Origin: Actinomycetota bacterium
GTDB lineage: Bacteria; Actinomycetota; Acidimicrobiia; IMCC26256; PALSA-610
DNA: 64,000 nt
Direction: 5' to 3'
Assembly (NCBI GenBank): GCA_052390615.1
Contig: JBQTGT010000007.1
Span: forward strand, 73,614 to 137,613
Part shown: in pieces, positions 1-64,000 of the stretch
Numbering within the stretch: position 1 is the first letter of the stretch
Layout: each line of letters opens with the position of its first letter
The notes under the pieces: model-generated
The model's input: only the letters and a program-made list of their open reading frames with translations
What the model was told of the DNA's origin: nothing
The model's database searches: none
Program-made: the position numbers and the translations under genes

Positions 1-200
1 AGTCGTCGGGTCCGGGCGCGTCGTCCGCCATCGGCAAAGCGTACGCACGCCGCGCGCCTGGCTTCGCCTCGACGCAGAAGCGGCGACCGCGCGGTGAGCG
101 GAGCCGAGTGGCGTAGCGAACTCGCCGGGAGCAGGCGAGCGGCCCGCAGGGCGGTGCCGGGTACCCCGGCGCCGAGCGAGCGCGACCCAGAAACAAAGCG

Positions 201-228
201 AAGCGCCGCCCGGGGCAGGGCGGCGCTT
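201..228 (-). terminator. Intrinsic-terminator-like GC hairpin, oriented for the minus strand
   Basis: AAGCGCCGCCC (201-211) and GGGCGGCGCTT (218-228) form a perfect 11-bp stem around a 6-nt loop. An A-run (CAGAAACAAAGCG) lies on the plus-strand 5' side, so a U-rich tail exists only in the minus-strand reading. No minus-strand CDS is evident to its right. Confidence 0.3.
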
Positions 229-508
229 GCACAACTCGGGCGACCGATCTGCCGGCTGGGTGGTTCCGGCACCTCGGTGCATCCCGTATGTGGGGCGTTT
301 CGGCGAGCAGGAGGACCGTCGAAACATTGACCGCAGGAGCGCTGTCGGTATCTCTATCGGTGCCGGCCGGGGGCACCTTGAACGGGAATCTGAGGAAATG
401 CCCGAGTCCCCGTGCCCATCTCCAGCAATTCCCTCTTGCCCCGGAGTCGCCGAGGATACACTATGCAAGACAATGTGACGTGATTTCAGACATCGTTAGG
501 AGCTGCCG

Positions 509-1111
509 ATGCCGGCAACCGTTCGCTGCACACCCTGGCCGGATCCGGTGGTCGACATCCTCGGACACGATCCTCGCTCCCTGTACGCGGAGACGTTCTG
601 GCTCCCGACCCTGGGCCCGACCGCACTCCTTCTCTTGCGCCACCTCGCCGACCGGTTCGAGCGCCAACCCAACGGCGTCGCCCTCCCGATCGCCGACACC
701 GCCGCCGCACTCGGGCTCGGCCCGCGCCAGGGTGAGAACTCGCCCCTGCTGCGTACGCTCGCGCGGCTCGTGCAGTTCGAGCTTGCACATCGGGCATCAC
801 CCGAGGCGTTCGCCGTACGCCGCGCGCTCCCGCCGGTGCACCGCCGTCATGTGCGCCGGCTGCCGGCCGCGCTCCAAGCCCGCCACGCCGAGTGGATTGC
901 CGACCAGACGCCGAACGGACCGGTCGACCTCGCCCGGCGTCGGGCGCGCCGCGTCGCATTGACGTTGTTCGCGCAGGGCGAGCCGATCGACGCGGTCGAG
1001 CGCGCGCTGCACACGGCCGGATTCCATCCCGCGCTCGCGCACGAGGGCGTGCGATGGGCGAAGGCCCGCTATCAGGAGATCACCGCAGCCGACGGCGCCG
1101 CCGCGGGGTGA
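509..1111 (+). CDS. Conserved hypothetical protein (possible helix-turn-helix fold, function unknown)
   Basis: ATG at 509 has AGGAG 6 nt upstream. The 200-aa ORF has G/C-rich third positions. I recognise no catalytic motif. Confidence 0.7.
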   Translation: MPATVRCTPWPDPVVDILGHDPRSLYAETFWLPTLGPTALLLLRHLADRFERQPNGVALPIADTAAALGLGPRQGENSPLLRTLARLVQFELAHRASPEAFAVRRALPPVHRRHVRRLPAALQARHAEWIADQTPNGPVDLARRRARRVALTLFAQGEPIDAVERALHTAGFHPALAHEGVRWAKARYQEITAADGAAAG

Positions 1112-1185
1112 ACCGGGTCCGTCGTCGCCTCGCGCTCCCCCCGCCCGCGGCGACGGAACCCGGTCTCCCGGCGCGCACTCCCCGA

Positions 1186-1971
1186 ATGCCGGTGATCGGT
1201 AGCCTCCCCGAACGCATGACCGCCGATGTCGACGTCGTCATCTCGTGGCTGCGCGACGCGCGCTACGTCGTCGTGCTCACCGGCGCCGGCATCTCGACCG
1301 AGTCGGGCATCGCCGACTTCCGCGGCCCGAACGGCGTGTGGACGAAGAATCCCGCCGCGGAGAAGACCGCGACGCTGGAGTACTACATGGGTGACTCCGA
1401 GGTACGCCGCCGCGCGTGGCAGAACCGGCTCGGCAGCGAGGTGTGGAAGGCGGAACCGAACGCCGCGCACCACGCGCTGGTCGAGCTCGAGCGCAAGGGC
1501 CGGCTGCACACGCTCGTCACCCAGAACATCGACGGCCTGCACCACGCGGCCGGCCAGTCGCCGGAGATCGTTGTCGAGATTCACGGCAACGTGCGCGAAT
1601 GCAAGTGCATGTCGTGCGGGCGGCGCGGCCCAATGGCGGACACGCTCAAGCGGGTCGAAGCGGGCGAGGAAGACCCACGCTGCGTCCACTGCGACGGCAT
1701 CCTGAAATCAGCCACGATCAGCTTCGGCGAGAACCTCGTCCCCGAAGATCTTCAGCGCAGCGAGCGCGCCGCCGCGCGCGCGGACGTGTTCCTCGCGCTC
1801 GGCACGTCGCTCGGCGTGTACCCCGCGGCCGGACTGCCCGAGATCGCGCGGCGCGCCGGTGCGCGTCTCGTCGTCGCCAACGCGCAGCAAACGCCCTTCG
1901 ACACCGTCGCCGACGCCGTTTTCCGCGACCAGCTCGGAGCGCTGCTCCCCGAGCTGGCGCACCGCATCTGA
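1186..1971 (+). CDS. cobB: NAD-dependent protein deacylase, Sir2/CobB family
   Basis: Motifs [16 protein letters not shown] and QNIDGLH, plus Zn-ribbon cysteine pairs CKCMSCG...CVHCDG. The track ORF 892-1971 carries an Arg-rich N-terminal extension that overlaps the upstream gene. Alternative ATG at 1216. Confidence 0.9.
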
Positions 1972-2081
1972 TGTGCTCCTCGCACGGGACCGCGGGTGCG
2001 GGAAGACTCATGACCAGCGGGCGTTGGGGAAACCCGACTGATCTAGTAGCATTTACGCACTCCCGCCGTTCGGAGGGCTCG

Positions 2082-3260
2082 ATGCCCAGTTTTCGCGACC
2101 TGCTGAAGCAAACGAAGGCCGAGATCCGCGAGATCGATGTCGCGGACGCCGAAACGCGTCTCGCCACGTCGACGTTCCTCGACGTGCGCGAGCAGGACGA
2201 GTTCGAGCAGGGGACGATCCCCGGCGCGGTGTTCATCCCGCGCGGTCACCTCGAAAGCAAGGTCGAGAACCAGATCACCGATCGTTCTACACCGGTCGTC
2301 GTCTACTGCGCGGGTGGCACGCGTTCGGCGTTCGCTGCCAAGACGCTGCAAGACCTCGGCTACACCGACATCGTGTCGATGGCCGGCGGCTTCGGCCGGT
2401 GGAAGGACGAAGGCCGACCCTGGATCACACCCGCGGTGCTCGACGCGGAACAGCGCAACCGCTACCACCGGCACATCCTCTTGCCGGAGGTCGGTGAAGA
2501 GGGCCAGCAGAAGCTGCTCGGCGCCAAGGTGTTGTTGCTCGGCGCGGGCGGGCTCGGTTCGCCCGCCGCGCTGTACCTCGCGGCGGCGGGTGTCGGCACG
2601 CTCGGCATCGTCGATATGGACGTCGTCGACCACTCGAACTTGCAGCGCCAGATCCTGCACAACATCGAACGCATCGGCGAACGCAAGGTCGACTCCGCCA
2701 AGAAAACGCTGACCGCGCTCAATCCCGACGTCGACGTCGTCACCTACGACGTGCGGTTCGGCGCAGACAACATCATGGAGATCCTCGACGGCTACGACGT
2801 CGTCGTCGACGGCACCGACAACTTCCCAACGCGCTACCTGCTCAACGACGCCTCGCTACTCGAGCGGATCCCCGTCGTGCACGGGTCTATCTTCCGGTTC
2901 GAGGGCCAGGTCACCGTCTTCGATCCCTACAACGGGCCGTGCTACCGGTGCCTGCTGCCCGAGCCGCCGCCACCCGAGCTGGCGCCGTCGTGCGCCGAGG
3001 CGGGCGTGCTCGGCGTGCTGCCCGGCATCATCGGATCGATCCAGGCACTCGAAGCGATCAAGATCATCCTGGGTCTCGGCGACCCGCTGCGCGGCCGGCT
3101 CCTCGCGTACGACGCGCTGGAGCAGAGTTTCCGAGCGTTCAAGGTCCGCCGCGACCCGAACTGCCCATCGTGCGGCAAGAACGCGAACATCGTGATCGCC
3201 GAGTACGACGACTTGTGCCTCCCGCACGCAGTGCTGGCCGACGGGACCACCACGCACTGA
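2082..3260 (+). CDS. Rhodanese-MoeB/ThiF fusion: sulfur-carrier-protein adenylyltransferase/sulfurtransferase with the rhodanese domain at the N-terminus
   Basis: N-terminal rhodanese domain with active-site loop YCAGGTRS, then a ThiF domain (LLLGAGGLGSPAALYLAAAGVG, NLQRQ) and Zn cysteine pairs CYRC...CPSCG. The track ORF start at 1416 is an extension lying inside cobB. Confidence 0.85.
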   Translation: MPSFRDLLKQTKAEIREIDVADAETRLATSTFLDVREQDEFEQGTIPGAVFIPRGHLESKVENQITDRSTPVVVYCAGGTRSAFAAKTLQDLGYTDIVSMAGGFGRWKDEGRPWITPAVLDAEQRNRYHRHILLPEVGEEGQQKLLGAKVLLLGAGGLGSPAALYLAAAGVGTLGIVDMDVVDHSNLQRQILHNIERIGERKVDSAKKTLTALNPDVDVVTYDVRFGADNIMEILDGYDVVVDGTDNFPTRYLLNDASLLERIPVVHGSIFRFEGQVTVFDPYNGPCYRCLLPEPPPPELAPSCAEAGVLGVLPGIIGSIQALEAIKIILGLGDPLRGRLLAYDALEQSFRAFKVRRDPNCPSCGKNANIVIAEYDDLCLPHAVLADGTTTH

Positions 3261-3274
3261 GCCAATCCCCCGAT

Positions 3275-3312
3275 GCGTCGATAGACCCTAGATTCTGACG
3301 GTCTATCGACGC
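3275..3312 (+). terminator. Perfect 13-bp inverted repeat just after the rhodanese-MoeB stop codon
   Basis: GCGTCGATAGACC (3275-3287) and GGTCTATCGACGC (3300-3312) flank a 12-nt loop. There is no U-tract, so it could instead be an operator for the downstream gene. Confidence 0.35.
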
Positions 3313-3335
3313 CCGAGAAATACCGGTGGGGTGAC

Positions 3336-4604
3336 GTGCAAGTCCCCTGCGCCGTCGCCGATGATGTCTGCGTGCCCCGCCTGACGGTCGTCGTCGCGCT
3401 CCTCGTCTCGGCCCTGTTCGGTCCCACGAGCCCGGCCGCGGCCGGTCCGAGCGTCGACGTGCGCGCGTTCGGTTCGGCGCCCGCGCTCGGCGCGCCCGAA
3501 ATGGCGCTGGCGTCCCGAACCGTTGACATCGCCGCGCATCCGACCCGCGATGGTTACTGGCTCCTCGGCCGCGACGGCGGCGTATTCGCGTACGGCGCCG
3601 ACTTCTTCGGCTCGACGGGTGGCACCGCGTTGAACCGCCCCGTCATCGCGATGGCTCCGACTGCCACGGGGAACGGCTACTGGTTCGTCGCCGAGGACGG
3701 CGGCGTCTTCTCATTCGGCGATGCCCGCTACCACGGCTCGACCGGTGCGCTCGAGTTGAACGCGCGCATCGTCGGAATGGCGGCGACACCGACGGGCAAT
3801 GGTTATTGGTTGGTTTCCGAGGACGGTGGGGTGTTCGCGTTCGGCGATGCCGCGTTCCATGGCTCGACGCCGTCCGCGTTCGGTGGTGTGCGCGCAGTCG
3901 CGATCGCGAGCTCACCGAGCGGCCGCGGGTATGTCTTGCTGCGCGCCGACGGTGCGCTTTTTTCGTACGGAGATGCGATGTCGTTCACAACGACGCCGAT
4001 GCTCGGCGCGTCCGACTTCGCGTTGAACGCCAGTGGCGCGGGCGCGTGGGTCGTCGGTGTCGACGGTGGCGTGTACGCGTACGGCGACGCACCCTTCGTG
4101 GGCGCCGCGACGGGCAGCGGCCGCGACGGCACCGCGATCGCCCGCAACGCGACCGGCAGCGGCTACTGGATCGTGCTCGTCCCGCGTTCGGCTGACGGAC
4201 CCGCGGTTCCGATGAGCGCGGGCGCGGGCCGCCGCGTCGTGTACTCGAACTCGATGCAACGGGTGTGGTTGATCGAAGCCGACGAGCGGATCGCCCACAC
4301 GTTCCTCGTTTCCGGCCGGGCCGGGGTGCCGCGCCCGGGCACCCATCGCGTGTTCTCCAAGACCGTGATGTCGTCCGCGCATGGCGGCGATCTGCGGCTC
4401 CCATACATGACGCGCTTCGCGCACGGACGGTCGCTCGCGATCGGCTTCCACGGCATCCCGCTGCGCGGCAACGGGACGCCGATCCAGAGCGACGCCGAGC
4501 TCGGCCAGTACCGCAGTGCCGGCTGCGTCCGCATGAACCAGCAGCAGGCGCGGGTGCTGTGGGACTTCGCGCCGGTCGGCACTCCCGTCATCGTGCTCGC
4601 ATAG
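3336..4604 (+). CDS. Secreted L,D-transpeptidase (YkuD domain) with an N-terminal tandem-repeat (propeller-like) domain
   Basis: GTG start. Hydrophobic signal-like N-terminus (LTVVVALLVSALFGPTSPAAAG). About six GYW/DGGVF repeats. The C-terminal YkuD catalytic motif reads HGIP...SAGCVRM. Confidence 0.85.
   Translation: MQVPCAVADDVCVPRLTVVVALLVSALFGPTSPAAAGPSVDVRAFGSAPALGAPEMALASRTVDIAAHPTRDGYWLLGRDGGVFAYGADFFGSTGGTALNRPVIAMAPTATGNGYWFVAEDGGVFSFGDARYHGSTGALELNARIVGMAATPTGNGYWLVSEDGGVFAFGDAAFHGSTPSAFGGVRAVAIASSPSGRGYVLLRADGALFSYGDAMSFTTTPMLGASDFALNASGAGAWVVGVDGGVYAYGDAPFVGAATGSGRDGTAIARNATGSGYWIVLVPRSADGPAVPMSAGAGRRVVYSNSMQRVWLIEADERIAHTFLVSGRAGVPRPGTHRVFSKTVMSSAHGGDLRLPYMTRFAHGRSLAIGFHGIPLRGNGTPIQSDAELGQYRSAGCVRMNQQQARVLWDFAPVGTPVIVLA
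3525..4181 (+). repeat. Coding tandem repeat, about six copies of a ~40-aa unit (GYWLV..DGGVF.FGDA.F.GS...LN.P..gMA.TptG)
   Basis: Periodic recurrence is read directly in the translation. The same unit recurs in the proteins at 22226-23833 and 60780-63050. Confidence 0.8.
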
Positions 4605-4608
4605 CAGC

Positions 4609-4648
4609 CCCGCGGGAGGGCAACGGCACCAAGGTCGACTCCCGCGGG
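4609..4648. terminator. Hairpin between convergent genes (L,D-transpeptidase and pepA)
   Basis: CCCGCGGGAG (4609-4618) and CTCCCGCGGG (4639-4648) form a 10-bp stem with a 20-nt loop in the 111-nt convergent spacer. Confidence 0.35.
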
Positions 4649-4715
4649 TCGTCGTCATCGCCTCGGCACGCGCCGACCAGCAGCGCGAGCGCCCAAACTG
4701 CCGGCAATGCTCGGT

Positions 4716-6209
4716 TCACGGGCGCGGAGTCTTGAACGCCCGGGCGACCTCGACGAGCGTGCGGACACCGAAGCCTGTGCCGCCCTTGGTGAGATAGCCG
4801 TCGTCGCTGCCCGCGCGTGCGGGTCCGGCGATGTCGAGGTGAGCCCAGGGACGGTCGTCGACGAACTCCTTGAGGAACAAACCCGCGGTGAGCGCGCCCG
4901 CGTGCGGGGCGCTGCCGGTGTTGCGGATGTCGGCGACCTCGGCATCGATCAAGCGGCGGTACTCGTCGGGCAGCGGGAGGTGCCAGACCAGCTCACCCGC
5001 GCGCGCGGCCGCGTCGCGCACCTGCCCGATCCACGCGTCGTGATTGCCCATCAACCCCGCGACCTTGTCGCCGAGTGCGACCACGCACGCGCCGGTCAGG
5101 GTGGCGAGGTCGATGATCGCGTCGGGCTCGTCGTCGGACGCGTACGACAGCGCGTCGGCGAGGATCAGGCGGCCTTCGGCGTCGGTGTTCAGTACTTCGA
5201 CGGTCTTGCCGTTGCGGATCCTCAACACATCACCGGGCCGGATCGCCCGGCCGCTCGGCATGTTCTCGACGAGCGGCACATAGCCGATCACGCGCGCGCG
5301 GACGCCGGCCTCGCCGAGCACGGACATCGCGGCGAGCACCGCCGCGCCCCCGGCCATGTCGGTCTTCATCGTCTCCATGCCAGCGGCGGTCTTGAGTGAC
5401 AGCCCGCCGGAATCGAACACGACGCCTTTGCCGACGAACGCGATCGTGGCACGCGCGCTTTTCGGTGCGTACTCCATGCGAACGAAGCGAGGCGGACGGT
5501 CCGAGCCCTGGCCGACGCCGAGCACGCCCCCCATGCGCTCGCGTTCGAGCTGTTCGGGACCGAGGATCGTGACCTTCACGCCCGCCTCGCGTCCGAGCTT
5601 GCGCGCGGCCTTGGCAATGTCGTCGGGCGATTTCTCGAGCGCGGGCTCGTTGACGAGGTCGCGTGCCCAGATGACGGCGTCGGCGACGCGGTCACCACGT
5701 TCAAGCGCGGCCTTCACGCGCGCGCCGCCGCGGCCGAGCACAACGACCCGTGCAAGCTGCGACGGCTTCGCGTCCTTCTTGTACCGCAGGAACTGGTACG
5801 CGCCCAGGCGAACGCCTTCGGCGAGCGCTTGCGCGGCGTCCGTCTTGTCGACGGTGTCGGGAACGGCGTCGAGCAGCGTCGTCGCCGCCGACGAGACGTT
5901 CGACGCGCGCCGCGCGAGCGCCGCGCCCGCGCGCCGGACCGCGTCGGCGTCGAGCTTGTCCTGCTCGCCGACGCCGACCAGGATCACCGCCTTGGCGCCG
6001 AGCCGCCCTTGGGTGGGCACCGCGAGGGTCTCGCCGCGCTTACCCTCGAAGCCGGTCTCGGCCATGAAGTCGGCGAGCGTGCCATCGACGGCGCGATCCA
6101 CGGCGTGGGCACCAGGTCCGAGCTGCCGGTCGGCGTAGACGGGGACGGCGAGCAGGTCGACGACGACGCGGTCGACGGGCGTGGATTCGAGTTCCAGCGT
6201 GACGGGCAC
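4716..6209 (-). CDS. pepA: Leucyl aminopeptidase (M17 family)
   Basis: M17 signatures NTDAEGRLILADAL and VGKGVVFDSGG. GTG start at 6209. Confidence 0.9.
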   Translation of the reverse strand: MPVTLELESTPVDRVVVDLLAVPVYADRQLGPGAHAVDRAVDGTLADFMAETGFEGKRGETLAVPTQGRLGAKAVILVGVGEQDKLDADAVRRAGAALARRASNVSSAATTLLDAVPDTVDKTDAAQALAEGVRLGAYQFLRYKKDAKPSQLARVVVLGRGGARVKAALERGDRVADAVIWARDLVNEPALEKSPDDIAKAARKLGREAGVKVTILGPEQLERERMGGVLGVGQGSDRPPRFVRMEYAPKSARATIAFVGKGVVFDSGGLSLKTAAGMETMKTDMAGGAAVLAAMSVLGEAGVRARVIGYVPLVENMPSGRAIRPGDVLRIRNGKTVEVLNTDAEGRLILADALSYASDDEPDAIIDLATLTGACVVALGDKVAGLMGNHDAWIGQVRDAAARAGELVWHLPLPDEYRRLIDAEVADIRNTGSAPHAGALTAGLFLKEFVDDRPWAHLDIAGPARAGSDDGYLTKGGTGFGVRTLVEVARAFKTPRP

Positions 6210-6274
6210 GACGCGGGAGTCTACGAGAGGTTCCCAAAGCTTCGTGACCGACAGGCGCTGCGACGTAGCCTGTT

Positions 6275-9200
6275 GTGATGGTCGATCCCCGAGGAACCGC
6301 GTCTCCCGTCGCGAGCGGCGCGCAGCACCCGTTCCTGGACGCCCTCCGTGAACGCGTCCTCGTGTTGGACGGCGGGTTTGGAACGTGGATGCAGGGCCAG
6401 GACCTCGGCCCCGACGATTTCGGTGGTTTGGCGCTCGAGGGCTGCAACGAGATGTTGGTGCTAACCCGTCCCGATCTCGTCGCGCAGATGCACTCGGAGT
6501 ATTTCGAGGCCGGTTCCGATGGCGTGGAGACCGCGACGTTCGGCGCGTTCGCGCTCGTGCTGAACGAGTACCAGATTCCTGAGAAGACGTTCGAGATCAA
6601 CAAGCGCGCAGCTGAGATCGCCAACGAGGTCGCGACCAGCTTCGCAACGCCCGACCGCCCGCGGTTCGTGATCGGCTCCATTGGCCCGGGCACGAGGCTG
6701 CCGTCGCTCGGCCACATCACGTACGAACAACTGCGCGCCGACTTCGAGGAGCAGGTAGGCGGGCTGCTCGCCGGTGGCGCCGACGTGTTGCTGATCGAGA
6801 CGGTGTACGACCTGCTCCAGGCGAAGGCCGCGATCAACGGCGCCCGGCGCGCGATGACCAAGGCGGGTGTGCTGCTCCCGATCATGTGCCAGGTCACGGT
6901 CGAGACGACCGGGCGCATGTTGGTCGGTACCGAGATCGGCGCCGCACTGACCGCAATCGAGGCGATGCAGGTCGACGTGATCGGCATGAACTGCGCGACC
7001 GGTCCGGCCGAGATGACCGAGCACCTACGCTACTTGTCGCAGCACGCGCGCACCTTCTTGTCGTGCCTGCCAAACGCGGGGTTGCCGTCGGTGGTTGACG
7101 GCCGAACACACTACGACCTCACGCCTGAGCTCCTCGGCGACGCGCACGAACGATTCGTGCACGAGTTCGGTGTGAACATCGTCGGTGGCTGCTGCGGTAC
7201 AACGCCCGCGCACCTGCGCAATGTGATCGAACGGCTCGGTGACGCGCGCCCGCCGATTGTCCGCACGCCGGAGTTCGAACCGGGTTGTTCGTCGATCTAT
7301 TCGCACGTCCCGTTCCGTCAGGAGCTCGCGTACCTCGCGGTCGGCGAGCGTACGAACGCGAATGGTTCCAAGAAATTTAAGCAAGCGATGCTCGACTCCG
7401 ACTGGGATACGTGCGTGCAGATGGCACGCGAGCAAGTGAAGGAAGGCGCGCACGTGCTCGACGTGTGCGTCGACTACGTCGGCCGGGATGGCAATGTCGA
7501 CATGCACGAGATCGCGGGCCGGTTCGCCACGCAGGCGAGCCTGCCCCTCGTGTTCGACTCCACCGAGCCCGACGTCGTCGAGGTCGGGCTTCGCCACCAC
7601 GGCGGCAAGGCAATCCTGAACTCGGCCAACCTCGAAGAGGGCGAGGACGAAGACAAGCGGATGGACCGCGTGTTCAAGTTGGCACGCGAGTACGGCGCTG
7701 CGGTCATCTGCCTGACGATCGACGAGGTGGGTCAGGCACGCGACGCCGACTGGAAGCTGCGCGTCGCACGCCGCCTCTACGACCTCGCGACCCAGAAGTA
7801 CGGACTCGAGCCGACCGACCTGATCTTCGACTACTTGACGTTCCCGCTGTCGACCGGTGACGAGGATCTCCGTCGCGATGCGATGGAGACGATCGACGCG
7901 ATCCGACGCAGCAAGGATGAGGTTCCTGGCGCGGCGACGATTCTCGGCTTGTCGAACGTGAGCTTCGGGCTAAAGCCCGCGGCGCGCCACGTGCTCAACA
8001 GCGTGTTCTTGCACGAGTGTCGCGAGGCTGGTCTCGACGCCGCGATCGTGCACGCGGCGCGCATCCTGCCGCTACACAAGATCGACGAACGCCAGCGCGA
8101 GGTCGCGCTCGACCTCATCTACGACCGTCGCAAAGACGGCTACGACCCGCTGCAAGAGTTCATGGCGCTCTTCGAGGGTGTCGAAGCGGGGGCGGTCGAG
8201 CGCGAGGACCGCTCGGGCTGGTCGGTCGAGGAGCGGTTGAAGCACCGCATCATCGACGGTGACCGCGACGGTCTCGAAGCCGACCTCGACGAACAACTCC
8301 GAACGATTCCCGCACTCGCGGTAATCAACGACGTGTTGCTGTCGGGCATGAAGGTCGTGGGCGAGCTGTTCGCCACCGGAGAGATGCAGCTCCCGTTCGT
8401 GTTGCAGTCGGCGGAGACGATGAAAACGGCGGTCGCGTATCTCGAGCCGCACATGGAGAAGGCCGACAGCGGCGGCAAGGGCACGGTCGTGCTCGCGACC
8501 GTAAAGGGCGATGTCCACGACATCGGCAAGAACCTCGTCGACATCATTCTCACGAACAACGGCTACATGGTTTACAACTTGGGCATCAAGGTCGCGATCA
8601 CCGAGATGATCGACAAGGCGTTGGAAGTGGACGCCGACGCGCTCGGTATGAGCGGGCTGCTCGTGAAAAGCACGCTCATCATGCGCGACAACCTCGAAGA
8701 GTTGAATGAGCGCGGTCTCGCCGAGCGCGTCCCTGTCCTTTTGGGCGGCGCCGCGCTCACGCGCACCTACGTCGAGGTCGACCTGCGCGACAAGTATCAA
8801 GGCCGCGTGTTCTACGGCAAGGACGCATTCGAAGGCCTGCGCACGATGGACACGCTCATGGAGGGCAAGAAGTCCGGTGCGCTCGACCCGGCCTTTGGCC
8901 GCGAGCCCGGCACCCGCAAGATCGGCACCCGCCGCAGCGAACAGCCCGTTGACGAGAGCATCGAGATTCCCGTGCGCTCCGACGTCGCGCTTGACGCACC
9001 TGTCTTCGCCCCGCCCTTCCTCGGTGCAAGAGTCGCGAAGGGAATTTCTCTCGACGAGATCGCCACGTTCGTCAACGAGACGGCGCTGTTCCGCAACCAG
9101 TGGCAGTTCCGTCCCGACAAGACGCAAGATGAGACGGACGACGAGTTCAAGCTCCGCGTGCGCGCGACGTTTCGCGAACAGCTCGACACCGCGAAGCAAG

Positions 9201-9784
9201 AAGGGTTGCTTGTTCCCGCGGTCGCCTGGGGCTACTTCGCGGTCAACGCCGTAGGGGACGATCTTGTGGTGTGGAAGGACGACACGCGCACGCAGGAGTG
9301 GCTCCGCTTCGTCTACCCGCGCCAGCGCAAGGCCCCGTTTCACTGCATCAGCGACTTCTTCCGCGGCAGCGACCCCGACTACGCCGCGTTCCACGTCGTG
9401 ACCGTCGGCGCCCGCGCGAGCGAACGCGAGAAAGAGTTGTTCGCCGCGAACCACTACCAGGACTATCTGCTACTGCATGGTGTCTCGGTGGAGATGACCG
9501 AAGCGTTAGCCGAACTCTGGCACCGCCGCATCCGCGAAGAATGGGGCTTCGCCGACGAAGACGGCCCCTCGATCGCGGGCTTGTTCCGCCAGCAGTACCG
9601 CGGGTCGCGCTACTCGTGGGGCTACCCCGCGTGTCCCGACCTTGAGGAGCAAACGAAGGTGGCGGAGCTATTGGAAGTCGACCGCATCGGCGTGTCGTTG
9701 ACCGAGGAATGCCACCTCGTGCCCGAACAGTCGACGTCCGCAATCATCGTCCCGCACCCGGAGGCCAAGTATTTCGTGGTGTAA
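6275..9784 (+). CDS. metH: Cobalamin-dependent methionine synthase
   Basis: The 1169-aa protein has all modules in order: Hcy-binding, pterin-binding, B12-binding (DVHDIGKN, the DxHxxG motif) and a C-terminal AdoMet-activation domain. Confidence 0.95.
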   Translation: MMVDPRGTASPVASGAQHPFLDALRERVLVLDGGFGTWMQGQDLGPDDFGGLALEGCNEMLVLTRPDLVAQMHSEYFEAGSDGVETATFGAFALVLNEYQIPEKTFEINKRAAEIANEVATSFATPDRPRFVIGSIGPGTRLPSLGHITYEQLRADFEEQVGGLLAGGADVLLIETVYDLLQAKAAINGARRAMTKAGVLLPIMCQVTVETTGRMLVGTEIGAALTAIEAMQVDVIGMNCATGPAEMTEHLRYLSQHARTFLSCLPNAGLPSVVDGRTHYDLTPELLGDAHERFVHEFGVNIVGGCCGTTPAHLRNVIERLGDARPPIVRTPEFEPGCSSIYSHVPFRQELAYLAVGERTNANGSKKFKQAMLDSDWDTCVQMAREQVKEGAHVLDVCVDYVGRDGNVDMHEIAGRFATQASLPLVFDSTEPDVVEVGLRHHGGKAILNSANLEEGEDEDKRMDRVFKLAREYGAAVICLTIDEVGQARDADWKLRVARRLYDLATQKYGLEPTDLIFDYLTFPLSTGDEDLRRDAMETIDAIRRSKDEVPGAATILGLSNVSFGLKPAARHVLNSVFLHECREAGLDAAIVHAARILPLHKIDERQREVALDLIYDRRKDGYDPLQEFMALFEGVEAGAVEREDRSGWSVEERLKHRIIDGDRDGLEADLDEQLRTIPALAVINDVLLSGMKVVGELFATGEMQLPFVLQSAETMKTAVAYLEPHMEKADSGGKGTVVLATVKGDVHDIGKNLVDIILTNNGYMVYNLGIKVAITEMIDKALEVDADALGMSGLLVKSTLIMRDNLEELNERGLAERVPVLLGGAALTRTYVEVDLRDKYQGRVFYGKDAFEGLRTMDTLMEGKKSGALDPAFGREPGTRKIGTRRSEQPVDESIEIPVRSDVALDAPVFAPPFLGARVAKGISLDEIATFVNETALFRNQWQFRPDKTQDETDDEFKLRVRATFREQLDTAKQEGLLVPAVAWGYFAVNAVGDDLVVWKDDTRTQEWLRFVYPRQRKAPFHCISDFFRGSDPDYAAFHVVTVGARASEREKELFAANHYQDYLLLHGVSVEMTEALAELWHRRIREEWGFADEDGPSIAGLFRQQYRGSRYSWGYPACPDLEEQTKVAELLEVDRIGVSLTEECHLVPEQSTSAIIVPHPEAKYFVV

Positions 9785-9874
9785 GCAGGGCTTCGAGGGC
9801 TGACGGCGCGACATCGACTCTGTGGAGAAATTCGGACGACGAGGATTCGCGCGAACGCGCAGTTCGCCATCGCT

Positions 9875-10246
9875 CTATTCCGGGGAGTGGCAGCACGCTT
9901 CGACGTTGTTGCCGTCGGGATCGCGAACGAACGCGCCGTAGTAGTCCGGGTGGTACTCGGGCCACACCCGCGGCTCGTGCAACACTTCGGCGTCCGCGCC
10001 AACCGCGGCATCGAAGAAGGCTCGCACTGTCGCGCGATCAGACGCCGCGAAACATATGTGCGACTCGCGAAAGCCGTCGCCGGAACTGAAGGTGCCGATC
10101 CAGAAGTCGGGTTTCGGGGCGATGCCATATCCGATCGCGACACCGAAGTCCATCAGGCGCTTGCCGCCGAGCGGTGCGAGCACCGTGTCGTAGAACGCGG
10201 CGCTGGCGTCCATGTCGGCACACTGGATCCCAAGGTGATCGATCAC
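9875..10246 (-). CDS. VOC/glyoxalase-family protein
   Basis: The sequence VIDHLGIQCADMDASAAFY...GAFVRDPDGNNVE is typical of the glyoxalase/bleomycin-resistance fold. GTG at 10246 has GGAGG 9 nt upstream. The longer track ORF extending to 10351 is Arg/Ser-rich. Confidence 0.8.
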   Translation of the reverse strand: MIDHLGIQCADMDASAAFYDTVLAPLGGKRLMDFGVAIGYGIAPKPDFWIGTFSSGDGFRESHICFAASDRATVRAFFDAAVGADAEVLHEPRVWPEYHPDYYGAFVRDPDGNNVEACCHSPE

Positions 10247-10292
10247 GACCTTCCACCTCCCCTTTCGTCCGTTCGAGCGTCGTGCACGAATG

Positions 10293-11147
10293 CTACGGCG
10301 CGAGTACCGCGCGCGCGATGAGGTCGACGCCGAAGGCGGTGAGGATCGCAAGGTACAGCAAGCCCGTCGCGGCCATCACCGCCGAGTAGTACCGCTCTCG
10401 GAGCGCGAACCACGTGAGGATCACGAGCCCGATCGTCGTGATCGCACACACAATCCAGATCCAGCCGAGCAGACCGCCGTAGCCATCGTCGATCGTGCCG
10501 TTCAGCGCCTGGATCATTCCCGTGGGCCACAAGAACACGGCGATCTCGAATGGCCACATGAGCCCCGTCGCGAGGACGAGCTCGTTCACCGGCTCGCGCC
10601 GCAGTCCCGGCTGCACGAGGTACCAGTGGCCGAGCAGCATCGCGTCGGACACTGCGCCGAGGAAGGCGGCGCCGACAACGAGGCGCGCGGCGGCCAGCAG
10701 GTACGGCCCGCCCGCGAACTCGGCGGCGACCAACAGCGCCACGAACGCGACCAGCGCGGCGACGAGGTCGAGCCCGGGTGGGAACTCCGGTCCGTCGGCG
10801 TGTGATTCGGGCGCGGCGCGGTTCAACATCGCGGCGACGCGCGCGCGACGGGATGCACGCTGCTCCTCTCGACCTCGGGCACCGACTCGGCGGCGCTGTA
10901 CCGAGACGACGAGCGCGACCGCGGTAACCACCGCAGCGAAATACGCGGCACCAAACGCAACCATGCGCGCCGCGGTCATGTCGTCCGTCAACCACAACGA
11001 GCCACCGAGAACCACCATCACTCCGAACACGCTGCGGATCAGCCACCCGTAGCCGAGACTCACCTCGCGGCGGCGGCTCGTCACCCATCCGAACAGCAGA
11101 CCGCCCGCGGCCCACTGCGCGAGGAACGTTCCCGCGTCGAGATCCAT
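10293..11147 (-). CDS. Integral membrane protein, function unknown
   Basis: About 8 hydrophobic segments. The ATG at 11147 lies 6 nt after the upstream stop. The track ORF extension to 11588 overlaps the M24 peptidase gene. Confidence 0.7.
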   Translation of the reverse strand: MDLDAGTFLAQWAAGGLLFGWVTSRRREVSLGYGWLIRSVFGVMVVLGGSLWLTDDMTAARMVAFGAAYFAAVVTAVALVVSVQRRRVGARGREEQRASRRARVAAMLNRAAPESHADGPEFPPGLDLVAALVAFVALLVAAEFAGGPYLLAAARLVVGAAFLGAVSDAMLLGHWYLVQPGLRREPVNELVLATGLMWPFEIAVFLWPTGMIQALNGTIDDGYGGLLGWIWIVCAITTIGLVILTWFALRERYYSAVMAATGLLYLAILTAFGVDLIARAVLAP

Positions 11148-11152
11148 CGGTG

Positions 11153-12241
11153 CTAGCCGACAACCGCGAGGTCGCGCGCCGCGGCATTGAGGCGGCGCGG
11201 CCCGTCGCCAGTCGCGACGACGATGTCCTCGAGCCGCATACCGAACCGGCCGGGGAAGTAGATGCCCGGCTCGACGCTGAACGCGTGCCCGACGGCGAGC
11301 GGCGTCGCGTTGCCGGCGACCATGTACGGGTCCTCGTGTGCCTCCTGGCCGATGCCGTGACCGACGCGGTGAACGAAGTAGTCGCCATACCCAGACGCGG
11401 CGATCACGGCGCGCGCGGCCGCGTCGACGTCTTCGCACGGCGTCCCGATGGTCGCGGCGCGCACGCCCGCCTCCTGCGCCTCCGAGAGCACGGCGTAGAC
11501 ATCGCGCACTTCGGTCGAGGGTTCGCCGACATGGAACATGCGCGTGATGTCGGAGCAGTAGCCGCGCATCGTGCCGCCGAAGTCGCACAGCACGATCTCG
11601 CCGTCTTGGATGGTTCGATCGGACGACGGCTCGTGGTGCGGGCTGGCCGCGTGCTCGCCGGCGGCGACGATTGCGAAGTTCGAGCGCTCGTGGCCGAGCG
11701 CGAGCATGCGCTCGACGAGCTCGCGCTGCACGTCCAGCTCGGTGCGGCCCGCGAACGGGCGCTGCCGCATCTCGGCCGCGACGGCATCGACCGCGTCGGC
11801 GGCCCGGGCGAGCGCGTCGATCTCAGCCGTGTCCTTCACCATTCGCAGCGGCGCGAGGACGAGCGACGCCTTCGAGAACGCGGTTGTCGGGAGTGCGCGC
11901 TGGAGGTCGAGCACGAAGCGGGCCGACGTGTGGTCGCCGATAGCGGCAGTGCGGGCCGCGCCGACCACGCGGGCGACCAGCGCGACGGGGTCGTCGGTCT
12001 CCTCCCACGCCACGATCTCGAAGAGGTCCGGGTGCGGGTCGACGCGGGGCGCTTCGAGACGGGGAACGACGAGGTACGCATCGCCCGCGCGCGGGAGCAC
12101 CAGCATCGTCAACCGTTCGAGCGGCATCGCCTCGTAGCCGGTGAGGTAGGGCAGGTCGGCGCCGACCGACAGCAACAGCACGTCGACGTCGAGCTCCGTC
12201 ATGCGCTCACGGGCGCGGCGGACGCGATCGGCGGAGCTCAT
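11153..12241 (-). CDS. M24-family Xaa-Pro aminopeptidase/dipeptidase
   Basis: Pita-bread metal ligand motifs: DFGGTMRGYCSD, HGIGQEAHEDP, SVEPGIY and RLEDIV. Confidence 0.85.
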   Translation of the reverse strand: MSSADRVRRARERMTELDVDVLLLSVGADLPYLTGYEAMPLERLTMLVLPRAGDAYLVVPRLEAPRVDPHPDLFEIVAWEETDDPVALVARVVGAARTAAIGDHTSARFVLDLQRALPTTAFSKASLVLAPLRMVKDTAEIDALARAADAVDAVAAEMRQRPFAGRTELDVQRELVERMLALGHERSNFAIVAAGEHAASPHHEPSSDRTIQDGEIVLCDFGGTMRGYCSDITRMFHVGEPSTEVRDVYAVLSEAQEAGVRAATIGTPCEDVDAAARAVIAASGYGDYFVHRVGHGIGQEAHEDPYMVAGNATPLAVGHAFSVEPGIYFPGRFGMRLEDIVVATGDGPRRLNAAARDLAVVG

Positions 12242-12353
12242 CGCGGCGTCATCGGATTCACGAAATGGCTTTTGATGGCAATACCCGCGCGTATAGCGCG
12301 CCTACGGGCTTTTGATGACAGTTGGTGGGATGTGGATACGCGAGCGGGAGCAG

Positions 12354-13952
12354 TCACGACACTGCGACGGACGCGCCTTCGATCGCGGCGCGGGCGTGAT
12401 AGCTGGAGCGCACGAGCGGGCCCGCTTCGACGTGACGGAACCCGAGGGACTCCGCGTACTCGCGCAGCGCGTCGAACTCCTCCGGCCGCCACCAGCGAAC
12501 AACCGGCAGGTGCTGCGCCGACGGCCGCAAGTACTGACCGACGGTGAGCACTTCGACGCCGACGCCGCGCAGGTCGACGAACGCGGCGCGCACTTCGTCG
12601 AGCTCTTCGCCCATGCCGAGGATGATCCCCGACTTGGTGACGAGTCCGGCGTGCTTCGCGCGTGCCAGCACGGTGAGCGAGCGGGCGTAGCCGGCCGACG
12701 GTCGCGCCGCGCGCTGCAAGCGCGCCACCGTCTCGAGGTTGTGGTTGAGGATGTCGGGTCTCGACGCGAAGATCGTCGCCAGTGCGTCGGCGTCGCCTTT
12801 GCAGTCCGCAATCAACAGCTCGACGGCGGTATCGGGACTCGCCGCGCGAATTGCGTCGACCGTGCGCGCGAACACATGCGCGCCGCCGTCGGCGAGATCG
12901 TCACGCGCGACGCACGTCACGACCGCGTGCGCGAGTCCCATCGCGACAACGGCATCGGCGACGCGCGCGGGCTCGTCGTCATCGACGGCGAGCGGCTTGC
13001 GGGTGTCGACGAGACAGAAGCCGCACGCGCGCGTGCACCGGTCGCCGAGGATCATGAACGTCGCGGTGCGATCGGACCAGCACTCGTAGATGTTCGGGCA
13101 GCCCGCTTCTTCACAGACCGTGTGCAGATCTCGGTCGCGCATCAGCTGCTTCAGCTCGAGGTAGCCGTCGTCGAACCGGGCGCGCACCTTCATCCACTCG
13201 GGGCGCTCGCGCGCGAGGTCGACCGACATCGGCACGCCGGCCTCGGCCAGGCGGCCCAGCAGCCTGACCGGCTGGGACGCGACCGCGTCGGGATCACGCC
13301 ACGCGACGTCCTGGCGCTCAATGGAGTGATGGCCGAACGCCGCCGCGAACCGCGCCACGACCTGTTCGACAACCGCGCGCATGGCGGGTGCCGCACCAAG
13401 GAGGCGCGCCATGGACGTCACGCCGCGATCGCGGATACCGCACGGGACGATGTGGTCGAACATTGTGAGGTCGGGGTCGACGTTCAGCGCGAAACCGTGG
13501 CGGGTGCGACCGAGGGCGACACGCACGCCGATCGCGGCGACCTTTTCGTCGCCAACCCAGACGCCGGTGTAGCCCGGCGCCGGCGCGGCGCCGATCCCGA
13601 AGTCCGCGAGCACACCGACCAACACGGACTCGAGACGGCGCACGTAGGCCACGACGTCGCGTTGCCCCGCACGCCACTCCGCGAGCGAGATGATCGGGTA
13701 GCCGACGAGCTGACCGGGACCGTGGTACGTGACGTCGCCCCCGCGATCGGCCTCGACCAGCTCGGCACCGACCGAACCGGGATCGGCGAGGACGTGCTCG
13801 AGCTTGGCGCTCGACCCGAGCGTGTAGACGTGCGGGTGCTCTTGGAGGAGCAGGTAGTCGTCGTGGGAGTGCTCGTGCAGCGCGCGCTGCAACACTTCGG
13901 CTTCCTGGTAGGGCACGCCGCCCAACCAGCGCGCGCGCAGCAGAGTCGTCAC
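12354..13952 (-). CDS. lipB/lipA: Fused octanoyltransferase LipB / lipoyl synthase LipA (single reading frame)
   Basis: LipB motifs: RGGDVTYHGPGQLVGYPI, KVAAIGVRV, PCG. After about 30 linker residues come the LipA motifs: CEEAGCPNIYECW and radical-SAM CTRACGFC. No stop codon separates them. The GTG start overlaps the E2 stop (GTGA at 13949-13952). Confidence 0.85.
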   Translation of the reverse strand: MTTLLRARWLGGVPYQEAEVLQRALHEHSHDDYLLLQEHPHVYTLGSSAKLEHVLADPGSVGAELVEADRGGDVTYHGPGQLVGYPIISLAEWRAGQRDVVAYVRRLESVLVGVLADFGIGAAPAPGYTGVWVGDEKVAAIGVRVALGRTRHGFALNVDPDLTMFDHIVPCGIRDRGVTSMARLLGAAPAMRAVVEQVVARFAAAFGHHSIERQDVAWRDPDAVASQPVRLLGRLAEAGVPMSVDLARERPEWMKVRARFDDGYLELKQLMRDRDLHTVCEEAGCPNIYECWSDRTATFMILGDRCTRACGFCLVDTRKPLAVDDDEPARVADAVVAMGLAHAVVTCVARDDLADGGAHVFARTVDAIRAASPDTAVELLIADCKGDADALATIFASRPDILNHNLETVARLQRAARPSAGYARSLTVLARAKHAGLVTKSGIILGMGEELDEVRAAFVDLRGVGVEVLTVGQYLRPSAQHLPVVRWWRPEEFDALREYAESLGFRHVEAGPLVRSSYHARAAIEGASVAVS

Positions 13953-15277
13953 GCGAGCTCGGTGTCCCAGTCCCGCGTGTCGAGCACTTTGCGGATCTCG
14001 CTCAAGAACGATGCCGCGTACGCACCGTCGAACGCGCGGTGGTCCCACGCGAGCGCGAGGTGGCCGACGTGGTGAATCGCGATGGTGTCCTCACCGTCGG
14101 GGCCTTCGACGACAACTGGATCCTTGCGGATCCCGTCCGAAGCGAGGATCGCAACTTGGGGTTGGTTGATGATCGGCAGCGTGATCTCGGTACCGAACGG
14201 GCCCATGTTGGTGATCGTGAACGTGCCGCCGACGACATCGTCGGGGCCGAGCTGCTTGGTCTTAGCTCGCGCCGCGAGGTCACGGATCTCCCGCGCGATG
14301 AGTCGCAAGCGCTTGCCGTCGGCGTTCTTGATCACCGGCGCGACGAGTCCCTTGAAGTCGAGATCGACCGCAATGCCGAGGTGGACGTCGCGGTGCACGA
14401 CGAGGCTGTCGCCGTCGACCGTCGCGTTGACGTGCGGGTAGTCGTGCACGACGTCGCAAAACGCGCGCACGATGAACGGCAGATACGTGAGGCCGAATCC
14501 TTCGGTCGCGCGCCACTCGCTCTGATGGGCAGCTCGCGCCCGCTCGATCCGTTCGAAGTCGACGCGGACCGAGGTATACACGTGCGCACTCGTCGCCTTG
14601 GACCGGACCATGTGCTCGGCCGTGCGCCGTCGGATGTTGTCGAACGCTATGACTTCGTCGCCAGTGCCGCGCGCGACTGGGGCGGCGGCGGGCGCCGCCG
14701 GTGCGGACGCCGGCGCCGGCGCGGACGCAGGCGCGCGCGCCGCGCCCCCACCGTTGGCGCGCGCGGCGGCCATCACGTCGTTGCGGGTGATGCGCCCGCC
14801 CTCACCCGTCGGAGTGATCAGTGCGGGGTCGAGGCCGTGCTCGGCAATCAAGCGGCGCACGATCGGTGACGCGACCACGCCCGCCGGCGCCGGCGCGGCG
14901 GCCGCGGGTGCGGGGGCCGGCGCCGGCGCGGGCGCGGGTGGTGGCGGTGCCGCGGCCGCGAGTGGCGGTGCGGGCACCGCCTCGGGTGCGGGTGTCGGTG
15001 CGGGCGTGGATTGCGCGGCGGGCCCGGGAGCACTCGCGCCGCCCGCGGCATCCGAGATCACCGCAAGGCGCGCGCCGACCGGGACGGTCTCGCCTTCGGG
15101 CACGAGGATCTCCGAGACCACACCTGCGGTCGGCGCGGGCACCTCGGAATCGACCTTGTCGGTCGAAACCTCGAAGAACGGCTCGTCGACCGCGATCTGC
15201 TCGCCGACCTGCTTGAACCAGCGGGTGATCGTGCCCTCCGTGACCGTTTCTCCGAGCTGCGGCATCGTCACATCCAC
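13949..15277 (-). CDS. Dihydrolipoamide acyltransferase (E2 of a 2-oxoacid dehydrogenase complex)
   Basis: Lipoyl domain (VSTDKVDSEVPAP), Ala/Pro linkers, a peripheral-subunit-binding domain (PIVRRLIAEHGLD) and a catalytic domain (DHRAFDG). GTG at 15277 follows AAGGA. The ORF portion upstream of that is likely non-coding. Confidence 0.9.
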   Translation of the reverse strand: MDVTMPQLGETVTEGTITRWFKQVGEQIAVDEPFFEVSTDKVDSEVPAPTAGVVSEILVPEGETVPVGARLAVISDAAGGASAPGPAAQSTPAPTPAPEAVPAPPLAAAAPPPPAPAPAPAPAPAAAAPAPAGVVASPIVRRLIAEHGLDPALITPTGEGGRITRNDVMAAARANGGGAARAPASAPAPASAPAAPAAAPVARGTGDEVIAFDNIRRRTAEHMVRSKATSAHVYTSVRVDFERIERARAAHQSEWRATEGFGLTYLPFIVRAFCDVVHDYPHVNATVDGDSLVVHRDVHLGIAVDLDFKGLVAPVIKNADGKRLRLIAREIRDLAARAKTKQLGPDDVVGGTFTITNMGPFGTEITLPIINQPQVAILASDGIRKDPVVVEGPDGEDTIAIHHVGHLALAWDHRAFDGAYAASFLSEIRKVLDTRDWDTELA

Positions 15278-15398
15278 TCTGCATCCTTTGTCGCTCGTCG
15301 GGCGGACCGGGATACCCGGCCCGCTGATCCTTCTCGCTCCGGCCAGTGCGCTCGCTGCTCTCGCGCACGGCGCGGTTGGCGGTTGTCGGCGGAACTCA

Positions 15399-16793
15399 TC
15401 ATGCGTGCAGGCTGCGGCCGGTGAGGGCGAGCGCGGATTCACCGAACAACTCCGACAACGTCGGGTGCGCGTGGATCAACAGCCCGAGATCGGCCGGCGT
15501 CGCTTCCCAATTCACCGACAGGTAACCCTCGGTCACCAGCTCGGTCGCCCACGGCCCGGCGATGTGTACACCGAGGATGGGACCGTCGCGCTCCGCCACG
15601 ATCTTCACCATGCCGTCGCTCTCGCCGACGATCAGCGCCCGGCCGTTGCCGACGAACTTGTGCACCGAGGTGACGACGTCGTACCCCCGCTCACGCGCCT
15701 GCTCCTCGGTCAGCCCACAGAACCCCACCTCGGGGTGACAGTAGATGCCCCACGGCACCTTCTCGTAGTCGACCGGCAGCACGTGCTCGCCGAGAATCGT
15801 CTTGATCGCGACGATCGCCTCCGCAAACGCAACGTGCGCCAGTTGTGGTGTCGCGACCAGATCGCCGACGGCGTACACACGGTCGGCCGCGGTGCGCAAG
15901 TTGCCGTCGACCGCGACGAACCCTCGCTCGTCGATCTTCACCCCGGCTTCCTCGAAGCCGACTCCGTCGCTGCGCGGACGGCGGCCGACGCTCACGACGA
16001 CCTGATCGACTTCGAGGCGCGCTTGGCCGTCCTTGCCTTCGAACCGCACCGCTGCGCCCGCTTTCTTGCCGAGATCGAGCGTCACGACCTTCACGCCGGT
16101 CTGCACCTGCATGCCGCGCTTCGCGAACGCGCGCGCGACGGTTTGCGCCACCTGCTTGTCGACCCCGGTGAGGATCTGGGGCAGGACTTCGAGCACGGTG
16201 ACTTCGGCACCCACATCGACGAGGAACGACGCGAACTCACACCCGATGGCGCCACCTCCGACAACCGCGACCCGCTGCGGAACCCGGTCGATCGTGAGCA
16301 CGTGATCGGATGACAGGACGCGCTCGCCGTCATAGTCGAACCCCGGCAGCGGCAACGCGCGCGGCGTCGAGCCGGTCGCGAGCACGACGCTCCGGCCGCT
16401 CACTTCGGTCCCGTCGGACACGCGCACCGTCCGCGCGTCCGGCGCGAGCATCCCTGTTCCGGGCACGACGGTCACCTTGCGGTGCTTCAGCAACGATTCG
16501 AGTCCGCCCGTGAGCGTGTCGATCACTTGCTGCTTGCGCGTCTGGGTGATTGACATGTCGAGCGACGGCGCCGATGACTGCACGCCGAATGTCGCCGCGT
16601 CGCCGACAGTGCGGTATACCTCCGCGGTCTGCAGCAGTTCCTTCGCGGGGATGCAGCCGCGGTGAAGACACGTGCCCCCGACCCGTTGTTCCTCGACCAT
16701 CGCAACGTTGAGACCGGCCGAGGCGCCATAGAGCGCCGCGGCATAACCGCCCGGGCCGCCCCCAAGCACCACTACATCGAACTCGTCCGCCAC
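15399..16793 (-). CDS. lpd: Dihydrolipoyl dehydrogenase (E3)
   Basis: GGGPGGY FAD motif, redox disulfide GGTCLHRGCIPAK, and a C-terminal HAHPT interface motif. GTG start is preceded by AGAGGTGA. Confidence 0.9.
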   Translation of the reverse strand: MADEFDVVVLGGGPGGYAAALYGASAGLNVAMVEEQRVGGTCLHRGCIPAKELLQTAEVYRTVGDAATFGVQSSAPSLDMSITQTRKQQVIDTLTGGLESLLKHRKVTVVPGTGMLAPDARTVRVSDGTEVSGRSVVLATGSTPRALPLPGFDYDGERVLSSDHVLTIDRVPQRVAVVGGGAIGCEFASFLVDVGAEVTVLEVLPQILTGVDKQVAQTVARAFAKRGMQVQTGVKVVTLDLGKKAGAAVRFEGKDGQARLEVDQVVVSVGRRPRSDGVGFEEAGVKIDERGFVAVDGNLRTAADRVYAVGDLVATPQLAHVAFAEAIVAIKTILGEHVLPVDYEKVPWGIYCHPEVGFCGLTEEQARERGYDVVTSVHKFVGNGRALIVGESDGMVKIVAERDGPILGVHIAGPWATELVTEGYLSVNWEATPADLGLLIHAHPTLSELFGESALALTGRSLHA

Positions 16794-17071
16794 GCGATCA
16801 CCTCTATCGTCGACAGCGCAGATTCATTGATCGGCGAGCACGGTCACTTGCAGCGCAAATGCCACCAAGATCGCGAGACCGGTGACGGCTGCGAGGATCA
16901 GCAACATCCGCGTGCTCACGTACCGAACGGTACAGCGGTCCAACCCCGCGAGGGCCGTTCGGGCGGCGGTGTCCCGTTGTACGGCCGTCGCGCCGTACAA
17001 TTCGCACCTTGTCAGCCGCGCGTGAGCGAGGAGCCCCGGCGCGTGAGCACTCCGAGCGCGATGTGTAGATC

Positions 17072-18427
17072 ATGACGCCCTCCGACCGCGACGATCGACC
17101 GGCCAGCTCGCGCGCCAGCCGCCTCGTCGAGGCGCTGCCGGAAGGCACCTACGCGATCGGTGCGGGTTTGCTCGTCGCGGGCCTGACCGCGTACGGGTTC
17201 CAGATCCTCGCCGCCCGCCAGCTCACCGGAACGGAGTACGCGGCGCTCAATGGGCTGTGGGTGATCGTGTTCATCGTCGCGCCGGGCTTCTTCCAGCCCA
17301 TCGAGCAGGAGGTCAGCCGGGCACTCGCCCATCGCCGCGCCCAAGGGATCGGCGGCGGGCCGTTGGTCAAGCGGGCGGCGTTCCTCGGCGGGCTCCTCGC
17401 GGCCGCGGTCATGCTAATCGGACTGGCCGGGTCGCCGAAGCTGATCGACGAGGTGTTCCACGACGAGTCGTTGCTCGTCTTCGCGCTGCTCGTCGGTGTG
17501 TTCTCCTTCTATCTGGCGCACACCAGCCGCGGCGTGCTGTCCGGCAACGGCCGCTTCGGTGCCTACGGGATGATGCACGCGTCCGAGGGACTGCTGCGCA
17601 TCACTTTCTGTCTCGCGCTGTTCGTATCCGATGTCGGAACGCCATGGCTGTACGGCCTCGCGCTCGTGCTGCCGCCGCTCGGTGCGATCGGGATATCGCT
17701 GCGGGGACAGCGCGACCTTGTCACCCCCGGGCCCGAGGCACCGTACTCGGAGCTGTCGAGCGCGCTCGGCCTGTTGCTCGTCGGTTCGGTGCTGGCCCAG
17801 GCGCTGTCGTACGCGCCGTTCCTCGGCGCCAACCTGCTCGCGTCGGGGAGTGAGAAGGACATCGTCGGCAAATTCATCACCGGCTTGTTCCTCGCGCGCA
17901 TTCCGATCTTGCTGTTCCTGGCCGTGCAAGCCGCGCTCTTGCCCAAGCTCGCCGCGTTCGCGAGCGCCGGGCGTCACGACGATTTCCGCATCGGCATGCG
18001 TCGACTCGTGCTCGTCGTGGTGGGACTGGGCGTCATAGGGGTCATCGGGGGCGGCACGCTCGGACCGTGGGGAGGCGAGCTGTTGTTCGGCGAGGAGAAG
18101 TTCATCCTCGGGCGCCGCGACCTCGCATTGCTCGCGGCCGGGAGCGGCGGCTTCATCCTGGCGCTCACCCTCGCGCAGGGACTCATCGCGTTGCGGGCGT
18201 ACGGCGCGGCGATGGTCGCGTGGATGGTGGGCATCCTCGGCTTCGTGGCGGTGACCGCGCTCGGCGACGACCTGTTCCTGCGGGTCGAGCTCGGGTCGGT
18301 CGCCGGAGCCGCGCTCGCATCGGCCGTGATGGCCACGATGCTCGCGCTCCGGATGCGCCATGGCATCCCGAGCGGGGCGCTCGAAGAGCTGGTCGACACG
18401 ATCGGCCACGAACCGCCCGAGATATAG
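17072..18427 (+). CDS. Polytopic membrane protein, MOP/Wzx-like polysaccharide flippase candidate
   Basis: 451 aa with about 12-14 hydrophobic helices. It sits immediately upstream of ubiA-dprE1-dprE2. The family assignment rests on topology and context only. Confidence 0.55.
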   Translation: MTPSDRDDRPASSRASRLVEALPEGTYAIGAGLLVAGLTAYGFQILAARQLTGTEYAALNGLWVIVFIVAPGFFQPIEQEVSRALAHRRAQGIGGGPLVKRAAFLGGLLAAAVMLIGLAGSPKLIDEVFHDESLLVFALLVGVFSFYLAHTSRGVLSGNGRFGAYGMMHASEGLLRITFCLALFVSDVGTPWLYGLALVLPPLGAIGISLRGQRDLVTPGPEAPYSELSSALGLLLVGSVLAQALSYAPFLGANLLASGSEKDIVGKFITGLFLARIPILLFLAVQAALLPKLAAFASAGRHDDFRIGMRRLVLVVVGLGVIGVIGGGTLGPWGGELLFGEEKFILGRRDLALLAAGSGGFILALTLAQGLIALRAYGAAMVAWMVGILGFVAVTALGDDLFLRVELGSVAGAALASAVMATMLALRMRHGIPSGALEELVDTIGHEPPEI

Positions 18428-18450
18428 CGCCTTCGTAGACTGGAACACGC

Positions 18451-19416
18451 GTGAAGGCCCGTCGACCCATCGAATCCGCCAATGTCACCCAGTCGGCGCG
18501 CGACGAGATCGTCGTAATGGGGACAGCGACGCCTGCGTCCAACCCGTCGAAGGTCCGCGCGCTCGTGCGACTCGCGCGCCCGAAGCAGTGGGTCAAGAAC
18601 GTACTCGTGGTCGCCGCGCCCGGCGCCGCCGGCGTGCTTACCGAAGCCGAACCCGCACTCGACACCGCGATCGCGTTCGTGTGCTTTTGCCTCGCGGCCA
18701 GCGGTACCTACTACCTGAACGACGCGCTCGACGCCGACGCCGACCGAATGCATCCGACCAAACGGACCCGCCCGGTCGCGTCCTCGCAGGTTTCGGTTCA
18801 CACCGCGGTCGTAGGTGGCGTGCTCCTGCTGCTCGCCGCGGTCGCGCTCTCGTTCGTGGCGCGCGCCGAGCTGGCCCTGGTCGTCGTCGGCTATCTCGGG
18901 CTCACCATTTCGTACAGCGTGTGGCTGAAGCACGAAGCTGTGCTCGACCTCGCCGCGATTGCCGCCGGCTTCGTGTTGCGCACGATCGCGGGCGGCGTCG
19001 CCGTCGGCGTCACCATCTCGCCGTGGTTCCTCATCGTCGCGGGCGCCGGCTCGCTGTTCATGGTGACGGGAAAGCGGCACGCCGAGCTCGTCGAGCTGGG
19101 CGACGACGCGTCGACGCACCGGCCCGCGCTCGAGATGTACTCGCGGGCGTATCTGGGTTACGTGCGCGCGGTGGCGTCGAGCGTCGCGATCCTCGCGTAC
19201 TGTCTGTGGGCGTTCGAAAAAAGCGACGCGGTCGGCGAGGAGATCTGGTTCGAGCTGTCGATCGTCCCGTTCGTCCTCGGCATCTTGCGGTACGCACTGC
19301 TGCTCGAACAGGGCCGCGGCGGCGCACCCGAAGAACTGGTGCTCTCGGACCGAACGCTGTTCTTGATCGGCGTCGCGTGGGCCGCATTGTTCGCGGTCGC
19401 CGTGCACTATGGCTAA
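18451..19416 (+). CDS. ubiA: Decaprenyl-phosphate phosphoribosyltransferase (UbiA prenyltransferase superfamily, Rv3806c-like)
   Basis: ARPKQWVKN and [22 protein letters not shown] (NDxxDxxxD) motifs in a multi-TM protein. The start is uncertain (GTG 18451 or ATG 18517). Confidence 0.85.
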
Positions 19417-20821
19417 GTCGAGCCGCCACGGGCCCGGTATCCCGGGGAGCAGCGAGACGGGCGCCGACGAGCTGCTGGCCGGCTGGGGTCGCACCGCCCC
19501 GACGCGCGCGCACGTCCGCGAACCGCGACGTCTCGACGAGGTCGTCGCGCGCGTCACCGACGCCGGTCCGCGCGGCGTGATCGCGCGGGGGCTCGGTCGT
19601 AGCTACGGCGACGCCGCACAGAACGCCGGCGGCGACGTTCTGCGGCTCACCGAGATGGACCGCGTCCTCGAGCTCGACGTCGGCAAGGGGACGTGCACCG
19701 TGGAAGCGGGGGTCAGCCTCGACACACTCATGCGCGCGCTCCTGCCGCTCGGCTGGTTCCCGATGGTCGTGCCCGGCACCCGATTCGTCACCGTGGGCGG
19801 CGCGATCGCGTCCGACATCCACGGGAAGTTCCGTCACGGATCGTTTTGCGACTACGTCGAGCGCGCCCAGCTCGTGACCCCGGCGCGCGGCGTCGTCACG
19901 ATCGGTCCCGGCAGCGAACCGGACGCCTTCTGGGCAACCGCGGGCGGCATGGGCATGACCGGCGTCGTCACCGAGGCAACATTGCGGCTCCAGCCCGTCG
20001 AAGGTTCGCTCATCACCGTCGACACCGAACGGGCCAGCGACGTCGACGACTGCATGGCGCGCATGCTCGCCGACGACGACCGCTACCGCTATTCCGTCGC
20101 GTGGATCGATTGCCTCGCGCGCGGTTCCGATCTCGGCCGCTCCATCCTGACCCGCGGCAATCACGCGCCGGTTGCGGCGCTCTCTCCGAAGGAGCGCGAC
20201 CGAGCCCGCGTGTTCGCGCCCCGCAACGTCGTCAAGGCCCCGCGATGGGTTCCGGGCGGCCTCCTCAATCCGTTGACGATCGCCGCGTTCAACGAGGCGT
20301 GGTTCCGGCGCGCACCTCGTCACCGCCACGACGAGATTCAGACGCTGACACGCTTTTTCCATCCGCTCGACGGCGTGACCGGATGGAACCATGTGTACGG
20401 CCCACGCGGGTTCTTGCAGTACCAGTTCGTGGTGCCCTACGGCGCCGAGCAGGTCGTCCGTACCACGCTGGAACGCCTGAGCGACGCCCGCTGTGCGTCG
20501 TTCCTCGCCGTGCTCAAGCGCTTCGAGCACGCCGCGAACGGGATGCTCGGGTTCCCGATCGAGGGATGGACGCTCGCGCTCGACATCCCGCTGGGCGGAG
20601 ACGCGCTGGCCGCGCTGCTCGACGAGCTCGACGAGCTCGTGGTCGCGGCGGGCGGACGTGTCTACCTCACCAAGGACTCACGCCTGCGGCCCGAGCTTCT
20701 GCGCGCGATGTATCCAAGACTGGATCAGTGGCGGGACGCGCGGACCGCCCTCGACCCCCGACACCACCTGCGTTCCGACATGGACCGCCGGCTCGACCTC
20801 ACAGGGCAGGGACAACGATGA
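19409..20821 (+). CDS. dprE1: Decaprenylphosphoryl-beta-D-ribose 2'-oxidase (FAD-dependent), DprE1-like
   Basis: GWGRTAP and [18 protein letters not shown]-binding N-terminus. The C-terminus ([11 protein letters not shown]...MYPRLDQW) is colinear with my recollection of M. tuberculosis DprE1. The start overlaps the ubiA stop by 8 nt. Confidence 0.9.
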
Positions 20822-21576
20822 AAGACGCGCTCGGATCCGTGCAGTCGGTGCTGGTGCTCGGCGGAGGTTCCGACATCGCGCTCGCGACGTGCCGCGAGCT
20901 CGCGCGCCGGCGAAGCATTCGCATCGTGCTGGCCGGCCGCAAGCCGGAGGCGCTCGATGCCGCGGCCGCGGCGCTGCGGGCGGCGAGCGCGGAGGTCGAC
21001 TTGGTCGAGTTCGACGCGACCGACTTCGGGTCGCACGAATCGTTCGTCGAGAAGACGTTCGACCGGTACGGTGACTTCGACGTCGTGCTCGTCGCGTTCG
21101 GCGTCCTCGGCGATCAAGACCGAGCGGAGACCGACGCCGCCGCCGCGCTGGAGATCGTGCAAACCAACTTCACCGGCGCAGTCTCGGTCGCGGTCTCGCT
21201 CGCGCAGCGGCTGCGTACGCAGGGACACGGCACGCTCGTATTGCTGTCATCGGTCGCCGGCGAGCGCGCGCGGCGGTCCAACTTCGTGTACGGGTCGTCC
21301 AAGGCCGGCGTGGACGCCTTCTTCCAAGGGCTCGGCGACAGCCTGGCCGGGAGCGGCGCCCGGGTGATGATCGTGCGGCCTGGGTTCGTGCACACCAAGA
21401 TGACGACTGGTCTGGCGGCGGCGCCGCTGTCGACGACATCCGAACGCGTGGCGACCGCGATCGCACATGGCCTGGCGCGCGGCCGCGAGACTGTGTGGGT
21501 GCCCATGCCACTGCGATTCGTCATGTCCGTCTTGCGCCACCTTCCTCGATCCGTCTTCCGCCGGCTTCCGATCTGA
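20818..21576 (+). CDS. dprE2: Decaprenylphosphoryl-2-keto-ribose reductase (SDR), DprE2-like
   Basis: ATGA overlap with dprE1. Rossmann motif VLGGGSDIA, catalytic YGSSKAG (YxxxK). Confidence 0.85.
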
Positions 21577-21578
21577 CG

Positions 21579-22151
21579 GTGCCGCGCACGGTCGCCGCCT
21601 TCGATTTCGACGGCACACTCTCGCGTCGCGACACGCTCCTCCCGTTCCTTGCCTGGGTGGCGGGTTGGCGGCGTGTCGGCACCGCCGCGATCGCCGAGGC
21701 GCCGCGCCTCCGCCGGTCGGATCGGGACACGGCCAAGGAGCGGCTCCTCGTCCGCGTCCTAGGCGGGCTGCGTCACGACGTCGTCGCCCGCGAAGGGCAC
21801 GCCTACGCGACCCAGGTGTTCGAGCACAGGCTGCGGCCGAGCGTCGTCGCCAAACTCGAACGGCACCGAGCGCAGGGCCACGAGGTCGTCATCGTGTCGG
21901 CGTCGCTCGACGTCTACCTCACGGAGATCGGACGTGATCTCGGCGTCGCGGCCGTGCTGTGCACGCGCTTGGAGGTCGACGAACGCGGTCGTTGCACCGG
22001 CCGCATGGTCGGCGGCAACTGCCGCGGCGAGGCGAAGGCAGAACGCTTGCGCGCGTACCTCGGTGACGAGGAAGTCATGCTGTACGCGTACGGCAACAGC
22101 GCCGGCGACGATGCAATGCTCGCGCTCGCCGACTTCCCAACGCGCGTCTAA
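21579..22151 (+). CDS. HAD-superfamily (subfamily IB-like) phosphatase
   Basis: FDFDGTLS (DxDGT), VSASLD and GNSAGDDAML motifs. GTG start lies 3 nt after the dprE2 stop. Confidence 0.75.
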   Translation: MPRTVAAFDFDGTLSRRDTLLPFLAWVAGWRRVGTAAIAEAPRLRRSDRDTAKERLLVRVLGGLRHDVVAREGHAYATQVFEHRLRPSVVAKLERHRAQGHEVVIVSASLDVYLTEIGRDLGVAAVLCTRLEVDERGRCTGRMVGGNCRGEAKAERLRAYLGDEEVMLYAYGNSAGDDAMLALADFPTRV

Positions 22152-22164
22152 CGCACGACCACCG

Positions 22165-22211
22165 AACTGGCGTGACAGAAGCGCGCCACACGCGCCTGTG
22201 TCACGCCAGTT
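22165..22211. terminator. Perfect 13-bp inverted repeat between convergent genes (HAD phosphatase and amidase)
   Basis: AACTGGCGTGACA (22165-22177) and TGTCACGCCAGTT (22199-22211). Confidence 0.4.
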
Positions 22212-22225
22212 CGCAGGGCGGTGCA

Positions 22226-23833
22226 CTACCTCGGGACCAACTTGCCGGCGAGGCCGACGGCTTCGAATGTGCGACCGGCGGCGCTGCCGAGGAACGGCGC
22301 ATCGCCAAACGAGAGCAAGCCGCCGTCGCGCACGAGCAGCGCGTAACCGGCGCCGGTCGTCGTCGGGATCATGCCGACGACGGGACCGCGCAACGTGTAG
22401 TCGGCACCCGAACCGTAGAAGCCGGCGTTGCCGAACGCGAACACGCCGCCGTCTTCGGCAACCAGCCAATAGCCGTCGGCCTGCGGCCGCGCCGCCATCG
22501 CGACGATGGGCCGGTTCAAACGAATGCCGCCGGTCGAACCGAAGAACCGCGCGTCGCCGTAACTGAAGATGCCGCCGTCGAGCGCGTAGAGCCAGTAGCC
22601 GCCGCCCGTAGGTGTCGGACACATTCCGAGCACCGGCGCGTTCAGACGCAAGCCGCCGGTCGAACCGAAGAACCGCGCGTCGCCGAACGAGAACACGCCG
22701 CCGTCCCGGGCAACCAGCCAGTACCCGCTGCCCGTCGGCGCCGCGGCCATGCCGATCATGGGCGCGTTGAGACGCATGCCGCCGGTCGAGCCGTGGAAGT
22801 GGGCGGCACCGAACGTGAACACACCGCCGTCGCGCGCGAACAGCCAGTATCCGAGCCCGGACGGGTGGGCGGTGACCCCCGAGAGCTGCACCGGCAACCC
22901 CAACCGCCGAGTGTCGCCCTGGTCGGGGAGGTTGCCGAACGCGAACAGCCGCCCTTCGCGCGACGCGATCCAATAGCCAGTGCTGCCGTCGCGCAGACGG
23001 TCGGCGACCCGGTTCCGGATGTCAGGAAGCATCGACCACAGGGGTGCGCCCGGGCACGTGGTCGCCTTCGTGTCGCGATGACCGCAAATGTTGGGGATGA
23101 CGACGGTGTTGCCGTCGCCGTTGACGTAGGGCGTGGCCCCGAGCGGATCGATCCCCCACCGCGCGCACTTCCACGTGAGGAATGTGATCAACGACTCGAT
23201 CGCGGGCCCGGGCGGGGCCACGTCGGTGTAGGTCCCCATGAACGCAACACCGATGGTGCGCGAGTTGTGCGCGAGCGCGTGACCACCGCGCACGTTCGCG
23301 CCGTTGCGCTCACCGGTGTGCGCGACACCGGACGGATAGTCGGTTGCCCAACGGCCCTCGTACAAGCGGCCGTTGTGGTCGATCATCCAGTTGTACTGGA
23401 GGTCGATGTACTCACCGGCGACCGCGTGTTCGTAGATGCTGCGCAGGACGCCCGCGGGGTCGCCGGGATTGTTGGGCGTGACCGTGTGGTGGATCACGAG
23501 CTTCTCGACCCCGCCGTCGAATTCCTGACCTCCTTCGCGGATCGCCTCGTTGGCGCCCCACTCGCCTCGGGTGACGATCGCCGGCGCGGGCCAGTCGGGA
23601 CGGGGCGAGAGCACCGGGCGGGCGCCGGCGATATCGACCGGTCGCGCACCCGAGGTGCGCAACACCGGGGTGATCGCGAGCGCGACCGATGCACCGCCCG
23701 CGAGCCGCAAGGCCCCGCGTCGGTTGATCGTTACGCCGGTGTTCTGATGCTCCGGCTGTGCTCGGCACGCCGGACAGTCGTCGTGCCCGTCGGGCTCGCG
23801 ACCTTCGCTTTCGCTCACGGGTTCCCCCAGCAC
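22226..23833 (-). CDS. Secreted N-acetylmuramoyl-L-alanine amidase (amidase_2/PGRP-type) with a C-terminal tandem-repeat domain
   Basis: Tat-like NRRGALRLAGG leader. Amidase_2 features VIHHTVTPN...GHRD..TTCPG. About seven GYW/DGGVF repeats follow. The exact start is uncertain (GTG 23833 or 23818). Confidence 0.85.
   Translation of the reverse strand: MLGEPVSESEGREPDGHDDCPACRAQPEHQNTGVTINRRGALRLAGGASVALAITPVLRTSGARPVDIAGARPVLSPRPDWPAPAIVTRGEWGANEAIREGGQEFDGGVEKLVIHHTVTPNNPGDPAGVLRSIYEHAVAGEYIDLQYNWMIDHNGRLYEGRWATDYPSGVAHTGERNGANVRGGHALAHNSRTIGVAFMGTYTDVAPPGPAIESLITFLTWKCARWGIDPLGATPYVNGDGNTVVIPNICGHRDTKATTCPGAPLWSMLPDIRNRVADRLRDGSTGYWIASREGRLFAFGNLPDQGDTRRLGLPVQLSGVTAHPSGLGYWLFARDGGVFTFGAAHFHGSTGGMRLNAPMIGMAAAPTGSGYWLVARDGGVFSFGDARFFGSTGGLRLNAPVLGMCPTPTGGGYWLYALDGGIFSYGDARFFGSTGGIRLNRPIVAMAARPQADGYWLVAEDGGVFAFGNAGFYGSGADYTLRGPVVGMIPTTTGAGYALLVRDGGLLSFGDAPFLGSAAGRTFEAVGLAGKLVPR
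22229..22984 (-). repeat. Coding tandem repeat, about seven copies of the ~40-aa GYW/DGGVF unit
   Basis: Read directly in the translation of the last 252 residues of the amidase. Confidence 0.8.
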
Positions 23834-23972
23834 GTCCGCGAACTCGATCGGCAGGGCCCCTCCGCTTTGCAGGCAAGAGGCTTACATACGCGAGGCCCAC
23901 CTCCAAACCTCGAGCGCAATATCCGGCTCCGAGTGCGAACAAATCGTGCACTGTGTGTGGTACGAACGAGCG

Positions 23973-25112
23973 ATGCCGGGCACCGCGCGACCCACGGTGG
24001 CGATCGACGTCACGCCGCTGATCGGTCTGCGGACCGGAATCGGCAACGCGGTCGCCGAGGTAATGACGGCGCTGGCGGAACTGGACGCGGCGCCCGATCT
24101 GGTGCCGTATACGCTCAGCTTGCGCGCCCGGCAGTCTTCTGACGACGTTCCCGAGGGCACGCGTTTCGTCCCGCTCCCGGCCCGGGCGCTGCTCGCGGCG
24201 TGGGGCCGCTCGAACACACCGCGCATCGACCGGTGGATCCGTCCGGCGCGCGTGCTGCACGCGACTAACTATCTCTGCCCGCCGAGCGCGCTCCCGTCGG
24301 TCGTCAGCGTCTACGACTGTTCGTTCGTGCGCTATGCCGAACTGTGCACGCCCGAGGTGCGGGCGGTCGGTCCGATCGTGCGCCGCGCGATCGCGCGCGG
24401 CGTGACCGTTCACACGACTTCGCAGTTCGTGGCCGACGAGATCGAGGACGCTTTCGCGCCGGGTTTGCGGGCGGCCGGACGACTCGTCGTCGTTCCGCTG
24501 GGCATTCCGCCGATCGGGAGCGTGGCCGAGATGCCGACCGGGCTCGACGCGCGGATCGCCGGGGCGCCGTTCGTATTGGCGATTGGCACGATCGAGCCGC
24601 GGAAGAACTACGCGCACCTCGTGGGCGCGTTCGTGAAGATCGCGACCCAACATCCCGACTTGCGTCTTGTCATCGCGGGGCAGGACGGACCCGCCCGTTC
24701 CGACGTCGACGCGGCCATCGAGCGGCTTCCACCGGATGTCCGCGCGCGCGTCGTGCTCCCGGGGTCGGTGAGTGATCCCACGCGCCGCGCGCTACTCGAC
24801 CGTGCCGCGTTGCTCGCCTACCCGTCGATCTACGAAGGCTTCGGCTTTCCCGCGCTCGAAGCGATGACCGCGGGCGTACCGGTCGTCGCTGCGCGCGCGG
24901 GCGCGATCCCCGAGATCGCGGGCGACGCCGCGCTACTCGTCGAGCCGACTGACGAGAACCAGATCGCCGACGCGATGCACCGCGTGCTCGCCGACGCCGA
25001 CACCCGCCGCGAGCTGGTCGCCCGCGGCCGCGACCGCGTCCGCGAGTTCTCGTGGCAAGACACCGCGCGCGGCCTCGCGGCCTGCTACCGACGCCTCGCC
25101 GCCTCGCCATGA
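23973..25112 (+). CDS. Glycosyltransferase, GT4 (GT-B fold)
   Basis: C-terminal GT4 signature (PSIYEGFGFPALEAMTAGVPVV). ATG at 23973 gives the typical short N-terminus. Confidence 0.85.
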   Translation: MPGTARPTVAIDVTPLIGLRTGIGNAVAEVMTALAELDAAPDLVPYTLSLRARQSSDDVPEGTRFVPLPARALLAAWGRSNTPRIDRWIRPARVLHATNYLCPPSALPSVVSVYDCSFVRYAELCTPEVRAVGPIVRRAIARGVTVHTTSQFVADEIEDAFAPGLRAAGRLVVVPLGIPPIGSVAEMPTGLDARIAGAPFVLAIGTIEPRKNYAHLVGAFVKIATQHPDLRLVIAGQDGPARSDVDAAIERLPPDVRARVVLPGSVSDPTRRALLDRAALLAYPSIYEGFGFPALEAMTAGVPVVAARAGAIPEIAGDAALLVEPTDENQIADAMHRVLADADTRRELVARGRDRVREFSWQDTARGLAACYRRLAASP

Positions 25113-25122
25113 GGCGCCCTGC

Positions 25123-26214
25123 ATGAGGGTCGCGTGCCACGCCGGGCAGCTGCTGCAGCCGGTCCCGGGCGGGATCGGCCTCTACACGACCGCGCTGCTG
25201 GCCCGACTGCGTGTGATGGGCGTCGACCCGGTGGCGTTCGCAGCCGGCCCTCGCCCCCGCACGATGCCGGCCCACGTTCCGTGGATCGACCTCGGTTGGC
25301 CGCATGGGAGCGTGCGCTACGAGTTGTGGCACCAGCTGCGGCGTCCGCGCGTGCACATCGACGCCGACGTCGTCCATGCGCCCAGCCTGGCCATTCCTCC
25401 GGTCGTCGGCGTTCCGCTCGTCGTGACGGTGCACGACATCGCGTTTCTGCGCATCCCGGGAGTCACGACTCGACGCGGGACGTCGTTCCATACGCGTGCC
25501 CTCGAAATCGCACGACGCGATGCAACGCTGGTGCTGGCGCCGTCGGCATTCACGCGCCTCGAACTCATCCGCGAGGGATTCGCAAGTGAGGACGTCCTGC
25601 TCACGCCCTTGGGTGTGAATCCTCCACTCCGTCGTGGACCTGAAGAGATCGACGCGACGGTCGAGCGCGCCGGCTTGGTCGGTCCGTACATCTTGACGGT
25701 CGGCACGATCGAACCGCGCAAGGACCTGCCGACGATCGTGGCAGCAGCCGAACGCCTCCGTCGGACGCGCACCGACCTCATGCTGGCCATCGTGGGTCCG
25801 CACGGTTGGGGGTCGGTACCGGGACTCGATCGCGCGGGCGTCAAGGTGCTGGGCGAGTTGCCGTGGCGCATCGTCGACGCGCTGTACCGTCGCGCCGCCG
25901 CCGTGTGCGTCGCGTCGCGCTACGAGGGATTCGGTTTGCCGGCGCTGGAAGCACTGGTGCGAGGCGCGCCACTTGTCGCCGCCGACAATTCGGCGCTCGC
26001 CGAGGTGGTCGGCGGCTCGGGCTTGCTGTTCCCGACGAGTGACGTCGACGCGCTGACGAACGCGCTCGATCGCGTCCTCGATGACCACGCACTCCGTACC
26101 GACCTCGCCCGACGCGGGCGCGCTCGGGCCGCCGAGATGACGTGGGAAGCATCGGCCGAGGCCCATGCCCGCGCGTTCGAGCTCGCGGCGGCCCGGCATC
26201 TCGAACGCGCCTGA
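25123..26214 (+). CDS. Glycosyltransferase, GT4
   Basis: SRYEGFGLPALEALVRGAPLV signature. Confidence 0.85.
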   Translation: MRVACHAGQLLQPVPGGIGLYTTALLARLRVMGVDPVAFAAGPRPRTMPAHVPWIDLGWPHGSVRYELWHQLRRPRVHIDADVVHAPSLAIPPVVGVPLVVTVHDIAFLRIPGVTTRRGTSFHTRALEIARRDATLVLAPSAFTRLELIREGFASEDVLLTPLGVNPPLRRGPEEIDATVERAGLVGPYILTVGTIEPRKDLPTIVAAAERLRRTRTDLMLAIVGPHGWGSVPGLDRAGVKVLGELPWRIVDALYRRAAAVCVASRYEGFGLPALEALVRGAPLVAADNSALAEVVGGSGLLFPTSDVDALTNALDRVLDDHALRTDLARRGRARAAEMTWEASAEAHARAFELAAARHLERA

Positions 26215-26244
26215 GCGGCAACCCCGATTTTGTATGGTGGCGCG

Positions 26245-27372
26245 GTGCGCGTGCTGCTCGACGTATCCGCGGTACCCGCGCATCCCGTCGGCGCCGGTGT
26301 CTACACGATTGCGTTGACGGCGGGGCTGGGTGGTCGTGACGGAATCGACCTGCACTTGCTGACCCGGCACGACGACGCCGACCGGTGGATCACGTTGGCA
26401 CCGCGCGCCACGGTGCACGCGGCCTCGCCCGCGAGTCGGCCCCTGCGGCTGGCATGGGAGCAGACCGGCGCCGCTCGTTTGGCGCGTCGCGTCCGGCCCG
26501 ACGTGTGGCACGGCCCGCACTACACACTGCCGCTCGCGGTCGGCGTGCCGACCGTGGTGACCGTGCACGATCTGACGTTTTTCGACCATCCCGAATGGCA
26601 CCAGCGAGCCAAGGTCACGTTCTTCCGTCGCATGATCCGAATGAGCGTCCGCCGCGCGGCCGCGGTTGTCTGCGTGAGCGAACACACTGGGGGGCGTCTC
26701 CGTGCGATCGCACCGCCGACCGGCGAGATCGTCATTGCGCACCACGGCGTCGACCGGCTGCGCTTCCACCCCGACGGAGACGACGATGCCGACCGCACAG
26801 TTCTGCTCCGACACGGGGCAACACCGCCGTATGTCGCCTTCGTCGGGACACTCGAACCACGCAAGGACGTGCCGACACTCGTGAGCGCGTTCGCTCGAGT
26901 GGCGCGTCGAGATCCCGATCTACGGCTGGTTCTCGCCGGGAACGACGGCTGGGGAGTCAACGCGGTGCGGGATGCGATTGCGACGAGCGGCGTCGCGACG
27001 CGGATCGTCCGCACCGGCTACCTCCCGGATGCCGTGCTCCCACCGCTGTACCGCCACGCCGCAGCCGTCGCGTACGCATCGCAGGAGGAGGGCTTCGGCG
27101 TCCCGGCCCTCGAGGCCTTGGCGTGTGGCGCGCCGCTCGTGACCACGACGGGCTCGGCGCTGCAGGAGGTCGTCGGCGACGCTGCCCTCACCGTGGCACC
27201 CGGCGACACCGACACGCTCGCGGACGCACTCGATTCCCTGCTGACAGACGACGAGCTCGCGCGCCGTCTCCGAAAGGCCGGACCTGAGCGCGCCGCCGAC
27301 TTCACATGGACGCGCACCGTCGACATCCACGTCGAGTGCTACCAGCGCGTCGTCGCGAGCGCCCGCCGATGA
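26245..27372 (+). CDS. Glycosyltransferase, GT4
   Basis: SQEEGFGVPALEALACGAPLV signature. GTG at 26245 gives an (M)RVLLDVS N-terminus. The track ORF starts at TTG 26230. Confidence 0.85.
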   Translation: MRVLLDVSAVPAHPVGAGVYTIALTAGLGGRDGIDLHLLTRHDDADRWITLAPRATVHAASPASRPLRLAWEQTGAARLARRVRPDVWHGPHYTLPLAVGVPTVVTVHDLTFFDHPEWHQRAKVTFFRRMIRMSVRRAAAVVCVSEHTGGRLRAIAPPTGEIVIAHHGVDRLRFHPDGDDDADRTVLLRHGATPPYVAFVGTLEPRKDVPTLVSAFARVARRDPDLRLVLAGNDGWGVNAVRDAIATSGVATRIVRTGYLPDAVLPPLYRHAAAVAYASQEEGFGVPALEALACGAPLVTTTGSALQEVVGDAALTVAPGDTDTLADALDSLLTDDELARRLRKAGPERAADFTWTRTVDIHVECYQRVVASARR

Positions 27373-28280
27373 AGGCGCTCGTCACCGGCGCGAGCGGATT
27401 CGTCGGACAACATCTGTGCGCGCACTTGCGCCAAACCGGCGACGATGTCGTCGCGTGCGACCGAGATGGACCACACTCGTTCGACATCACCGATCGTGAA
27501 GCGGTGCATGACGCGTTCACCCGCCACCGTCCCGATGTCGTATTCCACCTCGCCGCGTTCACGCACGTCGGCAAGTCGTGGCAGCGTCCGCGAGAAGTGC
27601 TGCGCGTCAACGTCGAAGGTACGGCCAACGTGCTGGACGCCGCGGGCGCGTCGGACGTCGCACGGATCTTGTACGTCGGCAGCGCCGAGGAGTACGGCAA
27701 GGTCGACGGGAACGACGGACCGCCGCTCGCGGAGACGGCGCCGCTACGTCCTTCGACCCCGTACGGCGCGAGCAAGGTTGCGGCGTCGTTCCTCGCGTTG
27801 CAGGCGTGGATCGGATCGGAGCTGGCGGTTGTGCGGGTGCGGCCGTTCGGCCACACGGGGCCGGGGCAGCCGGACCAGTTCGTGGTGCCCGGTTTGGCGC
27901 ACCGCATCGCGCGGGCCGAGGCCGACGGCGGCGAGCAGATCACGGTGGGGGCTCTCGATCCCGTTCGCGATATCGGCGACGTCCGCGACTTCGTCGTCGC
28001 GTACCGCCTGGCGGCGCTCCGGGGTGAGCCGGGCGAGGTCTACAACGTGTGCACCGGCACGGGGGTTTCGATCGCGGAGATCGCCGACAAGCTTCTCGCG
28101 CGCGCGCATCGCCCGCTGCGGATCGCGCAGGATCCTGTGCTCATGCGGCCCGTCGAGGTGCCCCGTCTCGTCGGCGATCCAACCAAGCTGCAGGCCGCGA
28201 CCGGATGGGCGCCGCGGTTCACGCTCGACGACACCCTTACCGCCGTGCTCGACGAGGCGCGGCAGAGTTACGGACCCTGA
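27369..28280 (+). CDS. NAD(P)-dependent epimerase/dehydratase-family reductase (GDP-4-keto-6-deoxy-D-mannose reductase/Rmd-like)
   Basis: ATGA overlap with the preceding GT4. VTGASGFVGQHL Rossmann motif and YGASKVA (YxxxK). Substrate assignment is tentative. Confidence 0.8.
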   Translation: MKALVTGASGFVGQHLCAHLRQTGDDVVACDRDGPHSFDITDREAVHDAFTRHRPDVVFHLAAFTHVGKSWQRPREVLRVNVEGTANVLDAAGASDVARILYVGSAEEYGKVDGNDGPPLAETAPLRPSTPYGASKVAASFLALQAWIGSELAVVRVRPFGHTGPGQPDQFVVPGLAHRIARAEADGGEQITVGALDPVRDIGDVRDFVVAYRLAALRGEPGEVYNVCTGTGVSIAEIADKLLARAHRPLRIAQDPVLMRPVEVPRLVGDPTKLQAATGWAPRFTLDDTLTAVLDEARQSYGP

Positions 28281-29047
28281 CGCTCCAGCCAACCGAGGAG
28301 CGCGGCGATCGCACGAGGATCGTGACGCAATCGGTGCGGGCCGTTCGGAACGACCCGCAGCTCGACATCCCCACCCGCGTCGGCGAGCTGGGAGGCGTCA
28401 TCGACTGGCACGACGTCATCCGCCGAGCCGTGTATCAGGAGCCACGGTCGAGGCGCGATCTCTCGCGCGGCCGCGATGACGTCGAGGTTGGCGATCGCGC
28501 GGATCCACGCGTCGGGATTGCTCGGAAACCCGACGGTGCGCAGCACGCCGGTGCGCCGCGCGTACTCGAGGAACCACGCGGGGTCTCGCACCCACGCGCG
28601 CAGCGATGCCGGCGCGGCAAAGGTGGCGATGCCGCGCACGCGCGAATCCTGTGCGGCGGTGACGATCCCGAGCGTTCCGCCGAGTCGGAAGCCGGCGATC
28701 CACACGCCACTCACGTCGGTGCGCGCGTGCAGCGCGTCGATGGCGGCGCGGATGTCGGCCAGCCAGCCTTCGATGGAGAAGTCGCCTTCGGACGGCCCTG
28801 TGCCGCGGTACGTGAACGTCAGCCCGGCCCACCCTGCTTCGCGCGCGACCCGGTCGACGAGACCCGGATCGGTGTTGCCAACCGTCGCGGCTCCGCCCGG
28901 ACCGCGCGGGAAGCCCGTGAGCACGAGCAACGCCGGCACGCGCGTCAACCCGGGCGGGCGCGCGAAGTGCGCGCCGAGGCGTAGACCCTCCGAGACGATT
29001 TCCTCCACGAACTCGTTATCCTGACCGCCGTGAGCGCTTCGTCTCAT
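28268..29047 (-). CDS. Alpha/beta-hydrolase-fold protein with a non-canonical nucleophile elbow (G-F-R-L-G-G)
   Basis: Fold-typical order: HG-like turn, elbow VWIAGFRLGGTLG, then IHGSADDVVP (Asp) and NGPHRL (His). The elbow residue is Arg (codon at 28685-28687), not Ser. ATG at 29047. The longer track ORF is antisense to the neighbouring gene. Confidence 0.7.
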   Translation of the reverse strand: MRRSAHGGQDNEFVEEIVSEGLRLGAHFARPPGLTRVPALLVLTGFPRGPGGAATVGNTDPGLVDRVAREAGWAGLTFTYRGTGPSEGDFSIEGWLADIRAAIDALHARTDVSGVWIAGFRLGGTLGIVTAAQDSRVRGIATFAAPASLRAWVRDPAWFLEYARRTGVLRTVGFPSNPDAWIRAIANLDVIAAAREIAPRPWLLIHGSADDVVPVDDASQLADAGGDVELRVVPNGPHRLRHDPRAIAALLGWLERQGP

Positions 29048-29635
29048 ATCGGCACCCCACCGGCACTCAAGGAGTGGGCGGTCGTCGTCCACGCGCTCCT
29101 CGCGGGCGAGCAGGTCATCGATCTGCGCAAGGGCGGACTGCGCGAGGACGGGCGGCACTTCGATCTACCGGACCGGCGCTTCTGGCTGTATCCGACGGCC
29201 GAGCACCAGCGGCCGGAACTGTTGAAGGACGCGTACCGGCACTGGACGGATCTCGCGACCGCCGCGCCCGTCGGCGAACCGATCCCGATCCTCGGCTACG
29301 CCGACGTCGTCGACGTCGCGACGATCTCTGAACCCGAACACCTCGATGCGATCGAGGGCAAGACCGTCTGGTCGAGCGAGTACGCCGCGTCGCGACTGAA
29401 GTGGAAGCCGCGCGATCCGCTGTGGGTGCTCGTGCTGCGCGTGCACCGCCTCGTCGAACCGATCAATGTCGCCTGGAACGACCGCTACGGCGGCTGCACC
29501 TCGTGGGTCACGCTCGACGGACTCGCGGACGATCCGACGACGCTCGCGTCCGAGCCGGCGCTGCTCGATGCCGCGTTCGACGCGCGCCGCAAGAGCACGC
29601 GTGACGCGCTCCCGGCGGGGTGCTGGGACGGCTGA
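29030..29635 (+). CDS. DUF1802-like protein, function unknown
   Basis: The N-terminus ALKEWAVVVHALLAGEQVIDLRKGGLRE resembles my recollection of the DUF1802 family. GTG start overlaps the divergent hydrolase start by 18 nt. Confidence 0.65.
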   Translation: MSASSHIGTPPALKEWAVVVHALLAGEQVIDLRKGGLREDGRHFDLPDRRFWLYPTAEHQRPELLKDAYRHWTDLATAAPVGEPIPILGYADVVDVATISEPEHLDAIEGKTVWSSEYAASRLKWKPRDPLWVLVLRVHRLVEPINVAWNDRYGGCTSWVTLDGLADDPTTLASEPALLDAAFDARRKSTRDALPAGCWDG

Positions 29636-29653
29636 GGAACGCGCACGCGCGAC

Positions 29654-30388
29654 TCAGCCGGCCGCGCGCGCGATCGAGCGGTGCGGACGGAAGCAGCGAT
29701 TGCGCGCTTCCGCCAGCGTGTCGGGACCGAAGGCGAGAAATGTCTCGGCCGCCATGATGTCGTCGACGGCCGCCGCGACTTCAGTGTCGGCGTCGATCAG
29801 GTCGAGGTCGTACACCATCTGCGTGCGCTTGTCGCCGAGGTAGCGGTTGTGCTCGAAGCAGATCGGGCGCGCCACGGGCCGAAATCTAACCGGTCTGGGC
29901 CGGCCCGGCCGCGCTGCGTCGACACCCCATCCTAGTGTCGCCGCGAACGCGAGCGCCGCGAAACAGTCGAGCACACTTTTCGTTGCGAGGAGGTCGATGT
30001 CCTCGCCGAGGCCGTCTTGGATCGAACCGAGGATCGTGAGCGGCCCGACGCAGAATACGAGCGAGGCGACGAGGAACCCTTCGACGAAACGTGACCGATC
30101 ATCCGGGTCCGAATTCACGCGGCGCTCTATGCGGGCACCAACCGCCGCCAGCCGTTCTTCGATGCCGAGCAGCTCACCGAGCAGGCCACCGCCGAGCAAC
30201 GCACCGAGCAGCAACAGCGCGTTGTGCGTGTTCGTCGCCTCGCGAACACCGAGAAAGAGTGTGAACAGGCCGAGGCCCTGCATGACCGTGGCGCGAATCT
30301 GCAGCGGGAGCCGGCCGCCGAGGACCACGCCCGCGGTGGTGCCGAGCGCCACGGTGGCGATGTTGAGCAGCGTCCCGAGCCCGCGCAC
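29654..30388 (-). CDS. DUF554-type membrane protein, C-terminally truncated and fused in frame to an unrelated ~75-aa soluble segment (possible pseudogene or fusion)
   Basis: The first ~150 aa (GTLLNIATVALGTTAGVVLG...LDCFAALAFAATLGWGV) match the N-terminal two-thirds of YqgA/DUF554 proteins as I recall them. The expected C-terminal TM helices are replaced by DAARPGRPRPVRF...ICFEHNRYLGD...CFRPHRS. Confidence 0.6.
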   Translation of the reverse strand: MRGLGTLLNIATVALGTTAGVVLGGRLPLQIRATVMQGLGLFTLFLGVREATNTHNALLLLGALLGGGLLGELLGIEERLAAVGARIERRVNSDPDDRSRFVEGFLVASLVFCVGPLTILGSIQDGLGEDIDLLATKSVLDCFAALAFAATLGWGVDAARPGRPRPVRFRPVARPICFEHNRYLGDKRTQMVYDLDLIDADTEVAAAVDDIMAAETFLAFGPDTLAEARNRCFRPHRSIARAAG

Positions 30389-30453
30389 GCCGTCGTTCTA
30401 ATGGCGATGGAAGCGCACCTGCGTGAGTTGGCGGGGCGAAGACGGCGGAACGA

Positions 30454-30485
30454 GGGTCGGGGGCCGCAGCTGCGACCCCCGACCC
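30454..30485. terminator. 32-nt near-perfect GC palindrome in a 330-nt intergenic region
   Basis: GGGTCGGGGG-C-CGCAG|CTGCG-A-CCCCCGACCC. It lies about 235 nt downstream of the stop of the minus-strand gene 30721-31161 and 66 nt upstream of the DUF554 start. Confidence 0.35.
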
Positions 30486-30720
30486 GGTTCGACTGTCTTT
30501 CGCAATTCACTTTCGGAATTCGCCTGCGCCCCTGTTCATCAGTGGGACCAAGGCTGACGGCGCCGACGACGGTGCAGCGGTTGGATTCCGCTGAGGCGGT
30601 CCAGTCGGTGCTTGAAATGCTGGCCTCTAACGGCCGCGCACCTCCGGGGTCCCAGATTTATCATGCATGTGCTGGACCACCTCCCTTCTCCGGTAGGGAA
30701 AGTTGTACCAGATTCCGCGG

Positions 30721-31161
30721 CTACTCCGAACCCGTTTCTGGCGCCGGGGCGCCGACGGCACCGATCGCGCGCAAGTACGCCAGCTGCGTCTCGACGACGG
30801 CGTGCACCTGCTCGGGCAAGTACTCCTCTCCCGTCTCGCGGGCGCGATCGAGGATGTACGCGACGGTCTCGGAGCCACCCACGACCACGTCGCCGGGCGC
30901 GGTGGCGCTCGACCCGTTCCCCGTCACCCCCTTGCGGCGAAAGAATTCGAGCTGGAAGTCGAGGATCCGGCGCACATCGTCGGGCGTGAGCGTCGCCGCG
31001 ACAATGTCCGATACGTGCTCGACGACCCACTCGTACGCCTCGTCTAGGTCGAAGACCGGTAGGGGCGGTTCGACGGAGAGGCGGGCCGCTTCCCGGGTGA
31101 CGAACCACGCGGCGACGGCGCACGCCGCGCCGAACACGAGAAGCGCGCCTACCCACAGCAC
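30721..31161 (-). CDS. Hypothetical protein with a single N-terminal membrane anchor
   Basis: GTG start, hydrophobic N-terminus LWVGALLVFGAACAVAAWFV, then an acidic soluble domain. Coding-like third-position GC. Confidence 0.65.
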   Translation of the reverse strand: MLWVGALLVFGAACAVAAWFVTREAARLSVEPPLPVFDLDEAYEWVVEHVSDIVAATLTPDDVRRILDFQLEFFRRKGVTGNGSSATAPGDVVVGGSETVAYILDRARETGEEYLPEQVHAVVETQLAYLRAIGAVGAPAPETGSE

Positions 31162-31209
31162 ATGCGCACGCTACCTCCCTCATTCTCGACGCCACGGTAG
31201 GGTCGGCCG

Positions 31210-32973
31210 GTGGCGGAGCGACGCGTCAACACGATCGTCGCCTTCGTGTACGCAGTGCTCACGTACGCGCTGCTGTTTCCCACCTGGCCCAATCGACTGC
31301 GCACGCACATCCCCGGCGACGCGGGCGACGCGCTACTGAATCTTTGGATTCTCGACTGGGTCGGCCACCACATCGACGACGGGTGGGGCTCGTTGTGGGA
31401 CACGACGATCTTCTTTCCGTACGAGAACACGTTGGCGTACAGCGAGTCGCTCTTGCCGGTCGCGATCGTGCACCGCGCGGTCGCCGTCGTCCTCCGATCC
31501 GACGTCATGGCGTTCAACCTGATCCATCTCGCCGCGTGGTTCGCGTCGATGTGGTTCACATACCTGCTCGCTCGCCGGCTGACGGGAAGCGTTGCCGGCG
31601 CGTTCGTGGCGGGCCTCGTGTACACGCTGGCGACGCCGCGCCTCGCGCATTACTGGCACTTCCAACTCGCGTTCGGGTTCCTGGTCCCCGTCGTGATCTA
31701 TGCGATCTTGCGGTTCTTCGAGCAGCCGACACGGCGTCGCGCGCTGGCACTCGGATTCGCGGCGGGCGGGATCGTGTTGTCGACGAGCTACTACGGCCTG
31801 ATGACGGCCATCGCCGCCGCGATCATCGTCGGCGGGCTGTTGGTGTGGGGTCGTGGTGAGGGTTGGCGCGCGCCCGTCAAGGGCTTGGCGGTGGCCGGCA
31901 CCGTCGCCGCCCTACTCGTTGCGCCGGTCGCGTATCAATACGCGCAGCTGCAACGCGACGACCACTTCCAACGCGGCTACGAGGCGGGCGGGTCGGCGCA
32001 CGTCGGCGACTTCACCCGCGTGACGCACGACCACTATGTGCTCGGTGAGTACGGGCCGCTGGCGGCGCGTTCGCAGCCTGCGGACGGCTCGTTGGAACGA
32101 CGGCTGTTCCCCGGTGGCGTCGCGCTGGGACTCGGCGGAGTCGGCGTGATGATCGTCGCACGCGATCTGTGGCGCCGTCGGCGCCCGCGCGACCGCGACC
32201 TTGCACAACGACTCCTGGCGCTGATCGTCCTCGCGGGTGCGGTGTTGTTCGTGCTGTCGTTCGGCGACAAGACCACGATCGGCTCGCGCACGATCTGGAT
32301 GCCCTACGCCCTGCTGCGCGAGCTTCCGGGGTTCGCGGGCATCCGCGCGCCCGCCCGCTTCGTCGCGTTCTCGATCCTGGCGCTGGCGCTGCTCGCCGCG
32401 ATCGGGTTCGCGCGGGTGACCGGACGACGATCAGTGCGCGTCACGATCACTGCGCTCGTCCTCTGTTCGGGGTTGCTCGTCGCGGAGTCGGCGTTGCAAG
32501 TGCAGTTCCTGCGCGTTCCCGACCGGAACAGAGCGCGTGCGGTCAACGAAGAACTCGCGACGCGGCCCGACGGCACGGTCGTCGAGCTGCCGATCACGAG
32601 CCCGGCGGACGGCGCGACCTGGGCGTTCGTCGAGACGCCGCGCCAATGGTTGGCGCGGATCGACGGGAACGAACGCGTCGGCGGCTACAGCGGGTTCGAC
32701 CCGCCTGGTTTCGTCGAGCTCGTGGCCGCGCTCGACACCTTCCCGGCCGCCGACGGGCTCGCGACTGCCGACCGGCTCGACGTTCGCTACGTCGTCGTGC
32801 GCACCGCGTTGCCGGGTCCGCTCCCCGAGTTCTTGGCGCGTGTCGTCGATCGAGACGGCGTCGGTTGGTACTCCGACGCCTACGCCGCGGAGCTCGTCGG
32901 CGACATCCCACCCGAACGGGTCGCGAACGCCCGCCGCTACGGCGACGCCTGGCTGGTCGAGCTGCAGGACTGA
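31210..32973 (+). CDS. Large polytopic membrane protein with a C-terminal extracytoplasmic domain; GT-C-fold glycosyltransferase candidate
   Basis: 587 aa. N-terminal loop HIPGDAGDALLNLWILDW, followed by about 10-12 TM helices and a ~170-aa soluble tail. The GT-C call rests on architecture and context only. Confidence 0.6.
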   Translation: MAERRVNTIVAFVYAVLTYALLFPTWPNRLRTHIPGDAGDALLNLWILDWVGHHIDDGWGSLWDTTIFFPYENTLAYSESLLPVAIVHRAVAVVLRSDVMAFNLIHLAAWFASMWFTYLLARRLTGSVAGAFVAGLVYTLATPRLAHYWHFQLAFGFLVPVVIYAILRFFEQPTRRRALALGFAAGGIVLSTSYYGLMTAIAAAIIVGGLLVWGRGEGWRAPVKGLAVAGTVAALLVAPVAYQYAQLQRDDHFQRGYEAGGSAHVGDFTRVTHDHYVLGEYGPLAARSQPADGSLERRLFPGGVALGLGGVGVMIVARDLWRRRRPRDRDLAQRLLALIVLAGAVLFVLSFGDKTTIGSRTIWMPYALLRELPGFAGIRAPARFVAFSILALALLAAIGFARVTGRRSVRVTITALVLCSGLLVAESALQVQFLRVPDRNRARAVNEELATRPDGTVVELPITSPADGATWAFVETPRQWLARIDGNERVGGYSGFDPPGFVELVAALDTFPAADGLATADRLDVRYVVVRTALPGPLPEFLARVVDRDGVGWYSDAYAAELVGDIPPERVANARRYGDAWLVELQD

Positions 32974-33043
32974 TCCCGGCACGCACCCGCGAGCAGGCAC
33001 GGGACCCGGTTCGCGGCAGCCACCCGCCTACACTTCGGGGGCC

Positions 33044-33817
33044 ATGAAAGCTGTGCTGCTCGCAGGCGGCCTCGGTACCCGCTTGCGGGAGGAGACCGAG
33101 TTTCGCCCGAAACCGATGGTCGAGGTCGGGGGCAAACCGATCCTCTGGCACATCATGAAGGGCTTCGCGCACCATGGCATCCGTGAGTTCGTGCTCGCCA
33201 TCGGCTACCGGGGCGACGTCATCAAGGACTACTTCCTCAACTACGAGGCGCGCACCAACGACTTCACCGTCCACCTGGGCGACAGCAAGCAGCTCACCTA
33301 CCACGGCGCCCACGACGAGCACGACTGGACCGTGACCGTCGTCGAGACTGGCGCCACCACTCAGACCGGCGGTCGGGTGAAGCGGGTGGAGCCGTTCGTC
33401 GACGGCCGCTGCATCGTCACCTACGGCGACGGCCTCGCCGACGTCGACCTCGGGTTGCTGCTCGACTTCCACTCCGCGCACGGCAAGCTAGCGACGGTCA
33501 CGACCGTCCGGCCGTTGTCGCGTTTCGGCGTCATGGACCTCGCCCGCGACGGCACGGTCGAGCGGTTCCGGGAGAAGCCGCTCACCGAGGACTACGTGAA
33601 CGCCGGGTTCTTCGTGTTCGAGCCCGAGGTCTTCGAATACCTCGACGGCGACTGTGTGCTCGAACAAGCGCCGCTCGAAGCGCTCGCGCGCGACGGGCAG
33701 CTGGTCGCGTACCGCCACGAGGGTTTCTGGCAGCCGATGGACACATACCGCGAATCGGTGATGCTCAACGAGATGTGGGATCGGGGCGACGCGCCGTGGA
33801 AGGTGTGGAAGCCGTGA
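33044..33817 (+). CDS. rfbF: Glucose-1-phosphate cytidylyltransferase
   Basis: LAGGLGTRLREETEFRPKPMVEVGGKPILWHIM and the C-terminus FWQPMDTYRE...W are characteristic of RfbF/DdhA. Confidence 0.9.
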   Translation: MKAVLLAGGLGTRLREETEFRPKPMVEVGGKPILWHIMKGFAHHGIREFVLAIGYRGDVIKDYFLNYEARTNDFTVHLGDSKQLTYHGAHDEHDWTVTVVETGATTQTGGRVKRVEPFVDGRCIVTYGDGLADVDLGLLLDFHSAHGKLATVTTVRPLSRFGVMDLARDGTVERFREKPLTEDYVNAGFFVFEPEVFEYLDGDCVLEQAPLEALARDGQLVAYRHEGFWQPMDTYRESVMLNEMWDRGDAPWKVWKP

Positions 33818-34809
33818 CGACACCCGATCGCGAGTTTTGGTCGCAACGGCGCGTGCTCGTCACGGGCGCGACCGGCATGGTCGGCTCGTGGCTGACGCGC
33901 TGGCTCGTCGAGTCGGGCGCGTACGTGGCCGCGCTCGTATGCGACTGGGATCCGCAGAGCGAGCTGATTCGCAGCAGCAGCATCACCCGTGTTGCGGTCG
34001 TCAGCGGGCGGCTCGAAGACTTCGACGCCGTCGAGCGCGCCGTTAACGACAACGAGGTCGACAGCGTGTTCCACCTAGGCGCGCAGGCGATCGTCGGCGT
34101 CGCGCACCGCTCACCCCGCCAGACGTTCGAGAGCAACATCCAGGGCACATGGAACGTGCTCGACGCGTGCCGGCTGCATTCGAGCCTCGTACAACGCGTC
34201 GTCGTCGCATCGAGCGACAAGGCCTACGGCACGCAGACGGCGTTGCCATACACCGAAGACATGGCGCTGCAAGGCGACCACCCCTACGAGGTGTCGAAGA
34301 GCTGCACTGATCTCATCACGACGACGTACGCGCAGACCTACGGCCTACCGGCTACGATCGCGCGCTGCGGCAACATCTACGGTGGCGGCGATCTCAATTG
34401 GAACCGCATCGTGCCGGGCACGTTCCGGTCGCTGATTCGGGGCGAGACGCCGATCATTCGCAGTGACGGAACGTTCGTGCGCGACTACTTGCACGTCGAT
34501 GACATCGTGCACGCGTACTTGGTGCTCGGTGAGCAATCTCACGAGCCCGAGCTCGCCGGGCAGGGTTTCAACTTCAGCGACCAGTCGCCGTTGAGCGTGA
34601 TGGAGATCTACGAGGCCGTGTGTGTCGCCGCCGGCAAGTCGGGCACGGAACCGCGCGTGCTCGACGTCGCCGCGGGTGAGATCAAGGACCAGTACCTTGA
34701 CGCGACCAAAGCCGCGAAGGTGCTGGGATGGCAGGCGTCGACCTCGCTGACCGCCGGGCTGGCCAACACGTACCGGTGGTACGCGGATCTGCTCGAGCGC
34801 GATCGATGA
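33814..34809 (+). CDS. rfbG: CDP-glucose 4,6-dehydratase
   Basis: GTGA overlap with rfb[21 protein letters not shown] and YEVSKSC (YxxxK). Confidence 0.9.
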
Positions 34810-36137
34810 GCGACCAGGACCGGCTGCGCAAGGAGATCCTCGACCTCGTCGAGCAGTACTACGAGGCTGCCTTTCCTCCCAAGCCGTTTCTCGGTGGCAT
34901 CTCGGCCGTGCCGGTGTCGGGCAAGGTCTTCGACGCCGACGAGTTGAAGCTGCTCGTCGACTCGTCGCTCGATTTCTGGCTCACGACCGGGCGTTACGCC
35001 GAACTGTTCGAGAAGCGCTTCGCCAAGGTGATGGGCGTCCGCCACGCGATGCTGTGCAACTCGGGGTCGTCGGCCAACCTGCTCGCCGTCAGCGCGCTGA
35101 CGTCGCCCCGCTTGGGCAAGCGCCAGCTCAAAGAAGGCGACGAAGTGCTGACGGTGGCGGCTGGCTTCCCGACCACGATCGCGCCGATTCTCCAGAACCG
35201 GCTCGTGCCGGTGTTCGTCGACGCACAGCTCGGCACGTACGACGCCGACATGGATCGTCTCGCGGACGCGATCGGCCCAAAGACGCGTGCAATCGTCATG
35301 GCGCACACGCTTGGCAACCCGTTCGACCTTGGCGCGGTGATGGCGCTCGCCAAGGAGCACAACTTGTGGGTGGTCGAAGACACCTGCGACGCGGTCGGCG
35401 CCCGCTACGACGGCAAGCCCGTCGGCTCGTTCGGCGACCTCGCCACGACGAGCTTCTATCCTGCACATCACATCACGATGGGCGAAGGCGGCTGCGTGCT
35501 GACGCGCAAAGGTGCGCTCAAGAAGATCGTCGAGTCGTTTCGCGATTGGGGCCGCGACTGCTGGTGTGCCCCCGGCAACGACAACACGTGCGGGCGGCGC
35601 TTCGACTGGCAGCTCGGCGAACTGCCGTACGGCTACGACCATAAGTACACGTACTCCCACGTCGGTTACAACCTGAAGGCCACCGACATGCAGGCCGCGG
35701 TCGGTGTGGCGCAGCTCGACAAGCTCGACGGCTTCATCGACGCCCGCCGCACGAACTGGCAACACCTGCATGACGGCCTCACCGATCTCGAGGAGCACTT
35801 GATCCTCCCCGAGGCCACGCCGAACTCCGAGCCGAGCTGGTTCGGGTTCGCGATCACCGTGCGGCCGGACGCGCCGTTTACTCGATTCGAGCTGGTGCAG
35901 CACCTCGAGAGTCGAGGGATTGCGACGCGCCAGCTGTTCGGCGGCAACATGATGCGTCAGCCCGCGTACCTGGACCTGCCGCACCGCGTCGTCGGCCCGT
36001 TGACCAATGCCGACATCATCACCGAGGGCACGTTCTGGATCGGGGTGTTTCCCGGCCTGTCCAAGAAGATGATCGACTTCACCCTCGAAACGTTCCACGA
36101 GTTCGTGACGCCCACCGCACCAGGGAGCAAACGATGA
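34806..36137 (+). CDS. rfbH: CDP-6-deoxy-L-threo-D-glycero-4-hexulose 3-dehydrase (E1; RfbH/DdhC/AscC type, PMP and [2Fe-2S])
   Basis: ATGA overlap with rfbG. DegT-fold protein in which the PLP lysine position reads His ([14 protein letters not shown]), unlike SFYPGKNLGAYGDGG in the DegT paralog at 48970. Cys cluster [11 protein letters not shown] (C-x-C-x7-C). Confidence 0.9.
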
Positions 36138-37228
36138 GCATCCGCCGCGACGTCTTCGAAGACCTCTTCGTCTTGGAGCTGGCGAACAACCACCTGGGAA
36201 GTGTCGACCGCGGCCGTCGGATCATCTCCGACTTCGCCAAGGTCGTCCGCTACAACAACGTGCGTGCGGCAATCAAACTGCAGTTCCGCGACGTCGACTC
36301 GTTCGTGCACCCTTCACACCGCGACCGCACAGACATTCGCTACATCAAGAAGACGCTCGACACCAAGATGACATTCGACGACTTCGCCGAACTGACGCAG
36401 CTCATCGTGAAGAGTGGCTGCATTCCGATGGCGACGCCCTTCGATGAACAGTCGGTCGATATGTGCGTCGAGCTGAAGATGCCGCTCCTCAAGCTCGCGA
36501 GCTCCGATCTCAACGACTGGGTGCTCATCGAGAAGATGGCGACAACTCGCCTACCAGTGATCGCGTCGACCGGCGGGTCATCGTTGAAGGACATCGACGA
36601 CCTCGTGACGTTCTTCGAGAACCGCAGCATCCCGCTCGCACTGAACCACTGCGTCTCGCTGTATCCGAGCGAGGATTCCGAACTGGAGCTCAACCAGATC
36701 GACTTCCTCAAGCACCGCTACCCCACCGTCACGATCGGCTTCTCGACGCACGAGTACCACGACTGGAGCGCGTCGATCATGATGGCGTACGCGAAGGGTG
36801 CGCGCACGTTCGAGCGTCACGTCGACATCGAAGCCGACGATGTCACCGTTTCGCCGTATTGCAGCCAGCCCCATCAGATCGACGAATGGGTCCGCGCGTT
36901 CAAGAAGGCGAAGGAGATGTGCGGCACCCCCGGCACGTACAAGCGCATCCCGTCGCAAAAGGAAGTCGACTACCTCGACGCGCTCGTGCGCGGCGTGTAC
37001 GCCAAGCGCGACCTATCGGTCGGGCACCGCATCTCCGACGGCGACTTCTTCCTGGCGATCCCGCTACTCAAGGGCCAGCTGTCGTGCCGCGAGCTGATCG
37101 CAGGCGAGGAGCTGGCGCGCGAAGTGACGGCGGGCGCGCCGGTGACGATCGACGACCTCGACAACCCGTACTCGCGTACCGACTCGCTGCGCGAAACGAT
37201 CGCGCAGCGAGGCCTCGAACCCGCGTGA
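36134..37228 (+). CDS. NeuB-family (sialic-acid-synthase-like) PEP-dependent aldolase with a C-terminal SAF domain
   Basis: ATGA overlap with rfbH. N-terminus [13 protein letters not shown]...[20 protein letters not shown] and ASTGGSS resemble my recollection of the NeuB TIM barrel. C-terminal SAF-like segment ([18 protein letters not shown]). Third-position A/T is visibly higher than in the neighbours. Confidence 0.8.
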
Positions 37229-39021
37229 GCCAACCTTCCTCGCCGCAGAAATACGCGGACCTGGTGATGGCCTGGCTCGCAGAACTGGGCTACACGCACT
37301 GCTTCTTCGTCGCCGGCGGAAACATCATGCATCTGCTCGATGGCGCCCGAAAGACGATGACCTGCGTGCCGGTGGTCCACGAAGTCGCGGGCGGCATCGC
37401 GGCCGAGTACTTCAACGAGTCCGGTGGCGAGGGCCGCGCGTTCCTCTTGGTCACGGCCGGGCCGGGCATCACGAACGCGACGACCGCCATGGCGGGCGCG
37501 TGGCTCGAGAGCCGTGAGCTGCTCGTCGTCGGCGGTCAGGTGAAGTCGACCGACCTCGCCACCGGTGGCGTGCGCCAGCGGGGCATCCAGGAAATCGACG
37601 GTGTCGCGATCGCGGCGCCGCTGTGCGTGGAGGCCGTACGCATCGAGGAACCGTGGCACCGCAAGCAGTTCGCCGACGCGGTGTTGGCCGGGCGCCGCGG
37701 CCGACCCGGTCCGGTGTTCATCGAGATGTGCCTCGACGCGCAGGGCGCGCCTGTCGACGCGACCGCGCAGGGGACGGCGGACGCCAGCGACGCGCATATC
37801 GGCCCCCCGGCGAAGGCTGTCACCGCCGCGGCCGTCGCGGCCGACGAGATCTACGCGCGCATGCGCGACGCGCGACGCCCGCTGTGGCTGATCGGCGGCG
37901 GCGTCACGCGCGCGACCGCGGCCGCGGCCCTCGACCGGCTCGTCGCGACCGGCGTCCCGGTGATGACCACCTGGAACGGAACCGACCGCGTCCCCCACGG
38001 CACGCCGACATACCTCGGCCGCCCGAATACGTGGGGCCAGCGATCCGCGAACGTGCTGGTCGCGCAATCCGACCTCGTCGTCGCGTTCGGGACTCGGCTC
38101 GGCTTGCAGCAAACGGGTTTCAACTGGCAGGAGTTCGGCCGAGGCGGCACCGTGGTGCAGGTCGACATCGACGCCGCCGAGTTGGAGAAGGGCCACCCGC
38201 GCGTCGACCTTGCGTTCGAGGCCGACGCCAACGCGCTGCTCGCAGATCTCGTCGGGCGTGACTATCCCGACTACTCGGAATGGCTCGCGTTCGGCCGTGA
38301 AGTGCGCGAACTGCTGCCCGTCAACGAACCGTGCAACCTCACTGGTGACGGGTTCGTGTGTCCGTACGAGTTCTATCTCGACCTGTCGGCGCTCGCGACG
38401 TCCGCCGACGTATTGATCCCGTGTTCGAGCGGCGCCGCCAACTCGGTGGCGATGCAGACGATCGTGCAGAAGCGCGGCCAGGTGATCGTGACCGACAAGG
38501 GCCTCGCCAGCATGGGCTACGGCCTCGCGGGCGCGATCGGCGCCGCGCTCGCCCACCCGAATCAGCGCACGATCCTCGTCGAGGGTGACGGGGGGTTCGC
38601 GCAGAACCTCCAGGAGTTGGCGACGGTCGCCGTGAACGACCTCGACCTGAAGATTTTCATCCATGCCAACGAGGGCTACGGGTCGATCCGCACCACGCAG
38701 AAGAACTACTTCGGTGGCGCCTACCTCGGCTGCGACACGCAGACTGGCCTCGGCTTCCCCGACTGGCTGCAACTGTTCGCTGCGTACGGCGTACCCGCGA
38801 TGAATCTCGCGCCCGGTTGGAACACGGACCCGGCCTTCCGCACCGAGTTCGACGCACGCGGGCCGCGTGGCTTCATCGTACCGATCGACACCGAGCAGAC
38901 CTACTGGCCCAAGATCACGAGCCGGGTCACCGAGACCGGCAGCATGGAATCGCAGCCACTGCACCTCATGTCGCCCGATCTCCCCGAAGACCTCGCGGCC
39001 CGCGTGTTCAAATACCTCTGA
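37225..39021 (+). CDS. Thiamine-diphosphate-dependent enzyme, acetolactate-synthase large-subunit fold (YerE-like candidate)
   Basis: GTGA overlap with the NeuB-like gene. N-terminal Pyr domain (VHEVAGGIAAEY, TAGPGITNA) and ThDP motif GDGGFAQNLQEL...IHANEGYG. The track ORF start at 36463 is an out-of-frame-derived extension. Confidence 0.85.
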   Translation: MSQPSSPQKYADLVMAWLAELGYTHCFFVAGGNIMHLLDGARKTMTCVPVVHEVAGGIAAEYFNESGGEGRAFLLVTAGPGITNATTAMAGAWLESRELLVVGGQVKSTDLATGGVRQRGIQEIDGVAIAAPLCVEAVRIEEPWHRKQFADAVLAGRRGRPGPVFIEMCLDAQGAPVDATAQGTADASDAHIGPPAKAVTAAAVAADEIYARMRDARRPLWLIGGGVTRATAAAALDRLVATGVPVMTTWNGTDRVPHGTPTYLGRPNTWGQRSANVLVAQSDLVVAFGTRLGLQQTGFNWQEFGRGGTVVQVDIDAAELEKGHPRVDLAFEADANALLADLVGRDYPDYSEWLAFGREVRELLPVNEPCNLTGDGFVCPYEFYLDLSALATSADVLIPCSSGAANSVAMQTIVQKRGQVIVTDKGLASMGYGLAGAIGAALAHPNQRTILVEGDGGFAQNLQELATVAVNDLDLKIFIHANEGYGSIRTTQKNYFGGAYLGCDTQTGLGFPDWLQLFAAYGVPAMNLAPGWNTDPAFRTEFDARGPRGFIVPIDTEQTYWPKITSRVTETGSMESQPLHLMSPDLPEDLAARVFKYL

Positions 39022-39974
39022 TGTCCGACCGTGCGCTCGTCTCCGTGGCGATTCCTGCCTACAACGAGTCGGACAATCTCGACGAGCTGGCTTCGCGGCT
39101 CCAAGCGGTGTTCGCAACCCTGGCCGAGAAGTACGACTTCGAGGTGGTGATCTGCGAGAACGGTTCGCAGGACGACACGTACGACAAGCTGTTGAAGATC
39201 CGCGAGAAGGATCCGCGGTTCAAGATCGTGCAGCTCGTGCGGAACTTCCACATGGAGGGTGGCATGGGCGCCGCGCTCGCGCACGTATCTGGTGACGCGT
39301 GCCTGATCATGAGCGCCGACCTCCAAGATCCACCGGAGATGATCCCGACGTTGATCGAGCAGTGGGAACAGGGCTACGAGAACGTGTACACGGTCATCAC
39401 GAAACGCCACGGTGAGGGCCGGTTCCGACGCGGGATGGCCCAACTCTTCTACTGGGTGATCAACAAGGTGAGCGACACGCCCGTGCCCCGGAACGCGAGC
39501 GACTTCCGGCTGGTCAGCAAGCCCGCGTACGAAGCGTTCAACGCGCTGCCGGAACGAAACCGGATGGTGCGCGCGCTTTGGGGCTGGCTCGGGTTCCGAT
39601 CGATCGGTGTCGAATACGAACGGCTGCCGCGCAGCGGCGGAAACTCGAAGTTCAAGCCGTTCGCGACCGCCGGGTTCGCGGTCCGCGGCATCCTCTCGAG
39701 TTCGTACACGCCGCTGAAGGCGATCCCGTTGCTCGGCGCCGGGCTCTCGATGCTGTCGTTCGTGGCACTGGGGGGCATGGTCGTGCGCGCGTTCGTGTGG
39801 GGCGTCCCGTTCCCCGGCTTCGGTACGATCGTGTCGCTCATGCTCTTGCTGTTCGGATTCTTGTTCTTGCTGCTCGGGGTCGTGAGCGAGTACATCGGCA
39901 TGATCTTCGAAGAGTCCCGCCAGCGCCCCGGCTATCTCATCCGTCAGCGCCACGGCATCGATTCCGACACGTGA
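39021..39974 (+). CDS. GT2 polyprenyl-phosphate glycosyltransferase (ArnC/GtrB/Ppm1-like) with two C-terminal TM helices
   Basis: The start shares one nucleotide with the upstream stop (TGATG). SVAIPAYNESDNL, SADLQDPPE, and a C-terminal hydrophobic pair ending VSEYIGMIFEE. Confidence 0.85.
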   Translation: MSDRALVSVAIPAYNESDNLDELASRLQAVFATLAEKYDFEVVICENGSQDDTYDKLLKIREKDPRFKIVQLVRNFHMEGGMGAALAHVSGDACLIMSADLQDPPEMIPTLIEQWEQGYENVYTVITKRHGEGRFRRGMAQLFYWVINKVSDTPVPRNASDFRLVSKPAYEAFNALPERNRMVRALWGWLGFRSIGVEYERLPRSGGNSKFKPFATAGFAVRGILSSSYTPLKAIPLLGAGLSMLSFVALGGMVVRAFVWGVPFPGFGTIVSLMLLLFGFLFLLLGVVSEYIGMIFEESRQRPGYLIRQRHGIDSDT

Positions 39975-39996
39975 TTCCGCATCTCGAAGGAGCAGC

Positions 39997-40935
39997 GTGA
40001 GACCGGTGAGCGCGCGAATCAGGGCGACGCTGTTGCGTCACCCGCGCCTGCTGGCGTTGGTCGTGACGGCCGTCGGGTTGCGGCACGGCGTGCGCGTGCG
40101 CTGGCTCGCAGATCACTGTTGTTTCGCAGTTCTCAAAGGCGACACCGACGTACTGGTCGCTCGTCATCACGGCGCGTATCTTCCCGACCTGGTCAACAAC
40201 TTCGTGATGATGACCGAGCGCATCCTCCCCGACGTGCGCGACGGCCGCAGGGTGTACGACTTCACGACGCCAGTGCCGCATCGGTTCGTCGATGGTTCGT
40301 CGTGGTCGTTCCCCGGCTTGCCCGAGGTCGACGCCACCAGTGACCACTACATCGAAACGCTGGGCGTCAAGCCGGGCGACGTCGTGTGGGACATCGGCGC
40401 GTACTCCGGTCTGTCGACCAAGGCATTCGCCCAGGCAGTCGGGACCGCGGGCACGGTCGTCGCCGTCGAGGCCGACCCGACCTGTTTCGGTTGCGTCGCT
40501 TCGAATCTCCCGCGCGATTCCTTCCCCACGGTCCACCTCGTCCAAGCCGCACTGTGGGACGACGACGGCACCGTCGAGTTCCAAGCCGAAGCCAATCAGG
40601 GCTCGACGATCGCCACCGCGGGCACGCGCGCGACGAACGTGATCGACGTGCGCGCGCTGACACCCGAAACGCTGTTCAAACAGGTAGGCACCGATCGAGT
40701 CGACGCGGTGAAGCTCGATATCGAGGGCGCGGAGTACCGCGTGGTCCCGGCGTTTGCGGCGCTGTTCGCGACAGTTCGGCCGAAGTTCCTCATCGAGGTC
40801 CACAAGAACGGCGACGAGAAGGTGGACGCCGGCGCGCTGATCCAGTTCTTCGCGCAACACGACTACGAGGCAACCGCGATCTCCCAGCCGGAGAAGAGCC
40901 CGTTCCCGCTCGTGTTCGCGCATCCGCGCGCCTGA
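39997..40935 (+). CDS. FkbM-family SAM-dependent methyltransferase
   Basis: VVWDIGAYSGLST, VVAVEADP and VDAVKLDIEGAEY are FkbM hallmarks. Confidence 0.8.
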   Translation: MRPVSARIRATLLRHPRLLALVVTAVGLRHGVRVRWLADHCCFAVLKGDTDVLVARHHGAYLPDLVNNFVMMTERILPDVRDGRRVYDFTTPVPHRFVDGSSWSFPGLPEVDATSDHYIETLGVKPGDVVWDIGAYSGLSTKAFAQAVGTAGTVVAVEADPTCFGCVASNLPRDSFPTVHLVQAALWDDDGTVEFQAEANQGSTIATAGTRATNVIDVRALTPETLFKQVGTDRVDAVKLDIEGAEYRVVPAFAALFATVRPKFLIEVHKNGDEKVDAGALIQFFAQHDYEATAISQPEKSPFPLVFAHPRA

Positions 40936-40966
40936 CTCGCCGGCGCGCCCGCGCGCCGCGAAACGA

Positions 40967-42202
40967 CTACGCGCGGGGGATCTTCACGAGGCGATTGCTG
41001 CCACCAAGGGCGGCGCACGCCTTCAGGATCGACGCCTCGTGGTGCACGGACGTGACGACGATCGGTTCCGATGACCCGACGATCTTCTCCGGTGCAACAA
41101 TCGGAACGCCGCGCAGATGGAGTCCGTGCTTCTGCGGCGAGCCGTCGACGATGGCGACGACCGGCACGCGCGCGAGAACGGTCGAGGTGAGCAGCTTCAT
41201 CGCGAGCTGACCCGCCCCCCAGACGATGACCCCGTCGGCACGGCCGATCTCGGCGGTCAGATGATCGTCGATCGTGTGCATCAACTGATTCGACGCATCG
41301 ATGTAGCGCGCGATCCCGGCGGCGAGCGCCTCGTCGAATCCGAGCTCGTCGGTGGTCGGCCCGCCGTCGACGCGTCGCCACAAGCCGTAGATCGCCGGAT
41401 ACGGGTCGACCGCCGAGCACCGGACGATCTTGTGATCGCTCGTGACCTTCTCGAATCCCTGTGCGGCCATGAATCGTTCGAGCAGTCCGAGCGAAAAATG
41501 GTTGATGTGTTCGGTGTTGAAGTCGTGGAACGGCGCAACGAGGTGATCGGCATAGTGCTCGGCGTCCGGCACCTCGAGGTACACCACGCCCCCAGGCTTC
41601 GTGAGCGCGCGCATGGACGACACGGCCGCGCGCACGTCGCCGAGGTGTTCGAGGACATGCGAGAGCGCGACCACATCGAACTGGCCGACATCCGGCGGCG
41701 GTGTGATGAACGATCCCGTGACCGCTTCGACACCGTGCACACGGCGCGCGGTGTTCGTGGCGACCGGCGACGGATCGAGCCCGACAAGATTGTCCCAGCC
41801 GCGCGCCTTGAGAAACCCGAGCAACGATCCGGTTGCACAGCCCGCGTCGAGCAGCCGAGCGTCGGCAGGGAGTTGCTCGTCGAGCCACGCGGCAACGCCG
41901 TCGAGGCGTTCCAAGTCCCACGGCGCCTCGGGCGGCGGCGGCGGCTCGTCGGCGGCGGCCTCGCCGCCGTACAGCGACGTATCCGCATACTTCGAATGTT
42001 CTTCATAGGACTTGTCGAGGTCCTCTTGCGCGGTCGGGATATCGCTGAACACGAAGCCGCAGCGCCCGCACGACACGATGTCGACCTGGTCTTCGACACC
42101 CAGCTCATCCACCGACGCGAACGATTGCGCGTGCAAGACGCGTCCTGCCGTTCCCAGGCAGAGCGGGCAAGGACGCACAAGCGTCTTCGAGGGCATGCGC
42201 AC
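40967..42202 (-). CDS. Three-domain SAM-dependent methyltransferase with an N-terminal Zn-ribbon (NDP-hexose C-methyltransferase/TylC3-like architecture)
   Basis: CPLC...CGRCG Zn ribbon, SAM motif I LLDAGCATGSLL, and a C-terminal Rossmann-like domain (VIVWGAGQLAMKLL). At 411 aa the length is typical of sugar C-methyltransferases. Confidence 0.75.
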   Translation of the reverse strand: MRMPSKTLVRPCPLCLGTAGRVLHAQSFASVDELGVEDQVDIVSCGRCGFVFSDIPTAQEDLDKSYEEHSKYADTSLYGGEAAADEPPPPPEAPWDLERLDGVAAWLDEQLPADARLLDAGCATGSLLGFLKARGWDNLVGLDPSPVATNTARRVHGVEAVTGSFITPPPDVGQFDVVALSHVLEHLGDVRAAVSSMRALTKPGGVVYLEVPDAEHYADHLVAPFHDFNTEHINHFSLGLLERFMAAQGFEKVTSDHKIVRCSAVDPYPAIYGLWRRVDGGPTTDELGFDEALAAGIARYIDASNQLMHTIDDHLTAEIGRADGVIVWGAGQLAMKLLTSTVLARVPVVAIVDGSPQKHGLHLRGVPIVAPEKIVGSSEPIVVTSVHHEASILKACAALGGSNRLVKIPRA

Positions 42203-42211
42203 GTTCCTCAG

Positions 42212-43240
42212 CTAGCGAGCGATGTGGTGCGCGAGCGTACGACGGATGCCCTCGTCGAGACCGACTCGGTTGGAAAGACCCAGCTCTTTCTGGGCTCGGG
42301 CGATGCTCGGCACGTACCGTTCGGGAATCCGACGCGGGTCGGCGGTCCCGCGCTGCTCGACCACGACGCCGGGCGCCGCCGCCGCGATCCGATCAGCCAG
42401 TTCCCGGATGGACACCGCGTCGTCGGCACCGACGTTGTACGCCCGGCCGGCTTCACCGCGCACCAACAGTGCGAGCAGCCAGACGACCAGGTCGGCCGGA
42501 TACTGGTAGGAGCGGCGCGGCGTCCCATCACCACCGATCACGATCGGACCGCTCGCGAGCGCGTCGCGCACGAAGTTCCCGGCCGCGAAGTGCGCATCGA
42601 GTGGAAGATGCGGCCCGAGAAATGCGAAGAGACGGCCGATGACGACGTCGAGGGCACCCGCGGCCGTCGCGACGGCGGCCAACAACTCCGCCATGCGCTT
42701 GGCCTCGTGATACGCGTTTTCGGGCGCCAACGGATCGGGCGCGCCGCCGTACTCTTCGGAGACGTTGTCGAGATCCAGGGGCTGGCGGCCGTACACCGCG
42801 CCCGAGCTGGTGAACAGCACTCGGATGCGCCCCCATTCTTCCGCCCGTTCGAGAAAGTGGCGCATGCCCTCGACCACGGTGTCGATCATCGTGTGCGGCG
42901 AGTCGCGGTTGAGCGCAGCGCTGGCGGCCGTCGCGGCGTGGATTGCCGCGTCAGCACGAGGAAGCGCGGGAAACGGTACCAAGACGTCGCCGCGATGGAA
43001 CGTGATCTTCTCGTGCGCGGCGACGATCGGCAGCCTCGTCGCGGCTGCTTTCGGATCCCGCGTCAGCACATCGACGTGCACACCCAAGTTGAGACTCGTG
43101 TTCGCCCACGCGACCGTGTGCAACAGCCACGTGCCGACGAAGCCGGTTCCGCCGGTGACGAACAGCCGCGTCCCGCGGAGCTGTTCGAGGTCGTCGCGGG
43201 CGGCCTCGCCGATCTCGATGAGATCCTCGGGACTCGTCAC
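42212..43240 (-). CDS. NAD(P)-dependent epimerase/dehydratase-family (extended SDR) sugar-nucleotide reductase/epimerase
   Basis: GTGA overlap with the upstream membrane-protein gene. VTGGTGFVGTWL and YHEAKRM (YxxxK). The track ORF extension to 43555 is spurious. Confidence 0.8.
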   Translation of the reverse strand: MTSPEDLIEIGEAARDDLEQLRGTRLFVTGGTGFVGTWLLHTVAWANTSLNLGVHVDVLTRDPKAAATRLPIVAAHEKITFHRGDVLVPFPALPRADAAIHAATAASAALNRDSPHTMIDTVVEGMRHFLERAEEWGRIRVLFTSSGAVYGRQPLDLDNVSEEYGGAPDPLAPENAYHEAKRMAELLAAVATAAGALDVVIGRLFAFLGPHLPLDAHFAAGNFVRDALASGPIVIGGDGTPRRSYQYPADLVVWLLALLVRGEAGRAYNVGADDAVSIRELADRIAAAAPGVVVEQRGTADPRRIPERYVPSIARAQKELGLSNRVGLDEGIRRTLAHHIAR

Positions 43241-45561
43241 GGGTCGACCAGCGCCGCGGTCGGCTCGTAGACCCGGAAGCGCAAGTCGCGCGGGTCGCGC
43301 GGGTCGCTCGGCTCGTCGAGCCGCGGCGCGTCGGTCCACAACTCGATTTCGACGCCGTCGTCCGGCACCGAGATCTCGAACTCGACGACCGTCCCGTCGG
43401 TCGTGATCGGGTACGACGCCTCGATCCCCGGCGCGCGAACTATGAGCCGGTGCTGCCCCGCGACGGCGCTGCCCGCCGAGAAACGGACGCGCGCCGGCGC
43501 ACCAGACGCGTCGAACGACTCGACCCGCAGCTCGGCACGGTCGCCTTCGGCCCACGCGAACGTCCCGTCGGGCGCGGTCTCGACTCCCGAGAAACCGTCG
43601 CCGTACTCGATGCGAGTCCGATCGGTGATCGCGGCGGCGCGCTCCTCGAGCTCAGCTTCGCTGAGACGCGCGTCGAGCTCGGCGCGCCGGCCCGCGGTGT
43701 CGTACAGCGCCAGGCGGCTGAAGTGGTCGACGAGAACGGGCCGCCCGAACGCGTCGGTGAGTGCCGCTTCGATCGCAACGCGGTCGGGCTCGAGGTACCC
43801 GGCACGATCGAGCCACACACCGTCGAACCCCGCGAGCACGATCGCGTCGGGTTGTTCGTCGAGCGGCAGATCGGCCAGTCTCTGTTGCCACGCGTCCTCG
43901 CGTCCCTTCACGCCGCCGTAGCTCCACGACAGCGAATCGGAATGCAGGTAGCCGCGCAGGTGGTCGTAGTCGGTCATGTGGTTGACCGGCGGGTTCTCCG
44001 GATAGGGCACGACCGGCAGCTGGAACACGCTGGCGTCGCCGCCGAGGGCGCGCTCGACGCCGCCGACGAAGTCACGATCGACGCCCCAACGATTCGCGGT
44101 GACGTCATAGTTGGGCATCACGTGGGTTGGGGTCATGTCGGCGACGCCGATGGTGACGATCGCCGCTGCCGCGAGCACCGCAACCAGCGCGCGGCGCGCG
44201 AAGCGGGCTCGCAGCACGTCGAACGCCATGCCCGCGGCGACGAGGGCACAGAACGCGATCACGACGGAGATGCGGCTCCAGGCGCGCAGCTCGGTGAGGT
44301 CGCCGACGACGCCGATGATCATCGAGATGCCGCCCGTAGTTCCCAGCAAGAACGCGATCGTGGCCACGACCGCGAGCGGACCAAGCCGGCCGGCCGGGTC
44401 GCCGCGCAACGCGCGTATCAGCACCGTGCCGAAGAGCGCCAGCAATCCCAGCGCGCCGACGAACCCCAGCGCTTCGGTGCGCTCACCGATCAGCAAGACC
44501 TGCTGTGCGTCGGCCTGCCACTGCGACAACGCGTCGATGCGGTGACCTCGTACCGGCAGCAACATATCCGAGAGCTTCAACGAGTAGAACTCGATGCTGT
44601 TCACACCACGGGCGACGATGTCGTTGCTGCCGTGTCGCTCGTGGTACGCCGCGACCGGGAGGTACTGCGCGGCAAGCACGAGAAATCCCCCACCGATGAA
44701 CGGCGCCATCGTGAGACCGCGGCGCCAGGACTTCGCCGTGGCCGCGAGGATGACGGCGACGAGCCCGCCGATGAGAACGAAGAACACGCCGTAGTAGAGG
44801 CCGGTCGTCGTCGCGAGAATGCTGATCACGGCGGCACCGACGACGGCGGGAGTTCGCAGCCACGCCCACCATTCGCGCCACGCGCGCGTCGCGGCGAGCG
44901 GCGGAATGACCGGATGTTCGCCGAGCTGGCGCGCGAAAAGAGCAACCCAGAGCGGTACGGCGAAGTACGAGGACAAGAAGAGGTGACCGGGGCCGTGCTG
45001 CCAGTGGTACGGCAGGAATGCGTAGAGGACGGCGATGACGACGGCCGCGATCCGGCTGACCATGAGCATGCGCGCGCCGATGTAGGCGCCGAGAAAGACC
45101 GACATGAACGACCCGAAGAAGAACACGTTCAACACCAGGCCCGGCGAGTCGAACAGCGAACCGAGCGCCGTCAGCTCGAGCACGTGCGCCGCGTCACCGA
45201 CCGGCGGGTAGTCGTGAAGGTCCTGACCGTACGGGGCGCCAAGCTGCGGAGTTTCGACGAACCAGCCATGGAGCTGGATGTTGCGGATAGCGCCCATCGC
45301 GAGGTTGGTGTCGCCTGAATAGACGATTGGGACGCGTGGGTGAACACCACCGAGGTCGTACACGACGAAGAGCGCGAGTAACACCACCGCGAGCCCGATG
45401 ACGATCGCACCAAGATCGGGCCGCAATCTCCGCCACGTCGTCGAGAATCGACGACGATGCGCAATTGCAACGCGCGCGTCCTCTCCTTCGCTGGACGCCG
45501 GGTCGTGATCCGCGGCATCGGACGCGCGAAGCTGTTTGTCTGCGGCCACGACGTCGCTCAC
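43237..45561 (-). CDS. Large polytopic membrane protein (774 aa) with a C-terminal soluble domain; GT-C-like glycosyltransferase candidate
   Basis: GTG start. About 13 TM helices, then a ~270-aa extracytoplasmic tail. Family assignment is by architecture and context only. Confidence 0.6.
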   Translation of the reverse strand: MSDVVAADKQLRASDAADHDPASSEGEDARVAIAHRRRFSTTWRRLRPDLGAIVIGLAVVLLALFVVYDLGGVHPRVPIVYSGDTNLAMGAIRNIQLHGWFVETPQLGAPYGQDLHDYPPVGDAAHVLELTALGSLFDSPGLVLNVFFFGSFMSVFLGAYIGARMLMVSRIAAVVIAVLYAFLPYHWQHGPGHLFLSSYFAVPLWVALFARQLGEHPVIPPLAATRAWREWWAWLRTPAVVGAAVISILATTTGLYYGVFFVLIGGLVAVILAATAKSWRRGLTMAPFIGGGFLVLAAQYLPVAAYHERHGSNDIVARGVNSIEFYSLKLSDMLLPVRGHRIDALSQWQADAQQVLLIGERTEALGFVGALGLLALFGTVLIRALRGDPAGRLGPLAVVATIAFLLGTTGGISMIIGVVGDLTELRAWSRISVVIAFCALVAAGMAFDVLRARFARRALVAVLAAAAIVTIGVADMTPTHVMPNYDVTANRWGVDRDFVGGVERALGGDASVFQLPVVPYPENPPVNHMTDYDHLRGYLHSDSLSWSYGGVKGREDAWQQRLADLPLDEQPDAIVLAGFDGVWLDRAGYLEPDRVAIEAALTDAFGRPVLVDHFSRLALYDTAGRRAELDARLSEAELEERAAAITDRTRIEYGDGFSGVETAPDGTFAWAEGDRAELRVESFDASGAPARVRFSAGSAVAGQHRLIVRAPGIEASYPITTDGTVVEFEISVPDDGVEIELWTDAPRLDEPSDPRDPRDLRFRVYEPTAALVDP

Positions 45562-45629
45562 GCGGGGCCCATCGTATGCGCACCGTGACGCATCTTCCGA
45601 TCAGGTCGTCAGTTTCCCCAGGGGAAGGG

Positions 45630-47138
45630 TCATGCGATCGCCGGTTGTACTCCCTTGTCGGCGTCCGACCGATCAGCTGAGTGCAGCCGCGCGACGACCT
45701 GGATCGCGAACAGCGTTACTCCCATGACGATCACGACGCCTCGGAACGAACGCAGCTGGTCCCACCCGTACCACGACTGCGGCGGCAGTTTCTTCCACGA
45801 ACCCTGCAACAGGCAGTGGTAGTAGTAGTCGGGATCGGCCTGGTAGATCGCGGGGTCGGGGCAGCTCGCGTCGGGCAGGAAGAACGCCGCGAGGGAACCG
45901 GGTGACAATGCGTACCCGAACGACGCGGCGGCAGAGACGACGCAGGCGAGAACGAACAGCCCCGTCATCATCCAATGTCGTCGCGCGAGATCCAACCACC
46001 ACGACAGCGCATCGGCGCAGAGCGCCACCGCAAGGCAGGCACCGAGCGCGACCGTCGGGATCATGAGCCGTGGACCCCACGCGGCCCAGCCGTACGGCGC
46101 GAACCACGACGCCAGGCCGGCCGTCTGCACCGCGCTCGCCAGGAGCAAGAGCGCCGGCGCGAGTTGCGCGACGCGGTTCCGCCGCCGGAGCAAGAGAGCA
46201 GTCAGCGGCACGCCGAGGCAGATGACGCCGCCGAGCAACCAGAACACCAGCACGCCGCCGCCGGGAGCGGTCCAGACTCCGGCCGCGAGGTTGGCTCGCA
46301 CGACGTTGTTCTTGACCCGGAAGATCGGGTCGCCTTGGACGAGGTTGCGCCAGGTGTCGTAGCGCCAGTAGTTGAACGCGATCGCGCCCAGGGCGCCCAT
46401 GACCAATCCGCCTCCAGCCACGGCGCCGGCGCGGATGGTGCGCGCGCGATCTCTGACGAAGTCGTCGACGAGCCCGGCCGCGGCGAAGCACAACAGCGGG
46501 AAGATCGCCGGTTCGCGTGAAACTGCCGCCAAGGCGCCCAATACGAACAACGGCAGCAGGTGACGGCCGACCAACGCGGCACCGAAGCCGACGAAGACGA
46601 ATGTCGTGAACATCTCACCTAGCGTCGACACCGCGTAGGCCACAAGCGGTCCCAACACCATCGTGGCGACGAGCAAGATGCGACGGCGTGGCCCGCACGT
46701 CGGGAACCGTGCTGCGATCGCGAGCATGCCGACGTACGAGAGCGCGCTAATGATCGCCAACGCGACGAGGATTCCCTGGGCGTCGACACCCTTCGACGCG
46801 AGGAACGCGGCCGGGCCGTGCTGGAGTACGCCGTACTGCGCAACCCCGGGGCAGCCGTGCCATTGGTCATTGCGGGCGCATTCGACGAGGGCTTGGGCGC
46901 TCCCGGTGAGCACCGTCGAGTCGCCGTTGACGATCGGCAACTGCTCTTCGAGCGTGATCCCGAGCACCAGGATCGCGACACCGATCACGGCCAGCGATAC
47001 GACGTTCACACCCGTGCGTACGGACGCACGCGTTGTGCTCCCCGCCGCGGGCGCGTTCGCCGCGACGGTCGGGTCGTCGCCCGGAAAAACGTCCGCCAAT
47101 CCGTCGGAGGTCGACGACTCGTTGGTTATCGGCACCAC
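45630..47138 (-). CDS. Polytopic membrane protein (~500 aa); GT-C-like (PMT_2/GT87-like) candidate
   Basis: GTG at 47138 follows GGGAGG by 6 nt. Hydrophobic throughout. The track ORF part above 47138 is antisense to the GT2 gene. Confidence 0.6.
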   Translation of the reverse strand: MVPITNESSTSDGLADVFPGDDPTVAANAPAAGSTTRASVRTGVNVVSLAVIGVAILVLGITLEEQLPIVNGDSTVLTGSAQALVECARNDQWHGCPGVAQYGVLQHGPAAFLASKGVDAQGILVALAIISALSYVGMLAIAARFPTCGPRRRILLVATMVLGPLVAYAVSTLGEMFTTFVFVGFGAALVGRHLLPLFVLGALAAVSREPAIFPLLCFAAAGLVDDFVRDRARTIRAGAVAGGGLVMGALGAIAFNYWRYDTWRNLVQGDPIFRVKNNVVRANLAAGVWTAPGGGVLVFWLLGGVICLGVPLTALLLRRRNRVAQLAPALLLLASAVQTAGLASWFAPYGWAAWGPRLMIPTVALGACLAVALCADALSWWLDLARRHWMMTGLFVLACVVSAAASFGYALSPGSLAAFFLPDASCPDPAIYQADPDYYYHCLLQGSWKKLPPQSWYGWDQLRSFRGVVIVMGVTLFAIQVVARLHSADRSDADKGVQPAIA

Positions 47139-47234
47139 CGCTTGCCTCCCGGGGGGACAGTACCGCCAGTCGTGGCCCCGGAGCCGCCTCACAGTCAGGG
47201 AGCCCGGCGCTCGACCAGCTAAGTTCAACGGACG

Positions 47235-47957
47235 ATGTATCAGGGGTTGTCCATCGCGGCAGTGATTCCGGTCTTGGACGAGGAAAGCAAGATCGGCACC
47301 GTGCTGTCGCGCATTCCACGCGACATCGTCGACGAAATCGTCGTCGTCGACGACGGATCGACCGATTCCTCGCCGAAGATCGCGGTCGAGAGTGGGGCAA
47401 CGCTGATCACGATGCCGCGGACCGTCGGCGTCGGCGCCGCGCTCCGCCGCGGGTTCGAACACGTCTGCGAGAAGGGTCACGATGTCACGGTGGTGATCGC
47501 GGGAAACAACAAGGACAGTCCCGAAGAGATCCCACTGTTGCTGGACCCCATCGTCCGCGGTGACGCAGATTTCGTTCAGGGTTCGCGCTGGCTCACGCGG
47601 AACGCCCAGCTCGGACCGATGCCTCTGTACCGGCGCATCGCAACCCGCATTCATCCCTTGATCTTCTCGCTCGCGGCGCGCCGGCGAACGACAGATTCGA
47701 CGAACGGGTTCCGAGCCTTCTCGAACCGGATCCTTGCGGACGAAACGATCTCGCTCGATCAGGCGTGGCTCGATGGTTACGAGCTGGAGCCGTACCTGTA
47801 CCTGCGCGTCGCTCGCAGCAGCTACAAGACCATCGAGGTTCCAGTGACGAAGACGTACCCGCCGAAGCACCTCGGCCAGACGAAGATGCCACCCGTCGTG
47901 GGCTGGTGGGAGATACTGCGCCCCGTGGTACTGGTCGGACTCGGTCTGAAGCGATGA
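47235..47957 (+). CDS. GT2 glycosyltransferase with a C-terminal membrane anchor (polyprenyl-phosphate sugar synthase candidate)
   Basis: AAVIPVLDEESKIG, VVVDDGSTDSS, and a C-terminal hydrophobic segment PPVVGWWEILRPVVLVGLGL. Divergent from the GT-C-like gene. Confidence 0.85.
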   Translation: MYQGLSIAAVIPVLDEESKIGTVLSRIPRDIVDEIVVVDDGSTDSSPKIAVESGATLITMPRTVGVGAALRRGFEHVCEKGHDVTVVIAGNNKDSPEEIPLLLDPIVRGDADFVQGSRWLTRNAQLGPMPLYRRIATRIHPLIFSLAARRRTTDSTNGFRAFSNRILADETISLDQAWLDGYELEPYLYLRVARSSYKTIEVPVTKTYPPKHLGQTKMPPVVGWWEILRPVVLVGLGLKR

Positions 47958-48970
47958 TCGGAATCGCCGTCATCGGAGTGGGCCATTGGGGTCCGAACCT
48001 GGTCCGCAACTTCCAGGAAGATTCGCGCACGTCTGTTCGCTGGGTGATCGACCACGATCCCGCTCGCCTGAACGAAGTCGGTACCCGCTACCCCGACGTT
48101 CACCTCGGGAAAGATCCTTCCGACGCGTTGCGCGATCCGACCGTCGACGCCGTCGTGATCGCCACGCCCACATCGACCCATCACGATCTCGCGATCATGG
48201 CGCTCGAAGCAGGGCGCCATGTCCTCATCGAGAAACCCCTCGCCGCATCGCTCGCCCAGGCCCGGCACCTGCAGGAAATTGCCCATGCCACCGACGTCGT
48301 GGTCATGGTCGGTCACGTGTTTCTGTTCAATGCCGCGATCGAACGTGCGAAGACGCTCATCGACGAATCTATCGGCCGTCTCTACTACGCGACGATGCAA
48401 AGGACGAACCTCGGTCCGATCCGCACCGATGTCAACGCGGCATGGGATCTCGCGGCGCACGACATATCGATCGCTCAGCACTGGCTCGGCGTCGCACCCG
48501 AAGCCGTCTCGGCAGTCGGGCAATCCTGGATCAACCCGGATGTCGAGGATGCAGTGTTTGCGACGATGCGCTACCCCGGTGACGTCCTCGTCGCGAGTTC
48601 GGTGTCATGGCTGAACCCGCAGAAGGTGCGGAGCATTGCCGTGGTCGGCGAGCGACAGATGCTGACGATCGACGACATGGACCTGACCCATCCGTTGCGG
48701 GTCTACAACTCACGTGTCGACGGGCCGGCTGAGCAGGCAGGCTTCGTCAATACGATGATCGACTTCCGCAAGAGCATCCGGCAAGGTGACGTGACGATCC
48801 CGCGGATCGCACATTCGGAACCGCTCCGCTCCGAATGCGAGCATTTCGTCGACTGCATCGAACACAGCCGTCCGCCTCGATGCGGCGTCGACCTGGGTTT
48901 CGAAGTCGTTCGCGTCCTCGACGCGATCGAACGTTCGCTCCGTTCGGATGGCCGCGAGGTAATACTCTGA
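47954..48970 (+). CDS. Gfo/Idh/MocA-family NAD-dependent sugar-nucleotide oxidoreductase (WbpB-like)
   Basis: ATGA overlap with the GT2 gene. N-terminal IGIAVIGVGHWGPN Rossmann motif and the EKPLA motif. Confidence 0.85.
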   Translation: MIGIAVIGVGHWGPNLVRNFQEDSRTSVRWVIDHDPARLNEVGTRYPDVHLGKDPSDALRDPTVDAVVIATPTSTHHDLAIMALEAGRHVLIEKPLAASLAQARHLQEIAHATDVVVMVGHVFLFNAAIERAKTLIDESIGRLYYATMQRTNLGPIRTDVNAAWDLAAHDISIAQHWLGVAPEAVSAVGQSWINPDVEDAVFATMRYPGDVLVASSVSWLNPQKVRSIAVVGERQMLTIDDMDLTHPLRVYNSRVDGPAEQAGFVNTMIDFRKSIRQGDVTIPRIAHSEPLRSECEHFVDCIEHSRPPRCGVDLGFEVVRVLDAIERSLRSDGREVIL

Positions 48971-50097
48971 TGATCCCGCTCGTCGATCTGAGTCTGCAAC
49001 ATCGCGAAATCGCCGCCGAGGTGAACGACGGTTGGCAGCGTGTCCTCGCGGCGACCAACTTCATCCTGGGCGAGGATGTCGCGCGCTTCGAGGAGGAATA
49101 CGCTCGATTCTGCGGCGTCGCGCACTGCATCGGTGTCGGTTCGGGGACCGACGCGCTCGAATTCGCACTTCGCAGTGCAGGGGTCGAGCCTGGTGACGAA
49201 GTCTTGCTGCCGGCGAATTCCTTCGTCGCGTCCGCACTGGCGCCGATGCGCATGGGCGCGCGCCCGGTTCTCATCGACATCGATCCCGCAACCCAGCTCA
49301 TCGACCAGCGCGCCGCGGAAGCAGCGATCGGCCCTCGTACCCGAGCAATCATGCCGGTGCATCTGTATGGGCAGGTCGCGCCGCTCGACGACATCGCGCC
49401 CATGCTTGGAGAGCGCGGGATCCCCGTTGTCGAGGATGCGGCGCAAGCCCACGGCGCAATACGGCACGGCATTCCCGCGGGAGGGCTCGGGCTCGTCGCC
49501 GCAACGAGTTTCTATCCCGGAAAGAACCTCGGCGCATACGGCGACGGTGGCGCCGTATTGACGAACGACGACGGTATCAATTTGGCGGTTCGACGCCTCC
49601 GCAATTGGGGAGGCAACGAGAAGTATCGGCACGAGATACTCGGATTCAACTCGCGGCTCGACACGATTCAGGCAGTCGTACTGCGAGCCAAGCTTCGGCG
49701 CTTGCACACGTGGAACGAGGATCGACGTTCTGCCGCTGCGCACTACGACCACATGCTCAAGGCTCTCGACGAAGTCCAGCGTCCATCCGTCGTCGACGGC
49801 AACGAACACGTCTGGCACTTGTACGTCGTGCAGGTGCCGAACCGCGACGCGGTACTCGAACACCTGCAGCGCTCCGGCATCGGTGCCGGCGTACACTACC
49901 CGGTGCCGATACACCGCCAACCCGCGCTGGCACACCTCGGGTACGCCGAGGGCGACTTCCCCCGCGCCGAGGCCGCGGCCGGTCGTCTACTTTCACTGCC
50001 GTTGTTCCCAGGCATAACGATCGAGCAGCAGGACAAGGTGGTCGAGACACTGGCCGCCGCGCTCGAAGTGGGCGTCAAGGCCACGCGTGGCGCCTGA
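48970..50097 (+). CDS. DegT/DnrJ/EryC1/StrS-family PLP-dependent sugar aminotransferase (WbpE-like)
   Basis: One-nucleotide overlap with the upstream stop (TGATG). SFYPGKNLGAYGDGG carries the PLP lysine. Confidence 0.9.
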   Translation: MIPLVDLSLQHREIAAEVNDGWQRVLAATNFILGEDVARFEEEYARFCGVAHCIGVGSGTDALEFALRSAGVEPGDEVLLPANSFVASALAPMRMGARPVLIDIDPATQLIDQRAAEAAIGPRTRAIMPVHLYGQVAPLDDIAPMLGERGIPVVEDAAQAHGAIRHGIPAGGLGLVAATSFYPGKNLGAYGDGGAVLTNDDGINLAVRRLRNWGGNEKYRHEILGFNSRLDTIQAVVLRAKLRRLHTWNEDRRSAAAHYDHMLKALDEVQRPSVVDGNEHVWHLYVVQVPNRDAVLEHLQRSGIGAGVHYPVPIHRQPALAHLGYAEGDFPRAEAAAGRLLSLPLFPGITIEQQDKVVETLAAALEVGVKATRGA

Positions 50098-50662
50098 CGG
50101 CGTCTTCGTGCACGCGCTCGCGCTGTGCGAGTCTGCGCAGGTCGGCGCCGGCACCCGAGTCTGGCCGTTTGCGCACATCATGGAGGGCGCTGTCGTCGGC
50201 GAGTCATGCAACATCGGCGAGCAGGTGTTCGTGGAGTCGGGCGCCGTCGTCGGTGATCGGGTCGTCCTGAAGAACGGCGTCGCAGTCTGGGACCGCGTCG
50301 TGCTGGGCGACGACGTCTTCATCGGTCCGTATGTCGTGTTCACGAACGACCGACTGCCGCGGGCGGCATTCAAGAAGCTCGCGTCCGACTTCGAGACCTC
50401 GATCGTCGAGAAGTACGCATCGATCGGAGCGAACGCGACGATCCGCTGCGGGGTGCGCGTCGGCGAAGGAGCCTTCGTCGGCGCCGGGGCTGTCGTCGTG
50501 ATGGACGTCCCGCCCTACGCACTGGTCGTGGGGAATCCCGGCCGCCCCGTCGGCTGGGTCTGTGCGTGCGGGCTACGACTCGCGGCGAGCCTCTCGTGTA
50601 GCTGCGAGCGCAGCTATGTCGATACCGGAAGGGGCTTGCGGCTCCGACGAGACGACACCTGA
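50087..50662 (+). CDS. Left-handed beta-helix (hexapeptide) N-acetyltransferase (WbpD-like)
   Basis: GTG start overlaps the DegT end. Hexapeptide repeats, and a VVGNPGRPVGW tail followed by a Cys-rich end. Confidence 0.8.
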   Translation: MAPDGVFVHALALCESAQVGAGTRVWPFAHIMEGAVVGESCNIGEQVFVESGAVVGDRVVLKNGVAVWDRVVLGDDVFIGPYVVFTNDRLPRAAFKKLASDFETSIVEKYASIGANATIRCGVRVGEGAFVGAGAVVVMDVPPYALVVGNPGRPVGWVCACGLRLAASLSCSCERSYVDTGRGLRLRRDDT

Positions 50663-50682
50663 TCTCCGGTAGCGTCTCAGCA

Positions 50683-51159
50683 GTGACAGACGACGCCGAC
50701 GCCGATCCGATCGACCTCGCGCTCCGCGAAATCGAGGCGAGCGCGAGCGCGAAGCTCGCCAGCGGCGAGATCTCGACCGAGCTCGAAGCGACCCTCGACG
50801 CCGAGTTCCGCGATATTGCGGGCCATCACGGGCCGCGTCTCGACGAGGTCGCGCGGCGCATAAAGCAGCTGCGGGAACTCACGTTCGAGGTGCCCGATCC
50901 CGCGAGCACGTCCTCGATGCCCGGTGGCGCGCTCGTGCACCGGGTCGTGTCCACGACGGTACGCCGGCACAATCAATACCAAGCCGACCAGATGAAGGTG
51001 CTGCGCAATCTGACGATCGAGGCGATCGAGGCGCTCGACCGGCGACTGACCGAGGGACTCGACGATCTCGAACGGCGGCGTCGCCGCGCCGTGAACGACC
51101 TGCGCGCGGAACTCGCAGCGTTGTGGCACGCCGTCGGGGCGGCCGACGGAGCACCCTGA
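50683..51159 (+). CDS. Small coiled-coil protein, paralog of the N-terminal domain of the methyltransferase at 56458-57621
   Basis: 158 aa. The shared motif SSMPGGALVHRVVSTTVRRHNQYQ is followed by heptad-like helices. The stop is immediately followed by the GT4 GTG start (TGA-GTG at 51157-51162). Confidence 0.65.
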   Translation: MTDDADADPIDLALREIEASASAKLASGEISTELEATLDAEFRDIAGHHGPRLDEVARRIKQLRELTFEVPDPASTSSMPGGALVHRVVSTTVRRHNQYQADQMKVLRNLTIEAIEALDRRLTEGLDDLERRRRRAVNDLRAELAALWHAVGAADGAP

Positions 51160-52368
51160 GTGCGCCTGCTCTACGTCGTCCACCGCTATCACTCGGAGAT
51201 ACCCGGCGGGGCCGAGATCGCGTGCCGGCTCTTCGCCACCCAAATGGCCGGGCGCGGACACGACGTCGCAGTGGTCACCAGCTGCGCTCGCGACTACGTC
51301 GACTGGGCCGATGTCTATCCGGCCGGCACCACCAACGAGGACGGCGTCCTGGTGCACCGCTTGCCGGTTTCGGCGCCGCGTGACATTCAACGCTTCAACC
51401 GGATGTGCGGCTCGGTGCGACCGGACGCCGAGATAGTGCCGTGGGACCGGCAGCAGCAGTGGCTCGTCGAGCAGGGCCCGCACCTTCCCGACCTGGCGCG
51501 CTGGCTCGACGCCAACTACGGCCGCTTCGACGCGGTCGTCGTGTTCACCTACCTGTACTACCCGGCGTCCGTCGCGCTCCGGACACTCGCGGGGCGCGTG
51601 CCGATCGTCTTCCACCCGTGCGCCCACGAAGAATGGCCGCTCCATCTCTCGTTGTACGACACGCCGTTCCGCATAGCCGACGCGTTCGCCTACTTCACAC
51701 CAGAAGAGGAACAGCTCGTGCGCGAGCGCTTCGACGATCGCGTTCTGGGCGAGGTGCTGGGTATCGGGCTCGACATCGGAGCCGCGACGCAGTTCGACGA
51801 CGGCGGGGCGCGCTTCCGAGCCGAAACCAGGATCGGCGATCGTCCCTACATCACCTATGTCGGGCGCCTCGACCGGAGCAAAGGCGTCGCCGAGCTCGCA
51901 CAATGGTTCCGCATCTTTCGAGAACGCACCGGACGCGACCTCGTGTTGACGTTGCTGGGCGACGAGGTGCACCCGATCGAACGTGCGGACGACGTTGTGG
52001 TCACCGGCCCCGTGTCGGAGGAGCTACGACAGTCCGCGGTTTCGGGCGCGGCCTGCCTCGTGCACCCCTCGTACTTCGAAAGCTTCTCGATGGTGCTGAC
52101 CGAGACCTGGGCTCTCGCCCGGCCGGTGCTCGTGCAGGGACGGTGCGACGTGCTCGCGGGTCAGGCGCGACGCGCGGGTGGGGGTGTTGCGTACCGCGGC
52201 TACGCCGAATTCGAAGCAGCCCTCGAACGCGTTCTCGACGACGAAGCACTCGCCACGATGTTCGGACAACGCGGCCACGACTATGTTCGCCGCAACTACG
52301 ACTGGGACGTGTTGGCGCCCCGTTACGAGCGGTTGCTCGAGAAGGCGTGCTCCGCTAACGGTACGTGA
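51160..52368 (+). CDS. Glycosyltransferase GT4, type-a paralog 1
   Basis: N-terminus RLLYVVHRYHSEIPGGAEIACRLFA..RGHDVAVVTSCARDYVDWA, shared with the genes at 54195 and 59086. C-terminal PSYFESFSMVLTE. Confidence 0.85.
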   Translation: MRLLYVVHRYHSEIPGGAEIACRLFATQMAGRGHDVAVVTSCARDYVDWADVYPAGTTNEDGVLVHRLPVSAPRDIQRFNRMCGSVRPDAEIVPWDRQQQWLVEQGPHLPDLARWLDANYGRFDAVVVFTYLYYPASVALRTLAGRVPIVFHPCAHEEWPLHLSLYDTPFRIADAFAYFTPEEEQLVRERFDDRVLGEVLGIGLDIGAATQFDDGGARFRAETRIGDRPYITYVGRLDRSKGVAELAQWFRIFRERTGRDLVLTLLGDEVHPIERADDVVVTGPVSEELRQSAVSGAACLVHPSYFESFSMVLTETWALARPVLVQGRCDVLAGQARRAGGGVAYRGYAEFEAALERVLDDEALATMFGQRGHDYVRRNYDWDVLAPRYERLLEKACSANGT

Positions 52369-54205
52369 GCGACGCCGCGTCGATCAGCGACGAGGACAGG
52401 CAGAGGTCGACGATGACACCGTCGCCGGCGCGTACGGTCTCCACCACCGCGCCGCCGGGCAGCACCTCCAGGGGCGCATCCAGTGCGTCGAGAAACGCGC
52501 GGGCGGAGAACTCGGGGATCGCTTCGCGATCGGGCACGAGGACGCGCAGCCGGGCCGAACCGACGATGGGCGGCGCGGGGGCGGGATCGACCGGTGGCGC
52601 GACCCCGTCGGGACGTGCCAACACGACGAAACCGCCGCGCTCGAGGTCGAGTGGCGGTTGGTAGGTCGACGACGACAGCTCGCAGCGACCAGCACCGGCG
52701 ATCGGCCCTGTCAACGTCGCAGGATCGGCGACGGTCGTGACGGTCGTCGCGCCGTTGGCGCGCAGGTACAACGGGATGAGCCACGCCCGATAGTCGGCCG
52801 CCACGAGCGTGCTGCCGTCGGGCAGCGCGTCGTAGAGTCCGTCGCGGGCTGCGCGTTCGACCGCCTCTTGGCGTATCCCTTCGGGCCGGCCGTAGGCGTT
52901 CACGACCCATTGGTTGTTGCGGGCGGTGGTCGCAACCAAACCGCCGGCCGTAAGACCGACGACGACTGCGAACGCGACGCGCGACGGACGTACGTACCGA
53001 GTCTGGAGGCGCGAGAACGCGGTCACCGCGGTCAACAGCAGTGCGATACCGACAAGCGCGAATCCGAACGACTGGAAGTAGACCCCGAGGTACGCCAACC
53101 CGAAGCCCAACTCGTCCTGCCAACGTTGAGCGATCGCGACGGTGACGACTGGCGCGATCCACAAGGTCAGACCGAACAGTGCGAGCACCAACCGGTCGCG
53201 CGCGGCCGCCGACCGACAGCGCGTCACCGCGACGGCGACCGCCGCTCCGACAACGAGCGCCAAGAAGAGTGATCCCAGCTCGTGACCCGAGAACAAGTCG
53301 CCGAGCGACGGCTCGGAGCGAAAAGCCGGCACATTGCCCGGAACGGCGCCGACGAACTGATAGATGGACGCCGGCAACATCTCCGACAGGTGAAAACGGG
53401 TCGTGTACGCCGGCTCCAATGCTTCCGCTTCGTCGCGCAACGACAACACGACGCCGAACAGCACCACGGTCGGCACGACAACGATCGCAGTGCTGACGAC
53501 CCGGCGCCGCACGTCGCCGGCCACGAGCCAGAAGCTCAGAACTGCGGCCGGCGCGACGAAGAACGCGATTTCGTACGAGGTCAATGCGAAAAACCACAGC
53601 AGCGCCGCGATCGGAAGCAACCACCAATCGCCTCGCACCTGCCAGCAGTTGAGCGCGAGCACCATGCCGAGCACCGCCGCGAGGACGACGGGCAGAAGTC
53701 CGCTGAGCGACAGCACCGCGTCGTGGAACAACCGGAACTGGATCGAGCTGAGCGCGAGGGCCACGGCGATGAATGCGGGCGGCCACTGTCGGGACACCTG
53801 ACGGATCAGTAGTGCGAGTAACGCGAGATCCAAGGCGACGACGAGGATCTGGAACGCCTCGTAGTGCGCGCGATCGTCGAGGAACCACCACACCGCGGAG
53901 CCTTCGGCGATGGCGCCCGGGAAGAACCGCCCCTGCTTCTCCATCCAATCACGCGTGTAGAAGCGCATGTGTTCCCACACCGACGAGTCCGTCTCTCGCA
54001 GGCTGTCCCGGAACAGCACGTTGATCGCGTCGTCACCGATGAAGCCGCCGTGGCGGAGTGGCCCAATCACCGCCATGAGTGCGATCACCAGGACGACGAC
54101 GCCGATGACCGGCGGGAGCCAACGCACGAGGTCGGGGAAACCCGGGCGCGCCGTCGTGACCTCGAGCTCGTCGGTCTCGGGCGTGGCTTCGTCCTCAATC
54201 AGCAT
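52355..54205 (-). CDS. Large polytopic membrane protein (~616 aa) with a C-terminal soluble domain; GT-C-like candidate
   Basis: ATG at 54205 overlaps the upstream GT4 stop by 11 nt. About 12 TM helices plus a ~170-aa tail. Confidence 0.6.
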   Translation of the reverse strand: MLIEDEATPETDELEVTTARPGFPDLVRWLPPVIGVVVLVIALMAVIGPLRHGGFIGDDAINVLFRDSLRETDSSVWEHMRFYTRDWMEKQGRFFPGAIAEGSAVWWFLDDRAHYEAFQILVVALDLALLALLIRQVSRQWPPAFIAVALALSSIQFRLFHDAVLSLSGLLPVVLAAVLGMVLALNCWQVRGDWWLLPIAALLWFFALTSYEIAFFVAPAAVLSFWLVAGDVRRRVVSTAIVVVPTVVLFGVVLSLRDEAEALEPAYTTRFHLSEMLPASIYQFVGAVPGNVPAFRSEPSLGDLFSGHELGSLFLALVVGAAVAVAVTRCRSAAARDRLVLALFGLTLWIAPVVTVAIAQRWQDELGFGLAYLGVYFQSFGFALVGIALLLTAVTAFSRLQTRYVRPSRVAFAVVVGLTAGGLVATTARNNQWVVNAYGRPEGIRQEAVERAARDGLYDALPDGSTLVAADYRAWLIPLYLRANGATTVTTVADPATLTGPIAGAGRCELSSSTYQPPLDLERGGFVVLARPDGVAPPVDPAPAPPIVGSARLRVLVPDREAIPEFSARAFLDALDAPLEVLPGGAVVETVRAGDGVIVDLCLSSSLIDAASLTYR

Positions 54206-55397
54206 GGCGTCGACCCGACCGCACACCGGCGAGCAACTCCTCGTACCGTTCCATCACCGCGTCCCAGCGGTAGTGCCGCTCGACGTACCGACGGCCGGCC
54301 GCACCCAGGGCGGGCCCGAGCTGTTCATCCTCTTCGAGCATCTCGAGTGCGACCTCGAAATCGGCGAACGAGGAGAACGGGATCGCACCACCCGAACGCA
54401 ATGCTTGGCCGCGCAGCACCGCGCAGTGTCCTTGCACTAGAGCGGGCTTGTGTTGCGCCCAGGCTTCAGTGAGTGCCATCGAGAAGCTCTCGAAGTATGA
54501 CGGCTGCGCCAGCGCGAGGCAGCCGTCGATCGCGTCGCGCGTGAGTTGGTCGTCGAGGAAACCGAGGATCCGGATGTCGTCGCTCTCGGGCATCGGCATG
54601 ACCGGATCACCGATGTAGACCAGCGCGAGATCAGTATTGTGACGCTTTCGGTACCAGCGAAGGAACAGGTGGAGCTCGTCCGCGCCTTTTCCGGTGTCGA
54701 GCCGGCCGAGGTACAGCAGGTACGGCCGATCACCGAGACCGAACCGGCGTCGGAACCGCTGGCCGTCACCCGTCGCGTCGAGGTCGGTGCCGATTCCGGT
54801 GATGACCGACGGACGCACGAGACCGAAGCGCTCGTGGACGAGGTCGGCCTCCTCCTCCGTCAGGAACCCGAAGGCGTCCGCGGACGCGAACACGGAATCG
54901 AACGCGCACATGTAGAGCGGCGGCTCATGGTGCGCGGTGGGGTGCAGCACGACGGGCCGGATGCGCGCCGCAACGGAGATACCGCTGGTCGTGCTGGTAT
55001 AGAGGTACGTGAAGAACACGCACAGGTCGTAGCTCGACGTGTTCTCTGTGAGCCATGGCACGAGATCGGGCATGCACGGGCCGATCATTGTCAGCCACGA
55101 ACGCTCGACGGGAGGCGCGACGGACAGACCCGAACGCAGCGCGCGTTGGTCGAGAGGCCCGAACAACCCTGGGTCGCGCGGCGCCTCGACCGACAATCGG
55201 TGCAACGTGACTCCGCCTTCGACGGTCGTTCCCGGCGGGAGCGCGTTGGCCCAGTCGACATAGCTACGCGCACAGCTGGTGAGGACGTCGACCTCGTGTC
55301 CCCGAGCGACCAGATGCTCGGCGAACTGCCGGCACATCGTCTCGGACCCACCGGAGATGTCGGTTCCGTACCGATGGACGACGAAGAGCAGCTTCAC
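54195..55397 (-). CDS. Glycosyltransferase GT4, type-a paralog 2
   Basis: GTGA overlap with the upstream GT4. N-terminus KLLFVVHRYGTDISGGSETMCRQFA..RGHEVDVLTSCARSYVDWA. Confidence 0.85.
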   Translation of the reverse strand: MKLLFVVHRYGTDISGGSETMCRQFAEHLVARGHEVDVLTSCARSYVDWANALPPGTTVEGGVTLHRLSVEAPRDPGLFGPLDQRALRSGLSVAPPVERSWLTMIGPCMPDLVPWLTENTSSYDLCVFFTYLYTSTTSGISVAARIRPVVLHPTAHHEPPLYMCAFDSVFASADAFGFLTEEEADLVHERFGLVRPSVITGIGTDLDATGDGQRFRRRFGLGDRPYLLYLGRLDTGKGADELHLFLRWYRKRHNTDLALVYIGDPVMPMPESDDIRILGFLDDQLTRDAIDGCLALAQPSYFESFSMALTEAWAQHKPALVQGHCAVLRGQALRSGGAIPFSSFADFEVALEMLEEDEQLGPALGAAGRRYVERHYRWDAVMERYEELLAGVRSGRRHAD

Positions 55398-56461
55398 GAG
55401 AGCACGGGCGCGACGGCCCGCAGGAAATCTCGGATGCACTCGGCGTCGTCGAAGTGGCGGCTCCGCTCGAGCGCGCGCTCACGCAACAATGCCTGAATGG
55501 CAGGTTCACGCAAACACAACGCGATCGCTTCGGCGAACGCCAGCGGGCCAGCGCTCTCCGGCAGCAAGAAACCACCGGTGCCGACCGTCTCCGGCAGCGC
55601 CGCGACCGCGCGCGCGATCACCGGCACGCCGAACGACATCGCCTCGATTGCGGGAACACACAAGCCTTCGTGATGGCTCATCGTCACCAACAGGTCGGCG
55701 CGCTGATACAGCGCGGCCAGCTCCGGCTCCGGCACTCGCCCCCGCACCTCGACCGCGGGTAGCACGAGTTCACGGGCGAACTCGCCGAGCGCATGCGCGT
55801 ACGCGGAGTGATGGTTCGGGCCGACGAAGAGGAACCGCACGTCGCTGCGGTGATAGGTGGTCACGATGTGCGCGGCGATGATGAGCTCGTGCAGTCCCTT
55901 GTGCGGCAACATCTGCGCGACGCAGAGCACGAGCGGGCGAGGGTCGGCCGTGAGTACCTTGGCTTCGGCCTCGACGTCAAGACGGTGGAGCCGCAGGACG
56001 CCGAGCGGCGGCGTGACGACGATCGGATCGGGGAAGCCCGCGTCGATCAGGTCCTTGGCGTTGCACGCGCTGTCAGCCATCGCGAGCGCCGTGCGACCGC
56101 GCAACACCTCGAGGTCGCGGCGGCCCATGTCGAGGAGGTACGCGAAACCTGGTTGCGACGACTCGAAGAACGCCGCGGGCGTGATGTTGTGGTACTGGAG
56201 AACGAGTTGGGCCTTGGTATCGAGCAAGAACCGCACGAGCTTCTGTTCGCCGATACTCAAGTGGTACAGCACGGTCGCGTTCCGCAACGTCGCCGGCTCG
56301 ACGTCGTCGATCAGCTCGACCCGGTCGGCGAGGTCGACGTGCCTCGCCGCCGCGAACACTCGACTCTCACCCAGGCGTCCGAGCACCTCTTGATACCGCA
56401 ACGTGATCTCGGTGATCGCGTCGCCGGGGTAGGCGTACACGATCGCCTGGTGCAAACTCAT
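55394..56461 (-). CDS. Glycosyltransferase GT4 (divergent N-terminal domain)
   Basis: ATGA overlap with the coiled-coil methyltransferase gene. C-terminal SHHEGLCVPAIEAMSFGVPVI signature. Confidence 0.8.
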   Translation of the reverse strand: MSLHQAIVYAYPGDAITEITLRYQEVLGRLGESRVFAAARHVDLADRVELIDDVEPATLRNATVLYHLSIGEQKLVRFLLDTKAQLVLQYHNITPAAFFESSQPGFAYLLDMGRRDLEVLRGRTALAMADSACNAKDLIDAGFPDPIVVTPPLGVLRLHRLDVEAEAKVLTADPRPLVLCVAQMLPHKGLHELIIAAHIVTTYHRSDVRFLFVGPNHHSAYAHALGEFARELVLPAVEVRGRVPEPELAALYQRADLLVTMSHHEGLCVPAIEAMSFGVPVIARAVAALPETVGTGGFLLPESAGPLAFAEAIALCLREPAIQALLRERALERSRHFDDAECIRDFLRAVAPVLS

Positions 56462-57621
56462 CGCACCGCGATCACTGCGTAGTCGCACGCCGCGAACACG
56501 ACCTCGTTGAGACGCAAGACATTGCGCGTCGCAAGGTTGTCATCGGGATCGGTTTCGAGCAGGGTCGGTTCGGGCAGGTGCGATCGGTACTCGATCTCGA
56601 CTTCGCCAAACCCGGCCATGTCACACACCATCGCGAGATACTCTGGATCGACGAGTCGAACATGAGTCGCGTCGAGCCAGAACGATGACGCGTGCACGAA
56701 CAGGGACCGAGGGTTCGGCGTCTCGAGCACCAGCAGCCCGCCCGGGCGGAGGACGCGGCGGACTTCGTCGATGAGGTGCAGCAGCACTTCACGTTCCATG
56801 TGCTCGATGACTTGGAGTGAGACGAATCCGCCGAGCTCGCCTGCCGGGATCGCCGCGAGCGTGTCGAAGCCGTCGCCGCAGACGACCGGCAGGCCTTCCT
56901 TTTGTGCCACGACCGCGATGTTCGGATCGAGCTCGACACCGGCTGCGACGACTTCGCGAGCAGCCAGCAGGTGCAGGAAATCGCCCCGCCCGCACCCGAA
57001 GTCGAGAACCGGATCCTTGCCGATGAGCCGATCGGCCAGCGCCTCGTACTTGTACATGATGTCGTCGCGAGCGCCGCGAAATTTTTCCAGCGCGATCGGG
57101 TCGAACCACGACGGGTCCTCGCCGAACGAATCACGGCCAAGGAACCGCAGTCGAGTTTCGACGCGACGCGTCAGCTTCTCGAGCCGCGATTGGAGCGCGT
57201 CGACACGCGCGTGCAGGTTCTCGATCGTCCGCGACAGCGAGAGATCGGTCGACGCGAGTTCGTGCACGACGCCCTTCACTGCGTCGGCGTACTCCTCGAC
57301 GAGATGAAGCGCGCCCTGGACCTGGCGAGCAGTGATACCACCGATCGCGCGATGTGCGATCTGGCCCCCCGGCACCTTGGATTCGATAGTGATCCGCGAG
57401 CGGGGAAACCAGCCGGTCGACACGAGCGGCGAGATGACCTGATCAGCCAGACGCGGGCGGGGCGTGTCGGCGGTGACACGGAATTCCTGCACCCGCTCGA
57501 AGTGCTCGGCGAGATCGCGCTCGAGGTCGGGTGGGTAGGCCGCGGTCTGTCGGCGAGCCGCCACCGCCGCTTCGATCTGCTCGAGAAGCTGCGAGATCTC
57601 GATCGACTGGGGCTGATCCAC
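56458..57621 (-). CDS. Coiled-coil domain fused to a class I SAM-dependent methyltransferase (WbdD-like glycan chain-terminator candidate)
   Basis: GTG start after GAGGGAG. The N-terminal ~170 aa carry the shared motif (SKVPGGQIAHRAIGGITARQVQG) and heptad-like helices. The C-terminal half has SAM motif I VLDFGCGRGDF. Confidence 0.8.
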   Translation of the reverse strand: MDQPQSIEISQLLEQIEAAVAARRQTAAYPPDLERDLAEHFERVQEFRVTADTPRPRLADQVISPLVSTGWFPRSRITIESKVPGGQIAHRAIGGITARQVQGALHLVEEYADAVKGVVHELASTDLSLSRTIENLHARVDALQSRLEKLTRRVETRLRFLGRDSFGEDPSWFDPIALEKFRGARDDIMYKYEALADRLIGKDPVLDFGCGRGDFLHLLAAREVVAAGVELDPNIAVVAQKEGLPVVCGDGFDTLAAIPAGELGGFVSLQVIEHMEREVLLHLIDEVRRVLRPGGLLVLETPNPRSLFVHASSFWLDATHVRLVDPEYLAMVCDMAGFGEVEIEYRSHLPEPTLLETDPDDNLATRNVLRLNEVVFAACDYAVIAVR

Positions 57622-57709
57622 GTCTCCCTCGAAAATGCCGGGAATCCGGCGAAATCTACTGGACAGGATGCACCGCTACCGGACGACGCCCCTCAGGGAG
57701 GGCGACGGC

Positions 57710-58990
57710 TCAGGCGCCGGACTCCTCGACCTGCATCTCCTTTCCGGCGAAGCGAATGTCCACGGGAAACGAGACGCTCCCGGCGGCGCGACCAGGATTC
57801 ATCACGGCGAACGACCATTGTTGTTCACGCCAGTCATAGACGGTGCCTTCGTCACGAGTTTGCGCCGCGAGCGTCACGAGATATGTGCCATCGAGCAGCG
57901 GAACACGATCGAACTCGAACGCGACCTCGCCCGCCGCGCCGCCGTCGATTGTCGGCACGCGCGTCTCAAGGATCTTGGTGTTCGTCCCGAACAGGTGATT
58001 GCCGTCTTCGTCGTGGATCGCGATGCCGAAGAGCAGATCGTCGGTGGACTCGCGCGCCGCGTACGACACGCGTATGGTCAGCGCCTCGTCGGGAAGTAGG
58101 TACGACCGTCCGACGAGGCGACCGGGATGGTCGAACGCGACGTCGGCGATGTGCACTCGACCGGTCGCCGACTGGGCCATGCGCTGGCCGTGCGACAACT
58201 CGACCCCCACTGCTGCCGACGTCGTGGCACTCGACGGGGGCGCGTCGTCGTCGTAGCTCTCGCCCATCTGGAGATGCTCTCGGAACGACCGCACGGCCTC
58301 GCCGGGCGGACCGTCGACAACCATGCGACCGTGGTCGAGGACGATCGCACGATCGCAGATGCGGCGAACGAGGTCGGCCGCGTGCGTCACGAACAGGATC
58401 GTGCGGCCCTCGCGCTGGAAACGAGCGACGCGCTCGAGGCACTTCCGCTGGAATGCTTCGTCGCCGACGGCGAGCACTTCGTCGACGAGCAAGATGTCGG
58501 GATCGACATTGACCGCCACCGCGAACCCCAAGCGGACGTACATGCCCGACGAGTAGTGACGGACCTGCATATCGATGAAGCGCTCGAGCTCGGCAAACTC
58601 GACGATCTCGTCGAAGATTCTCTCGGTCTCCTTCTTCGACAAGCCGAGAATCGACGCGTTCAAGAAGATGTTCTCGCGCCCTGTCAGTTCCGGGTGGAAG
58701 CCGGCCCCCAACTCGAGCAACGCCGCCAACCGGCCCCGGGTGACGATCTCGCCGTGCGTGGGCTGGAGGATGCCGGCGATGCACTTGAGCAGCGTCGACT
58801 TGCCCGACCCGTTGTGGCCGAGCAGCCCGACGGTTGCGCCCTCCGCGACTTCGAATTCGCAGTCGCGCAGCGCCCAGAAGTCCTCGTACGGCACGCGACC
58901 GAAGTGGATGACGCGCTCTTTCAGCGACGAGTAGCGCTCGTGCGAGAGACGAAACCGCTTCGAGACGCCCCGAACCTCGATGGCCGCCAT
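57710..58990 (-). CDS. wzt: ABC-transporter ATP-binding protein Wzt with a C-terminal glycan-terminus-binding beta-sandwich domain
   Basis: Walker A GHNGSGKST, signature YSSGMYVRLGFA, Walker B ILLVDE, then a ~170-aa extra domain (VHIADVAFDH...GTYLVTLAA). ATG at 58990. Confidence 0.9.
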   Translation of the reverse strand: MAAIEVRGVSKRFRLSHERYSSLKERVIHFGRVPYEDFWALRDCEFEVAEGATVGLLGHNGSGKSTLLKCIAGILQPTHGEIVTRGRLAALLELGAGFHPELTGRENIFLNASILGLSKKETERIFDEIVEFAELERFIDMQVRHYSSGMYVRLGFAVAVNVDPDILLVDEVLAVGDEAFQRKCLERVARFQREGRTILFVTHAADLVRRICDRAIVLDHGRMVVDGPPGEAVRSFREHLQMGESYDDDAPPSSATTSAAVGVELSHGQRMAQSATGRVHIADVAFDHPGRLVGRSYLLPDEALTIRVSYAARESTDDLLFGIAIHDEDGNHLFGTNTKILETRVPTIDGGAAGEVAFEFDRVPLLDGTYLVTLAAQTRDEGTVYDWREQQWSFAVMNPGRAAGSVSFPVDIRFAGKEMQVEESGA

Positions 58991-59016
58991 GGCGGTTACT
59001 GCTCCTGCGCGAGATT

Positions 59017-59050
59017 GGGCCCGATGGGTCGAAGATAGTCGATCGGGCCC
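59017..59050 (-). terminator. Intercistronic hairpin between GT4 (59086-60279) and wzt
   Basis: GGGCCCGAT (59017-59025) and ATCGGGCCC (59042-59050) form a 9-bp stem with a 16-nt loop. No U-tract. Confidence 0.25.
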
Positions 59051-59085
59051 GCTGTTCCGGGGTCGTGCGCGCCGGTGACGGCCCG

Positions 59086-60279
59086 TCAGCGAGCGGCGAC
59101 GACGGCGTCCAACAACTGTTCGTAGCGGTCGAGGACGACGTCCCACGAGTACGCCTGCTCCACATACCTACCGCCGGCCGCGCCCATCGCGTCAGCTCGC
59201 GCGGGGTCACGCGCCAGCGCGTCGACCGCATCGCCGAAGTCATCGGGGCTCAGGTAGGCCACTCCTCCACCGCTGCGGTCGACATGACCGAGCGTGACCT
59301 CGCACCGCCGTTGCACGAGAACTGGTCGCGCTTTCGCGAACGCCTCGGCGACGACCATCGAGAAGGACTCGAAATGCGAGGGTTGCACGAGCGCGAGCGC
59401 GCCTGCGAGCGCGCTGTCGCGTATCGTCGCGTCGACGAAGCCGGTGACCACGATGTCGTCTCGACGAGGAACGTCGAGAAGCGGCGCGCCCAAGAGCACG
59501 AGTTGCATGTCACCACCTCGCGCGGCCTTGTACTGCGTGAAGAAGTGGAGCAACTCCGCCGCGCCTTTCCCGGCGTCGACGCGACCCACATAGACCAGGT
59601 AGGGATGATGTCCCACTGCCGGGAACTCCTGCCGGAACTGTGCATCGTCGGCGTGGCGCACGTCGACACCAATACCGACGACGGACCCGACAGGCTCGAT
59701 CCGGAAGCGCCGGCGGATCAGCGCGCGTTCCTCGGGCGTCGACAACGCGAATGCGTCCGGCAACCGAAATACCTCGTCGAACGGGACAAGGTGTAGCGGC
59801 GCTTCGTCGTGCACCGTGGGATGCAGCACCGTCGGCACGAGTCCCGCGGCCGCGCGCAGGCCCGCCCACGTCGGCCAGTAGAGGTAAGTGAAGAAGATGA
59901 CGCAGTCGAACCCGCGGCCGTGAGCAGCGAGCCACGGCGGCAGATCCGGGACGACCGGACCCTGACGTTCGAACCATTCGTATTGAGCGGCGACGGACCG
60001 AGGCGCTCGGCTGTCGAGCAGCTCGTTCGTGAGCGCGTCGAACGAGGCCTTGTCCCGCTTGGCCGCGACCGGCAGGCGATGCACGGCGACACCGGCCAAG
60101 TCGGACGTGCCGGGCTGGAACTCGTTGGCCCAATCGACGTTGGAGCTCGCGCACGTGGTCGCGACCTCGACCTCGTGGCCGCGCGCCGACAATCGTTGCG
60201 CGAACTCCAAACAGTGCTGTTCCGCGCCACCGGCGACGGTCTCGCCGTACCGCTGGACGACGTAGCACAGCCGCATCAT
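59086..60279 (-). CDS. Glycosyltransferase GT4, type-a paralog 3
   Basis: ATGA overlap with the upstream coiled-coil gene. N-terminus RLCYVVQRYGETVAGGAEQHCLEFA..RGHEVEVATTCASSNVDWA. Confidence 0.85.
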   Translation of the reverse strand: MMRLCYVVQRYGETVAGGAEQHCLEFAQRLSARGHEVEVATTCASSNVDWANEFQPGTSDLAGVAVHRLPVAAKRDKASFDALTNELLDSRAPRSVAAQYEWFERQGPVVPDLPPWLAAHGRGFDCVIFFTYLYWPTWAGLRAAAGLVPTVLHPTVHDEAPLHLVPFDEVFRLPDAFALSTPEERALIRRRFRIEPVGSVVGIGVDVRHADDAQFRQEFPAVGHHPYLVYVGRVDAGKGAAELLHFFTQYKAARGGDMQLVLLGAPLLDVPRRDDIVVTGFVDATIRDSALAGALALVQPSHFESFSMVVAEAFAKARPVLVQRRCEVTLGHVDRSGGGVAYLSPDDFGDAVDALARDPARADAMGAAGGRYVEQAYSWDVVLDRYEQLLDAVVAAR

Positions 60280-60758
60280 CCGTCAGGGAGTCGGGAGCGC
60301 ACGCGTTGCTCGAGATCATCGATGCGGCCGCGCATCTCCGTGATAGTGCGCCGCTGCTCGGCGATTCGCGTCTGCAGGTCGTCGAGTTGTTCGACGACGC
60401 CAGTGCCGAACTCACGACTCCACGTGGCCATCAACTCGACGACGTTCTCGAGCACACGATGGACGCCGTGCGCGTATTCCTGGGACTGCGCGAGCACGCC
60501 TTGCACCTGGCGAACGACTGTCTTCGCCACGAGCCGATGCACGACCGAACCGACGGGACGGCTGCTGGTCAGGTCGATGCGTTGCGCGTTGTACTCGAAT
60601 CGCGACAGTGCGTCGACCGCGTCCTCGAGCGCGGCGTAGACCGCCGGCGACAGCAACGGCGGATCGTCGACGCGCGGCATACCCTCCGCGCGACGCGCCG
60701 CGACCTGCGCACCGAGCCCGCCGAGCTCGTCGACTTGCGGCGACTCCGGTCCGCCCAT
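60276..60758 (-). CDS. Small coiled-coil protein, second stand-alone paralog of the methyltransferase N-terminal domain
   Basis: 160 aa. Motif TSSRPVGSVVHRLVAKTVVRQVQG, then helical heptads (QLDDLQTRIAEQRRTITEMRGRIDDLEQRV). Confidence 0.65.
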   Translation of the reverse strand: MGGPESPQVDELGGLGAQVAARRAEGMPRVDDPPLLSPAVYAALEDAVDALSRFEYNAQRIDLTSSRPVGSVVHRLVAKTVVRQVQGVLAQSQEYAHGVHRVLENVVELMATWSREFGTGVVEQLDDLQTRIAEQRRTITEMRGRIDDLEQRVRSRLPDG

Positions 60759-60779
60759 GCGCCAAAATGTACTGGAGTC

Positions 60780-63050
60780 CTACGGCCGCACCGCCATGTC
60801 GACCGCGTGCCGACCGAGCGTCAGACCGGGCTGGCTTCCGTGGAACTTCGCGTCGCCGAACGAGAACACTCCGCCGTCGGAGGAAAGGACGTAGTAGCCG
60901 TTGCCGGTCAGCGACGGGCGCAGCTGGACGCCGGCCGGCGCGCGGCACAGACCGGTCCCGGGGATGCTCCCGAAGAAGGGGACGCCGAAGCTGAACACGC
61001 CGCCGTCGAGGCCGACGAGCCAGTAGCCGCCGGCGTTGCTAGTCCCCATCGAGATCACCGGCGCGTTCAGCTTCGTGCCACCGGTCGAACCGTAGAAGCG
61101 CGCGTCGCCGAAGCTGAACACGCCGCCGTCGGACGCGAGCATCCAGTAGCCGAGGCCGGTCGGCGTCTGCGCCATCGAGATGACCGGCGCGTTCAGACGT
61201 TGGCCACCCATCGAGCCCCAGAAGCGCGCGTCGCCGAAGCTGAAGATGCCGCCGTCGCGGCCGAGCAACCAGTACCCGCCATTGCCCGGCGTCGGCGCCA
61301 TCCCGATGATCGGCGCGTTCAGCGGCTGGCCTTCCATCGAGCCGTGCGAGCGCGCGTCTCCGAAGGTGAAGACCCGTCCCTGGCTGGTCAGGATGTAGTA
61401 GCCGTTCCCGGTCGGCGACACCTGGAGCGCGACCGCGGTCTCGCCCGGTCGCAGCGACCCGGCGACGCTGCCGAAGAACGGGGCGCCCCCGAATGAGAAC
61501 AGCCCGCCGTCCGCGCCGAGGAACCAATAACCGCGGGGCGCGGACGCGTCGGAAGCAGCGGCGGGCGGGTTGACGGCGCGACGGCACATGCCTGGTCCGA
61601 GGAGATTGCCGCCACTCTTCGGCGCGCCGTAGTGACGCGCGTCCTTGCGGAACATCGGCCACGGTGGCGTTCGTCCGGGCGGCGCGATGTTGTACGCCTG
61701 GATCGTTGTTGTGTTGTTCGGCGTGTTGAAGCCGGAAACGATCAGCTTCCAGCCGTGCGGGCCGAAATCGCCAACCGCGCCGGCCGCTTCGAAACTGGTC
61801 CACGTGTTGAGCGCGGCGATCTCTCCGCCGGTCGGTCCGTCGAGGACGAAGAATCCCCAGTTGTTTCCGACGCCCACGTCGTTGTCGCCATCGCCGTCCA
61901 TGTCGGCGATGATCGGCGACTGGACGCCACCACCGGGACCGGTGTTGAAGCGCAGCCCGGACTGCCAGAGGAGCTGGCCGTTCCCGCGAATGACGCGCAG
62001 CAAGCCGTCGTGACTGCCGGCGACCACGTCGACCACACCATCACCGTCGACGTCACCCAAGGCCGGTGCGGGCATCGTCGAGCCGCCGGTCGCGAACGGG
62101 AACCCGGGCTGGTTCGAGCCGTCCTCGATGTTGAACGCCCAGATCTTCTTGCCGTCGCCGCGGTTGTAGAAGTGGCCGGCGCCGGTGACCACTTCCATCG
62201 TCCCGTCGCCGTCGATGTCGCCGATGGCGGGGCTGGAGAAGAACGTGTCGTCGATGCGGCGCTTCCACCGCTCGGTGACTCTGCCGTCGTTCCAGTCGAG
62301 CGCGCGGAACTCACCACCGGAGTGGTCGATGTATCCCCCGATGAACTGGTCCGAGCCGATGAAGATCTCCATCCGGCCGTCGTCGTCGACGTCGTAGAGC
62401 GCCGGAGAGCTCCACGTCGAGTCCTCGACGTTGATCGGGAAGCCGGACAGCTCGTTGCAGTTGCGGTCGATCGCGTGGACGTGGAGGTCCCACGCGCCGA
62501 ACACGATGTCGGTCATGCCGTCGCCGTCGACGTCGCCGAGCGACGGTGACGAGTACACGCCGTTGTCGTTGGGCTGATAGTTCAGCGCCTCGAACCGACA
62601 CTTGACCGAACCGTCGCGGCGGAACACGATCACGCCGCCACGCTCGCGACGCCACGTCGAGCCCGCGCCGACGATCACTTCGTTGGCGCCGTCCGCGTCG
62701 ATGTCTCCGACGGCGGGCGAACCATCGATCGGAACCGCGAGCCCGGGACGCACCGACGCCGGCTGCGGCCAGCCGGGCAAGTTGTTGCCAGTGCTGGCAT
62801 CGAGCACGCGCACGTAGCCGTCCTGGTGGCCGTGCACGATGTCGTTCACACCGTCGCCATTGACGTCGGCGATCGTCGGCGACGAGCTGCGGTTCCAACC
62901 GCCGTAGGTGTGACTCCAAGCGAGCTGCGGCGCGGTGCCGGCGGCGACAGGGGTCGCGGCCACCATCGGCAGCGCGGGCGTCAGGAGTGCGATCAGGGCG
63001 GCAGCGGTACGGAAGCGCACGAAGACCTCGAGGAACGTCGGCGGGAGCAA
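60780..63050 (-). CDS. Secreted protein: seven FG-GAP/VCBS (integrin-alpha-like) repeats followed by seven GYW/DGGVF repeats
   Basis: Signal-like RTAAALIALLTPALPMVAATPVAAG. Seven Ca-binding-type loops (DVNGDGVND, DIDADGANE, DVDGDGMTD, DVDDDGRME, DIDGDGTME, DVDGDGVVD, DMDGDGDND). The C-terminal 253 aa are the repeat domain. The exact start is uncertain. Confidence 0.85.
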   Translation of the reverse strand: MLPPTFLEVFVRFRTAAALIALLTPALPMVAATPVAAGTAPQLAWSHTYGGWNRSSSPTIADVNGDGVNDIVHGHQDGYVRVLDASTGNNLPGWPQPASVRPGLAVPIDGSPAVGDIDADGANEVIVGAGSTWRRERGGVIVFRRDGSVKCRFEALNYQPNDNGVYSSPSLGDVDGDGMTDIVFGAWDLHVHAIDRNCNELSGFPINVEDSTWSSPALYDVDDDGRMEIFIGSDQFIGGYIDHSGGEFRALDWNDGRVTERWKRRIDDTFFSSPAIGDIDGDGTMEVVTGAGHFYNRGDGKKIWAFNIEDGSNQPGFPFATGGSTMPAPALGDVDGDGVVDVVAGSHDGLLRVIRGNGQLLWQSGLRFNTGPGGGVQSPIIADMDGDGDNDVGVGNNWGFFVLDGPTGGEIAALNTWTSFEAAGAVGDFGPHGWKLIVSGFNTPNNTTTIQAYNIAPPGRTPPWPMFRKDARHYGAPKSGGNLLGPGMCRRAVNPPAAASDASAPRGYWFLGADGGLFSFGGAPFFGSVAGSLRPGETAVALQVSPTGNGYYILTSQGRVFTFGDARSHGSMEGQPLNAPIIGMAPTPGNGGYWLLGRDGGIFSFGDARFWGSMGGQRLNAPVISMAQTPTGLGYWMLASDGGVFSFGDARFYGSTGGTKLNAPVISMGTSNAGGYWLVGLDGGVFSFGVPFFGSIPGTGLCRAPAGVQLRPSLTGNGYYVLSSDGGVFSFGDAKFHGSQPGLTLGRHAVDMAVRP
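60783..61541 (-). repeat. Coding tandem repeat, about seven copies of the ~40-aa GYW/DGGVF unit
   Basis: Read directly in the translation of the C-terminal 253 residues. Confidence 0.8.
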
Positions 63051-63303
63051 GTCCTGTATCGGCAGCCCAGCGGTACCGGTGTAGCAGCCGTCCCGACCCC
63101 GACCGGCGCGGTCAGACGCCCAGCCGACGCCCGGTCCGACTGTGATCGCTCTCTAGACTCCCGCCGTGTCCGCCAGAAGCTCATCGCTGCGTCACGATGT
63201 CCGCTCCGCGCTCGCCCGCGTCGCCGGACCTCGAGGCCGGGCGCTCTACCGCCGCGTGCGCGGGCGCACCCGGACGACGAACCCAGATCGGACGATCGCA
63301 CCA

Positions 63304-64000
63304 ATGGCGGCTCGCGTCCCGCCGGTCGTCGTGCACGACGAAACCGGCGCGCACATCGCCCCCGAACCGTCGCTCACCGCCCCACGATTCTTGTGGCCGA
63401 GCTATCCGCCGTCCGGTTACCTCGGCCAGCTCGACGACGGCTACCAGGCGACCCTGCGCAGCGAACGCTCGTACATCACCCGCGCCGACTGCGACTTCTA
63501 CCACACGTCAGAGCTGCGTGACGGCACCGTCGCACGCGGACCGTGGGACCTGCGCGGCCACGAAGCCGAGTATCTCGGCGGTGTCGAGGTGGGCGGACTG
63601 CGGGTCCTCGAGCTCGGACCCGCAACGGGTCACTTGAGCTTCTGGATGGAACAACAGAACGCCGATGTCGTGGCCTTCGACGTCGGGTACGACCGCATGA
63701 TCGATCTGATGGTCTACGGCCGCGAGGACCACCGCGCGCTCAAGATGGACCACGTCGGCCTCATCGGCGGCGTCCAGAACTCCTGGTGGTACCTGCACCG
63801 CGACAAGGAATCGCGCGTGCGCAAGGTGTACGGCAACATCTACGACCTTCCCGGCGACCTCGGCACGTTCGACATGAGCATCTTCTGCGCCATCTTGTTG
63901 CACCTGCGCGACCCGTTCACCGCGCTCGAACAGGCGGCGCGGCGCACCCGCGACGCCATCGTCGTCACCGAAGCGGTCGACCACAAGATGGCTTCGGATG
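63304..64000 (+). CDS. Class I SAM-dependent methyltransferase, 3'-truncated by the window end (absent from the ORF track because it has no stop in the window)
   Basis: My own translation from ATG 63304 gives MAARVPPVVVHDETGAH...WDLRGHEAEYLGGVEVGGLRVLELGPATGHLSFWME...DMSIFCAILLHLRDPF. It has a motif-I-like VLELGPATG and G/C-rich third positions, and stays open to position 64000. The antisense ORF 63508-63984 is rejected. Confidence 0.6.
   Translation, partial: MAARVPPVVVHDETGAHIAPEPSLTAPRFLWPSYPPSGYLGQLDDGYQATLRSERSYITRADCDFYHTSELRDGTVARGPWDLRGHEAEYLGGVEVGGLRVLELGPATGHLSFWMEQQNADVVAFDVGYDRMIDLMVYGREDHRALKMDHVGLIGGVQNSWWYLHRDKESRVRKVYGNIYDLPGDLGTFDMSIFCAILLHLRDPFTALEQAARRTRDAIVVTEAVDHKMASD

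Follow-up and report, generated by a model that had tools for sequence, protein, structure and literature searches.

A candidate cap-writing methyltransferase with an N-terminal helical stalk, encoded next to a cap-reading type of Wzt in an actinobacterial glycan locus

Background

The closest described systems are those in which a terminator caps a growing glycan and the cap is then read by an ABC transporter. In WbdD, the catalytic domain is N-terminal and is followed by a coiled coil and by a C-terminal region that binds the membrane and WbdA. WbdD of Escherichia coli O8 and Klebsiella pneumoniae O5 makes a methyl cap, and WbdD of O9a and O3 combines a kinase with a methyltransferase. To our knowledge, what is understood of this cap-and-export mode of length control comes almost entirely from a small number of enterobacterial O antigens, in which the terminator always forms the N-terminal part of a long coiled-coil protein; we know of no such capping system characterised in uncultured Acidimicrobiia or other Actinomycetota.

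It is well established that a coiled-coil protein with terminating activity typifies the kind of ABC-transporter-dependent glycan assembly that is controlled by a cap (PMC11231755). Wzt proteins that bear a carbohydrate-binding domain (CBD) are exporters of capped chains (PMC6379404), and the CBD of Aquifex aeolicus Wzt binds 3-O-methyl-Man/Rha caps (PMC9445017). A Gram-positive S-layer glycan is capped with 2-O-methyl by WsaE (PMC2943079). Insertion of a transposon into the methyltransferase gene of the Pseudomonas syringae wzm-wzt-MTase-wbdA operon (TET) results in rough LPS (PMC7820976), which fits an export-licensing cap.

Here we describe a methyltransferase (MTase) gene of an Actinomycetota bacterium, denoted the target, that lies next to such a wzt. 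All coordinates refer to the window, that is, the whole stretch of 64,000 nucleotides that was analysed (Table 1).

Results

The gene and its operon

The target open reading frame starts with GTG. Its GC content at codon positions 1, 2 and 3 is 0.74, 0.41 and 0.79, respectively, and even along the gene, as expected of a coding sequence; its N-terminus coincides with the start point of the aligned orthologues. NCBI holds an identical protein titled 'MAG: class I SAM-dependent methyltransferase [Actinomycetota bacterium]' (P0001), and the best match in a GTDB scan with the target protein is 41% identical. The product is predicted, from the sequence and the AF2 model, to be a soluble two-part protein that consists of a helical stalk and a class I SAM methyltransferase likely to be active. 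Pfam, NCBIfam and the AF2 model reveal no kinase domain, a TM scan no hydrophobic segment, and Pfam and AF2 no sequence C-terminal of the MTase domain. The original prediction, a conserved N-terminal segment with a coiled coil followed by a class I MTase and no kinase, is thus borne out by a conserved motif, by heptads and by a match to Methyltransf_23.

The gene order is wzt, an 88-nt gap, the MTase gene, GT364 (ATGA overlap) and GT414 (GTGA overlap). The same-strand position downstream of a wzt with an extra C-terminal domain had also been predicted correctly, and Pfam identifies this domain as Wzt_C. No terminator-like hairpin was found in the 88-nt gap. The membrane protein that ends the co-directional block matched no Pfam or NCBIfam family and has an orthologue in one of the related loci (L001). 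The locus contains at least three further methyltransferase genes, at 39997-40935, at 40967-42202 and from about 63300 to the end of the window. A neighbouring gene has the NCBI locus tag ACT4OX_02955. Among the features of cap-dependent ABC-transporter assembly, a Wzt with a CBD is present; a wzm beside wzt is not, and none was detected anywhere in the 64-kb window by Pfam on plausible ORFs (including ABC2_membrane), a TM scan or phmmer with the Wzm proteins of relatives. A wzm could be located on another part of the 156-kb source contig.

Table 1. Features of the glycan locus, in the order of their window coordinates
Feature	Coordinates	Strand	Basis
Second stand-alone N-domain protein, 158 aa	50683..51159	+	P0124, NCBI 'hypothetical protein'; stop TGA abuts GT402 GTG
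GT402, GT4 glycosyltransferase, paralogue of GT414 and GT397	51160..52368	+	Pfam
Polytopic membrane protein, 623 aa, about 9 TM segments, last in co-directional block	52355..54226	-	TM scan
GT414, GT4 glycosyltransferase, paralogue of GT397 and GT402	54195..55397	-	Pfam; GTG overlaps GT364 stop
GT364, GT4-type glycosyltransferase	55394..56461	-	Pfam Glycos_transf_1, E 3.8e-24; ATG overlaps MTase stop
Target gene (N-terminal stalk module and C-terminal SAM methyltransferase, 387 aa)	56458..57621	-	ORF/translation, coding statistics, NCBI homologues
Class I SAM-dependent methyltransferase domain, 3DLI-like, aa 175-387	56461..57099	-	Pfam, PDB search, AF2, Foldseek
N-terminal module, aa 1-165 (two short helices, conserved loop motif, long helix)	57127..57621	-	Alignments A3/A4
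Canonical a/d heptad coiled-coil segment, aa ~127-158	57148..57243	-	Heptad scan
Signature motif S81-x2-P84-G-G86-x3-H90-R-x7-R99-Q-x-Q, base of long helix	57316..57381	-	Alignment
wzt, ABC-transporter ATPase, 426 aa from ATG 58990	57710..58990	-	Pfam ABC_tran and Wzt_C; Shine-Dalgarno
Wzt_C domain (aa 327-451 of long ORF)	about 57794-58168	-	Pfam, E 1.4e-22
GT397, GT4 glycosyltransferase, immediately 5' of wzt	59086..60279	-	Pfam
Stand-alone N-domain protein, 160 aa	60276..60758	-	Paralogy; stop overlaps GT397 start (ATGA)

The methyltransferase domain

The Methyltransf_23 match covers aa 192-338 of the target (E 1.4e-14), with motif I, VLDFGCGRGDF, at aa 205-215 (VLDFGCGRG, 56983-57009). All family invariants (R182, D207, G209, G211, R212, G213, E273, H274, E300, N303, D317 and H320) are retained. 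The PDB entry 3dli is matched across aa 178-385 with 30% identity (phmmer E 1.3e-25), and Foldseek, applied to the target model, which has pLDDT >90 in the MTase domain, aligns it to 3dli_A with E 1.6e-20 and TMt 0.83. The domain accordingly combines full-length homology to 3DLI-like methyltransferases of the Pfam Methyltransf_23 clan with intact SAM-binding residues.

The proposed identity of the protein as WbdD minus its kinase half had to be abandoned. The similarity to WbdD is generic: phmmer matches to 4azs and 4azw (E 1.5e-3 to 2e-3) are confined to the SAM-binding core, the best match is 3DLI, and the domain order is reversed. WbdD is also absent from the best 50 Foldseek matches of the target model, where 3DLI stands alone. 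A hidden N-terminal kinase of the kind found in ORF6 of Klebsiella O7 is likewise ruled out: the N-terminal 170 aa consist only of helices, match no family, and suit a kinase neither in size nor in class.

Acidobacteriota encode relatives of the MTase domain, 42-45% identical, near rplI, a PBP and regulators, where glycan genes are absent, and on a Roseobacter plasmid the partners of the MTase-GT pair are a giant DUF4214 protein and a type I secretion system (T1SS). Because of these contexts, the MTase fold alone does not imply capping. The automatic name 'O-antigen chain-terminating methyltransferase' was rejected as evidence, given that equally close relatives occupy non-glycan contexts. A search for named or characterised homologues by tblastn against plasmids returned only 'methyltransferase domain-containing protein' entries, and the phrase 'chain-terminating methyltransferase' was not found in a literature search, so that the JGI and NCBI names of the relatives are to be regarded as automatic annotations.

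The N-terminal stalk module

The N-terminal 165 aa of the target match no Pfam or NCBIfam family, and a PDB profile search for a solved homologue gave only coiled-coil and helical-bundle entries, none significant. In a 16-sequence alignment of the module, S81, P84, G86, H90 and R99 are invariant and the rest of the signature motif is nearly so. The heptad scan reaches a score of 0.8-0.9 only at aa ~127-158, which amounts to 4-5 canonical heptads over ~30 residues. The AF2 model shows nothing but helices in aa 1-170, with low confidence across the N-terminal half, and the model of the paralogue encoded at 60276..60758 contains one continuous 89-residue helix (aa 68-156). The long helix of the stalk (aa 86-161) comprises 75-90 residues, and the whole stalk would measure ~11-13 nm if straight.

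The paralogy of the target N-domain with the product of this small ORF is apparent from BLASTP (E 6e-9). An exhaustive profile search of 1.84e9 proteins found 639 representatives of the N-domain, always N-terminal (at least 13 small proteins were listed by a word-indexed profile search), most of them from uncultured Acidimicrobiia or from further Actinomycetota. The target shows all the traits of this family, namely, the motif, the long helix, the N-terminal position and a gene upstream of a GT4. A stand-alone N-domain gene lies directly 5' of one or more GT4 genes in all six distinct contexts that are annotated; L093/L094, a seventh, is a truncated locus with no annotation and stays outside this count. 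In two loci (L090 and L091), a bare N-domain gene precedes a pair of GT364-like and GT414-like genes without a fused MTase. These searches and alignments define a domain family not described before, which comes either bare or fused to the 3DLI-like MTase and which probably tethers the MTase to a GT4 polymerase.

The adjacent Wzt

The best PDB match of the Wzt of the window is A. aeolicus Wzt (E 1e-64), and its C-terminal domain (residues ~275-426) matches the A. aeolicus CBD (8dky/6o14) with E 1e-4. The pocket positions are I323, A324, N337, T373, A375, Q377, D380 and W387. Five of the eight contact residues of the A. aeolicus CBD are kept (I, N, T, A and W), including the methyl-pocket T, A and W, a conservation that is marginal against the 31% background identity (binomial p about 0.07). 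All 15 linked CBDs share the pocket Asn, and a Wzt_C homologue is present in 14 of the 15 true Wzt proteins encoded near family members. The presence of a CBD in Wzt implies that a terminal signal exists, and the likeness to the A. aeolicus CBD would fit a direct O-methyl cap better than a methyl-phosphate.

Conservation of the locus

Full-length orthologues of the target occupy 18 distinct loci (L001 and L003-L019), some on short contigs. The MTase-GT364-GT414 set is found in all of them; in L018 the contig ends within the third gene. The GT364 orthologue is always downstream and directly follows the MTase gene in 17 loci (the exception is L015); the GT414 orthologue is the third gene, with E 1e-115 to 1e-142, where the contig extends that far. 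A wzt occurs within 10 kb in five of the 18 loci and is adjacent in none. When either wzm or wzt is counted, the number within 10 kb rises to eight, including L003 and L008 (both with wzm only) and L014 (a partial wzm at the edge). In three loci (L003, L008 and L015), a second N-domain-MTase paralogue directly follows wzm or wzt.

Beyond these orthologues, wzm, wzt with Wzt_C and the MTase gene are contiguous in at least eight distinct loci from several phyla: Rokubacteria (L022, L034 and L082), Desulfobacterota and one other bacterium (L041, L051 and L052), Azovibrio, a betaproteobacterium (L067), and also L086/L087. Most of these loci have GT364-like and GT414-like genes downstream. In Hasllibacter, a fused ABC exporter takes the place of Wzm/Wzt.

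Discussion

A putative cap-writing terminator and the competing explanations

In its layout and position, the target fits a coiled-coil protein with a putative terminating activity that is encoded beside the polymerising glycosyltransferases, and we lean, by a modest measure, towards the target being a cap-writing terminator of a new architecture. In the mechanism that we propose, GT364, GT414 and their GT4 paralogues, all encoded nearby, would assemble a polyprenol-linked glycan at the cytoplasmic face of the membrane. The stalk module would oligomerise and dock on the GT4 polymerase, so that the MTase is kept at a fixed distance, and might conceivably serve as a ruler. The MTase would then directly O-methylate its presumed substrate, the non-reducing terminal sugar, without a phosphate, whereupon elongation would stop. 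The C-terminal CBD of the adjacent Wzt would read the methylated end and license export via Wzm/Wzt, with the wzm gene located outside the window. The domain layout, the Wzt_C neighbour and the cross-phylum synteny lend support to the capping part of the original prediction; the supposed kinship with WbdD does not stand, and the rarity of a nearby wzt among the closest orthologues speaks against the capping role. The capping role is a well-supported functional prediction, not a new principle.

The most serious competitor, which we nonetheless consider unlikely, is that the MTase decorates internal repeat residues while bound to the GT4 complex, and that termination and export depend on something else or are cap-independent. 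The universal partner of the family is indeed the glycosyltransferase pair rather than wzt, another MTase of the locus could be the capper, and two methyltransferases of the P. aeruginosa CPA locus, PA5457 and PA5459, affect the glycan and are not WbdD-like length regulators (PMC3560663). Against this, the CBD-bearing Wzt implies a terminal signal, the stalked MTase is the only one that repeatedly comes right after wzt across phyla, and the terminators characterised so far in such loci are their coiled-coil proteins (PMC11231755).

It seems decidedly improbable that the MTase-GT-GT set makes a separate product, such as a methylated glycolipid or an oligosaccharide that is cytoplasmic or attached to protein, and that the adjacency of wzt only reflects packing in a glycan island. 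This possibility draws on the closest-orthologue loci, where wzt is never adjacent and is absent from most retrieved flanks (L001, L003 and others), on the Roseobacter plasmid module with its T1SS and DUF4214 protein, on the fused exporter of Hasllibacter, and on a window that has no wzm. It is countered by the eight of 18 loci with wzm or wzt at a distance of no more than 10 kb, by the second N-domain-MTase paralogues directly after wzm or wzt, and by the tight wzm-wzt-MTase contiguity in Gram-negative phyla. That the substrate is not a carbohydrate at all (a protein, lipid or small molecule, with an incidental glycan context), as might be suggested by the lack of an assigned function for 3DLI, the nearest solved structure, and by the large Acidobacteriota subgroup in housekeeping neighbourhoods, is very hard to reconcile with the ATGA translational coupling to a glycosyltransferase gene and the conservation of the triad in 18 of 18 orthologue loci.

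To return to the cap-writing terminator, a bolder version, which we offer as speculation and regard as doubtful, is that the N-module is a hitherto unrecognised, dedicated GT4 docking stalk. The three paralogues in the window, one with the MTase and two bare, would each be translationally coupled to their own GT4, and their long helices would form a mixed coiled-coil bundle that gathers single-module GT4 polymerase subunits and one terminator. Such a bundle would correspond to a WbdD/WbdA or WbbB ruler complex split into modules, at work in a monoderm actinobacterium, and would feed a cap-reading Wzt.

The locus and the domain family of ~640 members suggest an alternative build of the cap-and-export logic, in which a small stalk is either bare or bears an MTase. 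If this is true, the stalk would mark, at the sequence level, terminators and polymerase scaffolds in the wall and surface glycan loci of Gram-positive bacteria, the Wzt of the window would contain a second natural methyl-sugar-reading domain, and glycan chain length could be engineered with a compact, modular system.

Comparison with known systems

The target resembles WbdD in that a SAM methyltransferase and a coiled coil are encoded together with a polymerising GT4 and a cap-reading Wzt; the sequence of events from cap to elongation stop to export licence, as proposed for the target, would also be the same. The differences are substantial. The order of the parts is reversed, with the stalk (aa 1-165) preceding the MTase (aa 175-387), there is neither a kinase nor an amphipathic membrane helix, the heptad region is much shorter, the stalk (~11-13 nm) is shorter than the WbdD ruler, and the polymerase consists of two single-module GT4 proteins. 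The terminators of K. pneumoniae O7 (ORF6) and O4 (ORF7) are similar in that terminator modules are flexibly split among coiled-coil and glycosyltransferase polypeptides (PMC11231755), but in these proteins the catalytic terminator is N-terminal with the coiled coil after it, and O7 has a cryptic kinase.

By gene order, the P. syringae TET operon shares with the locus a wzt with a CBD, a stand-alone SAM methyltransferase named 'wbdD' and a GT4 polymerase, whereas it differs in belonging to the LPS machinery of a Gram-negative bacterium and in having a dual-module WbdA. A Pseudomonas sp. protein (L072) belongs to the MTase family of the target, which therefore occurs in that genus.

The comparison with A. 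aeolicus WzmWzt operates at the level of Wzt, the capping enzyme not being described in the WzmWzt papers: the pocket residues I299, N313, T346, A348 and W362 are conserved in the Wzt of the window, which has A, Q and D in place of L300, H350 and M353. The structural-genomics protein 3DLI from Archaeoglobus fulgidus is a homologue of the full catalytic domain but lacks an N-terminal stalk and an assigned function.

WsaE of Geobacillus stearothermophilus differs in domain layout, with an N-terminal MTase fused to two rhamnosyltransferase domains and no stalk module. The likeness resides in the methyl capping (2-O-methyl-rhamnose), proposed for the target, combined with Wzm/Wzt export in a monoderm, and in the WsaE locus wzm, wzt and the MTase-bearing gene follow one another with overlapping stop and start codons.

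Proposed function

The protein under study joins an N-terminal stalk module (residues 1-165) to a C-terminal SAM methyltransferase, and we are fairly confident that it is a glycan O-methyltransferase that forms a complex with the adjacent pair of GT4 glycosyltransferases (Table). We lean slightly toward the more specific reading that it is a chain terminator built in a new way. In this reading, the stalk module would oligomerize and dock onto the GT4 polymerase, the methyltransferase would O-methylate the non-reducing end of the growing polyprenol-linked glycan, and the resulting cap would halt elongation and be recognized by the carbohydrate-binding domain (CBD) of Wzt. A direct O-methyl cap is favored because there is no kinase at all: as originally predicted, none is detected by Pfam or NCBIfam. 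The terminator reading matches established rules, given that coiled-coil proteins carry terminating activities (PMC11231755) and that capped chains are exported by CBD-bearing Wzt proteins (PMC6379404).

Coordinates of the features discussed (window positions unless a comparison locus from another genome, L, is named)
Feature	Position	Strand
Stalk-methyltransferase gene (target)	56458-57621	-
wzt	57710-58990	-
small160, stand-alone stalk protein, 160 aa	60276-60758	-
small158, stand-alone stalk protein, 158 aa	50683-51159	+
Stand-alone stalk protein, L001	18558-19031	
GT364 (GT4)	55394-56461	-
GT414 (GT4)	54195-55397	-
GT397 (GT4)	59086-60279	-
GT402 (GT4)	51160-52368	+
FG-GAP repeat protein	60780-63050	-
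Polytopic membrane protein, 623 aa	52355-54226	-
Polytopic membrane protein	43237-45561	-
Polytopic membrane protein	45630-47870	-
Further methyltransferase gene	39997-40935	+
Further methyltransferase gene	40967-42202	-
Further methyltransferase gene, leaves window	about 63300-64000	+
UbiA prenyltransferase, FAD_binding_4 oxidase, HAD phosphatase	18451-22151	
Sugar pathway genes	32537-39021	+
Stalk + divergent methyltransferase-like paralog, L003	5589-6557	
Same, L008	3166-4269	
Same, L015	15855-16862	
Same, L017	6465-7610	-
Methyltransferase-domain relatives, L027, L036, L049	around 9400-10700	

The methyltransferase gene and its catalytic half

The window has a high GC content (0.64-0.71), and the target gene shows values of 0.74/0.41/0.79 by codon position, even throughout its length. 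The predicted reading frame holds (GTG start, 387 aa), the N-terminal start residues are the same as in orthologs at 64-69% identity, and an identical protein has been deposited at NCBI (Actinomycetota MAG, 156-kb contig). The assignment to the class I SAM methyltransferases is likewise sound, with Pfam Methyltransf_23 at residues 192-338 and the quoted motif, VLDFGCGRGDF, at residues 205-215. The catalytic half (residues 175-387) is modeled by AF2 with pLDDT >90 and has a full-length homolog in the Archaeoglobus methyltransferase 3DLI (sequence E 1.3e-25; Foldseek E 1.6e-20, TMt 0.83), an enzyme with no assigned function; all remaining fold matches are generic class I methyltransferases. The residues that are >=97% conserved among 86 family members are all kept in the target (R182, D207, G209, G211, R212, G213, G228, E273, H274, E300, N303, D317 and H320), and, judging by the sequence, the methyltransferase is probably active.

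The N-terminal stalk domain

The N-terminal half of the target has no match in Pfam or NCBIfam and is predicted by AF2 to be all-helical; no hydrophobic segment was found in the protein. A conserved segment plus coiled coil had been proposed here; a simple heptad scan yields clean a/d heptads only at residues ~127-156. The segment is a domain family in its own right, with two paralogs in the window, small160 (BLASTP E 6e-9) and small158, and with S81, P84, G86, H90 and R99 invariant in an alignment of 16 sequences. When 1.84 billion representative proteins were searched exhaustively with a profile, 639 proved to be members (368 at E<=1e-10), each with the domain at its N-terminus. Among the best 150 of the 639, 71 are stand-alone (<=250 aa), 67 are fused to the methyltransferase family of the target, and the other 12 (286-349 aa) have a C-terminal extension that gives no direct match to its methyltransferase domain. 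The AF2 model of small160 consists of two short helices followed by one unbroken 89-residue helix (pLDDT 83-97) that, if straight, would make a stalk of roughly 11-13 nm. Against the PDB, the domain profile hits coiled-coil entries only, none significantly. The family is without a Pfam or NCBIfam model, and its members are without an informative name in the sources searched.

Stand-alone stalk proteins (about 160-180 aa) occur in the window, in L001 and in L088-L094, each encoded immediately 5' of a GT4 gene and annotated at the source as 'hypothetical' or not at all. A second class of paralogs (322-381 aa) combines the stalk with a divergent, weakly scoring methyltransferase-like domain; in L003, L008 and L015, such a gene lies directly 3' of wzm or wzt. 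Within the 251-380-aa length class, many members show no recognizable glycine-rich SAM loop and thus may be pseudo-enzymes.

Gene order in the window

The minus-strand block at 52355-63050 encodes the FG-GAP protein, small160, GT397, Wzt, the target, GT364, GT414 and the 623-aa membrane protein; GT397, GT402 and GT414 are paralogs of one another. At every junction of a stalk-domain gene with a GT gene, or of two GT genes, the stop codon overlaps or abuts the next start codon (ATGA for small160/GT397 and target/GT364, GTGA for GT364/GT414, and TGAGTG for small158/GT402 on the plus strand).

The remainder of the 24-64 kb region is a large glycan locus. Its three further methyltransferases (one FkbM-type, one Methyltransf_23 with a C-terminal extension, one partial) are alternative methyl sources for the glycan. 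The secreted FG-GAP protein contains in its C-terminal half about six 'GYW..G.DGGvFsFGdA.F.GS' repeats that Pfam does not recognize, and a homolog also lies 5' of wzm-wzt in L011. The three polytopic membrane proteins are 623-774 aa long and have 8-10 predicted TM segments; without significant Pfam or NCBIfam matches, they are candidate GT-C-type transferases, ligases or polymerases; L001 has an ortholog of the 623-aa one. The consecutive UbiA, oxidase and phosphatase genes, a set that also flanks the orthologous locus L003, resemble a decaprenyl-phospho-ribose/arabinose (DprE1-type) donor pathway and suggest extracytoplasmic addition of pentofuranose to the glycan. The run of nucleotidyltransferase, 4,6-dehydratase, DegT-family enzyme, NeuB-family synthase and three-domain TPP enzyme genes looks like a pathway for an unusual sugar, possibly branched-chain or nonulosonic. 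The host is probably a monoderm actinobacterium, in which case the product would be a wall-, lipid- or protein-linked glycan, not an LPS O antigen.

Wzt and its putative cap-reading domain

The same-strand gene 5' of the target encodes, as predicted, a genuine Wzt, in which Pfam recognizes ABC_tran and Wzt_C (E 1.4e-22); its true start is the ATG at 58990, preceded by AGGAG, and no terminator-like hairpin was found in the 88-nt gap before the target. Of its solved relatives, Aquifex aeolicus Wzt scores best (E 1e-64), and the CBD of that protein is the sole solved-structure match of the C-terminal domain (E 1e-4). That CBD binds 3-O-methyl-D-mannose, not mannose, and 3-O-methyl-Man/Rha caps the native A. 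aeolicus O antigen (PMC9445017). Five of the eight CBD contacts, among them three of the four that form the methyl pocket, are identical in the window protein (A. aeolicus to window, numbered from the ATG at 58990: I299 to I323, L300 to A324, N313 to N337, T346 to T373, A348 to A375, H350 to Q377, M353 to D380 and W362 to W387), an enrichment that is suggestive only, because the background identity is 31% (binomial p about 0.07). The contact Asn is invariant in 15/15 CBDs linked to the target family, and most have W or Y at the Trp position; a Wzt_C homolog is present in 14 of the 15 true Wzt proteins encoded near family members. The alternative that survives best, albeit an unlikely one, is that the target methylates internal rather than terminal residues; in its favor, the P. 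aeruginosa CPA methyltransferases behave unlike WbdD (PMC3560663).

The wzt gene is intact, but no wzm was detected in the 64-kb window by Pfam, TM scan or phmmer with Wzm proteins of related loci. In L011-L016, wzm lies directly 5' of wzt, the wzm at the edge of L014 being partial; L003 and L008 show the reverse of the window, wzm with no nearby wzt, so the two transporter genes apparently can be separated in this clade.

Orthologous and distant loci

At least 564 relatives came up when one genome per GTDB species was scanned; 80 loci were kept, and their six-frame ORFs were compared with the window proteins. Full-length orthologs are present in 18 distinct loci (L001, L003-L019), mostly from Acidimicrobiia and other Actinomycetota, with one from Dormibacterota. 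GT364-like and GT414-like genes follow the methyltransferase gene in 18/18, with the qualification that the former is further downstream in L015 and the latter is cut by the contig end in L018. Only five (L011, L012, L013, L015, L016) have a wzt with Wzt_C within 10 kb, and in none is it adjacent.

More distant relatives form contiguous, often overlapping wzm-wzt(Wzt_C)-methyltransferase arrays in Rokubacteria (L022, L034, L082), Thermodesulfobacteriota (L041), Desulfarculia (L052), a further bacterium (L051), Azovibrio (L067) and a metagenome (L086/L087), followed by GT364-like (E about 1e-33) and GT414-like (E about 1e-75) genes except in Azovibrio and the truncated L041 contig. The link of the family to the Wzt CBD is frequent and cross-phylum, not universal; that the product is a separate one, unrelated to Wzt export, we consider improbable.

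Outside the methyltransferase-fused family, stand-alone stalk-domain genes have a GT4 gene next in 6/6 annotated contexts, a count that leaves aside the truncated, unannotated L093/L094. The order small stalk protein, GT364-like, GT414-like in L090 and L091/L092 is that of the target operon with the methyltransferase unfused or absent. Counter-examples to a link with Wzt also occur: on a Roseobacter plasmid, methyltransferase-GT-GT is joined to a type I secretion system, and in Hasllibacter, to a dual-GT4 WbdA-like protein, GDP-mannose genes and a fused ABC exporter. The neighborhoods taken together indicate that the robust partner of the target family is the GT4 polymerase.

About 40 Acidobacteriota/Thermoanaerobaculia proteins, 42-45% identical in the methyltransferase domain, belong to the same group of counter-examples: their neighbors are rplI, a class A PBP, regulators and the like, and glycan genes are absent. 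In L036 and L049, the relative lies just 3' of ribosomal protein L9, near PBP or housekeeping genes, and in L027 amid transporter, PD40 and GGDEF genes. These relatives form a conserved subgroup with an apparently non-glycan function; action of the target itself on a non-carbohydrate substrate is very improbable.

Relation to WbdD and other known systems

JGI and NCBI automatically name relatives of the target 'O-antigen chain-terminating methyltransferase'; a literature search for 'chain-terminating methyltransferase' found no paper using the phrase, and no characterized member of the family was found. The description of the target as a WbdD lacking its kinase half does not hold: in sequence WbdD matches no better than E about 2e-3, by fold it falls outside the top 50 matches, the topology is reversed, and there is neither specific homology nor a membrane- or polymerase-binding C-terminus. 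The target belongs instead to the 3DLI-like methyltransferases and the N-terminal stalk-domain family. The terminator reading is a good testable prediction, with the GT4-associated stalk domain as an additional lead. If it is true, the target is expected to work in a mode similar to that of WbdD(O8). This reading has precedents in the P. syringae wzm-wzt-methyltransferase-wbdA operon, where insertion into the methyltransferase gene results in rough LPS (PMC7820976), and in Gram-positive WsaE, which makes a 2-O-methyl cap (PMC2943079).
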